Shown: in pieces, positions 1 to 64,000 of the stretch
How positions within the stretch are numbered: the first letter of the stretch is position 1
Layout of the letters: each line of letters starts with the position of its first letter
Source: an uncultured Clostridia bacterium
GTDB lineage: Bacteria; Bacillota; Clostridia; Christensenellales; CAG-314
NCBI GenBank assembly: GCA_947629985.1
Contig: CANRFV010000004.1
Span: 26,308 to 90,307, forward strand
Reading direction: 5' to 3'
DNA: 64,000 bases
Notes under the pieces: model-generated
Database searches by the model: none
What the model was told of the DNA's origin: nothing
Seen by the model: only the letters and a program-made list of their open reading frames with translations
Made by a program: the position numbers and the translations under genes

Positions 1-767
1 GCCGCAATTTTGCCAAACAGCGCCAGCGCGTTGGCGCGTATTTGTTCTTCCGCTTGTCGGGCGGTTACCGCGTAAAAACTTGCAATTTTGTTTACTATTA
101 TGGGAATGTTCAGCGGCGTATTGATTTTGCCGCGCAACGGTTCGGGCGACATATACGGGCTGTCGGTTTCGCTAAGCACGCGGTTTAGCGGAATTTGCGC
201 AAAAACGTCGGCTTTATCGGCGTTTTTGAAGGTTATCGCCCCGCCGAAAGCGAAGTAGTGCCCTTGCATTACGGCTTGACGGGCAAATTCGGCGCTGCCG
301 CTGTAACAGTGCCACAGCACGCCGTTGTTAAGATATCTTTTTTGCGCGCGCAATATGTCCCACGCGTCGCCGTATGCGTCGCGAATGTGCAGCGTTACGG
401 GCAAGTGCAATTTGTCGGCAATTTCCAACTGACGCGCAAATACGTCTCGCTGAATTTTTCTGTCGGACAAGTCGTAGTAGTAATCCAGCCCTATCTCGCC
501 CACGGCAACAACTTTGGGGCAGGCGGCAAGTTCCGTCATTTTGCGCTCGAATTCGTCGTCGAAATCCTTGCTGTCGTGCGGATGCATGCCCACGGTGGCG
601 TATACGGCGTCGTACCGACGAGCCAATTGCACGCCGTCAAGCATACTTTGCAAATTGCAACTGTTGTTTATAACAAATTCTATGCCGTTTTGCGGCAGGG
701 ACGCTATTATTTCGTCCGCCTTGTCGCGCAGTTTGTCGTCGTCAAGGTGCAAATGGCTGTCTATCAT
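1..767 (-). CDS. tatD: TatD-family metal-dependent hydrolase/DNase (3' end cut by window edge)
   Basis: Own translation of the minus strand from ATG 767-765 gives MIDSHLHLDDDKL..ATVGMHPHD..VGEIGLDYYYD..LHIRDAYGD..CYSGS..SETDSPYMSP, the TatD/YabD motif series. ATGA overlap with the metG stop. Not in the ORF track because there is no stop inside the window. Confidence 0.85.
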   Translation of the reverse strand, partial: MIDSHLHLDDDKLRDKADEIIASLPQNGIEFVINNSCNLQSMLDGVQLARRYDAVYATVGMHPHDSKDFDDEFERKMTELAACPKVVAVGEIGLDYYYDLSDRKIQRDVFARQLEIADKLHLPVTLHIRDAYGDAWDILRAQKRYLNNGVLWHCYSGSAEFARQAVMQGHYFAFGGAITFKNADKADVFAQIPLNRVLSETDSPYMSPEPLRGKINTPLNIPIIVNKIASFYAVTARQAEEQIRANALALFGKIA

Positions 768-2692
768 CGTACGGTACAACCGCTCGGCAAGTCGCTTTCG
801 GGGCTTACCACAACAACTTTGTCGCCGTCGGTGGCGCACAATATCATGCCGTTGCTTTCCACGCCGCGTATCTTGGCGGGTTTTAGATTGCTTACCAACA
901 CGACTGTTTTGCCTGTCAACTGTTGCGGAGAGTAGTATTGAGCAATGCCGCTTACCACTTGGCGCGTTTGCGTACCCACCTGCAATTTAAGCAGTAACAA
1001 CTTGTCGCTTTTGGCAACGGGCTCGCACGCGATCACCTTTGCCGTAAGCAGTTGCACCTTGGCAAAGTCGTCTATGGTAATTTGCGGCGTTTGCTCGGTT
1101 TGCGGCGCGGATTCCTTGGCGTTGTCGGCGGCGGCAAGCGCGGCAAGTTCGCGCAATTCCTTTTCTACATCTATGCGGTTGAACAAATTGTCTCCCTTGT
1201 TTACGCGCAGACCCGCAACCGCCTTGCCGAAGGAGTTAAGTTGCGCAAAGTCTTTTGTGTCGGCGTAGCCGATTTTTGCAAATATTTTGTCCGCCGTTTG
1301 CGGAATAAAGGGCGCAAGCAACGTTGCTGCAAAGCGAATACACTCGGCAAGCACGTTCATCACTGTGGCAAGGCGCGCCTTGTCTCCGTTTTTGTTTAGC
1401 GCCCAGGGCATGGTTTCGTCTATATATTTGTTTGCGCGTTGAATTATTTTGAATATATCCGCCAACGCGTCCGGCGCGGACAGATTGTCCATATCTACAC
1501 GCACCTTGTCAAGCGCGCCCAGACACAGCGTTTGCAGTTCGTTATCCAACGGCGTGTACTGCGTAGCCGCGGGAACCGTTCCGTCGAAATATTGCGTTAT
1601 CATTGCGGTGGTGCGCGATACAAGGTTGCCCAAATCGTTTACCAAATCGGCGTTTGTGCGGGCAAACAGCGCTTCGGTAGAGTAGTTGCCGTCGCTGCCG
1701 AAGGGAATTTCGCGCAACAAAAAGTATCTTACCGTATCTGCGCCGTAGCGGTCGGCAAGCACAAAGGGGTCCACAACGTTGCCCTTGGATTTGCTCATTT
1801 TGTCCCCGTCAAACAGCAGCCAGCCGTGCCCGTAAACCTTTTTGGGCAGGGGCAGATCCAACGCCATAAGCAACGCGGGCCATATTATGGTGTGAAAACG
1901 CACAATTTCCTTGCCCACCATGTGCAGATCCGCCGGCCAATACTTGTCGAAAGCGGCGTGATCTTCCTGCAAATAGCCCAATGCGGTAATGTAGTTTGTA
2001 AGCGCGTCCACCCAAACGTAAGCGACGTGCTTTGGGTCGAAGGGCAGTTTTATGCCCCAATCGAAGGTGGTGCGCGATATGCACAGATCTTTAAGCCCCG
2101 GCTTGATAAAATTGTTTATCATTTCGTTCATTCGCGATTTGGGCGAGATAAAATCGGGGTTTTGATTGTAAAATTCGATAAGCCTGTCCTGATATTTGGA
2201 CAGACGGAAGAAGTAACTTTCTTCTTTTTGCAATTTTACTTCGCGTCCGCAGTCGGGGCACTTGCCGTCTGCAAGTTGACTTTCCGTCCAAAACGATTCG
2301 CACGGCGTGCAATACCACCCTTCGTACGACGATTTGTAAATATCGCCGCTGTCCAGCAGTTTTTGGTATATTTTTTGCACGGTTTTTTCGTGATAGTCGT
2401 CGGTGGTGCGGATAAACTTGTCGTAACTTATGTTAAGAGTAGCCCACAGTTTTATTATTTGCTCGTGAAGCGCGTCCACAAACTGTTTGGGGCTTACCCC
2501 CGCGGCTTGGGCTTTTTGCTGAACTTTTTGTCCGTGTTCGTCCGTGCCGGTAAGGTAAAATACGTCGTAACCGTCGCGGCGCTTAAAGCGAGCGATGGCG
2601 TCGCAAATTACTGTGGTGTAACAATGCCCTATGTGGAAATTTCCGCTGCTGTAATAAATGGGCGTGGTAATGTAAAAGGTTTTTTTGTTCAT
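764..2692 (-). CDS. metG: Methionine--tRNA ligase with C-terminal tRNA-binding domain
   Basis: 655-aa ORF. Start moved to ATG 2692 (MNKKTFYITTPIYY). HIGH-type motif (GNFHIGH), KMSKS motif (KMSKSKGN), and a C-terminal Trbp111/EMAP-like domain (LLKLQVG..VVSGIAQYY..VVLVSNLKPAKIRGVESNGMIL). Confidence 0.95.
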   Translation of the reverse strand: MNKKTFYITTPIYYSSGNFHIGHCYTTVICDAIARFKRRDGYDVFYLTGTDEHGQKVQQKAQAAGVSPKQFVDALHEQIIKLWATLNISYDKFIRTTDDYHEKTVQKIYQKLLDSGDIYKSSYEGWYCTPCESFWTESQLADGKCPDCGREVKLQKEESYFFRLSKYQDRLIEFYNQNPDFISPKSRMNEMINNFIKPGLKDLCISRTTFDWGIKLPFDPKHVAYVWVDALTNYITALGYLQEDHAAFDKYWPADLHMVGKEIVRFHTIIWPALLMALDLPLPKKVYGHGWLLFDGDKMSKSKGNVVDPFVLADRYGADTVRYFLLREIPFGSDGNYSTEALFARTNADLVNDLGNLVSRTTAMITQYFDGTVPAATQYTPLDNELQTLCLGALDKVRVDMDNLSAPDALADIFKIIQRANKYIDETMPWALNKNGDKARLATVMNVLAECIRFAATLLAPFIPQTADKIFAKIGYADTKDFAQLNSFGKAVAGLRVNKGDNLFNRIDVEKELRELAALAAADNAKESAPQTEQTPQITIDDFAKVQLLTAKVIACEPVAKSDKLLLLKLQVGTQTRQVVSGIAQYYSPQQLTGKTVVLVSNLKPAKIRGVESNGMILCATDGDKVVVVSPESDLPSGCTVR

Positions 2693-3217
2693 AACGTACC
2701 TCTGATTTATGCGTCCGCGCGGCAACCGCACCGTCGGAATAATTATTTTACGATCGATATTCGGACAGACGTATTTACAAAAGTATTCCCTACTCGGGCT
2801 TGCGTACTACACACAACGCGATTGCAAATTGCTTTTGCTTTTCGCTAAGATACACTTGTGTTATATCCGAATAAATGTATTTACAATTATATCTTGTTTG
2901 CAGATTTTTGTAAACAGTTTACCGTGTCGGCGCGCAAAATTAACTTTGCCGCGGCGTTGCGCGTTTGCTTGCCGCTGCAACGGCGCAGTCGGCACGCATT
3001 TGACGACTACATTGCGGCATGCATTGTACGGCTACGTTAAAGCATAAAATAAATTTCGGGTCGGTTGTAACGTTTTCGGGAGTAAAAACGGCATTGCGCC
3101 ACGTTTCAAACAGCAGTTTGGGCGCGAGCGCGGTTGCGTTCTTGCGGCAACGGCAATGCTCTTTGCCGATAACGTTCGCCCGCAAACCGCGGTAGGCAAT
3201 TGTGCAGGAGGTCTGTT

Positions 3218-3772
3218 GTGAATATTATTTGGACGGTAATTACGGCGGCGGCGTTGGCGGCGCTTACGGCGGTTGATCCGCAAAACGTGCTTTCGGTGTG
3301 CTTAAACAGTTGTTCGCAAGCGCTGACTTACGCGTTGGGGCTGTGCGCCGTGTACTGTCTGTGGTTGGGCGTGTTCAACGTGGCGGAGCGGTGTAATCTG
3401 GTGCAAAGTCTGTCGCGCCTGCTAAGCCGAGTAAACAAATTGCTGTACGGCAATTTGCAACAAACCGCGGCGGATTACGTGTCGCTCAATATGGCATCCA
3501 ACCTGTTGGGAGTAGGTAACGCCGCAACTCCGTCGGCAATTGCGGCAATTTCGCAAATGGAACGCGGCGACAAACTCAGCCGAAACGGCGCAATGCTGTT
3601 TGTAATAAACGCGGCGGGCGTGCAACTTATTCCCACAACGGTAATAGGTCTGCGCGCGGCGGCAGGCTCGGCAAATCCGTCGGATATTTTGCTGCCCAAT
3701 CTTATTGCCACGGCGCTCGGCTGTGCGGCGGGCATAGCGCTGGTATTTGCGGCGTACGGTCGCGCCAAATGA
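3218..3772 (+). CDS. spmA: Spore maturation protein A (nucleoside-recognition/Gate-domain membrane protein)
   Basis: ORF 3200-3772. The likely true start is GTG 3218, 6 nt after AGGAGG (3206-3211). Hydrophobic; ..NLLGVGNAATPSAIAAI..FVINAAGVQLIPTTVIGLR.. is typical of SpmA. It overlaps spmB by ATGA. Confidence 0.8.
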   Translation: MNIIWTVITAAALAALTAVDPQNVLSVCLNSCSQALTYALGLCAVYCLWLGVFNVAERCNLVQSLSRLLSRVNKLLYGNLQQTAADYVSLNMASNLLGVGNAATPSAIAAISQMERGDKLSRNGAMLFVINAAGVQLIPTTVIGLRAAAGSANPSDILLPNLIATALGCAAGIALVFAAYGRAK

Positions 3773-4272
3773 ATTACGTCGTTCCCTGCCTTATCGTCGC
3801 CGTGCTTGTGTACGGGCTTGTTCGCCGCGTGCCCGTGTACAATGCGTTTGTGGACGGCGCGCGCAAGTCGTTCGACTTGTCGTTGTCGATATTTCCGTAT
3901 CTGGCGGCAATTTTCATAATGGTAAACGCCTTGCACGCAAGCGGTTTGGACGTGTACGTTACGCAGGTGTTCGCTCCGCCCTTTCAATTGTTGGGCGTGC
4001 CGTCGGAAGTCGTCCAACTTGTGCTGTTGCGCCCTTTTACGGGCAGCGGAAGTCTGGCAATACTGTCTGATGTGTACGCCAAGTACGGCGCGGACAGTTA
4101 CGTTGGGCGTTGCGCGTCGGTAATTATGGGCAGCAGCGAAACGGTCTTTTACGTGGCTTCGGTGTATTTTGCCAAAACATCGGTGCGCCGCACGGGCTGG
4201 GCAATACCGATAGCGCTGTTTTGCAACCTGTTGGGCGCGGTTGCCGCATGCGCGCTGTGCAAAATTATGTAA
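3769..4272 (+). CDS. spmB: Spore maturation protein B
   Basis: 167-aa membrane ORF translationally coupled to spmA. ..LLRPFTGSGSLAILSDVYAKYGADSYVGRCASVIMGSSETVFYV.. matches the SpmB family pattern. Confidence 0.8.
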   Translation: MNYVVPCLIVAVLVYGLVRRVPVYNAFVDGARKSFDLSLSIFPYLAAIFIMVNALHASGLDVYVTQVFAPPFQLLGVPSEVVQLVLLRPFTGSGSLAILSDVYAKYGADSYVGRCASVIMGSSETVFYVASVYFAKTSVRRTGWAIPIALFCNLLGAVAACALCKIM

Positions 4273-4294
4273 ATTTGCGCGCGGACGTTGCGGT

Positions 4295-4364
4295 AAATGA
4301 ATTGCGTCGTTCCCCGCCTTATTGTTGCCATGCTTGTGTACGGGCTTGTTCGCCGCGTGCCCGT
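4295..4364 (+). repeat. 70-bp degenerate direct copy of the spmB 5' end (source 3767-3836)
   Basis: taaatgaattGcgtcgttccCcgccttatTgtTgccAtgcttgtgtacgggcttgttcgccgcgtgcccgt compared with 3767-3836. About 6 mismatches; the last ~36 nt are identical. It opens a 66-aa ORF (4297-4497) whose first 23 aa mimic SpmB. Confidence 0.9.
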
Positions 4365-4486
4365 TGAACTTTTTGCGCTTTTTTACGGCGTATTTTACCT
4401 ATATTTACAAATCTCTACACATAATTTCAAATTAAGCGGTTGTTTTTGTTTTAATATTGCATATAAGCCCATCGGGAGATATGTAA

Positions 4487-6745
4487 ATGAAGCGTAAATT
4501 AAGTGCAAAAACTATTCTGCTGTACCTTACCTACGTGGCTTTGGCGGTAATTTCGGGCGGCGTATTCGACGGCAACCTTACTTTCGGTTTGTTTGTCGGC
4601 GCAACCTATTCGTCCAACCCGATAATCGCCTGCGTAATATATGTTGCGTGTTCGGCGGTGTACGGTTGGAACGCCGTTTTGCAATCAGCTGTAAGGGCGG
4701 CGGTAATAATGCTGGCGATATTACTGCACAAACTCATTCGCAAAAAAATCGGCAAACTAAACCTGTTGCTGTACCTGGTATCGGCAAATATTTTTTATTG
4801 CGTTTACAAGTGGGACGGCTATTTTGTTCTGTTTGACAGGTTGTTGTACGCCGCTTGCGGAATTGCCTTTGCCTACGTGTGCGTGTATGTGTTCCGCGCG
4901 GTGTTCGTTCGCGGGCTGTGTTACCGCCCCGCGCTGGACGAATCGGTGTGTATAGGGCTGTTTACGGTGGTTTTTGCGTATTGCCTTGCTCGCATTACGG
5001 TGGGGCAGTTGCAACTTGTGTACTTTGTTGTGCCCTTTGCCATACTGTTTGCGGCAACGTGTTTCGGCGATACCGCGGCGCTTGCGGGGGCGGTTTTGAT
5101 GGGCATAGGCAGTATTTTTGCCGACGGAACCTACGAGTGCTGCGCTTTTTGCGTAATTGCGGCGTTGGCGGCGGTTACTTTGTGCAAGGTAAACCGCTAC
5201 GCGGGCGCGCTGGCGGTGCTTATTGTGGACGTGTTGATGTCGTTTTTTCTCGATTTGCACGGACAATTCGGCGCGTTGGTATTTGCGCCGACGTTTGTGT
5301 CGTGCTTTGTGTTTGCGGTAATTCCGTCGTCGGTGTACCGATATGTTCACGATTACTGTTGCGGCAGTGCCGAGCGCTACTTGGGCAAAAGCGTCGCGCA
5401 AAAAATCGGCGACACCGTTTCGCGCCGCCTGTACAGGCTGTCGGACATATTTTTGTCTATGAAAAACGCGTTTTTTACAATGGCGTCGGGGCAAATATCC
5501 GAAGACGACGCCCGCAAAGCGTTGGTAAAGCAATGCAGCGACGCAATATGCGGCGGCTGTGCCAATCGCACGCGCTGTTGGCGGCAGGATCTTCGCGCGA
5601 CCGAAACGGACTTTTTGCAACTTGCGGAGTGCGCCGTAGGCAAAAACAAGTGTACCATATTGGACGTTCCGCAAACGCTGTCGGTCAAATGCGACAAAAT
5701 ATCCGCCGTTTTGGCGGAAATAAACGCTCAGGCGCAGATATATAGCGCTTACCGCAAGCGCGCCGAGCAAGCGGACAACGGCAAAACGCTGTTGGGCGAG
5801 CAAATGGGCGGCGTGTCGCGGCTGTTGTTGCAGTTGGCTTCCGATTGCAAAAACCGCACCGATTACGACCGCTCGCGCGAGCGCGAAATAGTAGAGCGGT
5901 TGGTTTTTCACAACGTGTTGTGTACGGGCGTGGCAATAGCGCGCCAACGCGACGTAATTACGGTAATAGCCACCGTTGCGCACAAGGACGTGGACGCGCC
6001 CACCATCGAAAAGGTGGTTTCGGCTGTGCTTAAACAAAATATGACCGTCGAGCGCGTGGATAATACCGACAGTCCCACCTGGGCAAGCGTGTATTTGGCG
6101 GTAAAACCGCGTTTCGACGTGGTATTCGGCATAAGTTCCGCGGCAAAGCAGGGCAGCGAAGTAAGCGGCGACACCCATTCGGTACTGCGCACGGATAACG
6201 GCAAGTGTATAATTGCGCTGTGCGACGGCATGGGCAGCGGCAGCAAAGCCGAGCAAATGTCGGCAACGTCCATCGGCTTGGTGGAAAACTTTTACCGCGC
6301 GGGTTTCGACAGCGACGTAATACTGTCCTGCGTAAACAAATTGCTGGTTACGGGCGGCAACGAAATTTTTTGCGCGGTGGATATGTTGGTGCTGGATCTG
6401 TACAACGGCTTGGCGGATTTCATCAAATTGGGCGCTTCGTCGGGGCTGGTAAAAACCGACGGCAAGGTGCAGATCGTCAGCGGCAGCAGTTTGCCGTTGG
6501 GCGTGCTGGAAGAAATGACTCCGTCCGTTACCAAAAAGGCGCTGTCGTCGGGCGACATTGCGGTAATAGTGTCCGACGGCGTTGCCGATTGCTTTGCCGA
6601 CGGCGAACGTCTTGCCGCCGTGTTCAACGATGTGTCGCTCAACGTCCCCCAAAGCATTGCGGAAGTAATACTTGCCAAGGCGCTTGCCGTATGCAAAAAC
6701 AAACCTGCCGACGATATGACCGTAATAGTGGCAAAAATAGTGTAA
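4487..6745 (+). CDS. spoIIE: Stage II sporulation protein E (polytopic membrane PP2C-type phosphatase)
   Basis: 752 aa. The N-terminal ~300 aa are multi-TM. The C-terminal PP2C domain reads ..GDTHSVLRTDNGKCIIALCDGMGSGSKAEQMS..FCAVDMLVLDLYNG..IAVIVSDGVAD..DDMTVIVAKI. Confidence 0.9.
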   Translation: MKRKLSAKTILLYLTYVALAVISGGVFDGNLTFGLFVGATYSSNPIIACVIYVACSAVYGWNAVLQSAVRAAVIMLAILLHKLIRKKIGKLNLLLYLVSANIFYCVYKWDGYFVLFDRLLYAACGIAFAYVCVYVFRAVFVRGLCYRPALDESVCIGLFTVVFAYCLARITVGQLQLVYFVVPFAILFAATCFGDTAALAGAVLMGIGSIFADGTYECCAFCVIAALAAVTLCKVNRYAGALAVLIVDVLMSFFLDLHGQFGALVFAPTFVSCFVFAVIPSSVYRYVHDYCCGSAERYLGKSVAQKIGDTVSRRLYRLSDIFLSMKNAFFTMASGQISEDDARKALVKQCSDAICGGCANRTRCWRQDLRATETDFLQLAECAVGKNKCTILDVPQTLSVKCDKISAVLAEINAQAQIYSAYRKRAEQADNGKTLLGEQMGGVSRLLLQLASDCKNRTDYDRSREREIVERLVFHNVLCTGVAIARQRDVITVIATVAHKDVDAPTIEKVVSAVLKQNMTVERVDNTDSPTWASVYLAVKPRFDVVFGISSAAKQGSEVSGDTHSVLRTDNGKCIIALCDGMGSGSKAEQMSATSIGLVENFYRAGFDSDVILSCVNKLLVTGGNEIFCAVDMLVLDLYNGLADFIKLGASSGLVKTDGKVQIVSGSSLPLGVLEEMTPSVTKKALSSGDIAVIVSDGVADCFADGERLAAVFNDVSLNVPQSIAEVILAKALAVCKNKPADDMTVIVAKIV

Positions 6746-6818
6746 AATCGCACCCCATATTGCACTTTTTGCCGATAACGCGCATATTGTATGGTATATT
6801 AGGCAAGGGGGCAAACGG

Positions 6819-7430
6819 GTGTCGCAATTTGTATTGGACGATACTGTCAAGGTGGGGCGCGGCGTAACTATCGAGCCGTACGCCGTGGTAAAGGGCAATT
6901 CGGTGCTGGGCGACGGCTGCGTTATAGGCAGTTTTTCGTATGTAAACAATTCCGTCATCGGCGCAAATACGGTAATTTGCGCTTGTCGCATTACCGATAG
7001 CGTCGTGGGCAACAACTGCACCGTCGGTCCCAACGCGCATCTGCGCCAACACGCGCAAATAGGCGACGATTGCCGCGTGGGCAACTTTGTGGAAGTAAAA
7101 AACAGCGTTGTCGGCAACGGCGTAAAGGCGGCGCACCTGTCCTACATCGGCGACGCGTCGGTGGGCGACGACACCAACATCGGTTGCGGAGTTATTTTCG
7201 TCAATTACGACGGCGTATACAAGCACCGTTCGCAAGTGGGCAAGCGGTGTTTTGTCGGCAGCAATTCCAACATTATCGCGCCCGTAACGTTGGGCGACGA
7301 CTGTTTTGTCGCGTGCGGCACAACCGTCAACAAAGATATGCCCGACGGCGCGTTCGGCATAGGTCGCAGTTATCTTACCGTAAAGGAAGGTCGGGCGCAA
7401 CTCTATCTCGGCAAACGTGCGGGCAAGTAA
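6819..7430 (+). CDS. Hexapeptide-repeat (left-handed beta-helix) acetyltransferase resembling only the C-terminal half of GlmU
   Basis: 203 aa with a GTG start 8 nt after AAGGGGG. Serial [LIV]G-x4 hexapeptides and ..HLSYIGDASVGDDTNIGCGVIFVNYDG..KHRSQVGKRCFVGSNSNIIAPVTLGDD.. match the GlmU acetyltransferase domain. There is no N-terminal uridyltransferase domain. Confidence 0.7.
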   Translation: MSQFVLDDTVKVGRGVTIEPYAVVKGNSVLGDGCVIGSFSYVNNSVIGANTVICACRITDSVVGNNCTVGPNAHLRQHAQIGDDCRVGNFVEVKNSVVGNGVKAAHLSYIGDASVGDDTNIGCGVIFVNYDGVYKHRSQVGKRCFVGSNSNIIAPVTLGDDCFVACGTTVNKDMPDGAFGIGRSYLTVKEGRAQLYLGKRAGK

Positions 7431-7719
7431 CTCCGATCGACAACTTGCGCGCACGCGTCGGTTCACAACGCAACGGAAGCGGTATATTCGTCTTTCTCAG
7501 CCGCGTCTGTTTGACGCACGCGTAAGCGCGAAATTTACCCTATTTTGCCACCCATATCCGCAATTACGACGTTTTGCCCGCTTGCAAACGTAGGGCAAGG
7601 CGGTGGCTGTCGGACACTGTGGCGTGTTTACGCAGTTTTACAAGCAAATAATTTGTGTAGTACCGGGCGCGCCGAGGCGGGGCTTGCTTTGGGAGCGTTA
7701 TTGCGCTGTGCTTTTTATA

Positions 7720-7748
7720 TTGACAGCGCGCGCGTAAAAATTTATAAT
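7720..7748 (+). promoter_or_regulatory. Sigma-A-type promoter upstream of the PPTase gene
   Basis: TTGACA (7720-7725), 17-nt spacer, TATAAT (7743-7748), about 50 nt upstream of ATG 7801. Confidence 0.6.
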
Positions 7749-7800
7749 ATTTATAAATAACACGCGGCAAGTCCGTCCGCGTATTTCAACAGGTTACTTT

Positions 7801-8622
7801 ATGGCACAATTTTTACACGCCCCTCATTCCGTATACGTTTACGTTGCGCATTTCGACAACGGCGTTTGCGTGCGCGACGTTTTGCCCGCAAGCCGCAACG
7901 ATTACGTCGCTTCGGCGGCAAATTCGCTTGTGCGCGCGCAACGTTACTGCGTGTGGCGGCTGTTGGACGTCGCCCTTACGCAATGCACGGGCAAGGGCGT
8001 AGCGGACCTTTCGCTTGTCCGTTGCGACGACGGTTTGTGGCGGTGCGCGGATAGCGGCGTGTATTTTTCGTTGTCGCACAGCGGCAATGCGGTGGCGGCT
8101 GCGGTAAGCGGCGTTGCCGTAGGCGTGGACGTGGAGTTGTACCGAGCCGAGCGTTTTAACAGCCGACTTGCGCGGCGTATTGCGTCCGACGACGAGTTAC
8201 GTGCGTATTCGTTGTGCGCTCCCGGTGAAAACAGCCGATTTGTCGCCGAACTGTGGGCGCGTAGGGAAAGCGCGTTCAAGTATTACCGCAACTGCGCGCG
8301 CGACGGCGTTTCGCAGTCGTCCGCCCCCGCACCCGATACGTGTTGCCGTTGGATATCCGTAGGCGGCGCACCCTTTGTTTTGTCCGTGTCGGCAAGCCCC
8401 GCAGCGGTAAGCCCCGTGTCGGCAAGCCCTGCGTCGGCAAGCCCCACCCGCGGCGCAAATATGTCGTCCGCAGTAGCGCCCACGGCGCCCGTTTCCGTAG
8501 CCGACTCTGTCGCAAGCGCCGTTACGTCCCCGTCTGCGCCGGATTTGTCCCGCATTTCCGCACAAACGCAGCCGTTGCTCGCCCGTTTGCACATCGTCGA
8601 AATGCACGATATGTTCAATTGA
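7801..8622 (+). CDS. Sfp-type 4'-phosphopantetheinyl transferase with Ala/Ser/Pro-rich C-terminal tail
   Basis: FSLSHSGN..VGVDVE..ELWARRESAFKYY corresponds to PPTase motifs (SHS / G-x-D-x-E / W-x-x-KE-x-x-K). The last ~90 aa are low complexity (SASPAAVSPVSASPASASP...). Confidence 0.7.
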   Translation: MAQFLHAPHSVYVYVAHFDNGVCVRDVLPASRNDYVASAANSLVRAQRYCVWRLLDVALTQCTGKGVADLSLVRCDDGLWRCADSGVYFSLSHSGNAVAAAVSGVAVGVDVELYRAERFNSRLARRIASDDELRAYSLCAPGENSRFVAELWARRESAFKYYRNCARDGVSQSSAPAPDTCCRWISVGGAPFVLSVSASPAAVSPVSASPASASPTRGANMSSAVAPTAPVSVADSVASAVTSPSAPDLSRISAQTQPLLARLHIVEMHDMFN

Positions 8623-8696
8623 ATTTCCATTTTTGCTATTTATATGTTATATTTGAGCGAACTACGAAATTTTATTTTTATTATTGCGGTTAAGTA

Positions 8697-8725
8697 TTGA
8701 TATACCCTTAACAAAAGTCTATAAT
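8697..8725 (+). promoter_or_regulatory. Sigma-A-type promoter giving a ~275-nt leader for the lipoprotein gene at 9005
   Basis: TTGATA (8697-8702), 17-nt spacer, TATAAT (8720-8725). Confidence 0.5.
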
Positions 8726-9004
8726 GTTAATCGTGCAAATGTTGCCTGCATTTCGGGGCGATTGCGTTTTGAAATCGACAGGCGCGTAGGCGCATGCATA
8801 TATAATAATGTTATTTGGGCACAATGCCGTGCGGTGTGTACAAATAACGCGGTAAAATTGCGAGTCAACCCCTTGCAAGGGGTTCTTCGTTCTCCGAACG
8901 AAGAACGCTCCAACCGTTAATCCGCAAATGTGCGTAGTTACAAAACAGGTTTTAAGGGGCAACCCTGAAATAAAAAAAGAAAATCTTAATAAGGAGAAAA
9001 ATCA

Positions 9005-10492
9005 ATGAAAAAAAGATTATTGATAATCTTAATGGCACTTGTACTTTGCCTTACCTTGGGCTTTGCAGTGGCGTGCGACCCGGACAAACCCGGTCCCAAC
9101 CCCAATCCCAATCCCTCTCCCAACCCACCGAGCGGAGACATTCCCACGCAGGAAGGCAAAATCACGTTGTACTTCACTATCAAAAACGTAGGTACAATGA
9201 ACCCCAAATGCTCGTATTATATTTGCGGTTCGTTCTTCGGTGAAGGCACCGGTTGGAAAGAAGGCAACCTTGAAGGTAAACTTACCAATATCGAAGGTAC
9301 CGACACATATTACTGCTTTGCGGATCCGTCCAGAGCAACGCCCGGCGCCGGTTTCAAAATCGTTATCGGTTACAACGAAACCAGCGGCGTAGACGTATCG
9401 CAACAAGGTCCGTTCTGGTCTAACGAAGGTTTCGGTCCTTGGCCCGCAGCGTCCGCCGACAACACCATTCCCGAATACGAAGCAGGCGCAACGTCTGTTT
9501 TCTGCCCGCTCAACTACGATCCCGCAGAATATTCCGACGTTATCGAATTCGACGGCAGTCTGGGAGATCCCGTTCCCGTTACCAACTTCCGTTTGAGAGT
9601 TAGTTTCGTAAAGGGACAACTTGACCCCGACAAGGCAGTGGTTTACATTCTCGGCGGCTTTACAAGTTGGGCTAACACCCCGGCAGACGAAAGAATAATC
9701 GCTTCCTACAACGAAGATGTTTCCGAAGAAGTTGACGTTTGGGAACTTACCATTGCCGAAATGTTTGCAAAACCCGACGTAGACTATCTCGTAGTCGTAT
9801 TCCCCCACGGACTTGAAGGTTTGACTCCGCTTGACGACGACGGCAACGTAGCAGACGCCGCAACGGCAACCGTTTGGTATTACTTCAATGCCGAAGGCAG
9901 CGATGCAATAAAAGTTGCGGACGGCACTGCAAATATGAAGACTGCCGTAACAAGCAGCGACAACAATCAATACATCGACCTTGCCGGAACTATCAGCGAA
10001 GCGTATGTCGGAACCCCGGCAAAAGGACTTGATACTACTCTTGTCGGAGAAGACGGCGTATTGGATATGAACGCTGACCAACCCACCGTTGAAGTATCCT
10101 TGAAAGTTAAATTTGCGAGCGCCGTTGCTGCGGATCTGCACGTTTATCTTATCGGCGATCTCAACAGTTGGGAAGCGGTTGAAATGACTGCAAATGCCGA
10201 TCGTACGGAATTTACCGCAAAATTGACTATGTATCAAAGAGACGCGGCTGCGTTGCTCAGCGGCGCTAAAAACGAGCGTCCCGACGGTGCTTGCCAATAC
10301 AAAGTGGTTTTGGCTACAGGCGCTTTCAGTTGGGAAGATACGACCCGTATTGACATCGGTTGCGCAGGCGACACAGACGGCGGCAGCGAAGTTCTCGTTA
10401 AACAAGGCGCTAAGAACTACGGACAAAAAGGTTTTACCGTAGAAGGTCCGAACGAACTGTTTGACGGCGCGGTAATCGAACTCCCCGCTTAA
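9005..10492 (+). CDS. Surface lipoprotein with Pro/Asn linker and three CBM-like repeats (putative alpha-glucan binding)
   Basis: Signal peptide plus lipobox (LGFAVAC), then PGPNPNPNPSPNPP. There are three ~130-aa segments, each with a hydrophobic-G-x-F/L-x-x-W signature (YYICGSFFGEGTGW, VYILGGFTSWAN, VYLIGDLNSWEAV). It lies at the head of the starch/maltodextrin locus. The function is inferred. Confidence 0.55.
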   Translation: MKKRLLIILMALVLCLTLGFAVACDPDKPGPNPNPNPSPNPPSGDIPTQEGKITLYFTIKNVGTMNPKCSYYICGSFFGEGTGWKEGNLEGKLTNIEGTDTYYCFADPSRATPGAGFKIVIGYNETSGVDVSQQGPFWSNEGFGPWPAASADNTIPEYEAGATSVFCPLNYDPAEYSDVIEFDGSLGDPVPVTNFRLRVSFVKGQLDPDKAVVYILGGFTSWANTPADERIIASYNEDVSEEVDVWELTIAEMFAKPDVDYLVVVFPHGLEGLTPLDDDGNVADAATATVWYYFNAEGSDAIKVADGTANMKTAVTSSDNNQYIDLAGTISEAYVGTPAKGLDTTLVGEDGVLDMNADQPTVEVSLKVKFASAVAADLHVYLIGDLNSWEAVEMTANADRTEFTAKLTMYQRDAAALLSGAKNERPDGACQYKVVLATGAFSWEDTTRIDIGCAGDTDGGSEVLVKQGAKNYGQKGFTVEGPNELFDGAVIELPA

Positions 10493-10505
10493 TTGCAATG
10501 TAATT

Positions 10506-10558
10506 AAGGCTCACACTGCCGTAACGCTTGTTTGTTGCGGCAGTGAAAGCCTTTTTTT
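10506..10558 (+). terminator. Rho-independent terminator after the lipoprotein gene
   Basis: AAGGCTCACACTGCCG...CGGCAGTGAAAGCCTT stem followed by TTTTT. Confidence 0.7.
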
Positions 10559-10636
10559 CGGAATTGGAAAATAACTGCGATATCGCAGTACAAAATAATA
10601 TCCCGCAAGGGAAATAAAAAAACGGAGAAACAATAT

Positions 10637-12352
10637 ATGAAAAAAACTGTTACAAAAATTTTGTGCGTTGTCCTTTCCGTGCTGATGATGGGGGGAATCG
10701 TCTCCGCATTGGCAGCATGCCAAGGCAGCGTAATACTTGTTTGGGGTCCGGACGATCACGAAGCGATTTACAAAGAGTATCTTGCCAAGTTTGCCGAAAC
10801 CCACAAAGATCGACTTGCAGGTTACAAGTTCGGCTATGCCGGCAGCGGCGACGCGGGCGCGTACGACGCAATGTCGGTTGACGTAAAGGGCGGCGCAGGC
10901 GTTTACACGTTTGCCAACGACCAAACGGCTAACCTTCGTAACGCGGGCGCGTTGGCGGTTGTAAACGGGGCCAATCTCGAATGGTCCATTGCCAACAACA
11001 GCGCAGCCGCAGTAGAATCCACCAAGTTGAGCGACGGCAGAAGTTACGCATATCCTTTGCAAGCGGATAACGGTTACTATATGTACTACAACAAGTCCGC
11101 TTTCCGCGGAACCGACGTTTGGGACGAAGAAAACGACTGCCTTAAAGAAGAATATACTTTCCGCGATCTGTATGCCGCTTTGCAATCGCACGGCACCGAA
11201 AAGACCAAGTATACATCCGAAGTTAGGATAAAGACCGGCGAAGTAGACAAAAACGGTAAACCCATTTACAGCGAAGAAACAGAGAAAAGAGAAGTAGAAG
11301 TAGAATGGGCAAAAGGCGTTGTGTCTTGGCCTATGGGCGACAGCTGGTACGGCAGCGGCGTATTCTTTGCGGTAGGCGGCGACTACAACGTTGCATACGA
11401 CGCCAAAGGTAAGCAAATCAACGCCGACGCTTGGTTCGGTTACACTTTGCCCGACGGAGTAGACGATTGGCACAAGGGTGATTTTACTATCGGTAACAAC
11501 GCCGTACAATGTATGAAGAATACGTTTGTTCTTGCCGACGGCACGGTAAGCACCAACTATCTGTACACCGACGGTAATGCGGCGCCTCTTAACGATTACA
11601 TCACGTATCACACCGACTTCAACGACGCTATGCACTGGGGAAAACAGCCCTTGGCAGCGGTTGTATGCGGCACCTGGAAAGCGAAAGAATTGCAACTTGC
11701 TTGGGGCGACGACTATGCGGCAACCGTTCTTCCCATTTTGGAAAACGACCAAGGTCAACGCTTTACAATGAAGAACTTTGCAGGTTACAAAAATATGGGC
11801 GTAAACCCCAACTGCGCTTTCGTTGTTGACGCTCCCGAAAGCGAAAGATTGGATCGTCTTAACCTGTTGCACGAGTTGGCACAATATCTGTGCGGACCGG
11901 AAATTTCCATTGCACGTTACAAGGCAACAGGCGCAGGCCCCGCTAACTTGCAGGCATTGGCAGACCCCGAAATCGCTAACGACGCGGCGTTGTTGGCTCT
12001 TAACGCTCAGTACGATCGCGTATGCGTATATCCCGAAGGATATCACGGCTACGAATATGAGTTTGACGTAAAGGAAGTTACTTCCCAAGACGAGAACGGT
12101 AACGACGTAATAACTTACGAATTTACGCGTAACCGCGTCGAAAAGAACGGCGGCGACCCCGTAGGCAACGGCAAAGGTTTCCGTACGCAGGACAGCGTTC
12201 CCGCAAACTATTGGACGCCCATTCAAAACTTCGGCAATACGTTGTACAACGAATTGACCGGCAAAACATCCTTAACGAACTTTGCCAACAACACCAGCAT
12301 CATGCAATATCTTAAACAGTTGCAGGGCGACATTCAAAACTCCGCACAATAA
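10637..12352 (+). CDS. ABC transporter sugar-binding lipoprotein (maltodextrin/alpha-glucan type, oversized)
   Basis: Lipobox (SALAAC). Family-1 SBP-like N-terminus (VILVWGPDDHEAIYKEYLAKF). Immediately followed by MalF/MalG-like permeases. 571 aa, compared with about 420 for a typical SBP. Confidence 0.8.
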   Translation: MKKTVTKILCVVLSVLMMGGIVSALAACQGSVILVWGPDDHEAIYKEYLAKFAETHKDRLAGYKFGYAGSGDAGAYDAMSVDVKGGAGVYTFANDQTANLRNAGALAVVNGANLEWSIANNSAAAVESTKLSDGRSYAYPLQADNGYYMYYNKSAFRGTDVWDEENDCLKEEYTFRDLYAALQSHGTEKTKYTSEVRIKTGEVDKNGKPIYSEETEKREVEVEWAKGVVSWPMGDSWYGSGVFFAVGGDYNVAYDAKGKQINADAWFGYTLPDGVDDWHKGDFTIGNNAVQCMKNTFVLADGTVSTNYLYTDGNAAPLNDYITYHTDFNDAMHWGKQPLAAVVCGTWKAKELQLAWGDDYAATVLPILENDQGQRFTMKNFAGYKNMGVNPNCAFVVDAPESERLDRLNLLHELAQYLCGPEISIARYKATGAGPANLQALADPEIANDAALLALNAQYDRVCVYPEGYHGYEYEFDVKEVTSQDENGNDVITYEFTRNRVEKNGGDPVGNGKGFRTQDSVPANYWTPIQNFGNTLYNELTGKTSLTNFANNTSIMQYLKQLQGDIQNSAQ

Positions 12353-12476
12353 GATAGCCTTGACGGTGCAATGGTCGGCAAGCGAGTATTGACGGTACGC
12401 TTGCAATATTCCGAACGAATATTTGCACACAATTACCATTGATACTTATGCCGACGACAAGCCAAGTGTTTTACAA

Positions 12477-12507
12477 CTACCCCCAAGGCACTTGCCCTTG
12501 GGGGTAG
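12477..12507 (+). promoter_or_regulatory. Intercistronic 12-bp perfect stem-loop between the SBP and permease genes
   Basis: CTACCCCCAAGG-cacttgc-CCTTGGGGGTAG with no U-tract after it. The position is analogous to mRNA-stabilising hairpins after malE-type genes. Confidence 0.5.
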
Positions 12508-12544
12508 CGGTAATTATAAGCACGTTAGTATTAAAGGAGAAATA

Positions 12545-14074
12545 ATGAGACAGATTTCAACTTTGGAATATTTGTCCATGTCCAAAGCGAGACGGGCGTG
12601 GTTCAAATTTTCTTCATTTATACTCAATATTCCAAGGGCGATCGGTCGTTGGTTCCGCAACTTACCGCACAAATTCGGCGCATTTTTCGGCAAGATCGGC
12701 GGTTGGTTTGCGGGATTGTTTGACGCACTTCGCTACGGCAATTGGAAAACTCGCATGTCTGCCCTTATTTTGGGCTTTGGGTGCTTTGCCTATCATCAGA
12801 TAGGCAGGGGCTTACTGTATTTGTTATACGAAATAATATTTGTGTTGTTTATGGTGTTCTTCGGGGCAAAATACATAGCTAAATTGGGCACTTTGGGCGA
12901 CGTTGCTCAGGTGCGCGACCCCGACACCGACCTGGTACTAATAGAAGGCGACAACTCGTTTAGTATTTTGTTGTATTCTATGCTTACCATTGCGGTCATC
13001 GTATTTACGTTGATCATTTGGGTCAAGTCTATCAAGGACGCATACAACAATCAATTGGGCTATTCCATCGCTCAACGCGCCGCTTCCGCCAAGGACGACG
13101 TGGGACAATTGTTAAACCACAAGTTCCACCTTACCATATTGGCGTTTCCGTCGTTGACGTTGGTGGTATTTACCATAGTGCCGTTGATGTTTATGATATT
13201 GGTGGCATTTACCAACTACAACCGCAATACGATTCCTCCCGCAAACCTGTTTACCTGGGTGGGGTTTGACAACTTTGCCGCGGTACTTACAGGTCAAGCC
13301 AAGGGACTTAGCGGCGCGCAAGACGCAAGCCGTTGGAGTTACACATTCTGGCGCATACTCGGTTGGACAATGGAATGGGCAGTGCTTGCCACGTTTACCA
13401 ACCTGTTCTTGGGCATGATCGTCGCTCTTATCATCAACAAAAAGAGCATCAAACTCAAAAAGTTTTGGCGTACTTGCCTGGTAACGGTTGTTGCGGTTCC
13501 GCAATTCGTTTCGTTGCTGTTGGTATCCAAGATGCTCAACAACGCAGGTATTTTCAACTCGATTCTGTTCAGTTTGGGATTGCCCACCGTCGACTGGCTG
13601 CACGAAAGCGCTTCGCTTGCCAAGTTTATGATAGTTGTCGTAAACCTGTGGGTAGGCGTGCCGCACACCGTGCTTACTTGTACGGGTATATTGATGAATA
13701 TTCCCGACGACTTGTACGAGGCGGCAAAGATAGACGGTGCAAACCCCGTAAAAATGTTCAGCAAAATTACGTTGCCGTATATGATGTTTGTATTGGGTCC
13801 CAGCCTTATTACGACATTTGTAGGCAACATCAACAACTTTAACTTGATATTCCTGCTTACGGGCGGTTCTACCGGTATTGCCGACTCTCGTTTGGCAACG
13901 CAGGCAGGCGACCTTGACCTGTTGATAACTTGGCTGTACAAACTTACCGTCAACGGACAACAGTACGACGTCGCTTCCGTAATAGGTATTTTGATATTTA
14001 TTGTTGTTGCATTCTTCTCGTTGATTGTGTATTCGAGAATCGGTTCTGTTAAGAACGAGGAGGACTTCCAATAA
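12545..14074 (+). CDS. ABC sugar permease, MalF-like
   Basis: 509 aa, multi-TM, with EAA loop ..LYEAAKIDGANPVKMFSKITLPYM.. Confidence 0.85.
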   Translation: MRQISTLEYLSMSKARRAWFKFSSFILNIPRAIGRWFRNLPHKFGAFFGKIGGWFAGLFDALRYGNWKTRMSALILGFGCFAYHQIGRGLLYLLYEIIFVLFMVFFGAKYIAKLGTLGDVAQVRDPDTDLVLIEGDNSFSILLYSMLTIAVIVFTLIIWVKSIKDAYNNQLGYSIAQRAASAKDDVGQLLNHKFHLTILAFPSLTLVVFTIVPLMFMILVAFTNYNRNTIPPANLFTWVGFDNFAAVLTGQAKGLSGAQDASRWSYTFWRILGWTMEWAVLATFTNLFLGMIVALIINKKSIKLKKFWRTCLVTVVAVPQFVSLLLVSKMLNNAGIFNSILFSLGLPTVDWLHESASLAKFMIVVVNLWVGVPHTVLTCTGILMNIPDDLYEAAKIDGANPVKMFSKITLPYMMFVLGPSLITTFVGNINNFNLIFLLTGGSTGIADSRLATQAGDLDLLITWLYKLTVNGQQYDVASVIGILIFIVVAFFSLIVYSRIGSVKNEEDFQ

Positions 14075-14943
14075 TGAAATACTTAAAAACATCCAAAAAA
14101 AGCGCCAAGGGCGCAATAATAGACAGTTTTATATACCTGCTGTTGGCAATAATAAGTATCATTTGGGTCTTTCCGTTTGTGTATCTGATTTTGTGCTCTT
14201 TGCGCGGCGAATCCGGCGGTATGGTAACGTACCTGTGGCCCAAACAAATTACCTTTGACAACTTTATATACTTGTTTAAGGGCGACTTTTTGACCTGGTA
14301 TCTCAACACGTTGATCATTGCGATAGTGGTATCCATCATCAACACATTGATCACGTTGCTTACCGCGTATGCGCTTAGCCGTATGCGTTTTAACGGCAGA
14401 CAGGCGTTGATGAAATTTATGCTTATCTTGGGCATGTTCCCCGGATTTTTGGGAATGATTTGCATTTACTATCTGTTGAATGCAATGGGAATGATCAACT
14501 CGTCGCTGTCTATTGTGGGATTGATGTTGGTGTACGTATCCGGCACAATGATGGGCTATTACGTATCCAAGGGCTTCTTCGATACCATTTCCCGCTCGCT
14601 GGACGAAGCGGCAATGATCGACGGCGCCAGCCGTGCCAAAATATTCTTCTCGATTATTTTGCCGTTGTCCAAGCCCATTATCATTCAAACGCTGTTGGGC
14701 GCATTTGTAGGCCCTTGGGGAGACTATATGATGGCAAACTACATCGTCGGCCGCGGCGGTACGGACTTCAAGACCGCAGCGATCGGCTTGTATCAAATGG
14801 TAGATACCCTGCCCGAAATAAGCGAAAACTTTACTCAGTTTTGCGCGGGCGGCGTAGTGGTATCGCTGTTGCCGATAATTATGTTCTTCTTTATGCAACG
14901 CTTCTATGTTGCAGGCGTAACGGGAGGCTCTGTAAAGGGATAG
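14074..14943 (+). CDS. ABC sugar permease, MalG-like
   Basis: 289 aa, six TM, with EAA loop ..LDEAAMIDGASRAKIFFSIILPLSKP.. It overlaps the previous gene by 1 nt. Confidence 0.85.
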   Translation: MKYLKTSKKSAKGAIIDSFIYLLLAIISIIWVFPFVYLILCSLRGESGGMVTYLWPKQITFDNFIYLFKGDFLTWYLNTLIIAIVVSIINTLITLLTAYALSRMRFNGRQALMKFMLILGMFPGFLGMICIYYLLNAMGMINSSLSIVGLMLVYVSGTMMGYYVSKGFFDTISRSLDEAAMIDGASRAKIFFSIILPLSKPIIIQTLLGAFVGPWGDYMMANYIVGRGGTDFKTAAIGLYQMVDTLPEISENFTQFCAGGVVVSLLPIIMFFFMQRFYVAGVTGGSVKG

Positions 14944-14947
14944 CATT

Positions 14948-16546
14948 ATGACAAAAAACAGAGTTGTTTCAACAGTCGCTTTGTTGTTGATAGCCGTAAC
15001 GGCGTTTGCGCTGTTTGCGGGCTGTAACAACGACGTGTTGGGTGATCTGCCCGAAACTACCGACAACTACCGTACGATGTATCAGATATTTCCCATTGCG
15101 TTTGCCGACAGCGACGGCAACGGCAAGGGCGATATTCAGGGCATAATAGACAAATTGGACTACATTGCCGATATGAACTTCGACGGAATATGGCTTACTC
15201 CCGTACACGAATCGACCACGTACCACAAGTACGACGTTGTAGATTACAAATCCATCGACGACGATTTCGGCACTTTGGAAGACTACGACCGTTTGGTGCA
15301 AGCCTGCCACGAGCGCGGAATGACCATCATTATGGACCTTGTTATCAACCACACTTCCAGCAAAAGCCAATGGTTTATCGACGCGTGCAACGCGCATTTG
15401 CGCAACAGACCGGACAATCAGTATTACAATTACTACAATTTCAGCCAAACTCAATACGGTTCCACTTGGTACAGCGTGGGTAACGGCTGGTATTACGAAG
15501 GTCAGTTTTGGAGCGAAATGCCCGATCTCAATTGGACCGAAGTACTTGAAAACCCCGATGGTTATCTTGCAAAAGATCTGGAAGAAGTAATGCGTTATTG
15601 GCTTGTCGACCACGATGTGGACGGCTTCCGCTTGGACGCGGTAGGCGAGTTTTTCAGCGGTAACGACACGCGCAATATCGAATGTCTTAAATGGATCAAC
15701 GATACAGCCAAGGCTATCAAACCCGATTGCTACATCGTGGGCGAAGGACCTTGGGGCGCCAATGCGTACAAGTATCACGAATCCGGCATCGACAGCTTTT
15801 TCCTGTTTACGCACGGTTACCGTACCGACAACTCAATAGCCATGGCGGCGCGCGGTATGCCGGGGGCATTCGGTTGGTTTGCCGACATTGATCGTACGGA
15901 CGCTTCCCGAGTGGGCTGTTACGAAGGCAGTATCCCCGCGTTGTTCATATCCAACCACGATACGGCTCGCGCTTTGGGTATATTGCAGGGCAACATCAGT
16001 GTGGACAATATGAAGATGGGCTACGCGGTAATGGCGATGTGTTGCGGCACAACGTACGTGTACTACGGCGACGAAGTGGGTATGTCGTCTTACGATACTT
16101 CGCGAGACGAAAACAAACGTCAGCCGATGCCGTGGGAAGACGAATATCTGTGCAAGCCTGTAAAAGGCTCTACAAGTGCGGAAGATACCGTAAAATATCC
16201 GTTTGGTACGGTGGAACAGAATCTTAAAGACAAAGATTCGCTTATCGCGTTTATTACCCGTGCCAACGCCGTACGCAGAGCGTTTCCCGCTATTGCGCGC
16301 GATTACGGCAAAATATTGTACGAGGACGAACAAAACGACGGTTTGGGAATAATTCAAAAGGGCGAAGGCGAAGACGCTGTGTACATTGTGGCAAACCTGT
16401 CTCACGTGTACGGTTCAACCTTGGATTTGTCGCAATTCGGCAAATTTGAGTTGCTTGCAACGTTAAATGTGAACGGCGCGCCTAAACTTAAAGGCAGCAG
16501 CATTTCGATGCCCGCTATGTCATTTGCAGTGCTACGCAAAGTTTAA
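14948..16546 (+). CDS. GH13 alpha-glycosidase (oligo-1,6-glucosidase/alpha-amylase family), lipoprotein
   Basis: Lipobox (LFAGC). GH13 regions YQIFPIAFADSDGNGKGD, IIMDLVINHTS, DGFRLDAVGEF, YIVGEGPW, FISNHDTARA. PDLNW motif as in exo-acting GH13 enzymes. Confidence 0.85.
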   Translation: MTKNRVVSTVALLLIAVTAFALFAGCNNDVLGDLPETTDNYRTMYQIFPIAFADSDGNGKGDIQGIIDKLDYIADMNFDGIWLTPVHESTTYHKYDVVDYKSIDDDFGTLEDYDRLVQACHERGMTIIMDLVINHTSSKSQWFIDACNAHLRNRPDNQYYNYYNFSQTQYGSTWYSVGNGWYYEGQFWSEMPDLNWTEVLENPDGYLAKDLEEVMRYWLVDHDVDGFRLDAVGEFFSGNDTRNIECLKWINDTAKAIKPDCYIVGEGPWGANAYKYHESGIDSFFLFTHGYRTDNSIAMAARGMPGAFGWFADIDRTDASRVGCYEGSIPALFISNHDTARALGILQGNISVDNMKMGYAVMAMCCGTTYVYYGDEVGMSSYDTSRDENKRQPMPWEDEYLCKPVKGSTSAEDTVKYPFGTVEQNLKDKDSLIAFITRANAVRRAFPAIARDYGKILYEDEQNDGLGIIQKGEGEDAVYIVANLSHVYGSTLDLSQFGKFELLATLNVNGAPKLKGSSISMPAMSFAVLRKV

Positions 16547-16576
16547 TTACAAATATTGACGGAGGAAATATAACAA

Positions 16577-19192
16577 ATGTCTAATCTGAGTTTAAGACAC
16601 ATATACAAAGTTTATCCCAACGGAGTCAAAGCAGTAAACGACTTCAATATGGAAATAGAAGACAAAGAGTTTATCGTATTCGTCGGTCCGTCCGGTTGCG
16701 GCAAATCCACAACCCTGCGTATGATTGCGGGTTTGGAAGAAATTACCGCAGGCGAACTGTACATAGGCGACAGTTTGGTAAACCGTGTGGAACCCAAGGA
16801 CAGAGATATCGCAATGGTGTTCCAAAACTACGCTCTTTACCCGCATATGACTGTTTACGAAAACCTTGCTTTCGGTTTGAGACTGAGACACATTCCCCAA
16901 GCCGAAATTCACAAAAAAGTGCTGTGGGCGGCAAAAATCTTGCGTTTGGAAGAATATCTCGACCGCAAACCCAAGGCGCTTTCCGGCGGACAACGTCAGC
17001 GTGTTTCGTTGGGCAGAGCGATCTTGCGTACCCCCAAAGTATTCCTTTTGGACGAACCGCTGAGCAACCTGGACGCCAAATTGCGTACCGAAATGCGCGC
17101 GGAAATAGCCAAATTGCACAACGAACTTAACACAACGTTTATTTACGTTACGCACGACCAGGTAGAAGCGATGACTATGGGTACCCGTATCGTAGTTATG
17201 AGCATGGGTTACGTTCAACAAATCGACACCCCGCAAAACCTGTACAACTACCCCGAAAACAAGTTTGTAGCAGGCTTTATCGGAACGCCGCAAATGAACT
17301 TTTTCGAAGCGACGCTTACCCGCAACGGCGACGTCGTTCGCGTAAAGTTTACGGGAGTAGACAAGGAACTGGAAGTTCCCTTCGAACAAATGCTTAAAGT
17401 TCGCCCCGAATACCTTACCGGCGACAAAAAGGTTATTGTCGGCTTGCGTTGCGAACACATCTCGGTTGACCCCGAAGTGCTTGCCAAATCCAAGAACATC
17501 GTTCCCATCAAGATCTCGATATTCGAAGAACTCGGTAACGAAACGCTTATTTACGGCGATATGAATACCGAAATAAGCGACCTTGCGGACAGCGGCACAC
17601 GCCTTATCGTCAAACAATACGGCGGCACGCACGACGCAAAGCGCGGCGACATAATCGACGTTGCGTTCGATATGTCCAAGGCGCATTTCTTCGACATCGA
17701 AACCGAGCAGACGATCGCTCCGCGTATCCCCGTTGACAACGTATTCGACGCAAAAGTGGACGGCGGCAAACTTACCCTTTTGGATACGGAAGTTGCCCTT
17801 CCCGCAGCGGTTGCGGCTCAAATAGGCGGTCTCAAAGCCGACGACGCGTCGTTGCTTATCCCCACCGACGCCTTGCACGAAGGCGGCAACGATCTTGTTG
17901 CCAAAGTGGTGGAAGAAGAAATTATCAACAACGTTCGCATTACGCACTTGCGTATCGGTAGCCGTACGTTCTTTATGCTTAACGGTTCCGAACACAAAGC
18001 GGGCGACAAAGTTTCGTTGGCAATCGACTTCAAAAAGATCTCCATCAGCCGCGGCGGCGAAACGATAGTAAAACCGCTGCCCGAGTACGACACGTTCTAC
18101 GGTTCGTATTTCGACAGATCCAACGCTTCTCGTTCGATCGGTCAACTTGTAAAGTATTACAACTCGCTCAAAAAGAAAGAACTTACCGAACACAACAAAA
18201 AGTTGCAAGCGGCAATTTCCGAAGTGGTACTTCAACCGTCGGTGTTGGCAAGCATCAAGCAAGATTATGCCGATAAGAAGAAGGAAATTCAGGGCAATAT
18301 GTCTTATCGTCTCGGAACGGAAAGTTTGGGTAAGGAAGGCAAAAAGAAGGTAAAGGCGGAAGCCGCCGAGGCTCTTGCCCAAGCCACAAGAGATTATCAG
18401 GCGCAGGTTGAAGAGTACAACACCAAAAAAGCCGCTTACGACGCTCTTCCCGACGACGAAAAAGCCGTCCGCGTACAGAAAGTAGAGCAAATTAAGGCAC
18501 AGTATGCCGAACAAGCGAAAGCGATAGAAGCAAGATACGCCGAAATCATCAGCGAAATTCTATCCAATATCGGTAGCGTGGGCGCATTGTTGCAACCTAT
18601 CGAAAAGGACAACGCGGCTGTCGCTGCGAGCGAAGCGGCGGAAGTAAATCAAAAATACGCCGAACTCAAAGCGCAAAAGATCAAAGAGTGCGACGACGCG
18701 ATCGAACAAGCCAAAGCAAATGTTGCCACAAGCACCGGTCCGGACAAAGACAGAGCGATCATTGAACTTAAAGAAGCCAAACGCGCCAAGGTGGATACCC
18801 TTAACGCTTTGGTTGCGGAAAACAATGCCGCAGTAGACGACGTAATGTTCAAATCCAAAGTATTTGCGGCGTACATCAACGGCACCCCGACAATTACCAC
18901 CTTGGAGATCAACAAAAAGATCGTCAAAGGTTTGGGCGCGCAACTGTTCCTTAGCCATTACCGTTTCGAAGTTCCGCACGACGCTTACACCGTTGGCGAC
19001 AGCGGCATAACGGTAGTTGTGGAAAACGTTATCGATTACGGCGCGGAACAGTACGCCAAGTGCAATTTGCACGGCGAAACAGTCTACGTCAAGGTTGACG
19101 CTCCTTGCAAGGCGGGTCAGGAATTTAAATTGCAGATCGCAATCGACCGCGCAAGAATATTCGAAAACCTGTTCGACATCAGACTGTACTGA
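16577..19192 (+). CDS. MalK/MsmX-type ABC ATPase with ~500-aa C-terminal extension
   Basis: Residues 1 to ~385 form a complete MalK-like unit (GPSGCGKST, LSGGQRQRV, LLDEPLSNLD, plus a regulatory/TOBE-like part ending ..AHFFDIETEQTI). A second beta-rich segment follows, then a K/E/A-rich helical stretch, then a terminal TOBE-like segment (..VYVKVDAPCKAGQEFKLQIAIDRARIFE). Confidence 0.85.
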   Translation: MSNLSLRHIYKVYPNGVKAVNDFNMEIEDKEFIVFVGPSGCGKSTTLRMIAGLEEITAGELYIGDSLVNRVEPKDRDIAMVFQNYALYPHMTVYENLAFGLRLRHIPQAEIHKKVLWAAKILRLEEYLDRKPKALSGGQRQRVSLGRAILRTPKVFLLDEPLSNLDAKLRTEMRAEIAKLHNELNTTFIYVTHDQVEAMTMGTRIVVMSMGYVQQIDTPQNLYNYPENKFVAGFIGTPQMNFFEATLTRNGDVVRVKFTGVDKELEVPFEQMLKVRPEYLTGDKKVIVGLRCEHISVDPEVLAKSKNIVPIKISIFEELGNETLIYGDMNTEISDLADSGTRLIVKQYGGTHDAKRGDIIDVAFDMSKAHFFDIETEQTIAPRIPVDNVFDAKVDGGKLTLLDTEVALPAAVAAQIGGLKADDASLLIPTDALHEGGNDLVAKVVEEEIINNVRITHLRIGSRTFFMLNGSEHKAGDKVSLAIDFKKISISRGGETIVKPLPEYDTFYGSYFDRSNASRSIGQLVKYYNSLKKKELTEHNKKLQAAISEVVLQPSVLASIKQDYADKKKEIQGNMSYRLGTESLGKEGKKKVKAEAAEALAQATRDYQAQVEEYNTKKAAYDALPDDEKAVRVQKVEQIKAQYAEQAKAIEARYAEIISEILSNIGSVGALLQPIEKDNAAVAASEAAEVNQKYAELKAQKIKECDDAIEQAKANVATSTGPDKDRAIIELKEAKRAKVDTLNALVAENNAAVDDVMFKSKVFAAYINGTPTITTLEINKKIVKGLGAQLFLSHYRFEVPHDAYTVGDSGITVVVENVIDYGAEQYAKCNLHGETVYVKVDAPCKAGQEFKLQIAIDRARIFENLFDIRLY

Positions 19193-19224
19193 TAATTGTT
19201 GTAACGTTATTATAACAAATATGC

Positions 19225-19250
19225 ATAACCACCGACCTTTCGGTGGTTAT
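19225..19250 (+). terminator. 10-bp perfect hairpin after the ABC ATPase gene (no clear U-tract)
   Basis: ATAACCACCG-accttt-CGGTGGTTAT. Confidence 0.45.
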
Positions 19251-19260
19251 GCGCTGAAAT

Positions 19261-19351
19261 CGGCTGCTGTTTAGGAGACGGAAGCCCAATCGGCTGCTGT
19301 TTAGGAGACGGAAGCCCAATCGGCTGCTGTTTAGGGTAACAGAAGCCCCAA
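19261..19351. repeat. 30-bp tandem repeat, about 3 copies
   Basis: cggctgctgtttaggagacggaagcccaat twice, perfectly (19261-19320), then a degenerate third copy cggctgctgtttagggtaacagaagccccaat. Confidence 0.9.
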
Positions 19352-19476
19352 TGGCGACAGTGCGGCGGCAAGTCAAACGCGCAACCGCGCATACCGTCGC
19401 CCAAAACGAAACCAACGCAACATGCGTTCGCATATGCGGGCGCATCGCGTGGGAAATAAATTAAAAAGAGGTAATT

Positions 19477-22338
19477 ATGAAAAGAAAATATGCAATTGTG
19501 CTTTTGAGCATTGTTATGGTGCTTAGTTTGGTGCTTGTTGCATGTCAGCAGGAACACACCTACAGCGAAGAGTGGTCCTACGACGAAACGCATCACTGGC
19601 ACGCCGCAATATGCGAGCACGCGGACGAAAAGTCCGATTATGCCGAACACGACATGCAAAACGGCAAATGTTCCGTATGCGGTTATACGGTAGGCGGTGG
19701 CGGCACCGGCGGCGAAGCGAACGGTTTTAAGTGGAGCGCTTACAGTTCGGGCAGCGGTTCCTTCGGAGACAGCAGCGCTTCGGGTTTGCCCGAAGTTCCG
19801 TCAGGCAAAGCCGACAAGCCGAGTATTCAAATTCACTACCGTCGCACCAATGCAAGCGAATACAGCAAGTGGGGTTTGTGGCTGTGGACAAAGAGCGGAT
19901 CTGTCGGTACTGAGGACGAGGCGCAAATAGGTTGGAAATTCAATTATCGCGACGATTACGGCGTGGTTGCGCTATATTCGTTTGAGCAATTGGGCTCCGG
20001 CTATAACGGCAGCGAAGCGCTGGGCTTCATTGTACGTCAAGCCAATTGGGCGGCAAAAGACATCGAAGCGGATAGATTTTGGTCGCCTACCGCCGGCGAA
20101 ATCGACGAAAACAATTACTATCATCTTTATTTGACGCAAGGAGATCCCGGTTTGTATACTTCACCCAACGATATTCAATACGGTATGACCGCTTCGTTCC
20201 AAAGCACAGCCGCAATTACGGTTACGACAAAGTCGGCAATCAAACATATCGGCATTTACGAAGGCGGTACTCTGTTGGCGGAAACCGACACGACAGACAC
20301 GGCAAATATTACGTACACGCTTCCGCAAGGCAAATCTCCCGATTTGAGCAAAGAGTATACTGCAAAAGTAACCTTTGTTGCCGGCGACAAAGAAAAAGAG
20401 ATAGGCGTTTCGATGATTTCTTTGTACGGAACGGATTTGTTTAACGAAACGTATTATTACGACGGCGAACTCGGCGCTTTGTACACGCAGGACGCCACCG
20501 AATTCAAAGTATGGTCTCCCGTTTCCACAAAAATCGTGCTTAATTTGTACGAAAGCGGCAACGGCGGCAGCGCTTACAAAACCTACGATATGGTCAAAGG
20601 CGACAGGGGCGTGTGGAGCGTTAAAGTAGACGGCGATTTGGCTGCCAAGTATTACACCTACACCGTAACCAATTCGTCCAACCCCGTAGGCACCGAAATA
20701 GTAGACCCGTACGCAAAGAGCGCGGGACTTAACGGCAAACGCGGACAAATCGTTAATTTTGCCGAAACCAATCCCGAAGGCTGGGATGAAGTTCAACCGC
20801 TTCCCTACAAGCGTAACGAGTTGGTAGTATGGGAAACTCACGTTGCCGACGTTACGTCTTCCGCAACTTGGGGCGGCAAAGCCGAATGGAGCAAAAAGTT
20901 CCTTGGTATGGCTCAGGAAGGGACCACCTATACCGAAAAGGGCGTAACAGTTAAAACAGGTTTCGACCACATCAAAGAATTGGGCGTAAACGCAGTACAA
21001 CTCGTACCCATTTTCGACCAAGATAACAACGAAGCCGCACCGACGTTTAACTGGGGTTACAATCCCCTGAACTACAACGTTTTGGAAGGCGCTTATTCCA
21101 CCGACGCATCCGACGGTTATGTGCGTGTAAGAGAGTTTAAGCAACTTGTACAGGCGTTTAACGGCGCAGGCATCAACATCATTATGGACGTTGTTTACAA
21201 CCACGTAAGCGCAGCCGTAGGCTCCAACTTCGACGTGCTTATGCCCGGTTATTATTACCGTTACACAACAAGCGGCGATATGGCAAACGGTTCCGGTTGC
21301 GGCAACGAAACGGCAAGCGATCACCTTATGTTCCGTAAGTTTATGATCGACTCCGTCAAGTTCTGGGCAAGCGAGTACAAACTCGGCGGTTTCCGTTTTG
21401 ACCTTATGGGCCTGCACGACGTTGAAACTATGAACCAATTGACTGCCGAACTGAAAAAGATCAACCCCGATATCGTTGTATACGGCGAACCTTGGGAAGG
21501 CGGCACAACTCCGTTGTCCACAAGTCAGCAAGCCGATCAGGCAAACGGCAACAAGTTTGTAGGTTTCGGTCAATTTAACGACAAGATGCGCGACGCGTTG
21601 ATCAAGGGCGGTATGGCTGCCGCGTCCGAAAACTCCGGTTGGGCAATGGGCGCTCCTTCGGCGTCCAATTCGAGCGCGATCGTTGCCGGACTTAAAGGCT
21701 TTACGGCTGCAAGCCCCGCAATCAACGATTTGGAAAAGAGCATCAACTACGTAACCTGCCACGACAACTACACTTTGAGAGACCGTTTGTGGGCAACCAA
21801 CTCGTTCAGACAAGGCCGCGACAACAAGCGCGTTGAAGAACTTGCAATGCTTGCCAACTCCGTCGTGCTTACGTCCAACGGCGTCAACTTTATACTTGCC
21901 GGCGAAGAATTTTTACGTAGCAAGCAGGAAAACGGCGCAACGGGCGACGCGATCCACAACTCGTACGAATCGAGTTACAAAGTAAACGAACTCAGTTACA
22001 ATCTCAAAATAACCTACAACGACGTGTTCCAAAATTACGTAAAATTGATTGCATTCAAACGTATGTTTGTTGATACGTTCGGTATTGCCACCAACGATGA
22101 CGTAAGCAGCAGATATTCCGTGCAGGCTGTCAACAACGGATCGGTAATAGAAATTACTATCAACGCCAAGGACGGCACGGTTTGGAAGGTTATCCACGCC
22201 AACGAATCAGTCGGTAGCGGCTACAACGTCGATTTGGCGGGATATGAACTGTATCTCGACACATTAAACGTAGAAGGATTGACATTAACGTCGGCAACGC
22301 CCATTCAGCAACGCCAGACGATAATAGCGTCCAAGTAA
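19477..22338 (+). CDS. pulA: Type I pullulanase (GH13), lipoprotein
   Basis: Lipobox (LVLVAC). FNWGYNPLNYNVLEGAYS, IIMDVVYNHV, GGFRFDLMG, VYGEPWEG and YVTCHDN are the debranching-enzyme signature blocks. Confidence 0.9.
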   Translation: MKRKYAIVLLSIVMVLSLVLVACQQEHTYSEEWSYDETHHWHAAICEHADEKSDYAEHDMQNGKCSVCGYTVGGGGTGGEANGFKWSAYSSGSGSFGDSSASGLPEVPSGKADKPSIQIHYRRTNASEYSKWGLWLWTKSGSVGTEDEAQIGWKFNYRDDYGVVALYSFEQLGSGYNGSEALGFIVRQANWAAKDIEADRFWSPTAGEIDENNYYHLYLTQGDPGLYTSPNDIQYGMTASFQSTAAITVTTKSAIKHIGIYEGGTLLAETDTTDTANITYTLPQGKSPDLSKEYTAKVTFVAGDKEKEIGVSMISLYGTDLFNETYYYDGELGALYTQDATEFKVWSPVSTKIVLNLYESGNGGSAYKTYDMVKGDRGVWSVKVDGDLAAKYYTYTVTNSSNPVGTEIVDPYAKSAGLNGKRGQIVNFAETNPEGWDEVQPLPYKRNELVVWETHVADVTSSATWGGKAEWSKKFLGMAQEGTTYTEKGVTVKTGFDHIKELGVNAVQLVPIFDQDNNEAAPTFNWGYNPLNYNVLEGAYSTDASDGYVRVREFKQLVQAFNGAGINIIMDVVYNHVSAAVGSNFDVLMPGYYYRYTTSGDMANGSGCGNETASDHLMFRKFMIDSVKFWASEYKLGGFRFDLMGLHDVETMNQLTAELKKINPDIVVYGEPWEGGTTPLSTSQQADQANGNKFVGFGQFNDKMRDALIKGGMAAASENSGWAMGAPSASNSSAIVAGLKGFTAASPAINDLEKSINYVTCHDNYTLRDRLWATNSFRQGRDNKRVEELAMLANSVVLTSNGVNFILAGEEFLRSKQENGATGDAIHNSYESSYKVNELSYNLKITYNDVFQNYVKLIAFKRMFVDTFGIATNDDVSSRYSVQAVNNGSVIEITINAKDGTVWKVIHANESVGSGYNVDLAGYELYLDTLNVEGLTLTSATPIQQRQTIIASK

Positions 22339-22347
22339 AATAGTGCG

Positions 22348-23091
22348 ATGAAGAAAAAATTTGCAATTGTATTACTGTTGCTGTTTGTTGTAATTGCAGT
22401 TGCGGGTTGTCAAAAAGAGTACACTCCCGACCCCGCCGTCAGAGAATTTCTCAATACGGGTCTGACGGCGGAAAAGGCGTACGCCAAGTTGGCGACTGCC
22501 AAGTACACCGAAGTACGAACCTTGCTTAACAAACAAGGCGAGCAAACGGGCAAACTTGTAACGGAAGTTTATTTGGACAAACGCGATGTAAACAACCTTG
22601 GGCTTACCATACACAACACCTACGAAGGTAAGGCAATCGAGTCGAGCAACGTAATAGAAATGACGTCGGTGCTGTCCAAGCAGGACGGCGAGTATGTTTA
22701 CACCGTAACCAAGGTGTATAACAACCTGTCGCAACCCGAAGTAACAACCGAACAAATGGCAGATTCGGACGCGTCCAATCTTGTAGTTGCAATAATCTAT
22801 TCCGACAACGGCGCGTACGACGAAGGGCTGTATTTCGGCGATTTGTTTATGCTACGCATATTCAAATTTCCGCCCGAATCTTTTTACGTGGATACCGTAA
22901 ATAATTTGTGCGTGTTTGACGAAGGTATGCTGATAAAAGATTACGGCGACGTCGGCGACGTTACGTTGCATCAACTAACCAAAATAAACGTTTTGGGTTT
23001 GTTGGTGTACAATTACGAAAGGTACGAAAGCGTGCAGTCCGATTACGTTATGACTTGCGAATTGACGCCCGAATACGAGTATCTTCCGTAA
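22348..23091 (+). CDS. Lipoprotein of unknown function
   Basis: Lipobox (AVAGC). 247 aa. Starts 10 nt after pulA. I recognise no family. Confidence 0.6.
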   Translation: MKKKFAIVLLLLFVVIAVAGCQKEYTPDPAVREFLNTGLTAEKAYAKLATAKYTEVRTLLNKQGEQTGKLVTEVYLDKRDVNNLGLTIHNTYEGKAIESSNVIEMTSVLSKQDGEYVYTVTKVYNNLSQPEVTTEQMADSDASNLVVAIIYSDNGAYDEGLYFGDLFMLRIFKFPPESFYVDTVNNLCVFDEGMLIKDYGDVGDVTLHQLTKINVLGLLVYNYERYESVQSDYVMTCELTPEYEYLP

Positions 23092-23125
23092 CGCAAACGG
23101 TGCGTGCATTATTGAAATTTGCAAA

Positions 23126-23157
23126 TAAAAAACCGCCCCAAAATCGGCGGTTTTTTT
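23126..23157. terminator. Bidirectional rho-independent terminator
   Basis: AAAAAACCGCC-ccaaaatc-GGCGGTTTTTTT between convergent genes. Confidence 0.75.
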
Positions 23158-23194
23158 ATTGCATCTGTGCAAACGATGGTGTATAATTTGTTTG

Positions 23195-23719
23195 TTAAAT
23201 TATTGCAAACGAACCCGATTCGTGTCGGAAAGTAATAAAGTAAGCCAACGTAAATCCGAGATTTACCAATACAATTGCGCCCACCGCCAAAATATAGCGT
23301 TGCGCAGGTAAGGAAATCTTGATCCAATCGGTGGCAAAAGCGGAAATTGCCAATGCAATGCATGCCGCAAGCGACAGCGCCACGCCTATACACACAAGTA
23401 TCAAACCGGGCAAATAGGGCGTGCCGTCGTTTTTGAACACGAGATTCTTCATCAGCAACGTGGGAAATTTGAACGACCGCACAATAAAACCGATGATCGA
23501 CCCTTCAAAAAGTATAGCAACCAATGTCGCTATCAACAACACGATATCGTCAAATACCAACTGTTGTTCAATGCCGTGTACAAGGCGCTCAATCAGCAGG
23601 TACAGGCAGTAAGCCTCAACCGCTACCGACAGCACAAGGTAAATGATCTTAAACGCCAGCGATTTTTTACGCGTCGGCATGTATTTCACAACAATATCCT
23701 CCCTGTTACATATAACCAT
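23195..23719 (-). CDS. Membrane protein of unknown function (4-5 TM)
   Basis: 174-aa hydrophobic ORF. The true start is probably GTG 23689 or ATG 23680, just after GGGAGGA. Confidence 0.6.
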   Translation of the reverse strand: MVICNREDIVVKYMPTRKKSLAFKIIYLVLSVAVEAYCLYLLIERLVHGIEQQLVFDDIVLLIATLVAILFEGSIIGFIVRSFKFPTLLMKNLVFKNDGTPYLPGLILVCIGVALSLAACIALAISAFATDWIKISLPAQRYILAVGAIVLVNLGFTLAYFITFRHESGSFAII

Positions 23720-23785
23720 TAAATTATATAATTTACCGACGGTTTTGTCAATAGCAAGCGTCGGAGCATAATTAAAGGAGATTTT

Positions 23786-25483
23786 ATGGAAAAAAGCGCA
23801 ATATTACATCAAAGCGATTCTAAATTTTCGTTTCCCGTGTCGGAAACAAAGGCAATAGTGCGTTTACGCACCAAGCGTAACGATACTATCCGCAGCGTAA
23901 ACGTCTTGTGGAACACCGCGCACAAGTTTTGGCAAAAACAATTGCGTTTGCCGCTGTCGGTAAAGTACCGCGATCAACTGTTTGATTGGTACGAAGGCGA
24001 ATTGGACAACGGTTGCCCCGGTTACTCGTACTTGTTTGAAATTACCGACGCCGACGGAACCGTGTGGTACTACAACGAAAGCGGTTTCGATACGGTAATG
24101 CGCGTAGAACACGCCTTTGAAGACAATTTTACGGTAATATTTCCCAACGTAAAGGACATCGTCGTGCCCAACAAACAATTTGAAGGCAGGGTTTTTTACC
24201 AAATATTCCCCGAGCGTTTTGCGCGTTCTTCTCACAAACAAAATACGGAATATATCAATATGGATTGGAACACCGAACACCCCGACAATATGCGTTTTGC
24301 CGGCGGTGATTTGGACGGTATCCGCGAAAAATTGCCCTACTTAAAGGACCTTGGCATAGGCGCAATTTATATGACGCCCATTCATCAATCCGTCAGCGCG
24401 CACAAGTACGATATCGACGATTACTTTTCGGTGGACAAGATGTTCGGCAATATCGATACGCTTGCCGCATTGGTAACCGAAGCGCACAAACTCGACATCA
24501 AAGTGGTAATGGACTTGGTATTTAACCATTCAAGTTACTACAACGCGCTGTTTCAGGATGTAGTTGCCAACGGCAAAAAAAGCAAATATTACAATTGGTA
24601 CTTTGTCTACGGAGACAAGCCTTCGCGCCGCAAACTTAATTACAACACCTTTTGCGACGTGTGGATGATGCCCAAACTTAACACAAACAATCCCGAAGTT
24701 CAGCAATATTTGTGCGACGTGGGCAAGTTTTACATAACCAAATGCAACGTAGACGGCTACCGTTTGGACGTCGCTTCCGACGTTTCGCACGATTTTTGGC
24801 GTCTGTTCCGCCGTCAACTTTCCGAAATCAAGCCCGACGTGTTTATTATAGGCGAAGATTGGCAAAACTCCGAGTCGTTTTTGGGTAACGACCAATGGGA
24901 CAGCGTTATGAATTACCCCTTCAAGTACGCGTGCGAGCGTTATTTTGTCGAAGGCAGGTACAATGCCGAACAATTTTGCGATTTTCTCAACGCAACGCTT
25001 ATGCGTTACAAGGACGGCACCAATCGTATGATGCTCAATCTTGTGGATTCGCACGACACGCCGCGTTTTTACCAAGAACTCAACAAGGATCGCAGCCGTA
25101 TGCTGCAAACGTTGGCATGCCTGATGTTTTATTTGGGCAACCCTATGATATATTACGGCGACGAAATATTTATGGACGGCAAACGCGACCCGTACAACCG
25201 CAAATGTATGCGTTGGGATAGCCCCGAATACGCCTCGGCGGAACATGCCGTGGTGCGCGACCTCTTGCGTCTGCGCCAACGCGACCAACTTAAATACGGC
25301 GATATCGGCATATTTGCCAAGGACGGCGTTGCGCACATCGAACGCTCGTTTAACGGCGTAACATTGGGTTTGGCGGTAAATAACAGCGGTAGCGCAGTGC
25401 AACTCGACGCCGACATAATTTACGCTTATCGCACCGACGGACGCACTGTAAACCACGGCGGTTTTGCCGTTTACACAAAATAG
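23786..25483 (+). CDS. Cytoplasmic GH13 neopullulanase/cyclomaltodextrinase-type enzyme
   Basis: No signal peptide. N-terminal beta domain, then FYQIFPERFA, GGDLDGI..LPYLKDLGIGAIYMTPI, VVMDLVFNHSS, DGYRLDVASDV, FIIGEDWQ, LVDSHDTPRF. Confidence 0.85.
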   Translation: MEKSAILHQSDSKFSFPVSETKAIVRLRTKRNDTIRSVNVLWNTAHKFWQKQLRLPLSVKYRDQLFDWYEGELDNGCPGYSYLFEITDADGTVWYYNESGFDTVMRVEHAFEDNFTVIFPNVKDIVVPNKQFEGRVFYQIFPERFARSSHKQNTEYINMDWNTEHPDNMRFAGGDLDGIREKLPYLKDLGIGAIYMTPIHQSVSAHKYDIDDYFSVDKMFGNIDTLAALVTEAHKLDIKVVMDLVFNHSSYYNALFQDVVANGKKSKYYNWYFVYGDKPSRRKLNYNTFCDVWMMPKLNTNNPEVQQYLCDVGKFYITKCNVDGYRLDVASDVSHDFWRLFRRQLSEIKPDVFIIGEDWQNSESFLGNDQWDSVMNYPFKYACERYFVEGRYNAEQFCDFLNATLMRYKDGTNRMMLNLVDSHDTPRFYQELNKDRSRMLQTLACLMFYLGNPMIYYGDEIFMDGKRDPYNRKCMRWDSPEYASAEHAVVRDLLRLRQRDQLKYGDIGIFAKDGVAHIERSFNGVTLGLAVNNSGSAVQLDADIIYAYRTDGRTVNHGGFAVYTK

Positions 25484-25577
25484 TTTCGCGCGTTTTTGCG
25501 CGGGCGGCATAATTCCGTCAAATTACAACCGTCTATTGCCGTTACGCGTTTTGCTGTGTGAGCATTTTTGCATTGCG

Positions 25578-26270
25578 CTACGCAAGCAGCAGCATAATGC
25601 TTGCAAATTGCAAAACCGTACCCGCAATATCAAACAAGTGCCATACAGAGTGGAAATATTTTACTTTTTTGCCCACGGCGTAAAACGCTATTCCTACGGT
25701 GTATGCCAATCCGCCCGCCACAAGCAGCCACATGCTTGGGACGGGCATTATTTGCGCAAGCGGACGTATGGCAATTATTATCAGCCAGCCCATTACGCAA
25801 TACAGCGTCATCGATAGCGACTTTATTATTTTGTTGTTCATTGCAATGGCGTTGCCCGCAATACCAAGCGCCGCCAGCACCCACTCGGTTGCAAGTATGC
25901 CCACGCCTATTGACGCGCCGCGCAGTGCAATCAGGCAAAACGGCGTATAAGTGCCGGCAATCAGCAAAAAAATGGTGCAGTGATCCAAAATTCTGAATAC
26001 GCGTTTTGCCGTGCCGTTGTGCAAAAAGTGGTACAGCGCGCTTATCGTATACAGCAGCGTTACGGACATTCCGAACACCGCCATTGCGCACGTGTTTATT
26101 GTCGATGGGTAAGCCGCCGCCATACCCCACAGCGATATAACCAACCCTATAACTCCGCCCACTATGTGCGATACGGCGTTGAATATTTCTTCGCCCTTGC
26201 AGTACAGCGCGGTTTCGGTCGCGGTCGGCTTGGCGAGATTAGCGGTTGTGTAACAAGATTTTGCTGACAT
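25578..26270 (-). CDS. Hemolysin III / PAQR-family membrane protein
   Basis: 7-TM, 230 aa. ..FNAVSHIVG..LYHF..RILDHCTIFLLIAGTYTPF..YFHSVWHLFD.. are the family His/Asp motifs. Confidence 0.85.
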   Translation of the reverse strand: MSAKSCYTTANLAKPTATETALYCKGEEIFNAVSHIVGGVIGLVISLWGMAAAYPSTINTCAMAVFGMSVTLLYTISALYHFLHNGTAKRVFRILDHCTIFLLIAGTYTPFCLIALRGASIGVGILATEWVLAALGIAGNAIAMNNKIIKSLSMTLYCVMGWLIIIAIRPLAQIMPVPSMWLLVAGGLAYTVGIAFYAVGKKVKYFHSVWHLFDIAGTVLQFASIMLLLA

Positions 26271-26529
26271 AATGTTGCGTGCCCCCTAAAATTTGTTCGG
26301 GTTGCCCCTTAACAGCATTATATGCCAACCTTTGCCGAGAGTAAATCTCCCGATCGGTTTGCCGACTACACCGTTTGTACGGCAAGTAAATGCGGGGTAG
26401 AGCGGTCTCTACTGACAGTAGAACGCTGTTTCTACCCCGTTTTAACGTTATTTTTGCCATATTATTTTGAAAAATTTGCACTAAATCTCTTGATGTGGAG
26501 TTGCTCCATATTGTATGATCTGTTCGGAG

Positions 26530-26908
26530 ATGGCGGAAATGACAATACAACAGGCGTGCAAACAAAGCGGGCTTACTATTGATACAAATATGATATTACG
26601 AACGTATAGGGCTTATTGAAGCGGAAAAAGGCGCTTATTTCAAAAATTACAGTCGGCAAGCGCTTGAAACACTTGTCGCAATCAAAAAACTGCGCTCGGC
26701 AGGGCTATCGATATCCGAAATAAAGTTGTTGTTATCTATCGAAGATGCCCTAACGGATCTGAGCCGAAAACAAATGGATTCGATATATACTGTTATCTAC
26801 AATGCAATAGAACGCGCCAACATTCGCGCAAAAGAAATTGCCGAATCGCAACTGTTGCCGGAAAATATGAAACGTAAACTTATCGGCGCGGCAAATGAAA
26901 ATAAGTAG
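26530..26908 (+). pseudogene. MerR-family regulator interrupted by a +1 frameshift inside the HTH
   Basis: Frame A reads M(AE)MTIQQACKQSGLTIDTNMILRTYRAY* (stop 26617). Frame B from 26594 reads YYERIGLIEAEKGAYFKNYSRQALETLVAIKKLRSAGLSISEIKLL... to 26908. Removing one base near 26591 restores GLTIDTNRYYERIGLI, the canonical MerR HTH. Confidence 0.5.
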
Positions 26909-27194
26909 TGTAATTTTGCTTTTATTGTACAGCGTACTGATGTTTGCAACACTTTTTGTTAAAAACGACAAACTCAAATTGACAAAATTGGCGGCGATAT
27001 TGGGTATCGTTGTGGCAATTGTACACACAGTGTGTTTTTTCGTCGCACAAAGCCGTTGGGCGGTGTTGCTTACAAGCCTTGTACTGTTTATGGCTTATGG
27101 AATTGCCAATGGTTTAATTTTGAAAAAACACATATCGCATTGGTTAATACGATTTGTTGCGTCTGCTATAATATTCGTTTTATTTGTAATTTAG
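26895..27194 (+). CDS. Small membrane protein (3 TM), unknown function
   Basis: 99-aa hydrophobic ORF whose ATG overlaps the end of the MerR-like reading frame. Confidence 0.5.
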   Translation: MKISSVILLLLYSVLMFATLFVKNDKLKLTKLAAILGIVVAIVHTVCFFVAQSRWAVLLTSLVLFMAYGIANGLILKKHISHWLIRFVASAIIFVLFVI

Positions 27195-27227
27195 TAGCGT
27201 TACGTACATATTGGGGCGTAATTTTTT

Positions 27228-27538
27228 ATAAAGAGCGACAAATAAGCCGTGGTTAGTACACGGCTCGTTTCACAAAGCGAGGTGGAGTGGCGTGCGCAAA
27301 TCGAACAAAGCCCTACATTCTCAGCCCAGGAGTGTAGCGACGAACGCCACATCTTGCCGCACTCTCTTGTCAACCCCAACCGCAAACAATTTCGAAATAC
27401 ACAAAACCCGTGCTGCCGTCCTTGTCTGCGTCTCATGCCACCCAGGCGAATATCCATTCGCACGGGGACTCGCTCTTCCCCAAAAGTTTTGTTACGCTCA
27501 ACTTTTACAGGTTTTCGTATTCAATCTCCCGAACCCGC
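27228..27538 (-). ncRNA. Candidate structured RNA, copy A (unclassified family; long form)
   Basis: 311-nt element repeated at 30809-31086. It has many nested helices. The minus-strand 3' end is the hairpin AGCCGTG-tactaac-CACGGCT followed by TATTTGT. The closing helix works only in the minus-strand RNA (G-U instead of C-A). The ORFs across it are Arg/Cys-rich nonsense. Confidence 0.4.
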
Positions 27539-27563
27539 GGGCAACAAGCAAAAAGGCAGCAAT

Positions 27564-27595
27564 GGAAAAGGAAGCACCTTGTGTGATTCCTTTCC
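27564..27595 (-). terminator. Terminator of the helicase operon
   Basis: Minus strand: GGAAAGGAA-tcacacaaggtgc-TTCCTTTTCC, then ..GCCTTTTTGC. Confidence 0.5.
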
Positions 27596-27677
27596 GTTGC
27601 AACTAATAGGCGCAGTTGCCGCGCCTGCGGACCAAATGGCAAACAACATCGTAATTTAAGATATTGTTCTTATTATC

Positions 27678-29267
27678 CTATGCTATAAAATAATCTTGCA
27701 ATATTTTTTTGATATAGTAATATCGGCGTGCGTAAGAATTGTCAACTCTAATCAATTGAAATCCATATTGTTGACATAACTGCTGCTTTTTTACATCTCG
27801 TTCTTTTATTATGCTATCTTCAAAATGCTCTTTGCCGTCAAGTTCTATTGCCAAAATGGGCTGATTGTTAGATTTGTCGAATACCACAAAATCGAATGTA
27901 TCGGCAAAAAATAGCCCCGCTTTTTGGTCGGCGTCGTTAATAATTTGTTCGATAGGCACATTTGTCTTTGTTACATATTTTTTGTTTGTAGACTGAATAA
28001 CGCTCATTGCATGATTCAAACTTTCAAAAAACGCGGCTTCCGTATCGGCATTATATGGTTTTATGCCGAATGCTCTGGACTTAACTTGTTTGCTTGTTAC
28101 TTGCGATGTTCCATTGGATTGTATATATTGGATCAATTCGTACAAGTCGTCGTCTCCATCGGCACAGTGCAATCGCTCCAATTCTGTCAAACTTGCCAAT
28201 ACGATAAGTTGGTCTTTGGCGCGTGAAACAGCAACGTTTATTAGTTCTTTATTGTTTTTAAGCCAATCGTAAGTGCTTTGGCGAGTGGATTTTGTAAGCG
28301 CCAAGGAAAACATAATTACATTCTTTTCGTCCCCTTGAAACGCGTGTACGGTACCGCACGCAACATCATTGATTCCGTTAGCAACCAGCGCATCGTTGAT
28401 TAATTTTCGTTGATTTACAAATGGCGTAATAATTCCGATTTTTTTATCTCGGTTGAGCAAAATATATTTTAAAATTTGTTCGCACTCATTTGGTGCGGTA
28501 TTTTTTACTTCTGTTTCGTTGTCAAGTATATCCCAAATTTGCAGGGGATTAGGTTCGCAACTGTTGCTTCGTACTTTGAGTTTGCCGTTGTAATACTTTT
28601 TGTTGCTGAACTGAATAATTTTTTCGTTGGAGCGGTAGTGATAACTAAGTAAAACTTCTTCACTGCAACTATCGCAAGCCAGATATACATCATATATAGA
28701 TTTGTCTATGTAATCATATTCTTCGGCAACGTTGTACTTTTGGCGTAACAAGATATTTTTTTTCTTGTCCAACAAAATAACAGGTTTAAGTTGTTGCGGA
28801 TCGCCAACCAACATCAAAGAATTACCCCTTATGACAGAAAAAAGGGATACTGCGGAATTGCATTGGCTTGCTTCGTCCATTACCACCAAGTCAAAATACT
28901 GTTTTGGTTCTCCCAGTCTATACGACGAAATACACGTAGTTACAACAATTGGAAAAACTTTCAAAAACAGTTGAAAACTTTCATCGTTTCCTATATAATC
29001 ATTAAACGCTCTCCGCCGCGCTTGTTTGTCATCGATGTCCAAAATGTCATTCAACTCTTTGTATTCGGGATTATCCAATTGTTTAATTTGTTTTGCCGAA
29101 GTGTAGTACAAAAACTTTTGAAAAACATCCGAATCATCTTTCAGCAAATTAAGGGCTTCTTCGTTTGAAATTTCGCCGATTTCGTTTATGCGCTTGGTTA
29201 TTTTAGATATTTGGCGAGCCTGCAACTGTACCTTAAATGTCAAAAGTCCGGCATCTGCATTTTCCAA
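27678..29267 (-). CDS. SF1 (DNA2/Upf1-like) helicase C-terminal part fused to a PD-(D/E)xK (DUF2726/REase-like) nuclease domain
   Basis: VVMDEASQC (motif II), LVGDPQQLKPV (III), GTVHAFQGDEKNVIMFSL (V), NVAVSRAKDQLIV (VI). The C-terminus ..FDFVVFDKSNNQPILAIELDGKEHFED..ERDVKKQQLCQQYGFQLIRV is the endonuclease-like fold signature. There is no Walker A in this ORF. Confidence 0.8.
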   Translation of the reverse strand: MENADAGLLTFKVQLQARQISKITKRINEIGEISNEEALNLLKDDSDVFQKFLYYTSAKQIKQLDNPEYKELNDILDIDDKQARRRAFNDYIGNDESFQLFLKVFPIVVTTCISSYRLGEPKQYFDLVVMDEASQCNSAVSLFSVIRGNSLMLVGDPQQLKPVILLDKKKNILLRQKYNVAEEYDYIDKSIYDVYLACDSCSEEVLLSYHYRSNEKIIQFSNKKYYNGKLKVRSNSCEPNPLQIWDILDNETEVKNTAPNECEQILKYILLNRDKKIGIITPFVNQRKLINDALVANGINDVACGTVHAFQGDEKNVIMFSLALTKSTRQSTYDWLKNNKELINVAVSRAKDQLIVLASLTELERLHCADGDDDLYELIQYIQSNGTSQVTSKQVKSRAFGIKPYNADTEAAFFESLNHAMSVIQSTNKKYVTKTNVPIEQIINDADQKAGLFFADTFDFVVFDKSNNQPILAIELDGKEHFEDSIIKERDVKKQQLCQQYGFQLIRVDNSYARRYYYIKKILQDYFIA

Positions 29268-30340
29268 AAGGTCTTCTGCGGTTCCTTGCGTTCCTTTAAC
29301 TCAACAATTTCCATATATTTCTTTAACAATGTGGTAAGTTGCGTCATGCGCTCAACTTTTTCTTCACGGTATTTGTCTAAGGTTGACTCAAATATATTGA
29401 TATCTTTAACTTGTTCTCGCAAATGTTTTATATATTCAATTGCCAAATCAATCTTGTCGTTATTACCCAAACGTATTATGGGAAAAGGAATTATTTGATC
29501 GCGATATTTGAGACTTTTGAGAGATTCGGCAACGGTATCTATAGGGTGATTGTTGTATGATGAAAACAAAACCGTCTTTTTGTTAAAAAATGCGGTAACC
29601 AACGTGTTGATTATTGTCTTTGTTTTTCCCGTCCCGGGAGGCCCCTGTACATACGAAAGCGGACTGACAAATGCATTGTCAATTGCCAATATTTGATCGA
29701 GATTTATTTGATTGTTTACCAATGTAATGGGGTAATGCGCACCTCTTATTGGCGATACCAACTCTCCGAAAAAGGCTCTGATGGGTACAGGTATGGTGCC
29801 GTTTTCATACATATTTACAATGGACGAATATTCGCTTTCCAAGTTGACGGTAATATCCGATGCCAAAGCATAAATATACGGTAAATCGTCCACTTGTATT
29901 TTGTGGGCATGTTTAGAATAAATTTTGTCTTTTATTGCTTCTAAATTATTGGCGAAATTATCTAATAACGGCAAGTCGGTCTCGTCCAAATAATAAGTAA
30001 TATTGCAAACTTCCTGATTAACGTTAAATTCGTAACACAAAGACACATCGTCTTCTGCGCGCAGCGTACGTTTTATAGGGTTTAAGTATAGACGTTTGTA
30101 GGCCAGAACATACAAGCGATCTTTCTTATCTCTTATACTCAAAACATTCAGACCAAGTTGTTTCAGTTTCAATTTGTTTTGCTCCGACTTGCTATTTTGT
30201 TGAAAGTCTTTAACGATCGCATCAAATTGATTGTCGGAAAGGTGATACTCTCCGTTTATAAAGCAATCGTTGTCAAATTTTTCCAACAATTTGTAATCGA
30301 CGCAATATGGAACAGAATCCATCTTAAAGCAGTCCGCCAA
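29240..30340 (-). CDS. SF1 helicase N-terminal part (Walker A) - probably the same gene as 27678-29267, split by a frameshift
   Basis: ..YVQGPPGTGKTKTIINTLV.. (motif I) near the C-terminus. It overlaps the next ORF by 28 nt in another frame. The downstream frame is open only from ~29300, so the shift must lie within 29240-29300. Confidence 0.75.
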   Translation of the reverse strand: MADCFKMDSVPYCVDYKLLEKFDNDCFINGEYHLSDNQFDAIVKDFQQNSKSEQNKLKLKQLGLNVLSIRDKKDRLYVLAYKRLYLNPIKRTLRAEDDVSLCYEFNVNQEVCNITYYLDETDLPLLDNFANNLEAIKDKIYSKHAHKIQVDDLPYIYALASDITVNLESEYSSIVNMYENGTIPVPIRAFFGELVSPIRGAHYPITLVNNQINLDQILAIDNAFVSPLSYVQGPPGTGKTKTIINTLVTAFFNKKTVLFSSYNNHPIDTVAESLKSLKYRDQIIPFPIIRLGNNDKIDLAIEYIKHLREQVKDINIFESTLDKYREEKVERMTQLTTLLKKYMEIVELKERKEPQKTFWKMQMPDF

Positions 30341-30405
30341 ATAATTTAAGATTTTAAGATTGGGTATGTGTGAAAATAGTTTTTGGTATTTTACGCGATT
30401 TAGAT

Positions 30406-30675
30406 TTATTTCTCGTAAAGTTTTTCGTTTATAGGGTAATAAGTCCCATCTAAAACAACACTGCTAATAATGGATTTTATGTAAATTGTTTCAAACCTTG
30501 TAATTGTATGTTGCACCAAATGGAACCCTTCTACCGTGAGAGATTCCTTTTCGATATCGATATCAATTATGCCAATCCAATATTTGGTCTTTTTGTTTTC
30601 TTGATTTTGATATTCTATTTGTAGCCACTTACCCTCATGTATGGCGGTAAAAATATCTTTGCATATATTATTCAT
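30406..30675 (-). CDS. Small WYL-like (SH3 beta-barrel) domain protein
   Basis: 89 aa. The pattern ..WLQIEYQNQENKKTKYWIGIIDIDIEKESLTVEGFHLVQHTITRFETIYIKSI.. resembles a WYL domain. It is the first gene of the helicase operon. Confidence 0.45.
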   Translation of the reverse strand: MNNICKDIFTAIHEGKWLQIEYQNQENKKTKYWIGIIDIDIEKESLTVEGFHLVQHTITRFETIYIKSIISSVVLDGTYYPINEKLYEK

Positions 30676-30808
30676 AAAATCTACATTATTTCCATTAAAT
30701 TTTGATTAAATTATATCACAAAGCATTTTTAACCGCAAGGTGTTGTTTGTATGACAGTCGATTATATTGTAATTTAACAACGTTACTTGCCGATTGGGAC
30801 GCAATTTA

Positions 30809-31086
30809 ATAAAGAGCGGCAAATAAGCCGTGGTTAGTACAGGGTTCGACCCACATAGCGGGGTGGAGTGGCGCGTACAGAGCGAACAGAGCGCCACATT
30901 GGCGCCGCACTTCCTTGTCAACCCCAACCGCAAACAATTTCGAAATACACAAAACCCGTGCTGCCGTCCTTGTCTGCGTCTCATGCCACCCAGGCGAATA
31001 TCCATTCGCACGGGGACTCGCTCTTCCCCAAAAGTTTTGTTACGCTCAACTTTTACAGGTTTTCGTATTCAATCTCCCGAACCCGC
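30809..31086 (-). ncRNA. Candidate structured RNA, copy B (same family as 27228-27538)
   Basis: 278 nt. 30915-31086 is 172/172 identical to 27367-27538. The remainder is diverged but with compensatory stem changes. The same 3' hairpin-plus-T tract is present on the minus strand. It lies directly upstream (minus sense) of the WYL-helicase operon. Confidence 0.4.
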
Positions 31087-31164
31087 CCGCGCTTGAATGG
31101 CAAGTAAAAGGAGCGGTATGTAACTTCGCTCGCCCTTCCATATTTTTTTTGGGGGGGGCAGTTA

Positions 31165-31692
31165 TCACTTTTTGGGGTGGCGTGATTTCAGATATGCAAG
31201 AGTGTTGGGAATATTTTGTTTGACAACAATCAAATCTTCCTCCAAAATTCCAACCGGGTTTTCTGTCGTTACGTCAATTCCGTCTATGTTTTGCGTTTCT
31301 CCGTCGAACATGACCAATCTGAAACCGTTGCGTTTGCCAAGATTTACCCAACCGCGATCACCCCTTTTTACGCCTGCGGCAAGATACTCTGCTCTGTCTT
31401 TGGTTAACTCCACGATATCGTATTCTTGCATTGGTCGCACTTTGCCCTCGTACATATCCGTATCGTCGAATTCAAAAGGTTTTACGATTTGCAAATTTTG
31501 CGGCTGAACTCTGACGATATCATGTTTGTAATCATCGCCGAAAGGTGTGTGTGTTAGTGTTTCGTGAAAAAACACAATCATATCGCCCGTTTCTTCAACA
31601 TCAAAAATAAACCCCTCTTCGCCAATGGCAATATTCTTTTCAACGCACATTTCGTTTTGTTTTATCAATTTTACTATGTCGTATCGTTTCAT
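31165..31692 (-). CDS. Hypothetical protein with two tandem small beta-barrel-like halves
   Basis: 175 aa. Internal duplication of YDIV(K/E)L..(E/D)..G..G-type segments (MKRYDIVKLIKQ.. / ..EYDIVELTKDRAEYLAAGVKRGDRGWV). ATGA coupling to the upstream ORF. Confidence 0.55.
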   Translation of the reverse strand: MKRYDIVKLIKQNEMCVEKNIAIGEEGFIFDVEETGDMIVFFHETLTHTPFGDDYKHDIVRVQPQNLQIVKPFEFDDTDMYEGKVRPMQEYDIVELTKDRAEYLAAGVKRGDRGWVNLGKRNGFRLVMFDGETQNIDGIDVTTENPVGILEEDLIVVKQNIPNTLAYLKSRHPKK

Positions 31693-31919
31693 TGTTTTGC
31701 ATATCCTCCAAATGGCGTAGTCAACTGAATTTTGCCGTTGGGAAATATCATCCAGCCGACAACAATGGCAATGTACTTCCCTGTGTTTTTATCGAGTAAA
31801 TTAGTTGTTACGTTTATTTGCTGTCCGTATTCATTTTGTTTGTAAAGCACATAGTTGCCGCTTTTATACGCCGCTTGCGCTTGTTTTTGGGCGGCTGTTA
31901 GATGTAAGTAGCGCACCAA
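31689..31919 (-). CDS. Small hypothetical protein
   Basis: 76-aa ORF with a TTG/GTG start and no clear RBS. It is wedged between two coupled genes. Weak call. Confidence 0.35.
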   Translation of the reverse strand: MVRYLHLTAAQKQAQAAYKSGNYVLYKQNEYGQQINVTTNLLDKNTGKYIAIVVGWMIFPNGKIQLTTPFGGYAKQ

Positions 31920-31931
31920 AGGAGTGAAATG

Positions 31932-32393
31932 TCAACGAGTTATCTTGTCTGAAAACAAATTTTCAAACTCTTCAATAGTCCCTTTTGTAAGTAAACTCTT
32001 TTGACAAACAAATTTAGGACATCTATATGCCGAGTAGAATTTAATATAATACCCTTCCCCAAAATCAATCACGGTTTCCACCTGATCCAATTTTCTGCTA
32101 AAACTAAATTTTTCGTTTTCGCTAACAAGGATATCTTCTTCTATATAAACTCTTTGGGGTAGTATCAAGTGGTAGGTACTTTTGCCCGGCTTGGCAAATA
32201 TGGATATGACTACAAAAATAACGGGAAAAGCCAAACCAATAAAATATACCGTATCATAAATAACAGCGACAACAACTATGGCTATTGCCGCCAAAACGGA
32301 GACTATGCTGGCAGCAACGAGACCACGGTTTCTTTCTTGGTTTAATATGTAGTTCAATGTTTGTCCGGAAATTTCTCCTGAAAATTCTATCAT
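31932..32393 (-). CDS. Membrane protein with two TM helices and a bPH/YcxB-like C-terminal part
   Basis: Start moved to ATG 32393 (MIEFSGEISG) after GGGGTGG. Two adjacent TM helices, then a soluble beta-rich tail. Confidence 0.55.
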   Translation of the reverse strand: MIEFSGEISGQTLNYILNQERNRGLVAASIVSVLAAIAIVVVAVIYDTVYFIGLAFPVIFVVISIFAKPGKSTYHLILPQRVYIEEDILVSENEKFSFSRKLDQVETVIDFGEGYYIKFYSAYRCPKFVCQKSLLTKGTIEEFENLFSDKITR

Positions 32394-32800
32394 ATTGCCA
32401 CCCCATATTGCAATTTTGTATTTGCAGGATGTTTTGGTGCGTGTTGCACACAAGGCAAGTCGACATGCAAATAGTCGCTTTAATATCGTCTGCGCCTAAG
32501 CCGTAATGTGCTTGGCATTGCAATGGTATTATAGTGTATTGTTTGAAAAATGTCAAGCAAGATTCTTTTTCCGGAAAAATCCGGATCGCATAATATTATA
32601 CCATCTGTCTGTTTTTACCGCAACGTTGCTTAAAATTGCAACAATAAAAACACGCGCTTGTTTAACTTATATCAATTTTAATTTCCAACGCAATTATGTC
32701 GCGCAAGCGTAGCCATTTGTAAAATACCGATACGCATCTTTGTGCTAAAAGCGTTAAAATTCAATTGACTAATGGTGCAACAAAATAAAGGAGAAATACA

Positions 32801-33712
32801 ATGAAGTACAAAGAATGGTTGGAAATCTGGTTGAATAACTATGTAAAAATTACCTGTAAAGCACGCACAAGCGATATCTACCGTTATCGGATAGAACACT
32901 GTATTGCGCCGCATTTGGGCGAGTATGAATTGCGCGATTTGACATTGCCGACATTGCAACAGTTTGTTGCCAACCTACTGTTCAATCCAAGCAGCGGCAA
33001 ATCACTGTCGGCAAATACGGTAAACGGCGTAATTTCCATTGTGCAGAATTCTCTCAAAATCGCGCTATCGCTGGGGTATGTAGGCGCTTGCGACGCCAAT
33101 AAAATTTGTCGACCGAGAACAGTCGAAAAGAGAGTGGAATGTTTTTCGTTATTGGAACAAAAGCAAATAGAAATGCAAGTAAAAAACAGCAAAAAACTCA
33201 AACTCTACGGAATTGTAATTTGTATGTACACAGGTCTGCGTTTGGGCGAGTTGCTTGCTTTGGAGTGGAAAAATGTAGATTTGAACGCTTGTCAACTTAC
33301 GGTTGAAAAGACTTGTTACTACGTCAACGGACAACGCGTTGAAGACTCGCCCAAAACAAAAAACTCTTGGCGCGTAATTCCTTTTCCCAAACAATTGTTG
33401 CCGTTGTTCCAGGAAATGTATAAAGCGCATAAAACCGAGTATGTGGTCGAAGCGAACGGAAATCCCGTTTCGGTACATTCTTATCAGCGTAGTTTTGAGT
33501 TGCTGTTAAAAAAACTCCAAATTCCGCACAAAGGCTTTCATTCTTTGCGACATACATTTGCAACACGAGCATTGGAGTGCGGAATGGACGTAAAAACGCT
33601 TGCGGAGATATTGGGACACGCCAACCCGACCGTAACACTAAAACGTTATGCGCACAGTATGCAGGAATACAAGATTCAGATGATGAACAAACTTGGCAAA
33701 TTGTTGACTTAA
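32801..33712 (+). CDS. Tyrosine recombinase / phage-type integrase
   Basis: 303 aa. N-terminal SAM-like core-binding domain. The C-terminal catalytic region ..GLRLGELLALEW.. and ..HSLRHTFATRALECGMDVKTLAEILGHANPTVTLKRYAH.. carries the R..H-x-x-R..H..Y signature. Confidence 0.9.
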   Translation: MKYKEWLEIWLNNYVKITCKARTSDIYRYRIEHCIAPHLGEYELRDLTLPTLQQFVANLLFNPSSGKSLSANTVNGVISIVQNSLKIALSLGYVGACDANKICRPRTVEKRVECFSLLEQKQIEMQVKNSKKLKLYGIVICMYTGLRLGELLALEWKNVDLNACQLTVEKTCYYVNGQRVEDSPKTKNSWRVIPFPKQLLPLFQEMYKAHKTEYVVEANGNPVSVHSYQRSFELLLKKLQIPHKGFHSLRHTFATRALECGMDVKTLAEILGHANPTVTLKRYAHSMQEYKIQMMNKLGKLLT

Positions 33713-33720
33713 AACGAAAA

Positions 33721-33737
33721 AGACTCGTCGGCCGAGT
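33721..33737 (+). terminator. Hairpin after the integrase gene
   Basis: GACTCG-tcggc-CGAGTC preceded by an A-run; the T-tract is weak. Confidence 0.45.
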
Positions 33738-33754
33738 CTCGTCAAAATTGGAAT

Positions 33755-33915
33755 GTATTAGCATAATAGATGTACAAAATCCGGACTTTTTAAGTTTTAA
33801 TTGCTCTTTTATTTAATACAAAATTCGACAAAAAAACAAAATCGAAGCGAAAACTATTTACATTTCAAAATCAAAGCTATATAATATTTTTATATTGTAC
33901 ATCTATTATGCTAAT
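33755..33915. repeat. 21-bp perfect inverted repeat pair bracketing the operon promoter
   Basis: attagcataatagatgtacaa (33755-33775) and its exact reverse complement ttgtacatctattatgctaat (33895-33915). Confidence 0.9.
33857..33885 (+). promoter_or_regulatory. Sigma-A-type promoter of the 12.8-kb operon
   Basis: TTTACA, 17-nt spacer, TATAAT (33880-33885). The right IR arm starts about 10 nt downstream of the -10 box. Confidence 0.55.
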
Positions 33916-34151
33916 AGATGCTCAAAACGCTTCCCGCAATTTATATTCAAAAACACAAACAGATGCGCTATTTGTAACGGGAAATTTGACAAAATTTTGG
34001 CACAAAAATTGTAGAATGTTATTTGAAAAAAGAGAGATATTTTTACAAATTTTCAACATCGCGCTAATTGCGCAGACCTTCGGTCAGCCGTATCGGGTTG
34101 TTTCCCGTTCGGGACAAATACAATAAACAAAATAAGTAAGGAGAAATATTA

Positions 34152-34763
34152 ATGGCAGAAAAAATTATTCGATCACACCGTGAAAGGGTCAAAGCGGCAA
34201 AATCCTTGATCGCTTCTAATCCGTACTATCGTGCCGAACGCATTACAATTGTAGACAGGGAAGCGCTCGTGGAGTTTCTTCTTCTCGAGGACATTAAACG
34301 GCTATATGCGATGCGTCTGAAAAGAGAACAAAATCGTGTTATAATCGGTCCTATAGATCAAAGAGCCAAAGACAAGAACATAGAAAAGTTTTCTTGTATT
34401 ATCGATGTGTTTAACGCAGCAATCGGAGCCGCGGTCTCGGCAATAAACTCAGGAGACTACAAGCGTGTTTGGAAGGCGATTCCCGAAGGTGCATTAATGG
34501 CAGCGGCTAACAGCGTCAAAAATCTTCCCATACTTCGTGCTTTGGCAGTGGAAATGCTTCGCGATTTGTACAAAGATGCACAGGATGCTTCCAATATCAG
34601 TCATGGTTTGCTTGACGACATAAAAGAGTTGGACGAACACGATGTAAATGCTCGTAATTATTACAACATTCCGCTCACGCCGGAATCAATTGAAAATGTA
34701 ATCAGTGCTGTAGAAGCCGCAATACCCGACAAAAAAAGCACCAAAGCAACACCTAATACTTAA
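34152..34763 (+). CDS. Hypothetical alpha-helical protein (first gene of the operon)
   Basis: 203 aa, strong RBS (TAAGGAG). I recognise no family. Confidence 0.65.
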   Translation: MAEKIIRSHRERVKAAKSLIASNPYYRAERITIVDREALVEFLLLEDIKRLYAMRLKREQNRVIIGPIDQRAKDKNIEKFSCIIDVFNAAIGAAVSAINSGDYKRVWKAIPEGALMAAANSVKNLPILRALAVEMLRDLYKDAQDASNISHGLLDDIKELDEHDVNARNYYNIPLTPESIENVISAVEAAIPDKKSTKATPNT

Positions 34764-34784
34764 AATTACAAGGAGAAAATTATT

Positions 34785-35405
34785 ATGGCAAAAAAACAAA
34801 CAAATGATCAAAAGATTATTGCAGCATTGGACGCTCTCGACAAATCCGTTCGCAATCTTCAACAGTTTGGCGCCAAGTACGATGCTTATATCGACGAAGC
34901 GGCATTGCGGAACGATGACGCAAGGGCGAAGCAATTGATCAAACAAAAGATTCGCGTATATGCGCTTATCGAACAACTCAAAACGCTCAAGAGCAACATC
35001 GAACTCGGCGCATACACTGCGCAAGCAATTTCGGAACTCGGCAAACTCCCCGCGGCTATTGCGGGCTGTAAGGGGCTTCTTGCGGAATCTCCCGACTTTG
35101 CAAAACTCGGCAAGAGTATTTCGTCAATTTTCCAAGACATAAATCAATCCGAACAAGAACTTGCAAAATTGAACGATATCCTTAATCCCAAGCCCGTCGA
35201 AACTATTTCCAGCCGTTTGGACGGAACTTCGGCAGACGAAACCGAAAATACCGATCAATTCAAGGCCGAATACGCGGCAATGATAGAGCGAATCAAGGAC
35301 AAAATTGCTCCGGAGTCGGTATCTAAGCCGGGCGGATTGGACGTGTCCGCAACAGGAGACATCGATTATGCCGGCATAGTTGCCGAAGAGAACAAAAGGA
35401 AGTAG
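34785..35405 (+). CDS. Helical protein, candidate ESCRT-III/Snf7-like (PspA/Vipp1 superfamily)
   Basis: 206 aa. Long amphipathic helices (..AKQLIKQKIRVYALIEQLKTLKSNIELGAYTAQAISELGKLPAAIAGCKGLL..DFAKLGKSISSIFQDINQSEQELAKLNDIL..), a basic N-terminal half and an acidic C-terminal tail. It sits immediately upstream of a Vps4-like AAA+ gene. The fold assignment is by eye only. Confidence 0.45.
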   Translation: MAKKQTNDQKIIAALDALDKSVRNLQQFGAKYDAYIDEAALRNDDARAKQLIKQKIRVYALIEQLKTLKSNIELGAYTAQAISELGKLPAAIAGCKGLLAESPDFAKLGKSISSIFQDINQSEQELAKLNDILNPKPVETISSRLDGTSADETENTDQFKAEYAAMIERIKDKIAPESVSKPGGLDVSATGDIDYAGIVAEENKRK

Positions 35406-35413
35406 GTTAGTTT

Positions 35414-36610
35414 ATGCCGGAAGCAAGCATAATCGGTATTTTTAATAACAAGGTAAGCGCCTTTAACGATGCCGTAAATGCCGATGATGTTGACGCTGTT
35501 TGCGAAGTGGGCACCGAGATGCTTCGTATTGCTTTGGAGCAATGTGCCAACCCCAATGTCAGCGCAACACTCAAAGACACCTATCGCAAACAATGTGCCA
35601 CCGTCATCAGCCATTTTGTTCATTATGCAAAAAAATCGTCTGTTACAACCCGCACGGGTAACGACGAGAGCGGTAACGGAGCAGACCCGTACTATGCGGA
35701 AAAAAACTGGTTTTCAGACGATGTCCCGCCGCTCAACTTTACTCATATAATCGGCGCGCAGGAAGTTAAGGACGCCTTTATGGTGGATGTGGTGGCACCG
35801 CTTCGACCGGAGTTTCAGGCAACGTATCGCCGTTTCAGGGGAAATCAACTTGGCACGCAAATTTTGCTGTACGGTCCGCCCGGCACAGGCAAAACGCATA
35901 TTGTCAAATGCTTGGCAGGTGCGTTAAATTGCAAAATAGCCGTTGTGCCCACAAGCGAAGTATTGGCAAGCGTGGTCGGTGTGGCGGAAAAAAACATGCG
36001 AGATATTTTTGCCCAGGCGGAACAACTGGAACGCTGCATAATTTTCTTTGACGAAATCGACAGCTTATGCTCCGACAGAAGCAGTGATGATTCGAGACAT
36101 ACGAAATCCATACTTACCACAATGCTAACATGTATGGACGGCTTTATGAAAACAAAAAAGCCCAATCAACTTCGAATAATTGTTGCCGCCACAAATTTGC
36201 CTTGGAAACTCGATTCTGCGCTTAAACGGGGCGGAAGGTTTGAAACACAAATTTACGTTCCGCTTCCCGATGCGGACGCGCGCCAAAAGTTTGTCGAGCA
36301 GGATTTGAACAAAGTGCCGCATGCGCCCGATGTTACCGTCGAATATCTTGCAAACAGGCTAAACGGCTATGCGGGTGCAGACATCAGGGCGGTAATGAAG
36401 CAAATATCCAACGAACCTTTGCGCCGTGAAATTTTGAACATTATGAAGACGGGCAAAGAACGCGGCGAAATGGTTACGCTTGCGGATTGCGACAAAGTAA
36501 TATCTTCGTATATCAACGGCGTAACACCCGAAACGTTGCTCAGATTCAAGGCTTACGATCAGGGCATTTCCTATGAGCAATTACTAAAGCAAATCAAGGG
36601 GGACGATTGA
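35414..36610 (+). CDS. Classical/meiotic-clade (Vps4/spastin/katanin-like) AAA+ ATPase with helical MIT-like N-domain
   Basis: LLYGPPGTGKTH (Walker A), IIFFDEIDSLCSDRSSDDSRHTKSILTTMLTCMDG (Walker B region) and AATNLPWKLDSALKRGGRFETQIYVPLPD (SRH) closely parallel Vps4 blocks as I remember them. The ~75-aa helical N-domain precedes a linker. Confidence 0.75.
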   Translation: MPEASIIGIFNNKVSAFNDAVNADDVDAVCEVGTEMLRIALEQCANPNVSATLKDTYRKQCATVISHFVHYAKKSSVTTRTGNDESGNGADPYYAEKNWFSDDVPPLNFTHIIGAQEVKDAFMVDVVAPLRPEFQATYRRFRGNQLGTQILLYGPPGTGKTHIVKCLAGALNCKIAVVPTSEVLASVVGVAEKNMRDIFAQAEQLERCIIFFDEIDSLCSDRSSDDSRHTKSILTTMLTCMDGFMKTKKPNQLRIIVAATNLPWKLDSALKRGGRFETQIYVPLPDADARQKFVEQDLNKVPHAPDVTVEYLANRLNGYAGADIRAVMKQISNEPLRREILNIMKTGKERGEMVTLADCDKVISSYINGVTPETLLRFKAYDQGISYEQLLKQIKGDD

Positions 36611-37627
36611 TTGGTCGACCGAGACAAAATTGCAACATTTTATTTCAACGCGCGGGAATTTGTAAAACAAAACAATCCTAAAGCGGCGAGAGCGTACGTT
36701 CTCGCCATTTTGAACAATGCGGTTGCAACTTACAACCAAGCAAAAACCATTCTTGCCAAAGCAAAAACGCAAGTTTTTTTAGATACCTGGTTAGCGGTGT
36801 CGCGAGAATTGCGCACAAACGGCATAACAGACTTCGTCTTGAAGTGTTTTGGGTTACCTACAAACAAGAATGAACAGGTTTTGCCCAACAAGTCTGCCGA
36901 GCAACAACCCGAAATCTCGACAATTGCCGACACGCCCACTCAGCGCCACTTGCCGAGCAACGAAATAGACATTGCGGGGCTCATCGACGAATCTGCCGGC
37001 GCTCAAGGTTGGCGCGCCGAAGTATTTGAAAAAAACAAAATGGCTGTTGTGGGGATATCCGCTTCCAACTCGGAACATACGTCCACCGGCACAGGGTTCA
37101 TAATTTCGTCTAAAGGATATCTTCTAACCAACGATCACGTCGTTTATGATGAAAATGCGCAAGGATATTTTCCGAAAATTCAGATGACGTTTGCCGGGGA
37201 CAAAAAAAAGTACAAACTGACCGTTCTGTTTTCCGACAAAAATTCGGACGTGGCGCTTTGCTTTTTTGATCCGAACAACGTGGGAGAGTTTGCCGTCGTA
37301 AGGCGCATTGCCGATTACTCTCGGGTGTTACAGGGGGCGGAATGCCTTGTTATAGGCAACGCATTTGGCATGGGGCTTGCCCCGTTTGCGGGCGGCGTTC
37401 GTTTTACCAAGAGCAATGACGGTAATCTTGTGCATACCGCGCCGTCTAACCCGGGCGATTCCGGCGGGCCGGTATTAAACAGGCAAGGGGAATGTATCGG
37501 CATCAACAAGTCCAAGACGCTAACGGTAGACAACGTTTCGGCAGACGGCTACGTCAACGCCACGCCGATGGACAAGATCGACGAATTGCTGACCAAGTGG
37601 TGCAGTCAAAATGACATTGTGTTGTAA
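36611..37627 (+). CDS. Trypsin-like (S1/Trypsin_2) serine protease with MIT-like N-domain
   Basis: TTG start 9 nt after AAGGGGGA. N-terminal ~85-aa helical domain. The protease part reads ..GTGFIISSKGYLLTNDHVV.. (His), ..DVALCFFD.. (Asp), ..NPGDSGGPVLNRQGECIGIN.. (Ser). Confidence 0.75.
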   Translation: MVDRDKIATFYFNAREFVKQNNPKAARAYVLAILNNAVATYNQAKTILAKAKTQVFLDTWLAVSRELRTNGITDFVLKCFGLPTNKNEQVLPNKSAEQQPEISTIADTPTQRHLPSNEIDIAGLIDESAGAQGWRAEVFEKNKMAVVGISASNSEHTSTGTGFIISSKGYLLTNDHVVYDENAQGYFPKIQMTFAGDKKKYKLTVLFSDKNSDVALCFFDPNNVGEFAVVRRIADYSRVLQGAECLVIGNAFGMGLAPFAGGVRFTKSNDGNLVHTAPSNPGDSGGPVLNRQGECIGINKSKTLTVDNVSADGYVNATPMDKIDELLTKWCSQNDIVL

Positions 37628-40600
37628 TGTCGGGAGAGAGATGGCGAATGAAGAACGCAATTAAGGTAGGAAAATTTTTACAGATGCTTCAGGATAGTAC
37701 GTGGGAGTCCGACTATCCCCAATTATACGAAAAATATTACCGTCAGATAGCGGCTCTCCTTAGCGGATTTAATGATTGTACGCTCGAAGGATTGAGCAGT
37801 TTGGAAGGACTGACGGATAGTGCCAACTTTGCTTCGTTTCTCAGATGCGATACTCTGGGAGAAGAATCCGAAGATAGCAAAGAAAGAACAGTAGATAATA
37901 GGTTTTCTGCGATACTTGCCGATATTAAAACATGGCATGACAACGAAGTTAAGCGTTTACATAATAATAGTGCTACAGTCAAACAAGCAATCCGGGATGA
38001 CGCCAATTCAAAACGGGTAACACTTGTATCTGGGATTGTATCTGGGATCTTTACAGCGGCGTTTGGTCCCTTAGCGTATCTTCTCGGAATGTCGTACGAC
38101 GAAATCGCCTTTTATATCACGGGATTGGTTCCAATTATTCCTCTTGTCATTGCCCTTTTTGCCGGAATTTATAACGGAGTGCAGAATAAGAAATTTCATA
38201 GGACTTACGGCTGTTCCATTGCTAACGCGAAAAGGCTTATCATTACCGAAGAAGAATACAAAGCAGAAATCAAACAAGCGCGACAACTACGTTTAGTGAA
38301 ACATCATAGTGGCAACATACGCAAAGCAAAGCGCATATATAACAAATTGCTCAAGAGAAACTCAACGGATCCAAACTGTTTTGTTGGGTTGCTTGCACTT
38401 CTGTCCGATAATTTTACAAAATATTCTAGTAGACACAAGGAAGATAATTTAATTGAAGATATTGAAGCATCAAAAGGCGATGACAATTATTCGCGCTTAG
38501 ACGCAGACTACAAAGAGGATTATAAAAAATATACGGATGAAAAAGTTAACCCTTATAAACAAAGACAAAAGCAAAACCAAACAAGAAAAAAGGAACAACA
38601 TCGCGAGCGTGTTGCACACGCCATTTCGGTCGGGCAACAACTTGGAATATGTGCTGTTCTGCTACTTCCAACGCTTTTCTCGATCGCAGTTTTAGTTTTG
38701 GTATATTGCTTGCCCGTAAAGACATTTGACGATTGGACGGGTTGGCTATTCACAATTAGCTTTGCATTGGATTGCCTATCTGTGATAGCGGTAATTGTGC
38801 TTTGGATAGTACTTGCAGTAGCAGATAGAAATCCGGATTTTTCCGGTTTTGGGGCGGGACCTTTTGGTATAGTGGCAGCGGTATTTGGAATATGCGGGGG
38901 AAATGTTATTATTATTAGTATAGACATGCCGCACTGGCTGCCAATTCTGATGACGGTTGTTTGCCTTGCTATATGGTTAACTTCTCTTATTTGGGGTCTT
39001 GTAGACACAGACACATGCAAACGGCGTCTTCTTCTTGTTTGCATTTGCAGCGTTTTATTTGGTTGTGCGCTTCGCAGCGGTGGCTGGACTTTCTCGGAAT
39101 TTGAATCATATTATACTGAAAACCCGGACGGAACATATACATATCTTGTTTGGGATGAGAATGTGGAAATTTTGCAAATCCCATCCGAATATCAAGGAAA
39201 ACCTGTTACTGCTATCAGTCGAGCCGACAATGTCGATCTATTACACCTAAAATCTGTATTCATCCCCGAAAGTGTGACGTCGATTGAATTCGGGACTTTT
39301 TCCGGTTGTAGCGCGCTTACAAATATTACAGTGCCGTATGTGGGATATTATGATATATCCGGAGTTAATGGTTACGAGGGTGAAGCGGAGGCTTTGCGCC
39401 CCATTGGGTATTTGTTTGGCACTTCGCCTTACAGTGGGGGCGTAGCGACAGAGCAGGAGCATTGTTGGGGAAAGTATCTCAGCGGTGACAAGGCGGGCGA
39501 AGAATCTGAATTTTTCAACACTTACTATATTCCGGAATCACTGAAACATGTAACCGTGCTTGGCGGTGAAGTTTGCAACGGAGCGTTCTATGGCTGTACA
39601 AATCTTGAAAGCGTTACATTAGGTGCCGGAGTGACGGCGATTGGCAAACATGCGTTTCAAGATTGTACTTCTCTGGTGAGTGTCGCTATTGGCGAAGGCG
39701 TTACCGGTATTGGGGAAGATGCGTTTTTGAATTGTAGTGGACTTACGAGCATATATATCCCCGAAAGTGTGACGTCGATTGAATTCGGGACTTTTTCCGG
39801 TTGTGGCGCGCTCACAAATATTACAGTGCCGTATGTGGGATATTATGATATAGCCGGAGTTAAAGATTACGAGGGTGAAGCGGAGGCTTTGCGCCCCATT
39901 GGGTATTTGTTTGGCACTTCGCCTTACAGTGGGGGCGTAGCGACAGAGCAGGAGCATTGTTGGGGAAAGTATCTCAGCGGTGACAAGGCGGGCGAAGAAT
40001 CTGAATTTTTCAACACTTACTATATTCCGGAATCACTGAAACATGTAACCGTGCTTGGCGGTGAAGTTTGCAACGGAGCGTTCTATGGCTGTACAAATCT
40101 TGAAAGCGTTACATTAGGTGACGATGTGACTGCGATTGGCGAACATGCGTTTCAAGATTGTACTTCTCTTGTGAGTGTCGCCATTGGCGATGGCGTTACC
40201 GGTATTGGGAAAGACGCGTTTCTAAACTGCAATGCCGTTCAAAAAAACAAGGGCATTTTGTATGTTGGCCATTGGGTTGTCGGGTGTGATAACACTGTGA
40301 CAGAAGCAGAACTATCAAATGATGCTACGGGAATTGCAAATTATGCTTTTGCAGATTTCGCATCTCTTACTTCCGTAATCTTGAACGAAAAACTAAAGAT
40401 TATTGGAGAAGGCGTATTTCAAGGAACAGGAATAACCACAATGGTAATTCCACAATCGGTTGCGGTCATTGGCGCCAATGCTTTTAGTGGGTGTAAACTT
40501 TCAGAAGTTGTTTTTGATAATGTTGATGAATGGTATGCAGACAAAACTTATGTACCGTATTCCGACCTACTTGATGCTACAAAAGCCGCAAATTGCTTAA

Positions 40601-40638
40601 CTTCGACATATGTCGAATGTGTGTGGAAACGCGGCTAA
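37627..40638 (+). CDS. Giant polytopic membrane protein: cytoplasmic helical N-region, ~8 TM, extracellular BspA-type leucine-rich repeats
   Basis: 1003 aa. TM clusters at about aa 140-185 and 335-470. From ~aa 520 there are repeated ..IPESVTSIEFGTFSGC.ALTNITVP.. / ..AFYGCTNLESVTLG..VTAIG..AFQDCTSLVSV.. LRR_5-like units. Confidence 0.7.
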   Translation: MSGERWRMKNAIKVGKFLQMLQDSTWESDYPQLYEKYYRQIAALLSGFNDCTLEGLSSLEGLTDSANFASFLRCDTLGEESEDSKERTVDNRFSAILADIKTWHDNEVKRLHNNSATVKQAIRDDANSKRVTLVSGIVSGIFTAAFGPLAYLLGMSYDEIAFYITGLVPIIPLVIALFAGIYNGVQNKKFHRTYGCSIANAKRLIITEEEYKAEIKQARQLRLVKHHSGNIRKAKRIYNKLLKRNSTDPNCFVGLLALLSDNFTKYSSRHKEDNLIEDIEASKGDDNYSRLDADYKEDYKKYTDEKVNPYKQRQKQNQTRKKEQHRERVAHAISVGQQLGICAVLLLPTLFSIAVLVLVYCLPVKTFDDWTGWLFTISFALDCLSVIAVIVLWIVLAVADRNPDFSGFGAGPFGIVAAVFGICGGNVIIISIDMPHWLPILMTVVCLAIWLTSLIWGLVDTDTCKRRLLLVCICSVLFGCALRSGGWTFSEFESYYTENPDGTYTYLVWDENVEILQIPSEYQGKPVTAISRADNVDLLHLKSVFIPESVTSIEFGTFSGCSALTNITVPYVGYYDISGVNGYEGEAEALRPIGYLFGTSPYSGGVATEQEHCWGKYLSGDKAGEESEFFNTYYIPESLKHVTVLGGEVCNGAFYGCTNLESVTLGAGVTAIGKHAFQDCTSLVSVAIGEGVTGIGEDAFLNCSGLTSIYIPESVTSIEFGTFSGCGALTNITVPYVGYYDIAGVKDYEGEAEALRPIGYLFGTSPYSGGVATEQEHCWGKYLSGDKAGEESEFFNTYYIPESLKHVTVLGGEVCNGAFYGCTNLESVTLGDDVTAIGEHAFQDCTSLVSVAIGDGVTGIGKDAFLNCNAVQKNKGILYVGHWVVGCDNTVTEAELSNDATGIANYAFADFASLTSVILNEKLKIIGEGVFQGTGITTMVIPQSVAVIGANAFSGCKLSEVVFDNVDEWYADKTYVPYSDLLDATKAANCLTSTYVECVWKRG
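39262..40232 (+). repeat. 495-bp in-frame tandem duplication (2 copies) inside the LRR ectodomain
   Basis: 39262-39756 versus 39757-~40232. The first ~364 nt of each unit differ at only a handful of positions. The protein units are 165 aa. Confidence 0.9.
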
Positions 40639-40666
40639 TAAATGTTAATGAAAAAAGGAGAAACAT

Positions 40667-42196
40667 ATGACTTTTTCAGATGTATTTCGTGAAAAGTATA
40701 GATTGGTGCTTCGGGCTGCGAGAGCAAACGATCGTGATGCAACTCTTGCGGGATTGAATAATTTATACGACCTGTTTGCCGCGCAATATTCGCTCAACAA
40801 CGGCGATAGCATAGTAGTAAAGGCAAAACTTTCCTATTGGCAGGATGTGTTTGGCGGATATATTGAAATAATTCGCACAAACGGGCTGCAAGACAGGCGT
40901 GTGCAAAAGTTTTTCGGCATTATCGACGATGCGGACGTGCCATCGTTTGGAGACATCTTGAGCGGCAACGTCATTACGCCATTGCCGTTAACTCCGTCAT
41001 CGCCGTCCGTGGATATTGCAGGCATTGTAGACGCGGAGCGGAACGAGCAACCGACGGATTCGTCGCAAACTCAGCCTAGCGCTCCCGTTGGTTCGTCGCC
41101 GGTCGATTCGGATATTCCGCAACCTGTTGTCTCACCCCCGCGTGAAGCGCCCAAACAGCCGCCGTTGCAACCTTCCGCCGCAAACGACGGCGCAAAGGCG
41201 ATATCGGACGAAACCCCCGCCGAAACAATTGCCGCACCCGCTTTTACCCCCAACACGTTGGAAGGGTTTATCGGGCAGCAACACATAGTAAAGGTGTTGC
41301 TAAAGGAGATTGCCATAGCCAAGGCGGAAGGTAGACGTCATCTCGACAACATTCTGCTACTTGGCAATCCCGGTTTGGGCAAATCCACATTGATGAAACT
41401 GATCGCCGACAAGTTGGGGGTCAAATTCGAGTGGATGGATTGCTCGCAATATCACAACAGTCAGCAAGCGCTAAAGGCGCTGCAAAACTTTTTGCTGAAA
41501 ATAGCGCGCAACAACGAGCCTGTGGTAATTGCTTTTGACGAAATTCACTGCTTGCCGGAGATGTTGCAATCCAGCCTGCTTACCTTGTTGGAGAGCCGAA
41601 TTTACGTTTCTCCGCCCGATGTTAACGGGCAAATTAAGCGCATACCCATTGACGAATTTACATTTATTGCCGCAACCACCGACGATAACAAAGTGCTTTC
41701 CACAATCAAGGATCGTTGTCTTCGGTTAAAGTTTCAAATGAAGGACTACACGGCAGATGAATTGGCGCAGATTTACAGAACAAAAGTTTCGGCAATGGGG
41801 CTTACCATCACCGAAGAAGCAATACAAACTTGCATACCGCGCAGTCGCGGTTCAATGCGGTACGTCAACTCGTTTGTGGAAGGGTTGGGTCGAGAACTGT
41901 ATGACGCCGACGGCAACCGACTTTCCACCCACATAGACCTTGCAACCGCATTGCGCTTTTTTGAAGAGCGCGAAATCGACGATATGGGGTTGGAAAAAAG
42001 GGATTTGGAAATATTGTCCGTTCTCAACGAAATGTCGACGCCTATAGGGGCGGATGCCCTTGCGGCGCGAGTGGGCTTGGAACCGAAAAAGTACCTTTCC
42101 GAATACGAGCCCTATCTCATTCGTATTGGATTTGTTGATATCTCCGGCAGGGGCAGAAGTTTGACAGAAAAGGGGAAAGAATATTTGACTCGATAA
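40667..42196 (+). CDS. RuvB-like AAA+ ATPase (all three RuvB domains) with MIT-like N-domain and Pro/Ser linker
   Basis: ..LEGFIGQQHIVKVLLKEIAIAKAEGRRHLDNILLLGNPGLGKSTL.., ..VIAFDEIHCLP.., ..FTFIAATTDDNKVLSTIKDRC.., ..SRGSMRYVNSFV.. and a C-terminal winged helix ..GLEKRDLEILSVL..PIGADALAARVGLEPKKYLSEYEPYLIRIGFV.. follow RuvB block by block. The extra ~190 aa at the N-terminus are not found in RuvB. Confidence 0.75.
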   Translation: MTFSDVFREKYRLVLRAARANDRDATLAGLNNLYDLFAAQYSLNNGDSIVVKAKLSYWQDVFGGYIEIIRTNGLQDRRVQKFFGIIDDADVPSFGDILSGNVITPLPLTPSSPSVDIAGIVDAERNEQPTDSSQTQPSAPVGSSPVDSDIPQPVVSPPREAPKQPPLQPSAANDGAKAISDETPAETIAAPAFTPNTLEGFIGQQHIVKVLLKEIAIAKAEGRRHLDNILLLGNPGLGKSTLMKLIADKLGVKFEWMDCSQYHNSQQALKALQNFLLKIARNNEPVVIAFDEIHCLPEMLQSSLLTLLESRIYVSPPDVNGQIKRIPIDEFTFIAATTDDNKVLSTIKDRCLRLKFQMKDYTADELAQIYRTKVSAMGLTITEEAIQTCIPRSRGSMRYVNSFVEGLGRELYDADGNRLSTHIDLATALRFFEEREIDDMGLEKRDLEILSVLNEMSTPIGADALAARVGLEPKKYLSEYEPYLIRIGFVDISGRGRSLTEKGKEYLTR

Positions 42197-42216
42197 TAAT
42201 TTAAGGAGAAACACAT

Positions 42217-42435
42217 ATGAAAAACAGAAAATTTTGGTGGATGATTGCGATTGTTTGTATATTCATTTGTATTGCATTGGCTACCATAGTTTTATCGGCA
42301 CTATCCTTGGCAGACGTGTTTGGCGAAAACAACAATGTGGTTGAAGTTGTGATGATCGTCCTTGGCATTGTGAGTTGTTGCTGCGGGCTTGGTGCATTGA
42401 TTTACGAAATTTTGTCGGATAAAAAGAAAAAGTAA
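42217..42435 (+). CDS. Small 2-TM membrane protein
   Basis: 72 aa, strong RBS. The C-terminal ..GLGALIYEILSDKKKK echoes ..GISFFIYECISDKNKP in the next protein. Confidence 0.55.
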   Translation: MKNRKFWWMIAIVCIFICIALATIVLSALSLADVFGENNNVVEVVMIVLGIVSCCCGLGALIYEILSDKKKK

Positions 42436-42458
42436 AATACTAAAGGAGAGATAAAGAT

Positions 42459-45400
42459 ATGACAATTGAAGAATTAATCAGCGATATAAATTCGCTAATA
42501 GGAAATCTGTCAAGTGATGTGGAAAACTATACAGGCATACACAATTTATTGGAAAACACACTACAGGATCTCACAGCTTTTAGGAGATGTTGCGACGAAG
42601 AAAACTATTGTGTAGACAAAAAGGTGCGTAAGTTGGTCGAAAGTCGGAATCCGAATTTGTCAAGTCCTCTTACCTATACGTGGGCGAAACATTTATTTAA
42701 TGCCGTATCGGCTATGACCGATAAAAATTCTCAAAAGCCAAAGAGAAGTCGCCGTTATATTAGCATAATAATTATCACAGGAATATTATTGTCCGCCCTA
42801 TTGGGATTAAGTATAGCGAGTTTTTTCCTATTGCCGAAAAATGAAAGGAACCTGTATAGTCTTTTTACGATGTTGGTTGGGATAGCGGACTTTATTTGCG
42901 GTATTAGCTTTTTCATCTATGAGTGTATAAGCGACAAAAACAAGCCGTTGGCTACTAATGGCGATAATGCCCCAAGTGAAAGGACGTATTCTAAGAGCCA
43001 AAGAAAATGTGCATACATTTGTGCTGTCGGGGCATTTGTTTTGTCTATGTTTGCATTGGTAATTATGTTGATTTTGGCCTTTAAGCCGTTTCAAATACCA
43101 TATGAAAAGGCGCAATCAATGTGGGCGTGGTCTTGTATATCAAGCATTTTGTCTCTAATTGTTGTCGCGTTTGGAGTATTTCAACTAAAACGCGGCACAT
43201 TGGTTCAAGTATTTGTGTTGGTGACAGTAGTAGTTTGTATCGGTTCAATTGTCTTTCAACATCTTTTCAAACCGGTTGCGGCAAGGAACGATATTGTTGA
43301 ATATATTGCCAACGAAGACGGCTCGGCATATCAGGCAGTAATTATACCGCAGGATGTTGAAACAGACTATGTTATAGCGGCGAATTACGACGGTAAACCT
43401 ATTACAAGTATCGGACGAAAAGACCCCGAAAAACCGTTGTATATCAAATCGTTAGATATCGGCGCCAACATTACAACAATAGGCGACGAGTCCTTTGCAC
43501 ACAGCCGCGGATTGAGGCATATTACATTGCCGCAAAACGTTACCGAAATTGGCGCAAGAGCATTTTATGACTGCGTTGACCTTGTCGATGTTACGGTAAA
43601 CTGTAATTTAACCAAAGTGGGCAACGAAGTATTTGACAAGTGCAACGCGCTTTCCACTGTTTGGTGGAATAGTAACGGTAATTCTGTCGGATTTGGAGAT
43701 ATATTCGTGTCGTGTGAAAGTATCCGAACCGTTATCTTGGGACATTCGATTAATTCAATCGCAACCAATATGTTCAATAATTGTAAATCTATCGAAGAAG
43801 TTGTACTGTATGAAAATATCAAATCGATAGGTACCGGAGCATTTGCAAATTGCGATAGTTTGCAATCGGTATTTTATCGCGGGAACGCAGATCAATGGCA
43901 GAACATAACAGTGGGTAGAGATTGCCAATCGTTGATGTCTGCACAGATTTATTATTATAGTCAACAAGAGCCGCAATTAAGTGATGACGGACTTTCGTAC
44001 AATGGTAATTATTGGCACTCAGACGATAGTGGTTTGCCTGTTGTGTGGAAATATACTCCGCCTACTTACACGGTTAAATTTTATGCAGATGGTAAACTTT
44101 GTAAAGAAGTAACTTATATTAAAAATGATACGCATATAGAAGAGCCTGCAGTGCCGGCGAAAAAAGGTTATACCGGCATATGGGAAAATTATACTCTAAA
44201 TAACAATGATATTGTCGTAAACGCTGTTTATACGGCCAAAACATATACGCTTAATTTGGACTACAACGGCGCGGACGGCGAAAATAGCAAAAAATCTATT
44301 ACAGCAACATACGATCAACCCGTAGTGGGGTTACCGACACCAACAAAAACAGGTTATGCATTTGATGGTTGGTATATTGGTGAACAAAAAATATCTTCTT
44401 CAACCAAGTGGCAAAACGATGCCGAAGAATCTTATACGCTTATCGCACATTATAAGACAATATACGTTGTCAGATTCTATGTCGGGGGTAAACATTATAA
44501 GGATATTAAATATTTGGAAGGACAAAGTACAATAGAAGAGCCTGCAGTACCTGTAAAAAAAGGCTATACAGGCGCATGGGAAAAATATACACTAAATAAC
44601 AGCAATATTACCGTGAACGCAGTTTATACGGCTAAAACCTACAAGTTGATTTTTGACTACAATGGTGCCACAGACAGCGTCGGATTGGATTCGAAAATAG
44701 TAACGTATGGTGAAATAGTTGGAGATTTGCCACAACCTACGGCAGGCCTTGCCAATATATTTGTTGGGTGGTATATCGGCGATGTTTGTATCAAATCTTC
44801 AACTGTTTGGACATACGATGAGCAAGATGTTTATACCGTACAGGCACATTATGAATGTTTGGATTTCTATGGCGGCTCAGGAACGGAACAAAATCCGTTT
44901 TTGATTGAATCGGTTGATGATTTCTTGAACATCAAGCTTTATCCGACAGTTTACTATGAGTTAATTGCGGATATAGACATGACCGGTATTGATTATACAG
45001 TAATCAACTCTTTTTCGGGAAATTTTGACGGCAAAGGTCATTGGATTAACAACCTTTCTTTATATTCAAATGCTGTCGAAACTAACAAAATCGGCATATT
45101 CGGGGTCAATAACGGTACGGTGCGTAATTTGAATTTGCGAAACTGTTCGTTTACATTATCTCCGCCGCATCACAACAATACCGTAACAAATTATTGTGGA
45201 ACAATTGCGGGCGTTAACAACGGAACGATTGAAAATTGTCATATTCTTGAATCCAAGGTTATTTCGAATTCCAGCGATGTTGCGGATAAATTTATGGCGC
45301 AATTCAACGAAGATCCGCGTGAAATTGTACGTGGATCGGCAAATTGGGCAAAGTGGATAACACAAGAGTTTGCTGCGCACATATCAAGTTGGCCCGCTGT

Positions 45401-45878
45401 TCCAATGGGTGTTTTTGCAGGCGGTATTGTCGGACAAAATTCGGGCAATGTGATTAAATGCTCGTTCGGCGGCAAGGTTGAGGCGAACATGTATAATATG
45501 CATTGCTATTGCAACGACAACAAGGCTGGAACTAGTGGTAAGGGACAAGCCAATTGTTTTGCAGGCGGGTTGGCTGGACAAAACGAAGGAACAATATCGC
45601 AATCGGAAGCAAATGCACAAGTGCGTGCTTGGATTGAATTAAACAATAACGGAAATGGCAATGGTTGGGTTGGCGATATGTACGTTTGGGGAGTTTGTTA
45701 TGCTTGCGGATTAGTGGGTAGCAATGTCAATGGAACGGTAGATGGTACGTCTAATTGTACACAACAAGCGGATTACAGAATATTTGCTCCGCAATCTGTT
45801 TTCGGTCCACAATACAATTGGTCCACAAAAGGGCATGCCGACAACCTTACTATTGGCACATCGGATACTTATAAATAA
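42459..45878 (+). CDS. Giant polytopic membrane protein: helical N-region, TM block, BspA-type LRRs, Listeria-Bacteroides-type repeats and GLUG-motif domain
   Basis: 1139 aa. LRR_5-like units (..ITTIGDESFAHSRGLRHITLPQNVTEIGARAFYDC..). Two pairs of Flg_new/InlB-B-like repeats (..YTVKFYADGK..GYTGIWENY..; ..TGYAFDGWYIG..). C-terminal GLUG-like repeats (FAGGIVGQNSGNV, FAGGLAGQNEGTI, ACGLVGSNVNGTV). Confidence 0.7.
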   Translation: MTIEELISDINSLIGNLSSDVENYTGIHNLLENTLQDLTAFRRCCDEENYCVDKKVRKLVESRNPNLSSPLTYTWAKHLFNAVSAMTDKNSQKPKRSRRYISIIIITGILLSALLGLSIASFFLLPKNERNLYSLFTMLVGIADFICGISFFIYECISDKNKPLATNGDNAPSERTYSKSQRKCAYICAVGAFVLSMFALVIMLILAFKPFQIPYEKAQSMWAWSCISSILSLIVVAFGVFQLKRGTLVQVFVLVTVVVCIGSIVFQHLFKPVAARNDIVEYIANEDGSAYQAVIIPQDVETDYVIAANYDGKPITSIGRKDPEKPLYIKSLDIGANITTIGDESFAHSRGLRHITLPQNVTEIGARAFYDCVDLVDVTVNCNLTKVGNEVFDKCNALSTVWWNSNGNSVGFGDIFVSCESIRTVILGHSINSIATNMFNNCKSIEEVVLYENIKSIGTGAFANCDSLQSVFYRGNADQWQNITVGRDCQSLMSAQIYYYSQQEPQLSDDGLSYNGNYWHSDDSGLPVVWKYTPPTYTVKFYADGKLCKEVTYIKNDTHIEEPAVPAKKGYTGIWENYTLNNNDIVVNAVYTAKTYTLNLDYNGADGENSKKSITATYDQPVVGLPTPTKTGYAFDGWYIGEQKISSSTKWQNDAEESYTLIAHYKTIYVVRFYVGGKHYKDIKYLEGQSTIEEPAVPVKKGYTGAWEKYTLNNSNITVNAVYTAKTYKLIFDYNGATDSVGLDSKIVTYGEIVGDLPQPTAGLANIFVGWYIGDVCIKSSTVWTYDEQDVYTVQAHYECLDFYGGSGTEQNPFLIESVDDFLNIKLYPTVYYELIADIDMTGIDYTVINSFSGNFDGKGHWINNLSLYSNAVETNKIGIFGVNNGTVRNLNLRNCSFTLSPPHHNNTVTNYCGTIAGVNNGTIENCHILESKVISNSSDVADKFMAQFNEDPREIVRGSANWAKWITQEFAAHISSWPAVPMGVFAGGIVGQNSGNVIKCSFGGKVEANMYNMHCYCNDNKAGTSGKGQANCFAGGLAGQNEGTISQSEANAQVRAWIELNNNGNGNGWVGDMYVWGVCYACGLVGSNVNGTVDGTSNCTQQADYRIFAPQSVFGPQYNWSTKGHADNLTIGTSDTYK

Positions 45879-45904
45879 TCTAAAATATATTAAGGAGTAA
45901 ACCA

Positions 45905-46606
45905 ATGACAATCGACACACAAGCAATCAAAAATTTATTACAGCGCGAAGCACCGGAAAGCGACAGCGACGAGCAGTTGCTTTGTAGTGCCGACGGCAAA
46001 TTGAACGAGATTTTGCAACAGGCAACCGAAGAAGACTCGGCAGCGGTGGAGTCTATACGCGCATACGCCGAGTCCAACGAAACAAACAAGCGCAAATTGC
46101 TTGCTTTTTGCGCCAATTTCCAAGATCCAACCGTGCGCGGGCAACAGGCGGTTTGCGGCGGGGCGCAAATTCAATTACATGCTATGTTGGAAGATAGCGA
46201 ATTGTACCAATTGCAACAATTTGTCAAGAAACATCAATATGATATTTCTTTCCCGTCTACCGTGTACGAAATGATGGATCAACGCAATATGACCGCCCCG
46301 CAAGTGTATAGCAAAGCTATGATGAGTCGGCAAGACTTTGCGCGCGCAACCGACCCGCGTGGCAAAAATGTAACGCGCAGAGTGGTTTGGCAAATCATTA
46401 TCGGTTTGCACTGTACAATCGATGAGGCAGAAAGCGTTTTGTTTTCTGCGGGATATACAATGCACAAAACTCGTCTTGATTTGATAATGGAGTACTTTGT
46501 CAAACACAAAAACTACGATATGTATGCTATAAATGACGCCTTACAGAGTTGTAACGAAAAAATGTATCTGTTATACAGACAGGTAAGAGACGATGACGTC
46601 GGCTAA
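45905..46606 (+). CDS. Hypothetical protein with degenerate HTH-like C-terminal half
   Basis: 233 aa. ..MTAPQVYSKAMMSRQDFARATDPRGKNVTRRVVWQIIIGLHCTIDEAESVLFSAGYTM.. resembles a divergent XRE-type HTH module common in Clostridia. Last gene before the terminator. Confidence 0.5.
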   Translation: MTIDTQAIKNLLQREAPESDSDEQLLCSADGKLNEILQQATEEDSAAVESIRAYAESNETNKRKLLAFCANFQDPTVRGQQAVCGGAQIQLHAMLEDSELYQLQQFVKKHQYDISFPSTVYEMMDQRNMTAPQVYSKAMMSRQDFARATDPRGKNVTRRVVWQIIIGLHCTIDEAESVLFSAGYTMHKTRLDLIMEYFVKHKNYDMYAINDALQSCNEKMYLLYRQVRDDDVG

Positions 46607-46668
46607 GTACCGTACTAAAAATTAAAAACGCAAGTATCTCGCGCAAAAAATCGAATATTAAAAATTAT

Positions 46669-46696
46669 GGCGAAGCAATTTGGCTTCGCCTTTTTT
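46669..46696 (+). terminator. Rho-independent terminator ending the 34152-46606 operon
   Basis: GGCGAAGC-aatttg-GCTTCGCC followed by TTTTTT. Confidence 0.8.
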
Positions 46697-46781
46697 GTAA
46701 CGAAAATATTGACGCGGCGAGCACCATGCGTGTGCTAAAATACAGACAAAATCAAACGTCAAACGTTGGGGAGGGGCAAGT

Positions 46782-47162
46782 ATGAAAAAAACGAATAAAA
46801 CCAATATTGAAAAGCACGAGGACCTGCTTGATGTTCTGTTGGACGAGAACAACCGCGATCCGATCACGCTGATGGACGACAACGGCAAGACCATAGAGTT
46901 TGAGCAAGTTTGCGTTATTCCTTACGCTGTTGAAGGCAAGCAGCGCAAGTTGTACGTTGTACTAAAGCCAATCGATCACATTGACGGCGTTGCCGATGAC
47001 GAGGCAATAGTATTTCGCGCAGAAACCGATAACCGAGGAAATACTTTTTTGGCGCTTGAAGATAATGAGTCCGTTGCCATCGACGTGTTCAACCAATATT
47101 ACGATCTGCTCGAAGCGGAACAAAAAGCCAAACGACAAGGCAAAGGAGGGAAAAATGACTAA
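46782..47162 (+). CDS. DUF1292-family small acidic protein
   Basis: 126 aa. ..DPITLMDDNGKTIEFEQVCVIPYAVEGKQRKLYVVLKPID..DEAIVFRAE..FLALEDNESVAIDVFNQYYDLLE.. fits the DUF1292/UPF0473 pattern. Confidence 0.65.
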   Translation: MKKTNKTNIEKHEDLLDVLLDENNRDPITLMDDNGKTIEFEQVCVIPYAVEGKQRKLYVVLKPIDHIDGVADDEAIVFRAETDNRGNTFLALEDNESVAIDVFNQYYDLLEAEQKAKRQGKGGKND

Positions 47163-47730
47163 CAAAAAAGAACAATATTCGCCGCAATATGCGCTCAGCC
47201 GCAACACGGTAAATATTTTTGGCCCTATCGATGACGATATGGCGCAATCCGTCATCTCACAATTGCAATATCTCGACGACAACGGGGCAGAAGAAATTAC
47301 ATTGCAAATATGCAGTCCGGGCGGAAGCGTCAGCGCAGGGTTGGCAATTTACGATACGGTTAACTATATCAAGGCCCGTGTTGTTACAGTCGGCGTCGGA
47401 ATGTGCGCGTCGATGGGGGCGTTTTTGTTGTCGGCAGGCAGCAAGGGTTATCGCAAGGCCACGCAAAATTGCGAAATACTCATTCACCAACCGTTGGGCG
47501 AAGCACAAGGTCAGGCAAGCGATATAATCATTGCCGCCGAGCATATCAAGCGCACGCGTGAGCGTATCAACAGTATTTTGGCGGCAAACACAAACAAATC
47601 TATCGAAGCCATAGCAATAGATACCGATCGCGACAAAATAATGACCGCCCGTGAAGCAATGCAGTACGGGCTTATCGATGAAGTAATACCAAGTATCAAC
47701 AAAGCCAAAGGAGAAGAAAATGCCGCTTAA
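47155..47730 (+). CDS. clpP: ATP-dependent Clp protease proteolytic subunit
   Basis: Start set to ATG 47155 after AAGGAGGG. ..ICSPGGSVSAGLAIYDTVNYI..VGMCASMGAFLLSAG..ILIHQPLG..GQASDI.. contains the catalytic Ser (ASMGA), His (IHQP) and later Asp context. Confidence 0.9.
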   Translation: MTNKKEQYSPQYALSRNTVNIFGPIDDDMAQSVISQLQYLDDNGAEEITLQICSPGGSVSAGLAIYDTVNYIKARVVTVGVGMCASMGAFLLSAGSKGYRKATQNCEILIHQPLGEAQGQASDIIIAAEHIKRTRERINSILAANTNKSIEAIAIDTDRDKIMTAREAMQYGLIDEVIPSINKAKGEENAA

Positions 47731-49300
47731 TTTACAAGAAGAACACATACTTATCGACTATTTCAAAACGTGCATTGCGGTAGGCGACCGTGTGGATTAC
47801 AACACAATTTTTGATTTGTTAATGCGCATACATAACGTCGAAACGTCTCGCGCAATACAATTAAAAGAAAAGTGCGCTTTTGCGGAGTTAAACGAACTTA
47901 CGGATATGCAATCGTGCAATCTTTACACGCGCACTTGCGATTTTTTGCAAATGCAGCAAAAGCGAAACCCCTTATCCAAGGAGCAACAGCAGATTGTCTC
48001 AATCAAAATCAGCGCCGTAAAGCAACTTTCCGCGCAGGGATTGTGTGCGGACGCGTATACAACCGAAATACAATTTTGGCACAACCTGGAAACGGCTGCA
48101 AACAACGGCAGCGTGGACGCCTTGCGTATCGGCGGTTTGATGATGGCAGAAAAACTTTTGTCGCACAACGGCGATGGGCTCGATTGGCTCAACAAAGCGG
48201 GGTCTTGGCTGGATTACACTTCGCTTATGTATCTTAGCAACATCGTTATGCCCAACAAGCCTATTAAATACGACATCAATTCTACACTCGGAGCCGCTTG
48301 CGATTATTATGGATATCCTTACCCAAAGAAATTGTCGCGTGAACGCACGCATAACATTACCGCTCACAACGCTTTTTTGTTGACGTCTGCGGTGGATATG
48401 AACAAATTGTCGACGGACAAAATTCACCCACTCTACCACAAGTTGATTTATTCTCCCGTATTATCGGAAAGCGACAAGGACAGACTGCTTTTGCGCGGCG
48501 AGTATTCCGAAAGCGAACTCTCGTTGTTGCCCATAGATATTCATTACGGGGCGAGTATGTGCTTTGATAATTGCGGACGCAAATTCCCACGCAAGGCAGA
48601 TCTCAACCTGCTTGAAGACGCCTACGCAAAGCAAGGACAAACCACATTGTTTATCAATTGCGACGACGCCGATTCGACTGACAAATTGGTAGACCGCATA
48701 GTAAATGCACATATCGGCAGCAATTGCACGCATGTTGCAACAATCGACGCGGCAGACCTGCAATCGGTAGATTTCGATCGATCATCGCAAAACGTTTTTG
48801 TTCGCAATCTCGTCAACGGTGTGCCCAACGCGCTTTTGTTGCGTATAGCGGGACGCGTTTCGACAAACATATTGCAACAAATAAACGAATTTTTTACCGA
48901 CAAACAACACTACAAACTTTCAAGACCCAATGTGGTATTGGATCTGTCCGATGTGCCGGTTTATTGTTTGTGCGATGCGCAAAACGCCCAATATTTTTCG
49001 GACAAGACGTTTGTAGACATTGCACCTATGACCGCGGACGAAAAGATCGAATACATAAGGGACATCGAAGTTCGCATCGACGAACGAGTAACGGGCAAAC
49101 AACAACCGTATCGGTTGACCGATGAAATGTGTCAATGGTTGTGCCAATATCCGCTCAAAAGGGTCGAGAGAGTAATGCGCGAATTGTTTGGCGACAAGCG
49201 GGACGAAAACTTTTCGTTTGAACAACTCAAATCAGTTTTTGTAAAGCACAACAAAAGTATAAAGCAAAACAGCTTCGGCTTTGGAGGACACACGGTATGA
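47720..49300 (+). CDS. Hypothetical 526-aa protein (possible Sel1/TPR-like middle, degenerate AAA-like C-terminal part without Walker A)
   Basis: Coupled to clpP (11-nt overlap) and to the next gene (ATGA). ..AANNGSVDALRIGGLMMAEKLL.. is Sel1-like. I saw no catalytic motif. Confidence 0.5.
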   Translation: MPLNLQEEHILIDYFKTCIAVGDRVDYNTIFDLLMRIHNVETSRAIQLKEKCAFAELNELTDMQSCNLYTRTCDFLQMQQKRNPLSKEQQQIVSIKISAVKQLSAQGLCADAYTTEIQFWHNLETAANNGSVDALRIGGLMMAEKLLSHNGDGLDWLNKAGSWLDYTSLMYLSNIVMPNKPIKYDINSTLGAACDYYGYPYPKKLSRERTHNITAHNAFLLTSAVDMNKLSTDKIHPLYHKLIYSPVLSESDKDRLLLRGEYSESELSLLPIDIHYGASMCFDNCGRKFPRKADLNLLEDAYAKQGQTTLFINCDDADSTDKLVDRIVNAHIGSNCTHVATIDAADLQSVDFDRSSQNVFVRNLVNGVPNALLLRIAGRVSTNILQQINEFFTDKQHYKLSRPNVVLDLSDVPVYCLCDAQNAQYFSDKTFVDIAPMTADEKIEYIRDIEVRIDERVTGKQQPYRLTDEMCQWLCQYPLKRVERVMRELFGDKRDENFSFEQLKSVFVKHNKSIKQNSFGFGGHTV

Positions 49301-50994
49301 TTTTCGGAAAAGAATTGCTTTCGGGATACGAAAACACGCGATTGCTGCGATACGCCGACTTGGAACAAAGCGGCTTAGACCTGATTTCGTTTGATGAGTT
49401 GCCGCAGAAAGACCGAATCGGGTTTATCAAAGCGTGTTTTTACGGCAAAGACGGCAAACTCAAATTGCTGTGTAGCAAGCCGGACTCTCACGCGCTATTG
49501 ATCGGCGCAACGGGTATGGGCAAAACAACCGGCGGACTTATACCCAATATATGCGCATTCGCCAACTTAAAAGATCCGCCTTCAATGATAATAACCGACC
49601 CCAAGGGCGAATTGCAGCAGCGTTACGACAGTTACTTAAAGGCACACAATTACAAAACCGTTACGTTGAGTTTCAGAGATCCCATTCACTCGGAAAAATT
49701 CAACGTTATCGGGCACATATACGATTTGTATATCAAGGCATACCAAGTCGAAAATGAAGTTGAAGTGGTGGAAACGGACAAGGGACCGCGCAACAAATTC
49801 GACGGTATAATATTCGACAGTCAATCGGCGTTGGATTTTGCAGTGGAACAAAAAATGCAAATACTCAAGGAAGACGCTTACAATGCGGTTGATGAGTTGG
49901 CGACGAAGGTTGTACCTATGGAATTGTCGAAAGACGTGTATTGGCCCTTGTCGGCGCAGGCTCTGTTAAAGGGTATTGTAAACGGTATGCTCGAAGATAT
50001 TTATGATTACGGAGATCGTCCGCCAATTACTCGAGAAACCTTTAATATGAATACCGTTATACAAATCCTTACCGCCATTGATTGCGACGATTCCAGAGTG
50101 GACGATAAAGGCTTTTTCAAAACTCGTCCGGATAACTCTCGCGCAATGTCGTTTGCGAAATATTCTATGTTGAACAACTCTCCCGTAACGCGCCGATGCG
50201 TGATGGGTGAATTGGACAGCGGTCTAACCCCATATAAATCCAGCGTAATACGAATGCTTACGTGCGCAAGCAGTTTTGACTTTTCCGAATTGGTGGAAGG
50301 CGATCGGCCGATAGCGTTGTTCGTCAACTTCAAAGACGAGATAAAGACGCAATATATGGTTATCAGCCAATTTTTGCAAACGTGTTACACCTATCTGATA
50401 CAGTATGCAAACGATCGTCCCGATGGCAAATTGGCAAAGCCGATATATTTTATGCTCGACGAATTCGGCAATATGCCGGCTTTTCAAAGTTTCGATTGCG
50501 CCATATCCGCTTGTCGGTCAAGGAATATCTTTTTTATGATTGTGTTGCAAAGTTATGCACAACTTGATAACGTGTACGGACCGAAGGTGGCGGAAATTGT
50601 GCGCGACAACGTTAATACGCATCTGTTTTTGGGTAGCAACAACCCGGAAACATTGGAAAAATTCAGCCGCGAGTGCGGCGAATTTGCGCAGATTTCTCCG
50701 CAAAGCGTGTTGCAGGGCAATTCCGACAAAATCGACGCATTGCTGATAGAACAAAATGTCCCGTGCGTTCCCAAGAGTAGGCTGGCAGTGCTTGGCGAAG
50801 GAGAATGTGTTGTTACCGAGGCAAATTGCGGTTATGTTCTCCTGTCTCACATCGAACGGTCCTACAAATGCAAAGAATTTGAATGCAAAGAACTTTTCGA
50901 TCAAAAAAACTACGTGTCGTCAATTAACCCGTTTGACGCCAAATATGTGTATCGTGCCGCCACGCAGACAAAGCCGCCGCGCAAAATGTGGTAA
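49297..50994 (+). CDS. VirD4/TraG-family (type IV coupling protein-like) ATPase lacking an N-terminal membrane anchor
   Basis: ..HALLIGATGMGKTTGGLIPN.. (Walker A), ..PIYFMLDEFGNMPAF.. (Walker B context typical of TraG/VirD4), ..NTHLFLGSNNPETLEKFSRECG... The first 70 aa have no hydrophobic segment. Confidence 0.7.
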   Translation: MIFGKELLSGYENTRLLRYADLEQSGLDLISFDELPQKDRIGFIKACFYGKDGKLKLLCSKPDSHALLIGATGMGKTTGGLIPNICAFANLKDPPSMIITDPKGELQQRYDSYLKAHNYKTVTLSFRDPIHSEKFNVIGHIYDLYIKAYQVENEVEVVETDKGPRNKFDGIIFDSQSALDFAVEQKMQILKEDAYNAVDELATKVVPMELSKDVYWPLSAQALLKGIVNGMLEDIYDYGDRPPITRETFNMNTVIQILTAIDCDDSRVDDKGFFKTRPDNSRAMSFAKYSMLNNSPVTRRCVMGELDSGLTPYKSSVIRMLTCASSFDFSELVEGDRPIALFVNFKDEIKTQYMVISQFLQTCYTYLIQYANDRPDGKLAKPIYFMLDEFGNMPAFQSFDCAISACRSRNIFFMIVLQSYAQLDNVYGPKVAEIVRDNVNTHLFLGSNNPETLEKFSRECGEFAQISPQSVLQGNSDKIDALLIEQNVPCVPKSRLAVLGEGECVVTEANCGYVLLSHIERSYKCKEFECKELFDQKNYVSSINPFDAKYVYRAATQTKPPRKMW

Positions 50995-51200
50995 TAGGAT
51001 AACCGAATTAAGAACGATCGCGGATTCGACGCGTCGGACTTTAATCGTTTACAATCGAATTAAAAAAAACAGACGCGTCAAGCGATTTTTGCGTGCCGCA
51101 CGCCCAGCCCGAGTTTCCGTTGATACAAGGCATTTCGGGCATTTAACGTCAATTATTTGCGGCGTTGCAAATTCGACAAAATACAAATAAGGAGAAAAAA

Positions 51201-52460
51201 ATGGTAAATAAAGAAGAAATGAATTTATCGGACGAATTGTTGAAACGTAAAACGTTTTCTATACCGTCCGTACAAAAGGAATTGGGCATCGGATACAAAG
51301 AATTGCGTAACTGCGTAAGAGAATTGGAAAAAAACGGGCAGGCAACATTGTCGGATGACGGGTTGAATTATATAGTCGATAATTCTCGCCTTGTTGCGCA
51401 GCAATTGAATCAAGACGCCAAGTCGTCCGCTAAGCGCCCGTCGCAGTTTATACAGCCGTATGGCAAATCGGAAAAGGACGACGATGATGAGAAATCTCCG
51501 TTTGCTGAAATGATTGCCCGCCGCCGTCGTGAACTTATGGAAAGATTCGCCGAATTGAATGATGATGACGACGATGACGATGATGAAGAAGACGAAGAAG
51601 ATGAAGAAGACGATGACGACGATGATGAAGATGACGACGTCGCCGGTGCGCGCAAGGAAATTATGCGTCGCCGCCGCGAACAATATGAGCGTCTTGTTCG
51701 GCTTGAAAAAGAAACCCCAAATGATGACGAAGATGACTACAACAAGTTAACAATAAAAGGATTAGAGGAACTCCAACGTGAACTTGCAGAACATCTTGCC
51801 CATTTTAACAACGTAAATAATGGTGCGAATGACGATAAAGACGACGCGGAAGACAGTGATAAAAAAGCGTATGAGTTGTTGAAATCCGTCAGCGATCATT
51901 TGGACGAATACATTTCCGAAGCAAACGATTGCAAATTGATAGACGGAATAGACTATACCGACGACGTGGAGTATGCAAAAAAAATAACTAACAGGTTGGG
52001 AGACTTAGGATATAAAGTTAAACTTAAAGCCATTCAATACGGTAAAGCAACCACAAGATACGTTTTTGATTATCCCGTGCAAAATCAGGACATCAGGGCT
52101 GCGCATCTTCTTGTCGGCGTTATTAAGAGAGCAATATCCGCAAACGATGTAAAGATCGTGGCTCCGTGGTGCGGCGATACGGTTTGTATTACCGCATATC
52201 ACGCCGAAAAGTTTGACCCTTTGAGTAAATCGGCGCTGAAATATTGGATTTTGCGCAACGGCGGGCGCGCGTCGATTGCGTCTATACATAGGGGATTGGG
52301 CATAGAGTTTAACCGTGCTGGCGCAATAATGGAGCATCTTCAAAAAATCGGTTGTGTTGATCAATTATCTCCAAGTGATAACGTTTCCCAACCGCTAAGC
52401 GTAAAGATATCTTTACGAGAAATCGACATATTGTTTCCCAAATCACTCGGATGGGAATAA
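51201..52460 (+). CDS. FtsK-like protein with winged-helix (gamma-like) and alpha-like domains but no motor domain; long poly-Asp/Glu tract
   Basis: ATG 51201 after AAGGAG. The N-terminal WH reads ..FSIPSVQKELGIGYKELRNCVRELEKNG... The acidic run is DDDDDDDEEDEEDEEDDDDDDEDDD. The FtsK-alpha-like block is ..VKLKAIQYGKATTRYVFDYP..VKIVAPWCGDTVCI... The C-terminal gamma-like block is ..RASIASIHRGLGIEFNRAGAIMEHLQKIGCV... There is no Walker A/B. Confidence 0.55.
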   Translation: MVNKEEMNLSDELLKRKTFSIPSVQKELGIGYKELRNCVRELEKNGQATLSDDGLNYIVDNSRLVAQQLNQDAKSSAKRPSQFIQPYGKSEKDDDDEKSPFAEMIARRRRELMERFAELNDDDDDDDDEEDEEDEEDDDDDDEDDDVAGARKEIMRRRREQYERLVRLEKETPNDDEDDYNKLTIKGLEELQRELAEHLAHFNNVNNGANDDKDDAEDSDKKAYELLKSVSDHLDEYISEANDCKLIDGIDYTDDVEYAKKITNRLGDLGYKVKLKAIQYGKATTRYVFDYPVQNQDIRAAHLLVGVIKRAISANDVKIVAPWCGDTVCITAYHAEKFDPLSKSALKYWILRNGGRASIASIHRGLGIEFNRAGAIMEHLQKIGCVDQLSPSDNVSQPLSVKISLREIDILFPKSLGWE

Positions 52461-52751
52461 ATGCCGATGCAAACGGAACCACAAATCGGATTGACGACCA
52501 ATACACTATTAAAGGAAGAATTACCTGTTATGACAACGCAAACGCAACAAAGCAAATTTAACCAAAACACAACAACCGAAGCCGCACGCGACGCACAATT
52601 GATGCGTGGCGTTGCGGACGGGATAAGTAATAGACAGCGAGCAATCCGTTCTAAATTAAATTTTATCAATTATAGCAAAAACGTATCAGGATTGTATTCC
52701 CAAAAGATAGTCTGTCGTTACGTCAAAAAATATAGCAAAATCCGCCAATAG
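52461..52751 (+). CDS. Possible small protein (weak)
   Basis: 96-aa ORF starting immediately after the previous stop. Its 3' end overlaps the convergent XRE gene by 66 nt. Thr/Gln-rich, no recognisable family. Confidence 0.25.
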   Translation: MPMQTEPQIGLTTNTLLKEELPVMTTQTQQSKFNQNTTTEAARDAQLMRGVADGISNRQRAIRSKLNFINYSKNVSGLYSQKIVCRYVKKYSKIRQ

Positions 52752-52892
52752 TGATAGCGGCGGCTCTCGTTGATTTTTTTCATAGTGAAGGTACGTTACC
52801 GCATTTATATTAAACTTTTCGGCTATTTCTTTTTGCGTTAATCCGAACTCTTCTCGCAATTCTTTTAACCTTTGTCCCAAGATTATTTTCAT
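52686..52892 (-). CDS. XRE/Cro-CI-family HTH transcriptional regulator
   Basis: 68 aa. ..LGQRLKELREEFGLTQKEIAEKFNINAVTYLHYEKNQREPPLSLL..DYLLG.. is a canonical XRE HTH. RBS AGGGGAGG. Confidence 0.85.
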   Translation of the reverse strand: MKIILGQRLKELREEFGLTQKEIAEKFNINAVTYLHYEKNQREPPLSLLADFAIFFDVTTDYLLGIQS

Positions 52893-52911
52893 AGTTTTAT
52901 TGCCTCCCCTC

Positions 52912-52965
52912 TTGACATACTACCATTTTGGTAGTACAATATGTCCAGAACTACCGTTTTGGTAG
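52912..52965 (+). promoter_or_regulatory. Divergent-region promoter with two palindromic operator sites
   Basis: TTGACA (52912-52917), 17-nt spacer, TACAAT (52935-52940). CTACCATTTTGGTAG (52920-52934) fills the spacer, and a second copy CTACCGTTTTGGTAG lies at 52951-52965. Confidence 0.65.
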
Positions 52966-53036
52966 TTTGTGGCAAAAACAATGTTGTTATAAGAAAGGAA
53001 GAATAAACATTTAGCTTTATTTAAGGAGGTGAAGAT

Positions 53037-53216
53037 ATGAAGTGTTTTATTTGTGGCAAAGAAACCGATTGGGAAACAACAAACAACCAACCAATATGTC
53101 CCGATTGTAAAAATGAAAGAGGTTACGAGGTGTGTAATACACTGGGAAAAGTTATAGCCGACAGAACTTTCATTTGCGATCATATATGCAACGATTGCTG
53201 TTTGATAAACAAGTAA
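53037..53216 (+). CDS. 59-aa CxxC...CxxC zinc-ribbon protein (not in ORF track, under 60 aa)
   Basis: Own translation: MKCFICGKETDWETTNNQPICPDCKNERGYEVCNTLGKVIADRTFICDHICNDCCLINK. AAGGAGG 7 nt upstream. Divergent from the XRE gene and downstream of the operator-bearing promoter. Confidence 0.55.
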   Translation: MKCFICGKETDWETTNNQPICPDCKNERGYEVCNTLGKVIADRTFICDHICNDCCLINK

Positions 53217-53270
53217 GGCGATAATAATATTAAACCCATCAAAAAAATTTATTTTATAAAAGAAGAAATT

Positions 53271-54461
53271 ATGAGAAATACAATGAAAAAACACTTATTG
53301 TGGTTGCTATGTATCGTATTGTTGACAACAATAGTTGCTCTCGTGGCTTGCGATGGCGATGACGTTGAACCCGACACACAAGGTGTGGTATATACACTTT
53401 CCGATGACGGACAGGGCTACTGTGTGTCAGACGGCGACGAAGCAAGTGGCGACATTGAAATATTATCGAATTACAAAGGCTTGCCTGTCGTTGGTATAAA
53501 CGATGTGGTGTTTTCTGATAATAGTGCTTTAACGTCTGTTACCATTCCGAGTAGCGTTACACTAATAGGTGCATTTGCATTCAACGAATGCAACAATTTG
53601 AAAACAGTAAAATTTGAAAACGGCAGTAAGCTAAAAAGTATAGGAGCGTATGCTTTCAGCAAGTGTAGCAATCTGACAACGATCACAATTCCAAGTGAAG
53701 TTACAAGCATAGGAAACGGTTCTTTCGACAATTGTAGCAGTCTCACAACGATTAATGTACCAAATAGCGTTACGGACATAGGTAACGATTCTTTCTACAA
53801 TTGCAAAAATTTGCAAACGGTAGTATTAGAAAGAAACAGTAAACTGCAAAACATTGGCAACTCTGCGTTCAACCATTGCGACAGTCTTACAAACTTTAAG
53901 TTTCCAAGTAGCGTTACAAAAATAGGCGAGATGGCTTTTGGGAGTTGCAATTTGCAAACGGCAACATTTGGAAAAGACAGCAAGCTGGAAAGTTTAGGTC
54001 TTGGTGCCTTTTGGTATTGCAAAAATCTAACATCCGTCACCATTCCAAACAATATTAAAAGCATTGGGAAAAACGCTTTTTATGGTTGTGACAGTTTGAA
54101 GTACACCAAGTCCGATGGAGCTTCATACCTTGGTAACGAAGAGAATAATTATTTAGCATTAGTAAGACAAAGTACTTTTTCGTCATCTTGCACTATTGCA
54201 AATACAACAAAAATAATATGTTCCGGTGCATTCTCGGATTGTACGCGAATTACATCTATCACAATTCCTAGTAGCGTAACAAGCATAGGCAAGTGGGCTT
54301 TCTCGGGATGTACAGGGTTGAACAGTGTTGTATTTGAAAATCCCAATGGATGGAAGGCTGGCGATACAAACCTTACCTGTACAAACCCGTCTACAAACGC
54401 GAAAAATCTCGGAGATCTTTTTTACTATAATTACAGTGATTACGATTGGACGCGTTCCTAA
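53271..54461 (+). CDS. BspA-type leucine-rich-repeat surface lipoprotein
   Basis: Lipobox (ALVAC). About 11 consecutive ..SVT.IG..AF..C..L..I.IP.. LRR_5-like units. Confidence 0.8.
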   Translation: MRNTMKKHLLWLLCIVLLTTIVALVACDGDDVEPDTQGVVYTLSDDGQGYCVSDGDEASGDIEILSNYKGLPVVGINDVVFSDNSALTSVTIPSSVTLIGAFAFNECNNLKTVKFENGSKLKSIGAYAFSKCSNLTTITIPSEVTSIGNGSFDNCSSLTTINVPNSVTDIGNDSFYNCKNLQTVVLERNSKLQNIGNSAFNHCDSLTNFKFPSSVTKIGEMAFGSCNLQTATFGKDSKLESLGLGAFWYCKNLTSVTIPNNIKSIGKNAFYGCDSLKYTKSDGASYLGNEENNYLALVRQSTFSSSCTIANTTKIICSGAFSDCTRITSITIPSSVTSIGKWAFSGCTGLNSVVFENPNGWKAGDTNLTCTNPSTNAKNLGDLFYYNYSDYDWTRS

Positions 54462-54483
54462 GTTGATATATTACGAACAAACA

Positions 54484-54518
54484 AGAAAGGAACGGATTGC
54501 AAAATGCCGTTCCTTTCT
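54484..54518 (+). terminator. 12-bp perfect hairpin after the LRR lipoprotein gene
   Basis: AGAAAGGAACGG-attgcaaaatg-CCGTTCCTTTCT. Confidence 0.6.
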
Positions 54519-54665
54519 GTCTGCGCGTGAATTGTTTTTTCAGTAATTTTACCACATATTGTGTCGCTGCCTGTAATCTCACATTTTATACTTGGCGACA
54601 TGTTCTAATCAAAATCGCTATTCTCAAACATGTTTTGGCATTATATTCAAAGGAGTTGCTATAGG

Positions 54666-55223
54666 ATGAGTAAGAAAAACGGCGCTACAAAGGTAAAAAA
54701 TGACTGTAGAAATTGCCCAAATGTAAAAAAGAAGGTTATCAAATATATTGTTCCGAGCAAAATTAACGATACTGAAATAAAGAATCTACTTTTATATTTC
54801 CTTTATTTTGCGCCAAATATCGATAGCGTACATCATTCAAGTATACCGGATACAGAGAACCACGATGCGATATTTCATGAAATGACTGACAATGCAAAAA
54901 CACTATCGTTTTACGTAGAAATATCTTCGGTAAATAACAATTTGCAGAAAAGTCATTTGGCAAATAATTATGTTTGTTTGAAATGTGTGCGTGCCATATG
55001 TCAAAGAAAAGGATCGGACAAAACAGATTTAGACTGTTTCTTGAGACATATAAGAAATTCTATAGCTCATGGTAGAATTGTGTACTGTCATGAAAGCCAT
55101 AGACATTACATAATGTTTGAAGATGTAACCCCCAATGGAAACATATCCGCAAGAATTGTATGCAACAAATCTTGTCTATTGAATTGGAGAAGAATATTGG
55201 AAAAATATTCAACAAAAAGCTGA
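54666..55223 (+). CDS. Hypothetical protein with HEPN-like R-x4-H motif
   Basis: Start set to ATG 54666 after AAAGGAG. ..DCFLRHIRNSIAHGRIVY.. contains R-N-S-I-A-H, the Rx4H signature of many HEPN RNases. Last gene at the island edge. Confidence 0.4.
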   Translation: MSKKNGATKVKNDCRNCPNVKKKVIKYIVPSKINDTEIKNLLLYFLYFAPNIDSVHHSSIPDTENHDAIFHEMTDNAKTLSFYVEISSVNNNLQKSHLANNYVCLKCVRAICQRKGSDKTDLDCFLRHIRNSIAHGRIVYCHESHRHYIMFEDVTPNGNISARIVCNKSCLLNWRRILEKYSTKS

Positions 55224-55261
55224 TTTTACATATACGCAGACATTAGATAAATAGTCAAACA

Positions 55262-55412
55262 AAATACCCAGCCAAACCCCTGCGGGTTCGACGGGCGTTG
55301 TTCGGTGGTCGATACAGGGCTCGTCTCCCGCGCAGCGGGAGTAAGTGGAGCAACACATAGTGTTGCGGAACGCTACATAATTCGTCGTCCTGCACTCGCC
55401 CGCGCTTGAGCG
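55262..55412 (-). ncRNA. Candidate structured RNA, copy C (short, diverged member of the 27228/30809 family)
   Basis: Shares with copies A/B the 3' module (minus: ACGAGCCCTGTATCGACCACCG versus ACGAGCCGTGTACTAACCACGG), the GTGGAG box followed by a hairpin (GCAACAC-ata-GTGTTGC) and the 5' flank cgcccgcgcttga..ggcaagtaaa. It lacks the 172-nt block. Confidence 0.3.
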
Positions 55413-55426
55413 GCAAGTAAACAGGA

Positions 55427-55470
55427 GCAACAGAAAAAGAGCGTGCCTTGCGCACACTCTTTTCTGTTGC
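55427..55470 (-). terminator. Terminator of the tRNA operon
   Basis: Minus strand: GCAACAGAAAAGAGTGTGCGC-aagg-CACGCTCTTTTTCTGTTGC, a long imperfect hairpin rich in U at its 3' side, 25 nt after tRNA-Val. Confidence 0.65.
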
Positions 55471-55495
55471 GGCCAACAAACGCAGCCGCTCAATC

Positions 55496-55571
55496 TGGTG
55501 GGGAGTACAGGGCTCGAACCTGTGACCCCCTGCTTGTAAGGCAGATGCTCTCCCAACTGAGCTAACTCCCC
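55496..55571 (-). tRNA. tRNA-Val (anticodon UAC), CCA encoded
   Basis: Hand-folded: GGGGAGT/ACTCCCC acceptor, D arm GCTC..GAGC, anticodon loop CTTACAA, T arm ACAGG-TTCGAGC-CCTGT, 76 nt. Confidence 0.9.
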
Positions 55572-55573
55572 AT

Positions 55574-55648
55574 TGGTGACTCCTACGAGAATCGAACTCG
55601 TGTTACCGCCGTGAAAGGGCGATGTCTTAACCGCTTGACCAAGGAGCC
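55574..55648 (-). tRNA. tRNA-Glu (anticodon UUC), CCA encoded
   Basis: GGCTCCTTGGTCAAGCGGTTAAGACATCGCCCTTTCACGGCGGTAACACGAGTTCGATTCTCGTAGGAGTCACCA. Anticodon loop CTTTCAC. 75 nt. Confidence 0.9.
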
Positions 55649-55653
55649 GATTT

Positions 55654-55730
55654 TGGTAGCGGCGGTCGGATTCGAACCAACGACCTGCCGGGTATGAACC
55701 GGCCGCTATAACCAACTAAGCTACGCCGCC
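55654..55730 (-). tRNA. tRNA-Met (anticodon CAU, elongator-like; Ile2/lysidine type not excluded), CCA encoded
   Basis: GGCGGCGTAGCTTAGTTGGTTATAGCGGCCGGTTCATACCCGGCAGGTCGTTGGTTCGAATCCGACCGCCGCTACCA. Position 1-72 is G-U rather than the C-A mismatch of bacterial initiators. 77 nt. Confidence 0.8.
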
Positions 55731-55790
55731 ACATTGCTTACCTGACGTTTCGAGGCCATCCGCGCCTTTGCTACTGTCAAAAGCCTATTT

Positions 55791-55819
55791 ATTGTAACAA
55801 ACAAATCGAATATTGTCAA
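55791..55819 (-). promoter_or_regulatory. Sigma-A-type promoter of the tRNA operon
   Basis: Minus strand: TTGACA (55819-55814), 17-nt spacer, TACAAT (55796-55791), about 55 nt upstream of tRNA-Met. Confidence 0.55.
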
Positions 55820-55889
55820 CAAAATTGACGATGTTTTTGCACAAAATGAATTGGCGCCCCGCGCAATGTGATTTTTCGCGCCGCAATTT

Positions 55890-56320
55890 GCCGATAATGC
55901 GTTGTTCGATGTTGTTTTGGCGCATTATTTTGCCATTGCAAACCAAACATTAACGTTATTTTGATTGTCGTAATCTATGCCGCGGATATAATATATCGCC
56001 GCAAGCCGTTTGCAAGCGCGCAACATTGCCGCGCTCGCCCATATATGTTGAGTAAACGGCGGTGCGCATACGCAATTTTGCCGTCCATCGCGTTTAAGGT
56101 GCCGATAATGCATTGTTCGATGTTGTTTTGGCGCATTATTTTGCCGTTGCAAGCCAGCATTGATATTCATTGATTGCAGTAATCTATGCCGCAGATATAA
56201 TGTGTCGCCGCAAGCCGTTCGCAAGCGTGCCACATTGCCGCACTCGCCCATATAACGTAGGGTAAACAGCAGTGTGTATACGCCATTTTGCCGCCCATCG
56301 CGTTTGTTGTGCCGATGTCC
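55890..56320. repeat. ~211-bp tandem direct repeat, two copies plus the start of a third
   Basis: 55890-56100 versus 56101-56310, both starting gccgataatgc(g/a)ttgttcgatgttgttttggcgcattattttgcc. Roughly 80% identity. gccgatg.. restarts at 56311. Confidence 0.85.
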
Positions 56321-56721
56321 CCGCTCGCGCGCACACGGCGCCGCCTACCAAAACGCTTTTGCGCGAACGTCGCCTGTAATTTTTCATTTATATTTATATT
56401 CGGTTTGAAATATGCTATAATGCTTAAAACAGGCTTTAATTTGCCGCGACGGCGTTGCGCTTGTCGGTGCAAACTCGTCCGCAATGTGTTGCGTGCACAA
56501 AACGTACAAACGCGCGAGTTTTGCGTATGTATTTGCGGCAGTCGTTCTCACGTATTTGCAGCAGGTATATCCGTAAGCATTTGCCGTGGGCACAATCGTG
56601 TGTTTTGGGGCACGCATACCTGTATGCATTTGCAGTGGGAACACTCGCGTATTGGCGGCGACCGCATCGCGTGCAAATTGTCAAGCCAACAACAAACGCA
56701 ACGCGTTTGAAGGGAGTAATT

Positions 56722-58518
56722 ATGGCAGAAAAAGTAAAAAAGCAGCCGTTGTCTGCCGAAGACAGGCAGTTCAATCGCAACAAGTGGCTGTTTGGCGTAA
56801 GCGGCATTGGGCGCGATATGTCTTACCAACTTATTGCGTCGTTTTTGCTTACGTACATTCAGTTCGGAATGACGCTTAGCATTGCGCAATTTACCACCAT
56901 CAGTTTGCTTATCGGCGTGGTGGGGCGCATCTGGGACGGCATAAACGACCCGTTAATGGGCGCTATAATCGAAGGCACGCATCTGAAGTTCGGCAAGTTC
57001 CGCCCATGGATACTTATGGGCGCGGTGCTTACGGGCACAATGATAGTGTTGATGTTCAACGTGCAAAGCCTTACGGGTTGGTCGTTTGTTGTGTATATGA
57101 CGGTAATGTATTTGCTGTGGGAATCGTGTTTTACAATGAACGACATCGGGTATTGGTCTATGCTTGCCAGCCTTTCCAGCAAAAAGGAGCAGCGCAACTC
57201 GGCAACCATGCTTACGGTTGTATTTGCGGGCATAGGCGCGTTTATTGCGCAAGGCGGAATATCTTTCCTTTACCCCGGCAACGTATTGCAGGCGTTCAGG
57301 TGGATATCCATCGGTGTCGCCGCAATATTTGTACTAATGCAGGTAATAATGGCGGTGTTCATCAAGGAGCGTCCGCGCGCGCAGATGGAAGTAAACGAAA
57401 AAGTTTCCGTCAAGCAAATGTGGAAAACCATCAAAAACAACGACCAGATCCTGTGGATGACGTTGTCTATGCTTATTTATTCGGTGGGCAGCGCCTTGCT
57501 TGTGGGCTTTGCGTACAACCTGTATTATCTTGAAATCGGCTACGACGGCAACGCGATAGTGTTTATTGCCATATTCGGCGTGTTCAACATATTGGCGCAG
57601 GTGTTTTATCCCAAACTTGCGCAGTGGTTGGGCAGAAAAAAACTGCAAATAATATCCATAATTGTGGCGTGCGTAGGCTATACCGGCATTGCGCTCATCG
57701 GTTGGGTGTCCTGGTTCCCGTTTAACCTTGTTACGCTCAGCATATTCGGCATACTTGTATTTGTTGGACAGGCGCTGTACTATATGGCAAGTATTATCAA
57801 TATGACCAACTGCGTAGAGTACAACGAATACAAGCGCGGCGAGCGCAACGAAGCGGTCGTGTCCACTTTGCGTCCGCTTATGGCAAAGTTTTCCGACGCA
57901 ATAAAGTACGGAATAATTACGTTGGTGCTTACCGTATCGCTGGTGTACGGGCTGTCGCAAAATATTTCCGCGGCGGAAACGCAAAAAGGCGTATTCGACC
58001 GAATGGACTACGCGCAACAAACGCAATACATTACCAAAATCAACCAATATCTTGCCGAAATCGGCGACGGCGTGGACGGCTGGACGGACGAACAAATACA
58101 GGCGTTTAACGACCGTTTGGACCAAGACGAAGTGTTGGGCGGACACCAGATTACCGTAGACAAATTGAACGTAATAGGGCAACTTGCGGTAATGCGTAAA
58201 GACGGCGGCGACGGCGAATTTATTTCGCGCGTGGCGGACCTGGACGCAAATTCTCTTCCGCAAGACAAGTACGAATTGTCGCTGTCGTTTACAGACAAAC
58301 AAGGCAACAAAATAAACGTTGCCAACGACAACTTCAAGAGCGAGAGCAACCTGTCTATGCGGCTGTGGCTGCGCGCGGGCGTAACGGTGCTGCCCATAAT
58401 TATGTTGGTTTCGTCGCTGCTTATTCAGCACAAAAAGTTTATAATAGACGAAAAATATTACGATATGATGATGGACGAGATAGCCAAGCGCAAGCAAGCC
58501 GAAGCCGATCCGCAATAG
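56722..58518 (+). CDS. Glycoside-pentoside-hexuronide (GPH/MelB-like) cation symporter with ~170-aa insertion before the last TM
   Basis: Start set to ATG 56722 after AGGGAG (MAEKVKKQPLSAEDRQF..). ..GIGRDMSYQLIASFLLTYIQF..GRIWDGINDPLMGAIIEGT..FGKFRPW.. is the GPH N-terminal signature. The hydrophilic block ..ETQKGVFDRMDYAQQTQ...NFKSESNLS precedes the final TM. Confidence 0.8.
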   Translation: MAEKVKKQPLSAEDRQFNRNKWLFGVSGIGRDMSYQLIASFLLTYIQFGMTLSIAQFTTISLLIGVVGRIWDGINDPLMGAIIEGTHLKFGKFRPWILMGAVLTGTMIVLMFNVQSLTGWSFVVYMTVMYLLWESCFTMNDIGYWSMLASLSSKKEQRNSATMLTVVFAGIGAFIAQGGISFLYPGNVLQAFRWISIGVAAIFVLMQVIMAVFIKERPRAQMEVNEKVSVKQMWKTIKNNDQILWMTLSMLIYSVGSALLVGFAYNLYYLEIGYDGNAIVFIAIFGVFNILAQVFYPKLAQWLGRKKLQIISIIVACVGYTGIALIGWVSWFPFNLVTLSIFGILVFVGQALYYMASIINMTNCVEYNEYKRGERNEAVVSTLRPLMAKFSDAIKYGIITLVLTVSLVYGLSQNISAAETQKGVFDRMDYAQQTQYITKINQYLAEIGDGVDGWTDEQIQAFNDRLDQDEVLGGHQITVDKLNVIGQLAVMRKDGGDGEFISRVADLDANSLPQDKYELSLSFTDKQGNKINVANDNFKSESNLSMRLWLRAGVTVLPIIMLVSSLLIQHKKFIIDEKYYDMMMDEIAKRKQAEADPQ

Positions 58519-58667
58519 TTGTCGCCGCACATTATATATATTTTTGTTGATATGTGTGTACATTTTTGCGCATTTTGTAATAAGGTACAGTTGACACGGC
58601 AAAAATATATGTTATAATGTTATTAAGTAAATTTTTACAATTTATCAAAATACAAAGAGGAGCATTT

Positions 58668-60008
58668 ATGGAGACAATTATTACTTTAACCGTTATCGCA
58701 TTGACGTTATTGCCCATAATAATAGGCGCATTGCTCGGCTGGTTGCGCGGTTGGCGTCGCGCGGCGTTGCGTTTTGGGCTGGTAATACTCAGCATAATAT
58801 TGGCATTCGCTTTCCGCAAGGTTATCGGTAATGCCATTGCGTCCGCCAAACTTATCGAAGGGCAAACGCTGTCGGAATATCTTATGCAAATGTTGCAGGG
58901 TTCTATGTCGCAAGGCGCAAGCGGAGACGTGCTTGCCAACCTGCAAGGGATAGTGGACGCCATAGTAAAAGGCATTGCGTACGTACTGTCGTTTTTGCTT
59001 GCGTTCGGCATACTGTTGCTGTTTACCTGGGCGGTAGTGTACCCCGTTTGCAAAATTTTCGTCAAACCCAAACTTGTTGAACAACCCGTACAAGAAGACG
59101 GCAAAAAAAGCAAACCCAAGTACAAAAAGTACGGTTTGATCGGCGCGGGAATAGGCGCAGTGCAGGGTCTTATCGTTGCGGTTTTCTGCGGAATAATGAT
59201 TACGGGCATTGCGGTTCAGGGCAACAACGCCTTGGGCGCAATAGGTATGTTGCAATCTTCCGATTCGCCCAACGAAGCGTTGGATACGGTAAGCGCAATG
59301 TGCCAAAACTACACCGATTCGTCCACGTGCGCGTTTTACAACACGGGCATTTGTCAATCCATTTTCAACAAAACGTCCGAAGTTAAAATCGAAAAGGACG
59401 GCACCACCCAAACCAAAACGCTGGGCGGCACGGTAAGCGCGTTGAAAACCGCCGCAGGTATGTATCAACAGGCGCTTAAACTTCAAGACGTAGACTTCGG
59501 CTCGCTGTTCGACAAAAATGCCGACGCGTCCAACAAGGAAGAAGCCAAACAAAAAGTTCAGGACGTATTCAATAATCTTGCGGAAATGCAGGGTTCAATG
59601 TCCGAAGAAGCCAAGGAAACCGTCAAGGAAGTGTTGGACGGCGTAATCGACGGCTTGGGCGATCAGTTGGGCGCCGATTTGCCACTTGACCTTTCGTCCG
59701 TAGACTTCAGCAATGTGGATTTCAAAAAGGAAGGCGAAGTGTTGGGCAATTTGATCGAGTTCGCTTCCGCGCCCCCGACATCGGTAGAAGAATCCAAGGA
59801 AGATATCAAAAAAGTCGTTGACGAAGTTGTAAAGAGCGATCTGGTGTATTCCGTATTGGAAGGCAGCAAGGACAACATCAACTTGCAGGAAACTTTCCCC
59901 GAAGAAGAACTTGACAAACTCGCAGAAGTTCTCGACGAAGTTGAAGATAACGTCGACGAGGAACTGAAAGACAGATTGGACTCGTTGCGCGAAATGTTCG
60001 GTTTATAG
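58668..60008 (+). CDS. CvpA-like membrane protein with long acidic C-terminal region
   Basis: ATG 58668 after AAGAGGAG. The N-terminal TM pattern ..LLPIIIGALLGWLRGWRRAALRFGLVILSIILAFAFRKVIGN.. resembles the colicin V production (CvpA) family. The C-terminal ~200 aa are D/E/K-rich. Confidence 0.5.
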   Translation: METIITLTVIALTLLPIIIGALLGWLRGWRRAALRFGLVILSIILAFAFRKVIGNAIASAKLIEGQTLSEYLMQMLQGSMSQGASGDVLANLQGIVDAIVKGIAYVLSFLLAFGILLLFTWAVVYPVCKIFVKPKLVEQPVQEDGKKSKPKYKKYGLIGAGIGAVQGLIVAVFCGIMITGIAVQGNNALGAIGMLQSSDSPNEALDTVSAMCQNYTDSSTCAFYNTGICQSIFNKTSEVKIEKDGTTQTKTLGGTVSALKTAAGMYQQALKLQDVDFGSLFDKNADASNKEEAKQKVQDVFNNLAEMQGSMSEEAKETVKEVLDGVIDGLGDQLGADLPLDLSSVDFSNVDFKKEGEVLGNLIEFASAPPTSVEESKEDIKKVVDEVVKSDLVYSVLEGSKDNINLQETFPEEELDKLAEVLDEVEDNVDEELKDRLDSLREMFGL

Positions 60009-60319
60009 ACCGACCACACGTATACCGCTCGCATATCCCCTGCAAAAAGGCTTCGCTTCGTATGCCGCAGGGAATGGTAGAGGTAGCGCTCGTGCAATTG
60101 CATTCAAAACGGCTTCGCTTCGCGTGCCGCACCTTGTTAGGTGCGGCACACTTGTTGCAGATTGTTTTGCAGTAAACACACTCGCTCTGAGTATATATAA
60201 GGTTGTATTTTAATTAAAAACTTGTGTTGATAGTGTAAATGCAACAGCACTCGCGCTATAAAAAATAATATTTTGTGCGGCATACTCGTTGCAGATTATT
60301 TTGCAGTGGATACACTCGC

Positions 60320-60800
60320 TCGGGGTGTTCGCGTACGCGAGCAGTGATATTTACGCGCAAGCGCGTAAGTGTTATTCGCCTGCGGCGAGTGTTATTTTGC
60401 CTATCGGCAAAGTTAAGGTCGACATAATTTGAAAATTATTATTGCCGAAAAGATATTTTTTCGGCAATTATTTTTTATTGCTTAAAATTGTTTCAAATAA
60501 AAAAAGCCGCAACTGTTTGCGCAGCAAACAATCTCACTATTCGCGATAGCGAATAATTTCACTTTTTCGCCGTAGGCGGAAAAATATTTGCCCAAGGGCA
60601 ATGTTGCACTATTTGCGTTAGCAAATACTATCACTTCGCGTAGCGAAATATCACTTTGCAGTAAGGCAAACATTTGCCTTACTGCAAAATATAACTGCGA
60701 AGCAATATCACTTTACCGCTTGGCAAAAATTGCCAAGCGGTAAAATATCACTTTTTCCGTCGCAGACGGAAAAATGCCATTGCCGCAGGCACTATTTTTC
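60320..60800. repeat. Array of at least a dozen unrelated short palindromes joined by an oriented 8-9-nt linker (AGTGWTAT on the left half, ATATCACT on the right half)
   Basis: Examples: TTACGCGC-aa-GCGCGTAA, TTTGCC-tatc-GGCAAA, TATTCGC-gata-GCGAATA, ATTTGC-gtta-GCAAAT, TTTACCGCTTGGCAA-aaa-TTGCCAAGCGGTAAA, TTTTTCCGTC-gca-GACGGAAAAA. Linkers are at 60343, 60368 and 60388 (AGTG.TAT) and at 60533, 60558, 60629, 60648, 60705 and 60745 (..TCACT). Confidence 0.8.
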
Positions 60801-60809
60801 CCGTCGGTA

Positions 60810-60838
60810 TTGAATATTTGTCGTAATTGTGGTATAAT
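60810..60838 (+). promoter_or_regulatory. Extended -10 sigma-A promoter of pdp
   Basis: TTGAAT, 17-nt spacer ending TGG, TATAAT (60833-60838), 30 nt upstream of ATG 60868. Confidence 0.6.
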
Positions 60839-60867
60839 ATACAAACTCTCATAAGTAAGGTGCTTAT

Positions 60868-62184
60868 ATGACAATACTCGATATTATAGAAAAGAAAAAG
60901 AACAAACAGCAACTTTCCAAGCAGGAAATTGAGTTTTTCGTAAACGGTTTTACCGCGGGGACGATTGCCGATTACCAGATGTCGGCGTTGCTTATGGCAA
61001 TATTGCTCAACGGAATGACCGACGAAGAGACCTTTGCAATGACTACCGCAATGCTCAACAGCGGCGACGTGGTGGATATGTCCGCATTGGGCGATACAGT
61101 TGTAGACAAACACTCCACGGGCGGAATAGGCGACAGCACAACATTGGCGTTGGCGCCGATACTTGCGTGTTGCGGCGTGTACGTGGCAAAAATGAGCGGC
61201 AGGGGCTTGGGCTTTACGGGCGGAACCATCGACAAGTTGGAGAGTATTCCGCATTTCGACACGGCTCTGTCCGAACAAGAGTTTTTCGACGTGGTAAAGC
61301 GCGTCGGTTGCGCGGTAATAGGGCAAACCGCCAATCTTGCTCCCGCGGACAAAAAAATATACGCCCTGCGCGACGTAACGGGTACGGTCAATTCCATTCC
61401 GCTCATCTGCGCAAGCATTATGAGCAAAAAACTCGCTTCCGGCGCGGATACTATTTTGCTGGACGTAAAATACGGCAGCGGAGCGTTTATGCCCGATCCG
61501 CAAAGCGCCTTGGAGTTGGCTACCAAAATGGTGGCGATTGGCACTCTTGCCGGCAAACGCATAGGCGCGCTTATTACGGATATGCAACAGCCGCTGTCCG
61601 ACCACGTAGGCAACGCCTTGGAAATCGTTGGCATAATCGACGTACTCAACGGCAAACGCAACCGTTTGTATTACGAAATAAGGGAAGTTGCCCTGCGTTT
61701 GCTTGCGCTTACGGGCAAATACACCGCGCAAACCGCCGAGCAGGCGTTTCAGCGCGCAATAGACAGCGGCGCGGCGCTTGACAAATTTGCCGAAATGGTC
61801 CGCGCCCAGCACGGCGACGAAAGTTATATTTACCATCCCGACAAGTTTGAAATCGGTCAAAAGGATTGCGTTGTGGCAGCGCGCGACGGATATGTGTCGC
61901 ATATGGTCGCCGCGGATATCGGCAGGGCGGTAACGCTGTTGGGCGGCGGACGTTTGCAAAAGTCCGACGCTATCGACTTTTCGGTGGGCGTAATAATGGC
62001 GGTTTCTCTCGGTTCATACGTACGCAAGGGCGACGTGTTGTGTGAAGTTTACCACAACAACGGCAAGGGACTTGCCGACGCCAAACGCCTTATTTCCGAC
62101 GCGATCACGCTGTCCGACCAACAGCCCCAACCGCACAAAATTGCCTACGCTTACGTGGGTAAGGACGGAGTAGAACTGTACTGA
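60868..62184 (+). CDS. pdp: Pyrimidine-nucleoside (thymidine) phosphorylase
   Basis: 438 aa. ..YQMSALLMAILLNGMT.EE..VVDKHSTGGIGD..LAP..VAKMSGRGLGFTGGTIDKLESIP.. are the family-defining blocks. Confidence 0.9.
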   Translation: MTILDIIEKKKNKQQLSKQEIEFFVNGFTAGTIADYQMSALLMAILLNGMTDEETFAMTTAMLNSGDVVDMSALGDTVVDKHSTGGIGDSTTLALAPILACCGVYVAKMSGRGLGFTGGTIDKLESIPHFDTALSEQEFFDVVKRVGCAVIGQTANLAPADKKIYALRDVTGTVNSIPLICASIMSKKLASGADTILLDVKYGSGAFMPDPQSALELATKMVAIGTLAGKRIGALITDMQQPLSDHVGNALEIVGIIDVLNGKRNRLYYEIREVALRLLALTGKYTAQTAEQAFQRAIDSGAALDKFAEMVRAQHGDESYIYHPDKFEIGQKDCVVAARDGYVSHMVAADIGRAVTLLGGGRLQKSDAIDFSVGVIMAVSLGSYVRKGDVLCEVYHNNGKGLADAKRLISDAITLSDQQPQPHKIAYAYVGKDGVELY

Positions 62185-62852
62185 TGACAAATATTTTACT
62201 CAATTACTACAATTTCGACGGCGATTGGGCGCGCCCGTATCTCGAACGGTACATACGCCCCGGCAGCAAAGTGTTTATTTTGCCGTTGGCATACCGTCCG
62301 GTGCAGGCATGGGATAGTAACAGTTGGCTGTCCGTGTACGGCTTAGGCGGCGAAAAGTACGCCAACATCGTGCGTCCGTTTACCGAATACGGAATAGACG
62401 AGCGCTCGCTTGTGTGGTGCAATCCATACGATACCGCGCAGGACTATGCGCGCGTAATTGCCGATAGCGACATACTGTTTTTTACGGGCGGAATGCCCGA
62501 ACGCGCCGTAAAGCGGCTGGATCGACTCGGTCTTACCGCCGCCGTCAAAAGTTTCGGCGGAGTTGTCGCGGGCGCGTCCGCGGGCGCTATGTTGCAACTT
62601 GACAGGTATCACATAACGCCCGACGAGGACTATTCGTCCTACTCGATCGACCGCGGATTGGGCTTGGTTACGGGGCTGGATCTGGAAGTTCACTTTGTAG
62701 ATACGCCTTTGCAAAACGAGTGTACAGCCCGTGCGGCGCAGCAATTGCGCGTGCCCGTGTACCAAATGCGGCACGAAGGCGGTTTGCTTGTGGAAGGCGG
62801 CGCCGTTACCGAAATGGGCGCCGTGCGCAAAGTTTTGCCGCCTTGTTCCTGA
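62184..62852 (+). CDS. Peptidase S51 (dipeptidase E)-like / class-I glutamine amidotransferase-like protein
   Basis: 222 aa. ..DILFFTGGMPERAVKRLDRLGL..VAGASAGAMLQL.. fits the S51 nucleophile-elbow context. 1-nt overlap with the pdp stop. Confidence 0.55.
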   Translation: MTNILLNYYNFDGDWARPYLERYIRPGSKVFILPLAYRPVQAWDSNSWLSVYGLGGEKYANIVRPFTEYGIDERSLVWCNPYDTAQDYARVIADSDILFFTGGMPERAVKRLDRLGLTAAVKSFGGVVAGASAGAMLQLDRYHITPDEDYSSYSIDRGLGLVTGLDLEVHFVDTPLQNECTARAAQQLRVPVYQMRHEGGLLVEGGAVTEMGAVRKVLPPCS

Positions 62853-63079
62853 TTGCGGCAAACCGTAATTGCGTAAATTTGATATGTTTTATCTCGAAGT
62901 CGTCGCTCTCTCCGCATTTTTCGGGGAGAGTTTTGTTTGTTTTGTGCGCCGCCGTGGGCAAAACGAGCGTTTTTCGCTCAAAAAACAGCATAATTGTTGC
63001 GTTTTGGCGGTTTAGTTTATAGACATCAAACGTTATTTTTGGTATAATATTTTATCGGAAATGATCATACGGGTGAAAT

Positions 63080-64000
63080 ATGTCGGAAAAGTCTGCAAAT
63101 ATTCTTAAATTTTGCACTCCCGCACAGTGGTGGGGAGAAAAATGGCGCGAGGGGCTGTATCTCGGCAACGGCAAAATGGGCGCAAACGTGTACGGCGGCG
63201 CAGCGGAAGAGAAAATTCTCATCAACGACGCCGCGCTCAGTTGGATGGGGCGTACAACCGTTGTGCCCGACGTGTCGGACAAGATGAGCGAGATCCGTCA
63301 GCGCATAGACGACGGAGATTTTATGGGCGCGCAAAAAGTGCTGCCCACCGTTTTGGCGCAAAAAAACTTTCGTCCGCAGGCGGAATACCCGCTGCCCTTG
63401 TGCGAATTGGATCTGCGTTTTGTTCAATCCGACATCACAACTGACTTTTCGCGCACGCTGGATATGGAAAAGGGCGAAGCGAGCGTAAAATATTCCGTTT
63501 TGGACACAAAGTATCAACGCGATCTGTTTGTATCGCGCGCGGATAACGTAATTGCGTATCGCATTACCAAGCGCGGCGGCGGTACTATCAATCTCAAAAT
63601 GTTTTTGTCGCTGATTCACCGCGTAAACGCGCGTACGTACGAAGGAATATGTAACATGCCCGAAGGCGTGGCAACCAAGTACGACAAGCAATTTATGACG
63701 TTTGCCGCGCGTAACGACGACAACGGCACCGATTACGGCGTTGTGGTAAAAATGAGCGTTTTGGGCGGAAGCGTCCGTCCCGCCGACGACGGAGTGGAGA
63801 TTATCAACGCGCAGTCGGTATATTTGCTTGCCAAAACCTTTGTAAACGGCTTGCGCGAGCGCGATTGGAACAACATCAAGTTGCAACTCGGCGCAATAAA
63901 GGACGGCTACGAAAAGTTGCTCAAATCGCACGTGGCAATACATTCCAAACTGTACTCTTCGTGCAACGTCATCTTGGACAAAAATCGCGACGCCAACGTC
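63080..64000 (+). CDS. GH95-like glycoside hydrolase, N-terminal part (runs off window)
   Basis: Own translation from ATG 63080: MSEKSANILKFCTPAQWWGEKWREGLYLGNGKMGANVYGGAAEEKILINDAALSWMG..., open to the window end. W..E.LP/YLGNG..GA.VYGG...E.I.LN is the GH95/GH65-N-like signature. Absent from the ORF track (no stop). Confidence 0.6.
   Translation, partial: MSEKSANILKFCTPAQWWGEKWREGLYLGNGKMGANVYGGAAEEKILINDAALSWMGRTTVVPDVSDKMSEIRQRIDDGDFMGAQKVLPTVLAQKNFRPQAEYPLPLCELDLRFVQSDITTDFSRTLDMEKGEASVKYSVLDTKYQRDLFVSRADNVIAYRITKRGGGTINLKMFLSLIHRVNARTYEGICNMPEGVATKYDKQFMTFAARNDDNGTDYGVVVKMSVLGGSVRPADDGVEIINAQSVYLLAKTFVNGLRERDWNNIKLQLGAIKDGYEKLLKSHVAIHSKLYSSCNVILDKNRDANV

Follow-up and report, generated by a model that had tools for sequence, protein, structure and literature searches.

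Organization of the locus

The window, i.e., the whole 64,000-nt stretch of DNA that was analyzed, contains a Met-Glu-Val tRNA operon, for which a promoter scan located the promoter at 55819–55791. The last gene of the operon is tRNA-Val(tac), identified at 55496–55571 on the minus strand using ARAGORN and Rfam. Three related non-coding elements were found on the minus strand, at ~27186–27600 (copy A), ~30768–31131 (copy B), and ~55293–55495 (copy C). Leading away from the tRNA, the DNA is a stack of a 203-bp unit (copy C), a 24-kb island that ends in copy B, and a 3.5-kb WYL/helicase cassette that ends in copy A. The accessory island (31132–55270) is low in GC and lies between copies B and C. 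Its cargo comprises an Xer-like tyrosine recombinase (32801–33712), a putatively invertible promoter, an ESCRT-like operon, and ClpP, as well as a VirD4-type coupling protein, an FtsK-like protein, an LRR protein, and a HEPN protein. The cargo of the 3.5-kb cassette (27539–30767, minus strand) consists of a WYL-like gene of 89 aa and a split SF1 helicase with a DUF2726 nuclease-like domain, as assigned with Pfam.

The preliminary description of this DNA had presented the three repeats as an unclassified structured RNA family at island junctions and had proposed a comparison with Rfam. The repeats are real, they form a structured non-coding family, and they do sit at the island junctions. The Rfam comparison gave no family for copies A, B, and C: nothing matched at the gathering score, and the permissive E-value mode returned only generic hairpins. 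Over the whole window, tRNAs were the only Rfam matches at the gathering score, and ARAGORN, which was run for tmRNA, permuted tmRNA, and tRNA, found only three tRNAs. Five ORFs that lie over the copies had no Pfam match at E ≤ 1. A 22-nt pattern of the 5′ block gave three chance matches among 185,579 species genomes, all in unrelated phyla, and a pattern of the box plus tail gave eight chance matches in metagenome contigs, all in coding DNA. Two patterns searched in viral contigs had no match, and blastn against plasmids and phages also gave no match.

Copies A and B share a block of which 172 of 172 bases are identical (27367–27538 and 30915–31086). This block was likewise identical in contigs of three other studies, while its neighbouring bases differ by 12–18%; beside it, A and B show ~82% identity over ~100–150 nt, with indels. 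The block occurs once per element, which makes two copies in this genome and no more. Copy C is related but shorter; the central ~170 nt are missing from it, and its 5′ and 3′ blocks are those that it has in common with copy B. Compared with copy C, the 172-nt block looks like an insertion into the module. The 5′ blocks of B and C also contain a 31-bp imperfect direct repeat (31084–31114 and 55397–55428).

Read along the minus strand, copy B (30768–31131), the end module of the 24-kb island, is joined to the start of the helicase cassette. It comprises a hairpin (31111–31131), the 5′ block with the 31-bp repeat, the 172-nt block, hairpin 1 (30868–30897), the box (30862–30868), hairpin 2 (30849–30861), a tail copy (30830–30848), and a trailer in which the promoter scan placed the WYL operon promoter (30766–30793), just after the tail. 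Copy A (27186–27600), the end module of the WYL/helicase cassette, has a terminator hairpin (27559–27600), the 172-nt block, hairpin 1 (27287–27350), the box (27281–27287), hairpin 2 (27268–27282), a tail copy (27249–27267), and a trailer (27186–27248). The gene-less copy C (55293–55495) runs from a trailer through a terminator hairpin, the 5′ block, an anti-tail, and a two-hairpin core to its junction with a displaced old tail.

The terminator hairpin of copy C (GCAACAGAAA...TTTCTGTTGC; 55427–55470, minus strand) was found by pattern search. It was considered as a part specific to the elements and was rejected as such, being a multi-copy module behind which the sequence usually differs. In rabbit-gut metagenomes, the module lies behind many tRNA genes, its flanks include tRNA 3′ ends, and its depth is 10–20 times that of the flanks at a likeness of at least 90% and up to ~40 times at a likeness of at least 80%. 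As a separate observation, a terminator module of ~45–65 nt with the form GCAACRGAAA..TTYCYRTTGC was seen at 27540–27606, at 55427–55470, and at 9609–9650 of L007. It has a variable, compensated inner stem, is usually located ~20 nt past the 3′ end of one of various tRNA genes, and shows a sharp edge at 27538/27539. The preliminary description had placed each element between two terminators. Upstream hairpins are indeed present in all copies and the downstream one is clear for C, but A and B have there only a 4-bp stem that the terminator scan did not report.

tRNA tail copies and the insertion of copy C

The minus-strand 3′ end of each copy is a decayed copy of the last ~20 nt of tRNA-Val(tac). 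In all three copies the likeness begins at T-loop position C56 and runs in the orientation of the tRNA (tRNA, CGAGCCCTGTACTCCCCACCA; B, CGAACCCTGTACTAACCAC; A, CGAGCCGTGTACTAACCAC; C, CGAGCCCTGTATCGACCACC). Against the last 20 encoded bases of the tRNA before its CCA end, tail B matched at 16 and tail A at 14 positions; tail C matched the same bases at 13 of 20 positions when counted by eye from the sequence. Tail C is the displaced and decayed 3′ end of tRNA-Val from C56 onward (CGAGCCCTGTATCGACCACCG; 55303–55323, minus strand). Tails A and B are unlike the local tRNA-Val in the acceptor part, which reads ACTAACC rather than ACTCCCC. Since the 3′ ends of the copies resemble the tRNA-Val 3′ end, the 3′ arm of a long-range helix that had been proposed to close the element is the T-loop/T-stem portion of a tRNA tail copy.

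The target gene was then compared with its counterparts elsewhere. In L038, from a related species, a terminator (TACGATACCCAGTCGA..TCGACTGGGTTTTT) comes immediately after tRNA-Val, and in the relative L035 a plain terminator stands behind tRNA-Val, with no cassette; copy C is absent from both. The window has a terminator of this native type at 55271–55292 (minus strand; terminator scan), after tail C, and the mini-cassette now separates it from the tRNA. It is homologous to the terminator that directly follows tRNA-Val in L038 and also to the one behind a perfect fragment of the tRNA-Val tail in the related genome L004. In metagenome contigs, ~55292 is joined to 55496, so that 203–204 bases are skipped. 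Because relatives and metagenome contigs alike have tRNA-Val joined directly to the terminator, 203 bp were inserted at T55|C56, and copy C is, on this comparative evidence, a gene-less insertion of 203 bp into tRNA-Val. With the inserted DNA came a new tail and a trailer as well as a terminator hairpin and the module, while the old tail and the native terminator were displaced downstream.

These empty sites do not agree with a conserved chromosomal gene. A related alternative places a resident chromosomal sRNA gene, the A/B-type element, behind the tRNA operon, where islands would use it as an integration target. The 31-bp direct repeat in the 5′ blocks of B and C would suit such a target. 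However, relatives carry no such gene behind tRNA-Val, the 22-nt pattern of the 5′ block had no more than its three chance matches among the species genomes, every copy bears a tRNA tail as an inserted unit would, and a promoter is lacking. We therefore regard a resident sRNA gene as highly improbable.

The two-hairpin core

Two hairpins with a short linker lie just 5′ of the C56 junction in every copy. In copy C, this core (55325–55366, minus strand) is composed of hairpin 2 (CTCCCGC/GCGGGAG; 55325–55341), a linker with GTGGAG (55342–55349), and hairpin 1 (GCAACAC/GTGTTGC; 55350–55366). Hairpins 1 and 2 are GTGGCGC/GCGCCAC and CCCGC/GTGGG in copy B, and GTGGCGT/ACGCCAC and TCGC/GTGA in copy A. 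That the copies carry different hairpins at the same place had been noticed before and proved correct for A, B, and C, and L004 has a fourth version with TTGGC/GCCAA as hairpin 1 and CCCA/TGGG as hairpin 2. The comparison of A with B yields only one compensatory pair. Fold energies of the core relative to shuffled sequences gave z values on the minus/plus strands of −5.5/−4.2 for C, −2.1/−1.4 for L004, −2.0/−3.1 for B, and 0.0/−2.3 for A. The core is thus significantly folded, with a z as low as −5.5, and it retains its shape across different sequences, but neither strand is favoured.

The abundance of the core was analyzed in metagenomes. In four rabbit-gut runs, the segment 55321–55384 reached a depth of up to ~260, compared with roughly 7–10 for flanking single-copy DNA; overall, a core of ~45–60 nt just before each tail has a depth 10–25 times that of its flanks. 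Its flanks in the metagenomes are the reverse complements of other tRNA tails. The high depth together with the varied tRNA-tail flanks indicates that the core is a multi-copy family fused to several different tRNAs. Within the metagenome sequences, loop positions are far more variable than stem positions, and one variant has two double-sided stem changes in hairpin 1. Single-sided changes give G–T pairs on either strand. Among 4–5 independent sequences, a few double-sided changes were seen (the A/B hairpins and one variant of run X9), and the RNAalifold covariation term was −0.59.

An IS200-type element was observed at 8500–9130 of L004, inside a C-like cassette and just upstream of the two-hairpin core. 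It has end hairpins, and its Y1 transposase frame is split into pieces of 78 and 75 aa. The IS200 gene was considered as the transposase of the cassette, which was not supported: with ends of its own and a broken frame, the element looks like a separate insertion.

The anti-tail and predicted folds

Upstream of the core, copy C contains a stretch that we call the anti-tail (GGGCGAGTGCAGGAC; 55387–55401, minus strand), which was read from the sequence. It pairs with the functional tRNA-Val tail at 10 of 11 positions, through nine Watson–Crick pairs and one G–U pair. At the homologous position, one metagenome contig with a Val tail has a complement that is perfect over 12 nt and reads CCCTGTACTCCC on the plus strand. 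For a second tail type, the 9-mer TCCAGTCAC was found on both sides of the core, the two ends not being tied to one contig. The anti-tail proper is decayed in A and B.

To represent an excised circle, or the state prior to tail decay, a sequence was constructed from the C module and an intact tail. The construct gave a closed, multi-branch fold with a z of −4.7 (−4.9 for a variant), whereas the genomic sequence of C with its decayed tail gave −2.3. The preliminary description had proposed GGGTTCG/CGAACCC as the helix that closes the element. This helix has 7 of 7 pairs in B, and A retains five Watson–Crick pairs and one G–U pair, but it is not kept at the homologous place in C, and the T-arm sequence is itself palindromic; as a conserved closing helix it was therefore rejected in that form. 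Since the C module with an intact tail closes on the anti-tail, the idea of a closing helix was nonetheless right in kind. Consecutive helices had also been drawn within the conserved block. The complementary segments are present, but two bases (27460–27461) belong to both GCACGGG and ATTCGC, and the block is invariant; because it never varies, its helices carry no covariation information. The whole A/B element folds no better than shuffled sequences (z of +0.33 on the minus and −0.23 on the plus strand).

The earlier assignment to a free-standing minus-strand RNA gene of ~160–330 nt was not supported. The promoter scan found no sigma-70-like promoter inside any copy, and a look for RNA runs that contain the sequence found none. 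The wobble pairs that were thought to be strand-specific are G–T pairs seen on either strand, and in A and B the plus strand folds no worse than the minus strand, so that neither the wobble nor the energy argument stands. Thus, the data argue only weakly for a minus-strand sRNA. Another possibility is that transcription of the tRNA operon or of the upstream cassette genes reads through into the module and yields a structured RNA, which is conceivable because the upstream hairpins of C and B have weak T-tracts. The anti-tail and tail would then form a minihelix like an acceptor/T-stem that closes two or three hairpins, and the tRNA-like RNA would guide a recombinase to a tRNA gene or have another RNA function. 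All copies indeed lie on the strand of the upstream genes, just past the hairpins; the C module with an intact tail folds closed into its multi-branch structure; stems vary less than loops, with two double-sided changes in hairpin 1 of one metagenome variant; and the anti-tail matches the tail of the tRNA in front. Nevertheless, there is no promoter within the copies, wobble pairs and fold energies are without strand preference, the anti-tail has decayed in A and B, no Rfam relative was found, and no gene for an RNA-guided recombinase was found among the window ORFs scanned. Overall, we consider an expressed RNA of this kind unlikely.

The recombinase of the island

The Xer-like protein of 303 aa is the only recombinase in the island and is without an arm-binding domain. 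Its best NCBIfam matches were the XerA, XerC, and integron-integrase models, at 49–79 bits against cut-offs of 220–335. Among viral contigs, its relatives were limited to matches of 25% identity. An IS110-type recombinase was not found among the ORFs that flank the three copies or among the island ORFs scanned. Homologues of the Xer-like recombinase adjoin a tRNA-Val tail in L004 and a tRNA-Arg gene in L007, as an island integrase would. The recombinase of the window is inverted relative to the tails in comparison with L004 and L007, lies 1.7 kb from copy B, and has beside it a promoter segment whose orientation in L004 is the reverse of that in the window.

This segment of ~160 bp lies just downstream of the recombinase gene (33751–33919; 10952–11113 in L004), is bounded by 21-bp inverted repeats, and has opposite orientations in the two sequences, with 75% identity on the reverse strand. 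The arrangement fits an invertible, phase-variable promoter of the ESCRT-like operon, for which the adjacent Xer-like recombinase is likely to be the invertase. In L026 and L028, homologues of the recombinase with 65–84% identity head quite different downstream operons, for example, an AAA/RuvB-like set that includes SprT, or an E2-CBASS/JAB/ThiF set together with an FtsK-like protein. It is possible that this recombinase is a portable head for variable defence-like operons.

A proposed stack of mobile cassettes at the tRNA-Val T-loop

The reading that we favour, with a probability of about 0.6, is that the three elements are non-coding distal end (att-side) modules of mobile cassettes stacked at the T-loop of tRNA-Val(tac), at T55/C56. 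Each unit would begin with a spare tRNA tail and a trailer, would carry cargo optionally, and would close with a terminator hairpin followed by the module, which consists of the 5′ block, the anti-tail, and the two-hairpin core and abuts the tail displaced by the insertion. The module would be an att-type recombination part for a recombinase that either comes from the island or is provided in trans. Through the homology between modules, and most of all through the identical block of 172 bp, units would also be gained or lost by ordinary recombination. Directly observed, and counting toward this reading, are the architecture of the locus, the tail copies and empty sites, and the multi-copy core. 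Against it, no recombinase is tied to the sites, and the Xer-like one may instead serve the adjoining invertible promoter.

The exchange of units is illustrated by the helicase cassette, which together with one repeat copy forms a unit of 3548 bp that some strains have and others lack. In runs X5 and X6, from two other studies of the rabbit gut, contigs join 27365 to 30914, skipping 3548 bp, and keep a single element with the left part of A, the 172-nt block, and the right part of B. In these short contigs, the breakpoints are in or at the 172-nt block and not at the tail or T-loop; plain homologous recombination explains the polymorphism equally well. The contigs with the chromosomal neighbour of copy A all end at the repeat. 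A variant of copy A in run X9 (27203–27335) has B-type bases at 27269, 27275, 27280, and 27293, with A-type bases around them, and 10 of its 14 differences are in the loop of hairpin 1. This pattern points to an A/B mosaic that arose by gene conversion between the copies.

Such exchanges would also be expected if the elements were inert scars, i.e., decayed att regions or old island remnants that are neutral and shuffled only by homologous recombination, their hairpins being leftover terminators or chance palindromes. The decay of the tails to 13–16 matches in 20, the breakpoints in the 172-nt block, and the mosaic of run X9 agree with this explanation. Neutral debris, however, accounts poorly for a two-hairpin core that four sequence versions retain in one and the same position and that is found in high copy with different tRNA tails in several independent studies, for an invariant 172-nt block whose neighbours differ by 12–18%, or for an anti-tail that tracks the tail. 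We consider inert scars quite improbable.

The stacked-cassette reading leaves a choice for the form in which the module would be read. The hairpins keep their shape and not their sequence, which would fit a role as RNA or single-stranded DNA; duplex protein-binding sites do not usually show such hairpins, nor an anti-tail that matches the target. These two features make a folded single strand, of DNA or RNA, a live option. A more far-reaching proposal, which we put forward as doubtful, is that the module is the working part of a protein-less, retargetable cassette. The anti-tail and tail would mimic the top half of a tRNA as single-stranded DNA or RNA, and a trans-acting recombinase would read the mimic and insert the cassette at the T-loop of the matching tRNA. 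In that case, the tRNA genes of gut Clostridia would be platforms, much like integrons, on which defence cargo is stacked.

Comparison with known systems

The best reading of the tRNA-Val array, as judged from the arrangement of its parts, is a variant of the known tandem tRNA/tmRNA islands and of CIME accretion. [quoted passage not shown] Cis-mobilizable elements (CIMEs) and their accretion, e.g., ICESt1/CIME, have been reviewed (PMC5704250). Similarly, the units described here are stacked downstream of an RNA gene, are each bounded by a repeat of ~20 nt of the 3′ end of that gene, have a conserved motif just upstream of the repeat, include some without an integrase, and carry variable, defence-like cargo. 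In contrast to those systems, one unit is only 203 bp long and gene-less, the junction motif is a two-hairpin core of ~45–60 nt plus a complement of the tRNA tail, similar cores are fused to several tRNA tails, and no cognate integrase was identified. In a limited literature search, we found no description of a gene-less 203-bp unit, of a core common to different tRNA targets, or of an anti-tail.

The att site of mycobacteriophage Ms6 is in the T-loop of a tRNA-Ala (PMC1762012). As in such phage and island sites, the crossover region at tRNA-Val would be in the T-loop, and the element carries a tRNA 3′ end that restores the gene. However, sites of the Ms6 type have an arm-binding integrase encoded beside attP, while the only candidate here is the Xer-like recombinase, whose placement and orientation relative to the tail are inconsistent.

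Integron attC and the attP of phage CTX are folded single-stranded sites, and XerCD acts on the latter (PMC5027507, PMC4792948). The elements of the window resemble them in that structure is kept above sequence, cassettes are stacked at one site, a simple tyrosine recombinase of the Xer/IntI kind is present, and the closing stem would recreate the target duplex. They differ from attC in that no R or L boxes were recognised by eye and the hairpins are short, at 5–7 bp. Furthermore, unlike for attC and CTX attP, the recombinase is far below the IntI, XerC, and XerD cut-offs and there is no evidence that only one strand is used.

The bridge RNA of IS110 and the seekRNA of IS1111 come from a structured non-coding end of a mobile element, with a stretch complementary to the target. 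The structured non-coding end at tRNA-Val also contains a complement of its target. Nevertheless, a recombinase of the IS110 type (DEDD/serine) was absent among the ORFs scanned here, no promoter was found inside the copies, and the complement is a 10–12-nt copy of the tRNA tail that pairs with the tail copy inside the element.

If the module is a recognition device, it would explain the spread of gene-less 200-bp units and of multi-kb defence cassettes behind many tRNA genes in uncultured gut Clostridia. The recombination site would be set by structure and by complementarity to the target and not by a fixed sequence, which would matter for island biology and might offer a retargetable integration tool. 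If the modules are only att-site debris, the locus would be an ordinary accretion array.

Variation next to copy C

Two further observations concern the DNA on either side of copy C and the tRNA operon. The strain variant L029 has an identical MFS neighbour, and its cargo beside copy C is swapped (6444–8295, corresponding to 53039–55072 of the window): a PadR regulator and a flavodoxin-like/FMN reductase are found where the window has the LRR protein and the greater part of the HEPN gene. Between the promoter region of the tRNA operon and the MFS gene, the window has two tandem repeats of ~210 bp that are 85–95% alike (55889–56254), and L029 also has these tandem repeats.

What the first reader, a model, noticed from the sequence alone, without database searches (positions are those of the whole stretch)
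34152..46696. Operon pairing an ESCRT-III-like protein with a Vps4-like AAA+ ATPase, a protease, a RuvB-like ATPase and two giant transmembrane LRR proteins, inside a bacterial integrative element
Seen in the sequence:
- Nine co-directional genes with strong RBSs and gaps or overlaps of -1 to ~25 nt.
- One consensus-like promoter (33857-33885) and one clean terminator (46669-46696).
- Gene 2 (34785-35405) is a 206-aa all-helical protein with a basic N-half and an acidic tail. Its heptad-like pattern (..IKQKIRVYALIEQLKTLKSNIELGAYTAQAISELGKL..KLGKSISSIFQDINQSEQELAKLNDIL..) looks like Snf7/CdvB.
- Gene 3 is an AAA+ whose Walker-B-to-SRH blocks (IIFFDEIDSLCSDRS.., AATNLPWKLDSAL..RFETQIYVPLPD) match my memory of Vps4/spastin rather than FtsH/Clp.
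- Next come a trypsin-like protease, a 1003-aa polytopic LRR protein, a complete RuvB-like ATPase, a 72-aa membrane protein, a 1139-aa polytopic LRR/GLUG protein and an HTH-like protein.

Established knowledge: an ESCRT-III polymer plus Vps4 is the membrane-scission module of archaea (CdvB/CdvC) and eukaryotes. PspA/Vipp1 are the known bacterial ESCRT-III relatives, but they are not partnered with Vps4-type ATPases.

Inference: I know of no described defence, secretion, conjugation or phage module with this gene set. One hypothesis is a membrane-remodelling or vesicle-budding apparatus encoded by the mobile element, with the LRR ectodomains as surface spikes or receptors. Another is an envelope-sensing abortive-infection system whose effectors are recruited to an ESCRT-III-like filament.
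Basis: partly seen in the sequence, partly recalled or inferred. Interest (0 to 1): 0.9.

Follow-up and report, generated by a model that had tools for sequence, protein, structure and literature searches.

The report
Bacterial ESCRT-III-like operon with Vps4-like ATPase
A gut bacterium's mobile element carries a conserved, undescribed gene set that pairs a relative of the ESCRT-III membrane-remodelling proteins of eukaryotes and archaea with a Vps4-like ATPase, a protease and a DNA-motor-like ATPase; it is most likely a new kind of defence system, and it matters because reviews say bacteria lack such an ATPase partner.

Summary
The nine co-directional genes (34152-46606) are real. Gene 2 belongs to the ESCRT-III superfamily, Snf7 branch: it has a sub-threshold Pfam Snf7 hit, and the top PDB neighbours of its AlphaFold model are almost all ESCRT-III.

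Gene 3 is a classical AAA+ ATPase with a three-helix, MIT-like N-domain and a Vps4/spastin-type C-terminal helix. It branches beside the Vps4/spastin/katanin clade, not inside it. Its pore loop and arginine-finger region are atypical.

The core g1-g2-g3-g4 (trypsin-like)-g6 (RuvB-like) recurs in about 35 loci, down to 24% g2 identity. The giant LRR proteins are one of several interchangeable downstream cassettes.

New here:
- The protease and the RuvB-like ATPase share a homologous N-domain.
- The conserved C-terminal helix motif of g2 recurs in their linkers.
- In one lineage a TIR protein replaces the RuvB-like gene.
- One locus abuts TIR and SIR2 genes.

The operon is cargo on a 24-kb tRNA-Val integrative element. 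I found no relatives in the phage or plasmid collections.

Best reading (about 45%): an undescribed conflict or defence system built on an ESCRT-III-like scaffold. Vesicle or transfer, membrane-repair and surface-protein-handling readings remain open.

The parts
33857..33885 (+). sigma-70-like promoter candidate upstream of g1
   Evidence: TTTACA-17-TATAAT, 11/12. Consensus match only. No Rfam element in the 265-nt leader.
34152..34763 (+). g1: conserved helical protein of unknown family (203 aa), first gene of the core
   Evidence: No Pfam, NCBIfam, PADLOC or PHROG family. Present upstream of g2 in all 17 genome loci and in distant loci. No relation to g2 or to PDB sequences.
34785..35405 (+). 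g2: ESCRT-III-superfamily protein, Snf7 branch (206 aa)
   Evidence: Pfam Snf7 E=4.9e-5, 23.5 bits, below the 27.3 cut-off. 10 of 57 family members hit Snf7, best 3.4e-7. AlphaFold helices 7-41, 45-97, 105-133, 157-174, 195-205. Foldseek top PDB hits are CHMP2A/3, CHMP1B, Loki CHMP4-7, Asgard ESCRT-IIIB, PspA, Snf7 and CdvB2.
35358..35402 (+). g2 C-terminal helix motif (res 192-206, DIDYAGIVAEENKRK), a candidate MIM analogue
   Evidence: Conserved across the whole family, e.g. IDAITxMIDEENRK in homologues of 24-33% identity. Predicted helix 195-205 after a low-confidence linker.
35414..36610 (+). g3: classical AAA+ ATPase (398 aa), sister to the Vps4/spastin/katanin clade
   Evidence: Pfam AAA 1.2e-35. 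NCBIfam CDC48 161, FtsH 150 and CdvC 136 bits, all far below cut-offs. Alignment and NJ trees.
35414..35638 (+). g3 N-domain (res 1-75): three-helix bundle, MIT-like
   Evidence: AlphaFold pLDDT about 95 over res 11-70, helices 2-22, 26-44, 51-74. 11 of the top 50 Foldseek PDB hits are MIT domains; best TM 0.71/0.84 and rmsd 1.7 A to the S. solfataricus Vps4 MIT 2v6y. All E-values >= 0.9. No Pfam MIT hit.
36611..37627 (+). g4: cytoplasmic trypsin/HtrA-type serine protease (338 aa) with helical N-domain
   Evidence: Trypsin_2 1.7e-18 at res 160-298. H/D/S motifs TNDHV, SDVAL and GDSGGP are read in the translation. No TM segment. PADLOC hits to the protease effector domains of RT-Protease, LmuA and Avs1b.
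36611..36862 (+). g4 N-domain (res 1-84), homologous to the g6 N-domain
   Evidence: hhalign probability 88%, E 2.9e-6 over 83 columns. A joint HMM finds both proteins in 8 further metagenome loci.
36965..36994 (+). copy of the g2 tail motif in the g4 linker (res 119-128, IDIAGLIDES)
   Evidence: Present in 17 of 18 close orthologues. Seen in L032 but not in L034 or L037.
37627..40638 (+). g5: polytopic membrane protein with BspA-type LRR ectodomain (1003 aa); variable cassette
   Evidence: LRR_5 1.8e-59. The hydropathy scan flags 10 partly overlapping hydrophobic windows, read as at least 6 membrane segments. Absent from 8 of 17 genome loci.
40667..42196 (+). g6: RuvB-like AAA+ ATPase with winged helix (509 aa) and N-terminal adaptor domain
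   Evidence: RuvB_N 3.1e-17 and RuvB_C 1.3e-14. NCBIfam RuvB 160 bits against a 282 cut-off. Present after the protease in about 30 loci.
41009..41038 (+). copy of the g2 tail motif in the g6 linker (res 115-124, VDIAGIVDAE)
   Evidence: Strict pattern in 8 of 14 close orthologues, variants in the others.
42217..42435 (+). g7: 72-aa two-TM protein, related to the TM hairpin of g8
   Evidence: Two TM segments. BLAST to g8 res 114-162, 35% identity, E 1.7e-4.
42459..45878 (+). g8: 5-TM protein with LRR_5 and Listeria-Bacteroides repeats (1139 aa); variable cassette
   Evidence: Its N-terminal module (res 60-186) matches stand-alone 211-234-aa proteins in other loci.
45905..46606 (+). g9: 233-aa protein without family; accessory
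   Evidence: No family hit. Homologues near the operon in L003, L006, L010 and L052.
46669..46696 (+). intrinsic terminator-like hairpin ending the operon
   Evidence: 8-bp stem with 6 GC pairs, followed by TTTTTTGT.
32801..33712 (+). tyrosine integrase of the carrying element
   Evidence: Phage_integrase 1.4e-25. Orthologue directly upstream of g1 in L001, L005, L007, L015, L016 and L049.
30805..31108 (.). left att-like repeat of the 24-kb element
   Evidence: Contains a tRNA-3'-half-like remnant and matches 55280-55421 and 27224-27538.
55280..55571 (-). right att-like repeat and tRNA-Val integration target
   Evidence: tRNA-Val 55496-55571. Repeat families D11 and D18.

Best explanation
What it is (well supported). 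This is a conserved bacterial module of five genes:
- g1: a helical protein of unknown family.
- g2: an ESCRT-III-like protein of the Snf7 branch.
- g3: a classical AAA+ ATPase with an MIT-like three-helix N-domain, sister to the Vps4/spastin/katanin clade.
- g4: a cytoplasmic trypsin-type protease.
- g6: a RuvB-like ATPase.

Interchangeable membrane or sensor-like cassettes follow the core. Here they are g5, g7 and g8, polytopic proteins with LRR ectodomains. In this window the module is cargo on a 24-kb integrative element at tRNA-Val.

How it most likely works (inferred). It is a conflict system against phages or other mobile elements, probably of the abortive type.
1. The membrane proteins anchor the system at the envelope or sense events there.
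2. On a trigger, g2, helped by g1, polymerises on the inner face of the membrane. This displays its acidic tail with the conserved C-terminal helix.
3. That helix acts like a MIM. It is read by the MIT-like domain of g3 and/or by the N-domain shared by g4 and g6.
4. In this clade the linkers of g4 and g6 carry a copy of the same motif. This suggests cis-autoinhibition that the polymer's tails relieve by competition.
5. The protease and the DNA motor are thereby concentrated and activated at the site. In a sister lineage a TIR protein takes the place of the DNA motor.
6. g3 spends ATP to extract subunits and reset or license the assembly.
For: ESCRT-III identity of g2.

g3 features.

Core synteny:
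- 17 genome loci from Clostridia, Christensenella, Ca. Coproplasma, Acholeplasmatales and Anaeroplasma.
- Homologues down to 24% g2 identity keep the same order.
- 8 further metagenome loci do too.

Shared adaptor logic:
- The g4 and g6 N-domains are homologous (joint alignment; HMM hits on both proteins in every locus that holds them).
- The g2 tail motif is repeated in the g4 and g6 linkers.

Features typical of a conflict system:
- Conserved core plus variable cassettes: TM-LRR, DO-GTPase2-like, MMR_HSR1 GTPase, Hsp70/actin-fold and RyR. This matches the pattern described in PMC7159879.
- The RuvB-like gene is replaced by DUF6273 plus a TIR protein in L032/L033 and by other proteins in L045.
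- L006 has TPR-TIR, SIR2_2 and SPFH/Band-7 genes directly upstream. L032 has Imm_superinfect nearby.
- The element here also carries a HEPN gene and adjoins an SF1-helicase/DUF2726 remnant.
- The g4 protease domain resembles the protease effectors of Avs1b, LmuA and RT-Protease in PADLOC.

Cargo behaviour: the module also sits among housekeeping genes without transfer genes (L039, L034). I found no relatives in PLSDB plasmids, INPHARED phages or IMG/VR.
Against: - No experiment exists, and no PADLOC system matches.
- The defence context rests on few loci: TIR/SIR2 neighbours in L006, and the TIR swap in a single lineage seen on two contigs.
- LRR ectodomains are typical adhesins.
- In this window the operon fills half of an element that also encodes a VirD4-type coupling protein and an FtsK-gamma protein. 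A role in transfer therefore cannot be dismissed.
- The MIT identity of g3N rests on ranking and TM-scores, not on significant E-values. It is untested for g4N and g6N.
- The g3 pore loop 1 (SVVGVAE) lacks the aromatic residue used by Vps4 to thread substrates.
- g2 has no obvious hydrophobic N-terminal membrane anchor.
- The motif copies in g4 and g6 are limited to the window's clade.
- A RuvB-like motor is an unusual defence effector.
Confidence: 0.45

Rival explanations
1. Transfer or vesicle apparatus of the mobile element. The ESCRT-III-like polymer and the AAA+ remodel or cut the membrane. The RuvB-like motor moves element DNA into a bud or bridge. The LRR ectodomains bind recipient cells.
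For: In the window the operon is 12.5 kb of a 24-kb element that also holds an integrase, a VirD4/TraG coupling protein and an FtsK-gamma protein. The same backbone genes travel with it in L002 and L003, in circularly permuted order. RuvB-type proteins are dsDNA translocases (established knowledge). Hosts include the wall-less Acholeplasmatales and Anaeroplasma. Weak NCBIfam hit of g7 to a Mycoplasma ICE pilin-like protein (E 0.0068).
Against: The module occurs without any backbone genes, next to housekeeping genes (L039, L034). The RuvB-like gene can be replaced by TIR. LRR proteins are dispensable in many loci. No relatives were found in plasmid, phage or IMG/VR collections. The element has its own DNA translocases.
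Confidence: 0.15
2. Envelope-stress or membrane-repair module of the Psp type. The ESCRT-III-like protein patches damaged membrane. The AAA+ recycles it. The HtrA-like protease clears damaged proteins.
For: PspA and Vipp1 are bacterial ESCRT-III relatives that act in membrane maintenance (PMC8281802, PMC7619361). An SPFH/Band-7 gene, a reported PspA partner, lies upstream in L006. The protease is closest to HtrA/DegP models.
Against: Distribution is patchy and the module rides on mobile elements. There is no PspA_IM30 hit and no PspB/C or Lia partners. The protease has no signal peptide or TM segment. RuvB-like or TIR partners and hypervariable cassettes are not expected of a housekeeping repair system.
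Confidence: 0.15
3. Dedicated biogenesis or quality-control system for the giant variable membrane or surface proteins encoded downstream. Extraction or insertion would be by the AAA+, and processing by the protease.
For: A small TM protein, a module of about 210-240 aa and a very large variable protein follow the core in most loci. Classical AAA+ ATPases extract membrane proteins (established knowledge: FtsH, Msp1, p97).
Against: It does not explain the ESCRT-III-like protein, the RuvB-like winged-helix ATPase or the TIR variant. Several downstream proteins are cytoplasmic (DO-GTPase-like, Hsp70-like).
Confidence: 0.1

Closest known systems
Archaeal Cdv and eukaryotic ESCRT-III/Vps4 (CdvB/Snf7-CHMP polymers with the CdvC/Vps4 MIT-AAA+ ATPase)
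   Same: An ESCRT-III-fold protein with a basic N-half, an acidic C-half and a C-terminal helix is encoded next to a single-ring classical AAA+. That AAA+ has a three-helix N-domain and a C-terminal helix. Like archaeal CdvC, g3 has no beta-domain.
   Different: g3 is not a Vps4 orthologue. It is sister to the whole meiotic clade with moderate support. It has an RGGR-type SRH and no aromatic pore-loop residue, and scores 136 bits against the 650-bit CdvC cut-off. There is only one ESCRT-III paralogue and no CdvA or ESCRT-II. Extra fixed partners are g1, a protease and a RuvB-like ATPase. The module is carried by mobile elements in Bacillota.
Bacterial PspA/Vipp1 (IM30) systems
   Same: [quoted passage not shown]
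   Different: g2 hits Pfam Snf7, not PspA_IM30. None of the Psp or Lia partners is present. Reviews state that a Vps4-like ATPase appears absent from bacterial systems (PMC7619361), whereas here a dedicated classical AAA+ is strictly linked.
Eukaryotic MIT-domain enzymes recruited to ESCRT-III tails (calpain-7, spastin, AMSH/USP8, ULK3; PMC9477494)
   Same: The logic is the same. Several different enzymes carry a small helical N-domain, and the polymer subunit carries a short C-terminal helix motif. A protease with such a domain parallels calpain-7 (own knowledge).
   Different: Binding is not shown. g4N and g6N are not demonstrably MIT. The motif (I/V)D(Y/I)xG(I/L)(I/V)xEEN differs from the MIM1 and MIM2 consensus. 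Copies of the motif lie inside the enzymes themselves.
AAA+ plus protease defence pairs (IetAS) and protease-effector defence proteins (Avs1, Lamassu-protease, RT-protease)
   Same: An adjacent AAA+ ATPase and serine protease. PADLOC IetA models hit g3 (1e-34), and protease-effector models hit g4.
   Different: The IetA hit covers only the generic AAA core. NCBIfam IteA scores 111 bits against a 510 cut-off. IetS is a subtilase and g4 is trypsin-like. IetAS has no ESCRT-III-like, g1 or RuvB-like component.
NTP-dependent 'ternary' conflict systems with variable effectors (Kaur et al. 2020, PMC7159879)
   Same: The same pattern of a conserved NTPase core plus hypervariable partners. DO-GTPase-like, Hsp70-like and trypsin-like components occur in the loci.
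   Different: That paper does not mention ESCRT or PspA (0 occurrences). The core here is different: ESCRT-III-like, classical AAA+ and RuvB-like.

Membership tests
ESCRT-III superfamily | Helical hairpin (alpha1-alpha2/3) followed by alpha4, alpha5 and a C-terminal helix | tested here: met
   AlphaFold helices 7-41, 45-97, 105-133, 157-174, 195-205, pLDDT 75.8. 21 of the top 22 Foldseek PDB hits are ESCRT-III family structures; best E 0.014, prob 1.0.
ESCRT-III superfamily | Profile match to Pfam Snf7 or PspA_IM30 at the curated threshold | tested here: inconclusive
   Snf7 E 4.9e-5 but 23.5 bits against a 27.3 cut-off. 10 of 57 family members hit Snf7, best 3.4e-7, and none hits PspA_IM30. 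PDB profile search: CHMP2A at E 0.082, collinear over 8-136.
ESCRT-III superfamily | Basic N-terminal half and acidic C-terminal half | tested here: met
   pI 9.41 for res 1-100 against 4.49 for res 101-206.
ESCRT-III superfamily | Polymerisation on membranes | not testable with these tools
   Needs purified protein with liposomes, or in-cell imaging.
Vps4/CdvC (meiotic-clade AAA+) | N-terminal MIT domain | tested here: inconclusive
   Confident three-helix bundle. 11 of the top 50 Foldseek hits are MIT domains, with TM up to 0.84 and rmsd 1.7 A to 2v6y, but all E >= 0.9. No Pfam MIT hit. hhalign against 2 verified MIT sequences was negative.
Vps4/CdvC (meiotic-clade AAA+) | AAA domain nested in the Vps4/spastin/katanin clade | tested here: inconclusive
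   NJ on 186 gap-free columns with PDB-verified references. g3 plus the meiotic clade is supported at 0.77 and 0.67. g3 plus Vps4 gets 0.00-0.05. Identity is 33-37% to all references.
Vps4/CdvC (meiotic-clade AAA+) | Pore loop 1 with an aromatic residue (K-W/Y-x-G-E) | tested here: not met
   S-V-V-G-V-A-E. Most of the loop is invariant or nearly invariant in the orthologue alignments. N-L-V-G-D in distant homologues.
Vps4/CdvC (meiotic-clade AAA+) | SRH of the RRRF/RRF type without the two-residue insertion | tested here: not met
   KRGGRFE aligns with the RPGRFD/RFGRFD of PAN, FtsH and p97.
Vps4/CdvC (meiotic-clade AAA+) | C-terminal helix after the lid domain | tested here: met
   VTLADCDKVISSYINGVTPETLLRFKAYDQG aligns with spastin [33 protein letters not shown] and the Vps4 C-terminus. 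Pfam Vps4_C gives no hit.
Vps4/CdvC (meiotic-clade AAA+) | Curated family score (NCBIfam CdvC NF041006) | tested here: not met
   136.4 bits against a 650 cut-off. CDC48 (160.8) and FtsH (150.3) models score higher.
RuvB (Holliday-junction motor) | RuvB_N AAA+ domain plus C-terminal winged helix | tested here: met
   RuvB_N 3.1e-17 and RuvB_C 1.3e-14.
RuvB (Holliday-junction motor) | Equivalog score and RuvA partner | tested here: not met
   160.5 and 149.6 bits against cut-offs of 282 and 299. There is an extra 190-residue N-terminal region, and no RuvA-like gene in the operon.
IetAS defence system | IetA ATPase at the curated score plus an IetS subtilase | tested here: not met
   NCBIfam IteA 111 bits against a 510 cut-off. 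The partner protease is trypsin-like, not S8.
Psp system | PspA_IM30 protein with PspB/C/F or Lia partners | tested here: not met
   No PspA_IM30 hit in g2 or in 57 relatives. No such partners in the operon.

The most novel reading that the evidence does not exclude
The module is a true membrane-scission machine used by the integrative element to spread. ESCRT-III-like and Vps4-like proteins bud vesicles or bridges. The RuvB-like motor loads them with element DNA. The LRR ectodomains serve as spikes. This would be a bacterial counterpart of ESCRT-dependent DNA-carrying vesicles of archaea. A less radical version, which I rate at about 0.4, is a bacterial immune system that assembles its effectors on an ESCRT-III filament through an MIT/MIM-like code.
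Probability: 0.1. Interest if true: 0.95.

Novelty: new variant of a known kind. Interest (0 to 1): 0.8.

Why it matters
Recent reviews state that bacteria have ESCRT-III relatives (PspA, Vipp1) but apparently no Vps4-like ATPase, and that it is unclear what remodels bacterial ESCRT-III polymers (PMC7619361; PMC8281802).

This module gives a strictly linked pair in Bacillota: a Snf7-type ESCRT-III-like protein and a classical AAA+ ATPase with an MIT-like domain. It adds two enzymes that share an adaptor domain, and a tail motif that looks like a recruitment code.

That makes three questions directly testable in a compact operon:
- Does a bacterial ESCRT-III/AAA+ cycle exist?
- Does tail-mediated recruitment of enzymes predate eukaryotes, or did it arise twice?
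- Can an ESCRT-III polymer serve as an immune assembly platform?

If it is a defence system, it is a new type with an unusual set of effectors.

Tried and rejected
- The search for related loci with family alignments A1 and A2 failed because no stretch was conserved enough. The single protein worked.
- The search for homologous proteins with g4 residues 1-140 returned one protein only. No deep alignment was therefore available for the g4/g6 N-domain.
The last AlphaFold job went to g3N, so the fold of g4N/g6N was not predicted.
- MIT tests by sequence were all negative: Pfam at E<=10 on 30 N-domains, PDB profile searches (only designed helical repeats), and hhalign against verified Vps4/CdvC MIT sequences.
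- g3N shows no detectable relation to g4N or g6N.
- g1 is not a second ESCRT-III: no relation to g2 and no PDB relative.
- There is no second ESCRT-III-like ORF in the window.
- No relatives of g2 in PLSDB or INPHARED, and none of g2 or g3 in IMG/VR beyond generic AAA+ at about 30% identity. A phage-encoded origin is therefore rejected.
- No Rfam element in the leader or elsewhere in the element except the three tRNAs.
- IetAS membership is rejected.
- GLUG in g8 and HTH in g9 could not be confirmed.

Full report
**1. Observation**

The nine ORFs are present exactly as described, all on the + strand. They are separated by -1 to 28 nt. Eight of nine have a 5/6 Shine-Dalgarno-like site, and g5 is coupled to g4 by a one-base overlap. 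A near-consensus promoter lies at 33857-33885 and a hairpin plus T-run at 46669-46696 bracket them.

- g3: a classical AAA domain.
- g4: Trypsin_2/HtrA-like, with a GDSGGP serine motif.
- g5 and g8: BspA-type LRR_5; g8 also has Listeria-Bacteroides repeats.
- g6: RuvB_N plus the RuvB winged helix.

A hydropathy scan flags 10 partly overlapping hydrophobic windows in g5 (I read at least 6 membrane segments), two in g7, five in g8 and none in g2, g3, g4 or g6. A GLUG domain in g8 and an HTH in g9 were not confirmed.

**2. Gene 2 is an ESCRT-III-superfamily protein**

- Pfam Snf7 matches residues 8-81 at E 4.9e-5 but below the curated cut-off.
- Of 57 family members spanning 21-71% identity, 10 hit Snf7 (best 3.4e-7) and none hits PspA_IM30.
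- An AlphaFold model built on that alignment (pLDDT 75.8) has the ESCRT-III helix plan: 7-41, 45-97, 105-133, 157-174, and a last short helix 195-205.
- Against 350,542 PDB chains, its best Foldseek matches are almost all ESCRT-III proteins: CHMP2A/CHMP3, CHMP1B, Loki CHMP4-7, Asgard ESCRT-IIIB, PspA, Snf7, CdvB2 and Vipp1. E-values are weak (best 0.014). That is usual for helical hairpins caught in different open or closed states, and the ranking is unambiguous.
- The N-half is basic (pI 9.4) and the C-half acidic (pI 4.5).
- It is the only such gene in the window.

**3. Gene 3 is Vps4-like in architecture but is not a Vps4 orthologue**

Curated models score CDC48 (161 bits) and FtsH (150) above CdvC (136, covering residues 69-381). 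All are far below their cut-offs.

I checked reference sequences recalled from memory against the PDB before using them. Exact or near-exact matches were yeast Vps4 5uie, human spastin 5z6q, katanin 5zql, PAN 3h4m, FtsH 1lv7, and M. sedula and A. hospitalis Vps4/CdvC 4d80 and 4lcb. g3 is 33-37% identical to all of them.

Features shared with the meiotic clade:
- The PW in ATNLPWKLDSA.
- The short Walker-B-to-helix segment.
- A lid insertion.
- A C-terminal helix (VTPETLLRFKAYDQG against spastin [17 protein letters not shown]).

Features that differ:
- KRGGRFE carries the two extra residues of p97, PAN and FtsH.
- Pore loop 1 is SVVGVAE, with no aromatic residue, and the loop is largely invariant across 47 orthologues.
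- There is no beta-domain. The same holds for archaeal CdvC and spastin.

Neighbour-joining trees on 186 gap-free columns place the g3 family as sister to Vps4+spastin+katanin(+CdvC) with 77% and 67% bootstrap. It never groups with Vps4 itself.

The N-terminal 75 residues fold, with pLDDT about 95, into three helices. No Foldseek hit is significant. However, 11 of the top 50 are MIT domains (VPS4A/B, NRBF2, spartin, spastin, MITD1). The best superposition in the list is the S. solfataricus Vps4 MIT domain, with TM 0.71/0.84 and rmsd 1.7 A over 73 columns. Sequence methods do not detect MIT. I call the domain MIT-like, not MIT.

**4. The conserved unit is g1-g2-g3-g4-g6, not the nine genes**

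- In 17 genome loci, g1-g4 are always present and in order. The hosts are uncultured Clostridia from rabbit gut, Christensenella, Ca. Coproplasma, Acholeplasmatales and Anaeroplasma.
- g6 follows in 15 of them. The other two loci end or are unresolved.
- g5 is absent from eight of the 17, and g7-g9 are sporadic.
- g2 homologues of only 24-33% identity keep the same order with RuvB_N/WHD_RuvB proteins (L034, L038, L039, L043, L044).
- Eight more metagenome loci do the same. Two of them have the protease moved downstream.
- The exhaustive representative search found 111 clusters at E<=1e-3, of which 45 at E<=1e-10. This is a modest family.

**5. New anatomical findings**

(a) The N-terminal 84 residues of the protease and 92 residues of the RuvB-like ATPase are homologous. 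hhalign gives probability 88%, E 2.9e-6, over 83 columns. A joint profile recognises both proteins in every locus that contains them.

(b) The g2 family ends in a conserved helix motif, (I/V)D(Y/A)x(G/T)(I/L/M)(I/V)xEEN(K/R)K. In the window's clade the same motif recurs in the disordered linkers that follow the N-domains:
- g4: IDIAGLIDES, in 17 of 18 orthologues.
- g6: VDIAGIVDAE, strict pattern in 8 of 14, variants in the rest.

(c) The N-terminal cytoplasmic and TM-hairpin modules of g5 and g8 match stand-alone 211-234-aa proteins in other loci, and g7 matches the g8 hairpin. A membrane anchor is therefore a semi-conserved sixth component.

(d) g1 has no detectable relative.

**6. What follows the core varies**

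Besides TM-LRR proteins, the downstream partners include:
- DO-GTPase2-like proteins of 1048-1260 aa (L007, L014, L015).
- A 940-aa MMR_HSR1-type GTPase (L012).
- An Hsp70/actin-fold protein (L016).
- A RyR-domain membrane protein (L003).

In L032/L033 the RuvB-like gene is replaced by a DUF6273 protein and a TIR-domain protein. In L045 it is replaced by two proteins of about 255 aa. L006 has a TPR-TIR protein, a SIR2_2 protein and an SPFH/Band-7 zinc-ribbon protein directly upstream.

A fixed NTPase core with swappable effectors and hypervariable partners is the pattern described for prokaryotic conflict systems (PMC7159879). That paper contains no mention of ESCRT or PspA.

**7. Carrier**

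Three tRNA genes lie at 55496-55730 on the - strand. Blocks that begin with a tRNA-3'-half-like remnant occur at 55280-55421, 30805-31108 and 27224-27538. They delimit a 24-kb element (about 31.1-55.3 kb) and a 3.3-kb remnant in tandem at tRNA-Val.

The 24-kb element holds the following:
- The integrase.
- The operon.
- DUF1292.
- ClpP.
- A 526-aa protein of unknown family.
- A VirD4/TraG coupling protein.
- An FtsK-gamma protein.
- A small LRR protein.
- A HEPN protein.

G+C drops from about 50% to 38-47% across it. The backbone genes accompany the operon in L002, in permuted order and with a full FtsK/SpoIIIE, and in L003. Elsewhere the module sits next to housekeeping genes with no backbone genes in view (L039, L034). 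No relative was found in plasmid, phage or IMG/VR collections. The module therefore behaves as cargo.

**8. Mechanism**

Shown:
- The folds and families of g2, g3, g4 and g6.
- The synteny.
- The shared N-domain.
- The shared motif.
- The variability of the partners.

Inferred by analogy with ESCRT-III/MIT biology (PMC9477494) and with conflict-system organisation:
- g2 polymerises at the membrane, anchored or triggered by the TM proteins and g1.
- Its tail helix recruits g3 through the MIT-like domain and/or recruits g4 and g6 through their common N-domain.
- The motif copies within g4 and g6 suggest autoinhibition that is relieved by competition with polymer tails.
- The protease and the DNA motor (or TIR) act as effectors, and g3 resets or licenses the assembly.

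I put this at about 0.45. The rivals are a transfer or vesicle apparatus (0.15), Psp-like membrane repair (0.15) and handling of the giant surface proteins (0.10). Each is listed with the result that would refute it.

**9. Comparison and novelty**

The closest known system is archaeal and eukaryotic ESCRT-III/Vps4. The pairing and the domain plan are the same, but g3 fails several Vps4-defining features and the fixed partners are new. PspA/Vipp1 systems share only the superfamily. IetAS shares only the AAA+-plus-protease idea and fails the curated scores.

Literature searches found no description of this gene set. The PSP comparative study notes other bacterial Snf7/PspA-AAA+ associations, and notes Vps4 transfers in which snf7 is displaced. 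It does not mention RuvB or trypsin. A 2025 review states that a Vps4-like ATPase appears absent in bacteria.

I rate it a new variant of a known kind, with high interest (0.8).

Noticed in passing
window 27224-27538, 30805-31108, 55280-55421, 55496-55730: Three att-like blocks, each starting with a tRNA-3'-half-like remnant, lie next to a tRNA-Val/Glu/Met cluster. They imply two elements integrated in tandem at tRNA-Val: a 24-kb element with the operon and a 3.3-kb remnant.
   Followed up: partly
window 27678-30340 (- strand): An SF1 helicase (AAA_11/AAA_12) with a DUF2726 nuclease-like C-terminus is split into two overlapping ORFs (27678-29267 and 29240-30340). It is probably a frameshifted defence-type gene, and it is flanked by near-identical 300-nt repeats.
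   Followed up: no
window 46782-52460: DUF1292, ClpP, a 526-aa protein with no family, a VirD4/TraG coupling protein and an FtsK-gamma protein with D/E-rich 9-nt repeats (51550-51646). The set also travels with the operon in L002 (upstream, with a full FtsK/SpoIIIE) and in L003. ClpP plus the 526-aa protein may be a second protease module.
   Followed up: partly
window 39257-39556 and 39752-40051; 44136-44272 and 44532-44668: g5 contains a 98%-identical 300-nt internal duplication spaced 495 nt, a recent duplication of an LRR block. g8 has an 80%-identical 137-nt repeat spaced 396 nt, in its Listeria-Bacteroides repeat modules.
   Followed up: no
window 53271-55223: A 396-aa LRR_5 protein and a HEPN (pEK499_p136) protein sit at the right end of the element.
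   Followed up: no
window 55889-56316: A tandem duplication of about 210 nt (repeat families D7, D9 and D10, 82-95% identical) lies just right of the tRNA cluster. It is unexplained.
   Followed up: no
L006 2-4958: A TPR-TIR protein (701 aa), a SIR2_2 protein (340 aa) and an SPFH/Band-7 protein with zinc ribbons (590 aa) lie directly upstream of the operon in this Clostridia genome.
   Followed up: partly
L054 5826-10984: An unrelated 100-kb metagenome contig has an ESCRT-III-like gene (weak PspA_IM30 and Snf7 hits; hit by the g2-family HMM at E 4.9e-5). Next to it is an AAA+ with weak MIT and Vps4_C hits, and a second AAA+ with Vps4_C lies nearby. This is a more canonical ESCRT-III/Vps4 pair of unknown taxon.
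   Followed up: partly
L038 9329-9973 and 15225-15623: This distant locus encodes two g1-like paralogues. One is at the usual position and one is downstream of the RuvB-like gene.
   Followed up: no
window 33886-34151: A leader of about 265 nt lies between the promoter-like site and g1. It has no Rfam match and holds a 72-codon ORF (33908-34126) that has no family or conservation evidence.
   Followed up: partly

What the first reader, a model, noticed from the sequence alone, without database searches (positions are those of the whole stretch)
35414..40930. One ~80-aa three-helix (MIT-like) N-terminal module is shared by three different enzymes: AAA+ ATPase, serine protease and RuvB-like ATPase
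Seen: the N-termini of the products of 35414, 36611 and 40667 are all predicted-helical, of similar length, and followed by a low-complexity linker before the catalytic domain. The protease and the RuvB-like protein align clearly:
- ..AKAKTQVFLDTWLAVSRELRTNGITDFVLKCFGLP
- ..VKAKLSYWQDVFGGYIEIIRTNGLQDRRVQKFFGI

The AAA+ N-domain (..VNADDVDAVCEVGTEMLRIALEQCANPNVSATLKDTYRKQCATVISHFVHYAKK) has the spacing of a MIT domain.

Established knowledge: MIT domains dock onto C-terminal MIM motifs of ESCRT-III subunits. In eukaryotes this is how Vps4, spastin and proteases/deubiquitinases such as calpain-7/AMSH are recruited.

Inference: a common adaptor domain on three enzymes encoded next to an ESCRT-III-like gene suggests recruitment of proteolytic and DNA-translocase activities to one polymer. 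I have not seen this architecture described in bacteria.
Basis: partly seen in the sequence, partly recalled or inferred. Interest (0 to 1): 0.75.

Follow-up and report, generated by a model that had tools for sequence, protein, structure and literature searches.

The report
Bacterial ESCRT-like operon with docking modules
A gut-bacterial mobile element carries a conserved operon in which a probable ESCRT-III-like protein, an AAA+ ATPase, a serine protease and a RuvB-like ATPase appear to be linked by small three-helix N-terminal domains and one shared short peptide motif. That is the wiring eukaryotes and archaea use to bring enzymes to ESCRT-III polymers, and I found no description of it in bacteria.

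Summary
The protease (36611) and the RuvB-like ATPase (40667) share one homologous ~85-aa N-terminal module (BLASTP E=6e-6; hhalign 95.5%, E=1.4e-8). An exhaustive search of 1.84 billion proteins finds this module only on these two enzyme types.

The AAA+ N-domain (35414) has the same three-helix layout, but sequence homology to that module is not established (best hhalign 40%, E=2.9e-4, in register).

AlphaFold models of the AAA+ and RuvB-like N-domains match solved MIT domains best (archaeal Vps4 MIT: TM 0.70/0.81, rmsd 1.9 Å, and rank 1). However, no Foldseek hit is significant, and Pfam MIT and PDB profile searches fail. 'MIT-like' therefore holds at fold level only.

One motif, ΦDΦxGΦΦ, occurs only three times in all six frames of the window:
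- the C-terminal tail of the Snf7-like protein
- the protease linker
- the RuvB-like linker

Each copy is a conserved island in a variable linker across 22 related loci.

The core gene order (unknown – Snf7-like – AAA+ – protease – RuvB-like) is conserved in gut Clostridia and Acholeplasmatales, next to an integrase, and recurs in a divergent paralogous family.

The ESCRT-III assignment stays below Pfam's threshold. Binding was not tested. I rate it a new variant of a known kind.

The parts
32801..33712 (+). Tyrosine recombinase (integrase) immediately upstream of the operon
   Evidence: Pfam Phage_integrase E=1.4e-25. An integrase lies upstream of the operon in L001, L005, L007, L020 and L021.
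34152..34763 (+). Conserved helical protein of unknown family (203 aa), first gene of the core; it has a conserved C-terminal helix ...IENVISAVEAAIPDKK
   Evidence: No Pfam or NCBIfam family. Present in all 22 related loci and tandemly duplicated in three of them. Not similar to the Snf7-like protein (hhalign Prob 0.2%).
34785..35405 (+). Snf7/ESCRT-III-like protein (206 aa): basic N-terminus, helical body, acidic and Pro-rich linker, conserved tail
   Evidence: Pfam Snf7 E=4.9e-5, 23.5 bits, below the cut-off of 27.3. The same hit occurs in 16 of 17 orthologues, best E=4.1e-6. 252 homologues, none carrying a functional name.
35352..35402 (+). C-terminal tail motif TGDIDYAGIVAEENKRK of the Snf7-like protein (candidate docking motif)
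   Evidence: Nearly invariant after a variable linker in 17 orthologues. Mean column identity is 0.83 against 0.55 in the linker. Asp194 is invariant across 16 diverse sequences, including the paralogous systems.
35414..36610 (+). Classical-clade AAA+ ATPase (398 aa), single cassette
   Evidence: PF00004 E=1.2e-35 and AAA_lid_3. NCBIfam: CDC48 160.8 bits, FtsH 150.3, CdvC 136.4, all below their cut-offs. Walker A, most of Walker B and nearly all SRH positions are invariant in 23 orthologues; the pore-loop-1 position reads VVG.
35414..35638 (+). AAA+ N-terminal three-helix domain (residues 1-75), MIT-like by predicted fold
   Evidence: AF2 mean pLDDT 78.5 (core 84-90), helices 3-22, 26-45 and 51-75. 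Best TM match is the Vps4 MIT domain 2v6y (0.70/0.81, rmsd 1.9 Å), but E=0.8.
36611..37627 (+). Trypsin-like (HtrA-type core, no PDZ) serine protease (338 aa), TTG start
   Evidence: Trypsin_2 E=1.7e-18. DegP/HtrA NCBIfam models match the core only. The catalytic His, Asp and Ser are each invariant in 23 orthologues.
36611..36859 (+). N-module of the protease (residues 1-83), homologous to the RuvB-like N-module
   Evidence: BLASTP E=6e-6. hhalign Prob 95.5%, E=1.4e-8.
36962..36988 (+). Linker motif EIDIAGLID in the protease
   Evidence: One of only three matches to D[ILVYFM]AG[ILVM][ILVM] in six frames of the 64-kb window. A motif-like island is visible in all 22 orthologues within a length-variable linker. 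Column identity is 0.75 against 0.33 in the linker.
37627..40638 (+). Variable insert: multi-pass membrane protein with BspA-type LRR ectodomain (1003 aa)
   Evidence: LRR_5 E=1.8e-59. Zero to two such genes occupy this position in related loci. It contains an internal 495-bp tandem duplication.
40667..42196 (+). RuvB-like AAA+ ATPase (509 aa) with a C-terminal winged helix
   Evidence: RuvB_N E=3.1e-17 and RuvB_C E=1.3e-14. NCBIfam RuvB 160.5 bits against a cut-off of 282. Walker A/B, sensor 1 and the Arg motif are conserved.
40667..40924 (+). N-module of the RuvB-like protein (residues 1-86)
   Evidence: AF2 pLDDT 83-93 in the helices 3-19, 23-43 and 48-72. Foldseek ranks 1-2 are 2w2u (Sulfolobus Vps4 MIT with CdvB), prob 0.97, E=0.65. 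About 22 of the top 50 hits are MIT-type domains.
41006..41032 (+). Linker motif SVDIAGIVD in the RuvB-like protein
   Evidence: Recognisable in most of 19 orthologues and degenerate in L009, L015 and L019. Column identity is 0.57 against 0.33 in the linker. Disordered in the AF2 model (pLDDT below 50).
42217..45878 (+). 72-aa membrane protein and a second membrane/LRR/Flg_new surface protein (variable cargo)
45905..46606 (+). 233-aa protein of unknown family that ends the module
   Evidence: Homologues follow the RuvB-like gene, directly or after further LRR genes, in L003, L006, L008 and L011. By eye, proteins of about 195 aa close the divergent systems L026 and L027 with a similar C-terminal region.

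Best explanation
The region is the core of a conserved operon carried by an integrative element of gut Clostridia and Acholeplasmatales. It works like an ESCRT-III/Vps4 system with extra client enzymes.

**Proposed mechanism.**
1. The 206-aa Snf7-like protein forms a polymer at the membrane and displays a flexible C-terminal tail that ends in the motif ΦDΦxGΦΦ plus acidic residues.
2. The AAA+ ATPase uses its three-helix, MIT-like N-domain to read that tail. It then remodels or disassembles the polymer, as Vps4/CdvC does.
3. The serine protease and the RuvB-like ATPase each carry a second type of three-helix, MIT-like N-module. This module ties them to the same assembly.
4. In the window's clade, both enzymes also carry a copy of the tail motif in their disordered linkers.

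The result is a multivalent domain-motif network that concentrates proteolytic and RuvB-type translocase activity on one polymer.

**Shown.**
- Gene order and its conservation.
- Homology of the two N-modules.
- Three-helix models for the AAA+ and RuvB-like N-domains.
- Sharing and conservation of the motif.
- Intact catalytic motifs.

**Inferred.**
- The ESCRT-III fold.
- Which domain binds which motif.
- Membrane action.
- The biological role.
For: **Conserved core.** The order unknown – Snf7-like – AAA+ – protease – [0-2 LRR genes] – RuvB-like holds, where the contig reaches far enough, in the 22 loci from different genera. A divergent family (AAA+ 40-44% identical) has the same order in L026-L028.

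**N-module.** Homology. The module is restricted to these two enzyme architectures in 1.84e9 proteins.

**Three-helix models.** Both have the same helix boundaries. Solved MIT domains are the top or best-TM matches. The AAA+ N-domain aligns with the N-module in register at Prob 40.5%.

**Shared motif.**
- It occurs only 3 times in six frames of the window, all in this operon, and only in these 3 of the island's 18 ORFs.
- Each copy is a conserved island in a variable linker.
- A regex-free test of the best shared 7-mer recovers the motif between tail and protease linker, with z>2 in 12 of 22 loci.
- The strict motif occurs in the linkers of 8 of 27 divergent representatives, against 0.135 expected from shuffling.

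**Tail.** The tail Asp is invariant even in the paralogous systems.

**L023.** This locus keeps the Snf7-like tail and the AAA+ but has neither N-module enzyme. That points to the AAA+ N-domain as a tail reader.

**Snf7.** It is the only Pfam hit with E<0.01 for the window's protein, recurs in 16 of 17 orthologues, and is colinear from the N-terminus.

**Catalytic motifs.** They are conserved, the key catalytic residues invariant or nearly so.
Against: - No Foldseek match is significant (all E>0.3). bS20 and FliS three-helix bundles score alongside the MIT domains.
- Pfam MIT and PDB profile searches find no MIT relationship.
- The Snf7 hit is below Pfam's cut-off. PDB profile searches find no ESCRT-III protein. 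The five divergent Snf7-like paralogues do not hit Snf7 individually.
- The AAA+ scores higher against the CDC48 and FtsH models than against CdvC. It lacks a detectable Vps4_C domain and has VVG, with no aromatic residue, at the pore-loop-1 position.
- AF2 did not dock the RuvB-like linker motif onto its own N-module (pLDDT below 50).
- The linker motif is degenerate or absent in some orthologues and in L026-L028.
- No interaction was computed or measured.
Confidence: 0.45

Rival explanations
1. The shared motif is a processing site rather than a docking motif. The operon's own trypsin-like protease cuts the Snf7-like tail, its own linker and the RuvB-like linker. Cutting releases the catalytic domains from inhibitory or anchoring N-terminal three-helix prodomains, as in a protease-triggered activation cascade of a conflict or defence system.
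For: In the two enzymes the motif lies in disordered linkers exactly between the N-domain and the catalytic domain. A protease is a core gene. ATPase-plus-protease pairs are known defence modules, and the AAA+ core matches IetA at 118 bits.
Against: - L023 keeps the Snf7-like tail but has no protease in the locus. L029 has the RuvB-like gene but no protease.
- In the Snf7-like protein the motif sits 7-9 residues from the C-terminus, which is typical of a docking tail.
- The IetA match covers only the generic AAA core, and the CDC48 model scores higher. The IetS-type subtilase is absent.
Confidence: 0.15
2. The N-domains are generic three-helix oligomerisation or regulatory bundles with no relation to MIT, and the 34785 product is merely a coiled-coil scaffold. 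On this view the operon is an accessory module of a conjugative or mobilisable element, for example surface-protein handling or DNA processing, and the ESCRT analogy is superficial.
For: No sequence method links any part to MIT. The Snf7 hit is sub-threshold and there is no PDB support. Small helical bundles give non-specific Foldseek hits. The element carries TraG/VirD4, ClpP and an FtsK-gamma protein.
Against: - MIT domains are the top-ranked or best-TM family for two independently modelled domains.
- Snf7 is the only Pfam hit with E<0.01 for the window's protein, and it recurs in 16 of 17 orthologues.
- A conserved extreme C-terminal motif, shared with partner enzymes and encoded next to a classical AAA+ with a three-helix N-domain, is the specific signature of ESCRT-III/Vps4 wiring.
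Confidence: 0.25
3. The motif is a degradation or unfolding tag. It is read by the AAA+ pore or by the element's ClpP, and it marks the Snf7-like protein, the protease and the RuvB-like protein for turnover.
For: The motif is unstructured and hydrophobic with a Gly-Φ-Φ core. ClpP is encoded in the same element in several loci. Vps4 threads ESCRT-III tails through its pore (PMC5716660, abstract listed).
Against: - The residue before Gly is variable (A, S, T, E, Q), unlike [LIV]-G-[FL] ClpP-docking loops (the loop consensus is from my own knowledge).
- ClpP is not seen in the flanks of L026-L028.
- This does not explain why the enzymes carry a dedicated conserved N-module.
Confidence: 0.1

Closest known systems
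Archaeal Cdv / ESCRT-III-Vps4 system (CdvB + CdvC; Sulfolobus Vps4 MIT-CdvB MIM2 complex, PDB 2w2u and 2v6y)
   Same: - A small helical polymer-type protein with a flexible C-terminal docking tail is encoded directly upstream of a single-cassette classical AAA+ ATPase that has an N-terminal three-helix domain.
- The Sulfolobus Vps4 MIT domain is the best structural match to both modelled N-domains.
- The CdvC model aligns over residues 69-381 of the AAA+.
   Different: - The host is bacterial and the system sits on a mobile element.
- The AAA+ is no closer to CdvC than to CDC48 or FtsH, lacks a detectable Vps4_C, and has no aromatic pore-loop residue.
- The tail motif ΦDΦxGΦΦ does not fit the MIM1 or MIM2 consensus as I recall them.
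- There is no CdvA.
- A protease and a RuvB-like ATPase are fixed members.
Eukaryotic MIT-domain enzymes recruited to ESCRT-III tails (VPS4, spastin, katanin, calpain-7, AMSH, USP8; PMC9477494, PMC10586806)
   Same: Different catalytic domains, an AAA+ ATPase and a protease, each carry an N-terminal three-helix module followed by a flexible linker. This is the logic of one polymer tail recruiting several enzymes.
   Different: - Here the module on the protease and the RuvB-like protein is a sequence family of its own, with only 46 representative clusters.
- A RuvB-type ATPase is a client, which I do not know from eukaryotic ESCRT cofactors.
- The clients also carry a copy of the tail motif themselves.
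Bacterial PspA/Vipp1 (ESCRT-III superfamily) with PspF or other AAA+ partners (PMC11237479, PMC7619361)
   Same: An ESCRT-III-superfamily protein associated with an AAA+ ATPase in a bacterial operon. Occasional bacterial Snf7/PspA-AAA+ neighbourhoods have been noted.
   Different: - There is no PspA_IM30 match; the weak hit is to Snf7.
- The AAA+ is classical-clade with a three-helix N-domain, not PspF.
- The protease, RuvB-like protein, N-module and shared motif are not part of the described Psp neighbourhoods.
IetAS anti-phage system (AAA+ IetA + serine protease IetS)
   Same: An AAA+ ATPase encoded next to a serine protease. The PADLOC IetA models match the AAA core (118.5 bits).
   Different: The match is generic to classical AAA+ proteins. 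To my knowledge IetS is a subtilase, whereas this protease is trypsin-like. IetAS, as I know it, has no Snf7-like protein, RuvB-like protein or N-module.

Membership tests
MIT domain (Pfam PF04212) | Antiparallel three-helix bundle of about 75 residues at the N-terminus of the enzyme | tested here: met
   AF2 models: AAA+ helices 3-22, 26-45, 51-75; RuvB-like helices 3-19, 23-43, 48-72. The protease is covered by its homology to the RuvB-like module.
MIT domain (Pfam PF04212) | Sequence match to the MIT profile or to MIT-containing PDB chains | tested here: not met
   Pfam MIT matches 0 of 40 N-module sequences and 1 of 18 AAA+ N-domains, at E=0.11. PDB profile searches A9, A10 and A12 return designed helical proteins and bS20, with no MIT chain.
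MIT domain (Pfam PF04212) | Significant structural similarity to solved MIT domains | tested here: inconclusive
   Best TM match is 2v6y (0.70/0.81, rmsd 1.9 Å); rank 1 is 2w2u (prob 0.97). About 11 and about 22 of the top 50 hits are MIT-type. All E-values are above 0.3, and other three-helix bundles are interleaved.
MIT domain (Pfam PF04212) | Binds a MIM motif in an ESCRT-III tail | not testable with these tools
   No complex prediction was available. The AF2 single-chain model left the in-cis motif disordered.
ESCRT-III / Snf7 (PF03357) | Profile match at or above Pfam's gathering score | tested here: not met
   23.5 bits against 27.3. 16 of 17 orthologues match, best E=4.1e-6, all below the cut-off. 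The family consensus scores 21.2 bits over model positions 2-129. No ESCRT-III chain is found in PDB profile searches.
ESCRT-III / Snf7 (PF03357) | Helical-hairpin core with a flexible C-terminal tail carrying a conserved docking motif | tested here: inconclusive
   The tail motif after a variable linker is shown.
ESCRT-III / Snf7 (PF03357) | Polymerises on membranes | not testable with these tools
   This needs an experiment.
Vps4 / CdvC | Single classical AAA+ cassette with Walker A/B and SRH, encoded next to the ESCRT-III gene | tested here: met
Vps4 / CdvC | Equivalog-level similarity (NCBIfam NF041006 cut-off 650 bits), Vps4_C domain, aromatic pore loop 1 | tested here: not met
   CdvC scores 136.4 bits, below CDC48 (160.8) and FtsH (150.3). 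There is no PF09336 hit. The pore-loop position reads VVG.
RuvB | RuvB_N + AAA lid + RuvB_C winged-helix architecture | tested here: met
   PF05496 E=3e-17 and PF05491 E=1e-14. The NCBIfam RuvB alignment covers residues 190-508 against profile positions 16-325 of 330.
RuvB | Equivalog score (cut-off 282 bits) and a RuvA partner | tested here: not met
   160.5 bits. No RuvA-like gene in the Pfam-scanned ORFs of the window.
HtrA/DegP protease | Trypsin-fold core with a His-Asp-Ser triad | tested here: met
   Trypsin_2 E=1.7e-18. The triad is invariant in 23 orthologues.
HtrA/DegP protease | C-terminal PDZ domain(s) and periplasmic targeting | tested here: not met
   No PDZ hit. NCBIfam scores of 79 bits or less, against cut-offs of 250 or more. 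The N-terminus is a helical module, not a signal peptide.
IetAS defence system | IetA ATPase paired with an IetS subtilase | tested here: not met
   IetA matches only the AAA core. The adjacent protease is Trypsin_2, and there is no IetS hit.

The most novel reading that the evidence does not exclude
A mobile genetic element of wall-poor or wall-less gut Bacillota encodes its own ESCRT-III/Vps4-type membrane-remodelling machine. On its polymer the machine assembles a RuvB-type DNA translocase and a protease through MIT/MIM-like wiring. Together with the element's TraG/VirD4 coupling protein and variable LRR surface proteins, it mediates vesicle- or bridge-based DNA transfer or release, a bacterial counterpart of ESCRT-dependent DNA-carrying vesicles in Sulfolobus. 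If so, Vps4-style ATP-driven ESCRT-III dynamics and multi-enzyme MIT recruitment are not limited to archaea and eukaryotes.
Probability: 0.1. Interest if true: 0.9.

Novelty: new variant of a known kind. Interest (0 to 1): 0.7.

Why it matters
**The open question.** ATP-driven ESCRT-III remodelling by a Vps4-type ATPase, and recruitment of diverse enzymes to ESCRT-III tails through MIT domains, are regarded as archaeal and eukaryotic traits. A 2025 review states that a Vps4-like ATPase appears absent in bacteria (PMC7619361).

**What this operon offers.** It is a compact bacterial system conserved in at least 22 genomes, with a divergent sister family. It has the same logic plus two unexpected fixed clients, a protease and a RuvB-like ATPase.

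**Why it is testable.** The hypothesis is sharp. It involves three small domains, one 7-residue motif and an invariant Asp. It could be settled with peptides, a two-hybrid assay or a complex prediction.

**If confirmed.**
- It would extend the MIT-MIM recruitment principle to bacteria.
- It would define a new domain family and a new motif class.
- It would link ESCRT-like polymers to mobile-element biology.

**If refuted.** It still defines a widespread, uncharacterised five-gene module of gut mobile elements.

Tried and rejected
- **Homologue search with the protease N-region alone.** It returned one truncated protein, so the word index is unsuited to short queries.
- **Structure prediction with alignments built from fetched loci.** That query returned the RuvB-like orthologues and a paralogous AAA+ family, but not the direct AAA+ orthologues.
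- **Sequence links to MIT.** Pfam on 40 and 18 domain sequences and three PDB profile searches were all negative.
- **Sequence links of the Snf7-like family to solved ESCRT-III structures.** Negative. A consensus sequence did not lift the Pfam score over the cut-off.
- **Homology of unk203 to the Snf7-like protein.** Rejected (Prob 0.2%).
- **Phage or plasmid origin.** No relatives in phage records, plasmid records or IMG/VR. BFVD fold search was uninformative.
- **Known defence system.** Only generic IetA and TRIP13 AAA-core matches.
- **Lineage-specific co-variation of tail and linker motif in L029 (DIDQAINDI against DIDNFIDSI).** Not significant after composition-preserving shuffles (p=0.35), so I dropped it.
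- **Shared motif in the divergent systems L026-L028.** Not detected by the unbiased 7-mer test.
- **Rfam scan of the repeat-flanked segment upstream.** No family.

Full report
**What is at the coordinates.** The finding spans three genes of a co-directional cluster on the + strand.
- 34152-34763 encodes a 203-aa protein with no known family.
- 34785-35405 encodes a 206-aa protein whose only Pfam hit with E<0.01 is Snf7 (E=4.9e-5, 23.5 bits, cut-off 27.3).
- 35414-36610 encodes an AAA+ ATPase (PF00004, E=1e-35).
- 36611-37627 encodes a Trypsin_2 protease.
- 37627-40638 encodes a membrane protein with BspA-type LRRs.
- 40667-42196 encodes a RuvB_N + RuvB_C protein.
- A 72-aa membrane protein, a second membrane/LRR protein and a 233-aa protein of unknown family follow.

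A tyrosine recombinase (32801-33712) lies directly upstream. ClpP, a TraG/VirD4 coupling protein, an FtsK-gamma protein and a HEPN protein lie downstream. The whole stretch from about 26 to 56 kb has lower GC than its flanks and ends at a tRNA cluster. The setting is therefore an integrated mobile element.

**Checking the observation.**

The protease and RuvB-like N-termini are homologous.
- BLASTP gives E=6e-6 with 30% identity over 114 residues.
- Profiles built from 23 and 19 orthologues give hhalign Prob 95.5%, E=1.4e-8 over 124 columns.
- An exhaustive HMMER search of 1.84 billion representative proteins with a profile of this module found only 46 clusters.
- Apart from gene fragments and one TPR-repeat protein, the match sits at residues 1-88 of either a 306-369-aa trypsin-like protein or a 448-685-aa RuvB-like protein.

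This is a real, rare domain family that is tied to these two enzymes.

The AAA+ N-terminus is a different matter.
- There is no pairwise similarity.
- Narrow profiles give Prob 0.2% and 2.3%.
- Broader profiles that include a paralogous AAA+ family give Prob 40.5%, E=2.9e-4, aligned in register over all three helices.

Shared ancestry is possible but not shown.

**Structure.** Two AlphaFold2 jobs were available.
- The AAA+ N-domain was modelled from 10 sequences, including 16-25%-identical paralogues. It folds as helices 3-22, 26-45 and 51-75, with mean pLDDT 78.5 and 84-90 in the core.
- The RuvB-like N-region was modelled from 25 sequences. It folds as helices 3-19, 23-43 and 48-72 plus two short helices, with pLDDT 83-93.

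The helix boundaries of the two models are nearly the same.

Foldseek against the PDB gave no match at E≤0.001 for either model. For the AAA+ domain the best TM-scores are to MIT domains:
- Sulfolobus Vps4 MIT, 2v6y: TMq 0.70, TMt 0.81, rmsd 1.9 Å.
- VPS4B MIT: 0.67/0.71.

For the RuvB-like module, ranks 1-2 are the Sulfolobus Vps4 MIT-CdvB complex 2w2u (prob 0.97). They are followed by the katanin p60 N-domain and the NRBF2, MITD1, VPS4 and spartin MIT domains. About 22 of the top 50 hits are MIT-type. Ribosomal protein bS20 and FliS are interleaved.

No sequence method supports MIT membership. 'MIT-like' is therefore a statement about the predicted fold, not about family membership.

The BLASTP alignment extends into the linkers, where both proteins have (I/V)DIAG(L/I)(I/V)D. 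The Snf7-like protein ends in GDIDYAGIVAEENKRK.
- The pattern D[ILVYFM]AG[ILVM][ILVM] occurs exactly three times in all six reading frames of the 64-kb window, at these three places.
- A looser pattern hits only these 3 of the island's 18 ORFs.
- In 17 orthologues of the Snf7-like protein the tail TGDIDY(A/E)GI(I/V)xEENKKK is nearly invariant, while the preceding linker varies.
- In all 22 protease orthologues a motif-like island (E/D)IDΦxGLIEE...QGW sits inside a linker that varies in length and sequence.
- Most RuvB-like orthologues have ΦDΦxGIΦ, which is degenerate in three loci.
- Mean column identity, motif against linker, is 0.75/0.33 for the protease, 0.57/0.33 for the RuvB-like protein and 0.83/0.55 for the Snf7-like tail.
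- A regex-free test took the best ungapped 7-mer shared by two segments and compared it with composition-preserving shuffles. It recovers the motif between tail and protease linker in most loci, with z>2 in 12 of 22. The tail-RuvB-like signal is weaker, at 5 of 22.
- Among 27 divergent full-length representatives of the N-module family, the strict motif is in the linker of 8, against 0.135 expected. A loose form is in 17, against 2.1 expected.
- Neither the AAA+ nor the 203-aa protein carries the motif.

**Conservation of the system.** A scan of one genome per species found 22 loci. They come from uncultured gut Clostridia, including Christensenella-like organisms and Candidatus Coproplasma, and from Acholeplasmatales and Anaeroplasma. 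Wherever the contig reaches far enough, the order is unknown-203 – Snf7-like – AAA+ – protease – [0-2 variable LRR membrane genes] – RuvB-like. An integrase is often just upstream, with ClpP, a 526-aa protein and TraG nearby.

A paralogous AAA+ family is 40-44% identical, has the same N-domain and carries an extra C-terminal extension. It marks more distant systems.
- L026 and L027 have helical proteins – Snf7-like – AAA+ – Trypsin_2 – RuvB-like, followed by small proteins of about 130 and about 195 aa. L028 has the same order until its contig ends inside the RuvB-like gene.
- L029 has Snf7-like – AAA+ – RuvB-like, without a protease.
- L023 has the Snf7-like protein and the AAA+ with LRR proteins, but neither N-module enzyme.

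The proteins directly upstream of these AAA+ genes are homologues of the window's Snf7-like protein (hmmsearch E=3e-14 to 1e-6; E=1.2e-10 for L029). Their tails keep an invariant Asp followed by hydrophobic residues...SIDDIIGGLDD...RIDAIARMLDD...DIDSLARMLDG...TMDTFQGFMDD and ...FDIDQAINDID. L023 retains the tail without the N-module enzymes, so the AAA+ N-domain is the most economical candidate for the tail reader.

**Are the enzymes active?** Walker A, most of Walker B and nearly all SRH positions of the AAA+, and the His, Asp and Ser of the protease, are invariant in 23 orthologues. Walker A/B, sensor 1 and the Arg motif of the RuvB-like protein are conserved. The AAA+ belongs to the classical clade but is not specifically Vps4.
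- NCBIfam scores are CDC48 160.8, FtsH 150.3 and CdvC 136.4 bits. The CdvC alignment is the most complete, covering residues 69-381. All are far below their cut-offs.
- There is no Vps4_C hit.
- The pore-loop-1 position reads VVG rather than an aromatic-containing triplet.

**How it most likely works.** I favour a MIT/MIM-style network.
1. The Snf7-like protein forms a membrane-associated polymer with exposed tails.
2. The AAA+ reads the tail with its three-helix N-domain and remodels the polymer.
3. The protease and the RuvB-like ATPase are tied to the same assembly through their own three-helix module.
4. In the window's clade, both enzymes also carry a copy of the tail motif, which the same reader can bind.

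Which domain binds which motif is inferred, not shown. AF2 left the in-cis motif of the RuvB-like protein disordered, which argues weakly against simple intramolecular autoinhibition.

The rival explanations are listed below.
- The motif is the protease's processing site. This is weakened by L023 and L029, which keep the motif-bearing partners without a protease.
- The ESCRT analogy is superficial. This is supported by the sub-threshold Snf7 hit and the failure of all MIT sequence tests.
- The motif is an unfolding or ClpP tag.

**Comparison with what is known.**
- The closest system is archaeal CdvB/CdvC.
- The closest principle is the eukaryotic recruitment of VPS4, spastin, katanin, calpain-7 and deubiquitinases to ESCRT-III tails by MIT domains (PMC9477494, PMC10586806).
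- Bacterial PspA/Vipp1 belong to the ESCRT-III superfamily. The PSP survey noted occasional Snf7/PspA-AAA+ neighbourhoods in bacteria (PMC11237479).
- A 2025 review states that a Vps4-like ATPase appears absent in bacteria (PMC7619361).
- The comprehensive ESCRT survey holds neither 'protease' nor 'RuvB' anywhere in its text (PMC11188069).
- Four full-text searches found no description of this operon, of the N-module or of the motif.

I therefore rate it a new variant of a known kind. Two caveats apply: the ESCRT-III and MIT assignments are below formal thresholds, and no interaction has been tested.

**Verdict.** The evidence for a conserved module is strong, both for the domain shared by two enzymes and for the motif shared by three proteins. 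The ESCRT/MIT reading is coherent, but it rests on fold-level and sub-threshold evidence. Interest is 0.7.

Noticed in passing
window 39257-40051: A 495-bp tandem duplication (98% identical over 300 nt) inside the LRR ectodomain of the membrane protein gene 37627-40638. This suggests recent repeat expansion of a surface protein.
   Followed up: partly
window 27224-27538 and 30805-31086: A direct repeat of about 315 bp (99% identical over 183 nt) brackets a 3.5-kb segment. That segment carries an SF1 helicase/DUF2726 gene split into two overlapping ORFs (29240-30340 and 27678-29267, minus strand), with MkoA/MkoC-like PADLOC hits. No Rfam family matches the repeat.
   Followed up: partly
window 34152-34763; L001, L002, L006: The 203-aa first gene of the operon has its own conserved C-terminal helix (...EEIEEVIRAAEAAIPDKKK in orthologues). 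It is tandemly duplicated in three related loci. It could carry a second, different docking motif.
   Followed up: partly
window 45905-46606; L026 13103-13699; L027 11354-11932: By eye, the 233-aa protein that closes the module resembles proteins at the same position in divergent systems (shared ...SAGY...LDL..EYF.K..YDM... region). It is probably part of the system.
   Followed up: partly
L023 (P0156), L026-L028, L029: A sister family of systems with a 436-519-aa AAA+. The 511-519-aa versions carry a C-terminal extension that ends in a conserved ...YDLSFL motif. Some members lack the protease or both client enzymes, and LRR_5 genes occur in L023 and L028.
   Followed up: partly
window 47056-52460: The same element encodes ClpP (overlapping a DUF1292 ORF), a 526-aa protein of unknown family, a TraG/VirD4 coupling protein, and an FtsK-gamma protein with a D/E-rich triplet repeat (51550-51646). 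No relaxase or VirB4 was detected among the ORFs scanned against Pfam.
   Followed up: no
window 55496-55730: A tRNA-Val/Glu/Met cluster on the minus strand at the right edge of the low-GC island. It is a possible integration-site marker.
   Followed up: no
window 42217-42435 and 42459-45878: The C-terminal end of the 72-aa membrane protein (..ALIYEILSDKKKK) resembles a membrane segment of the following large LRR protein (..FFIYECISDKNKP). It looks like a duplicated gene fragment.
   Followed up: no
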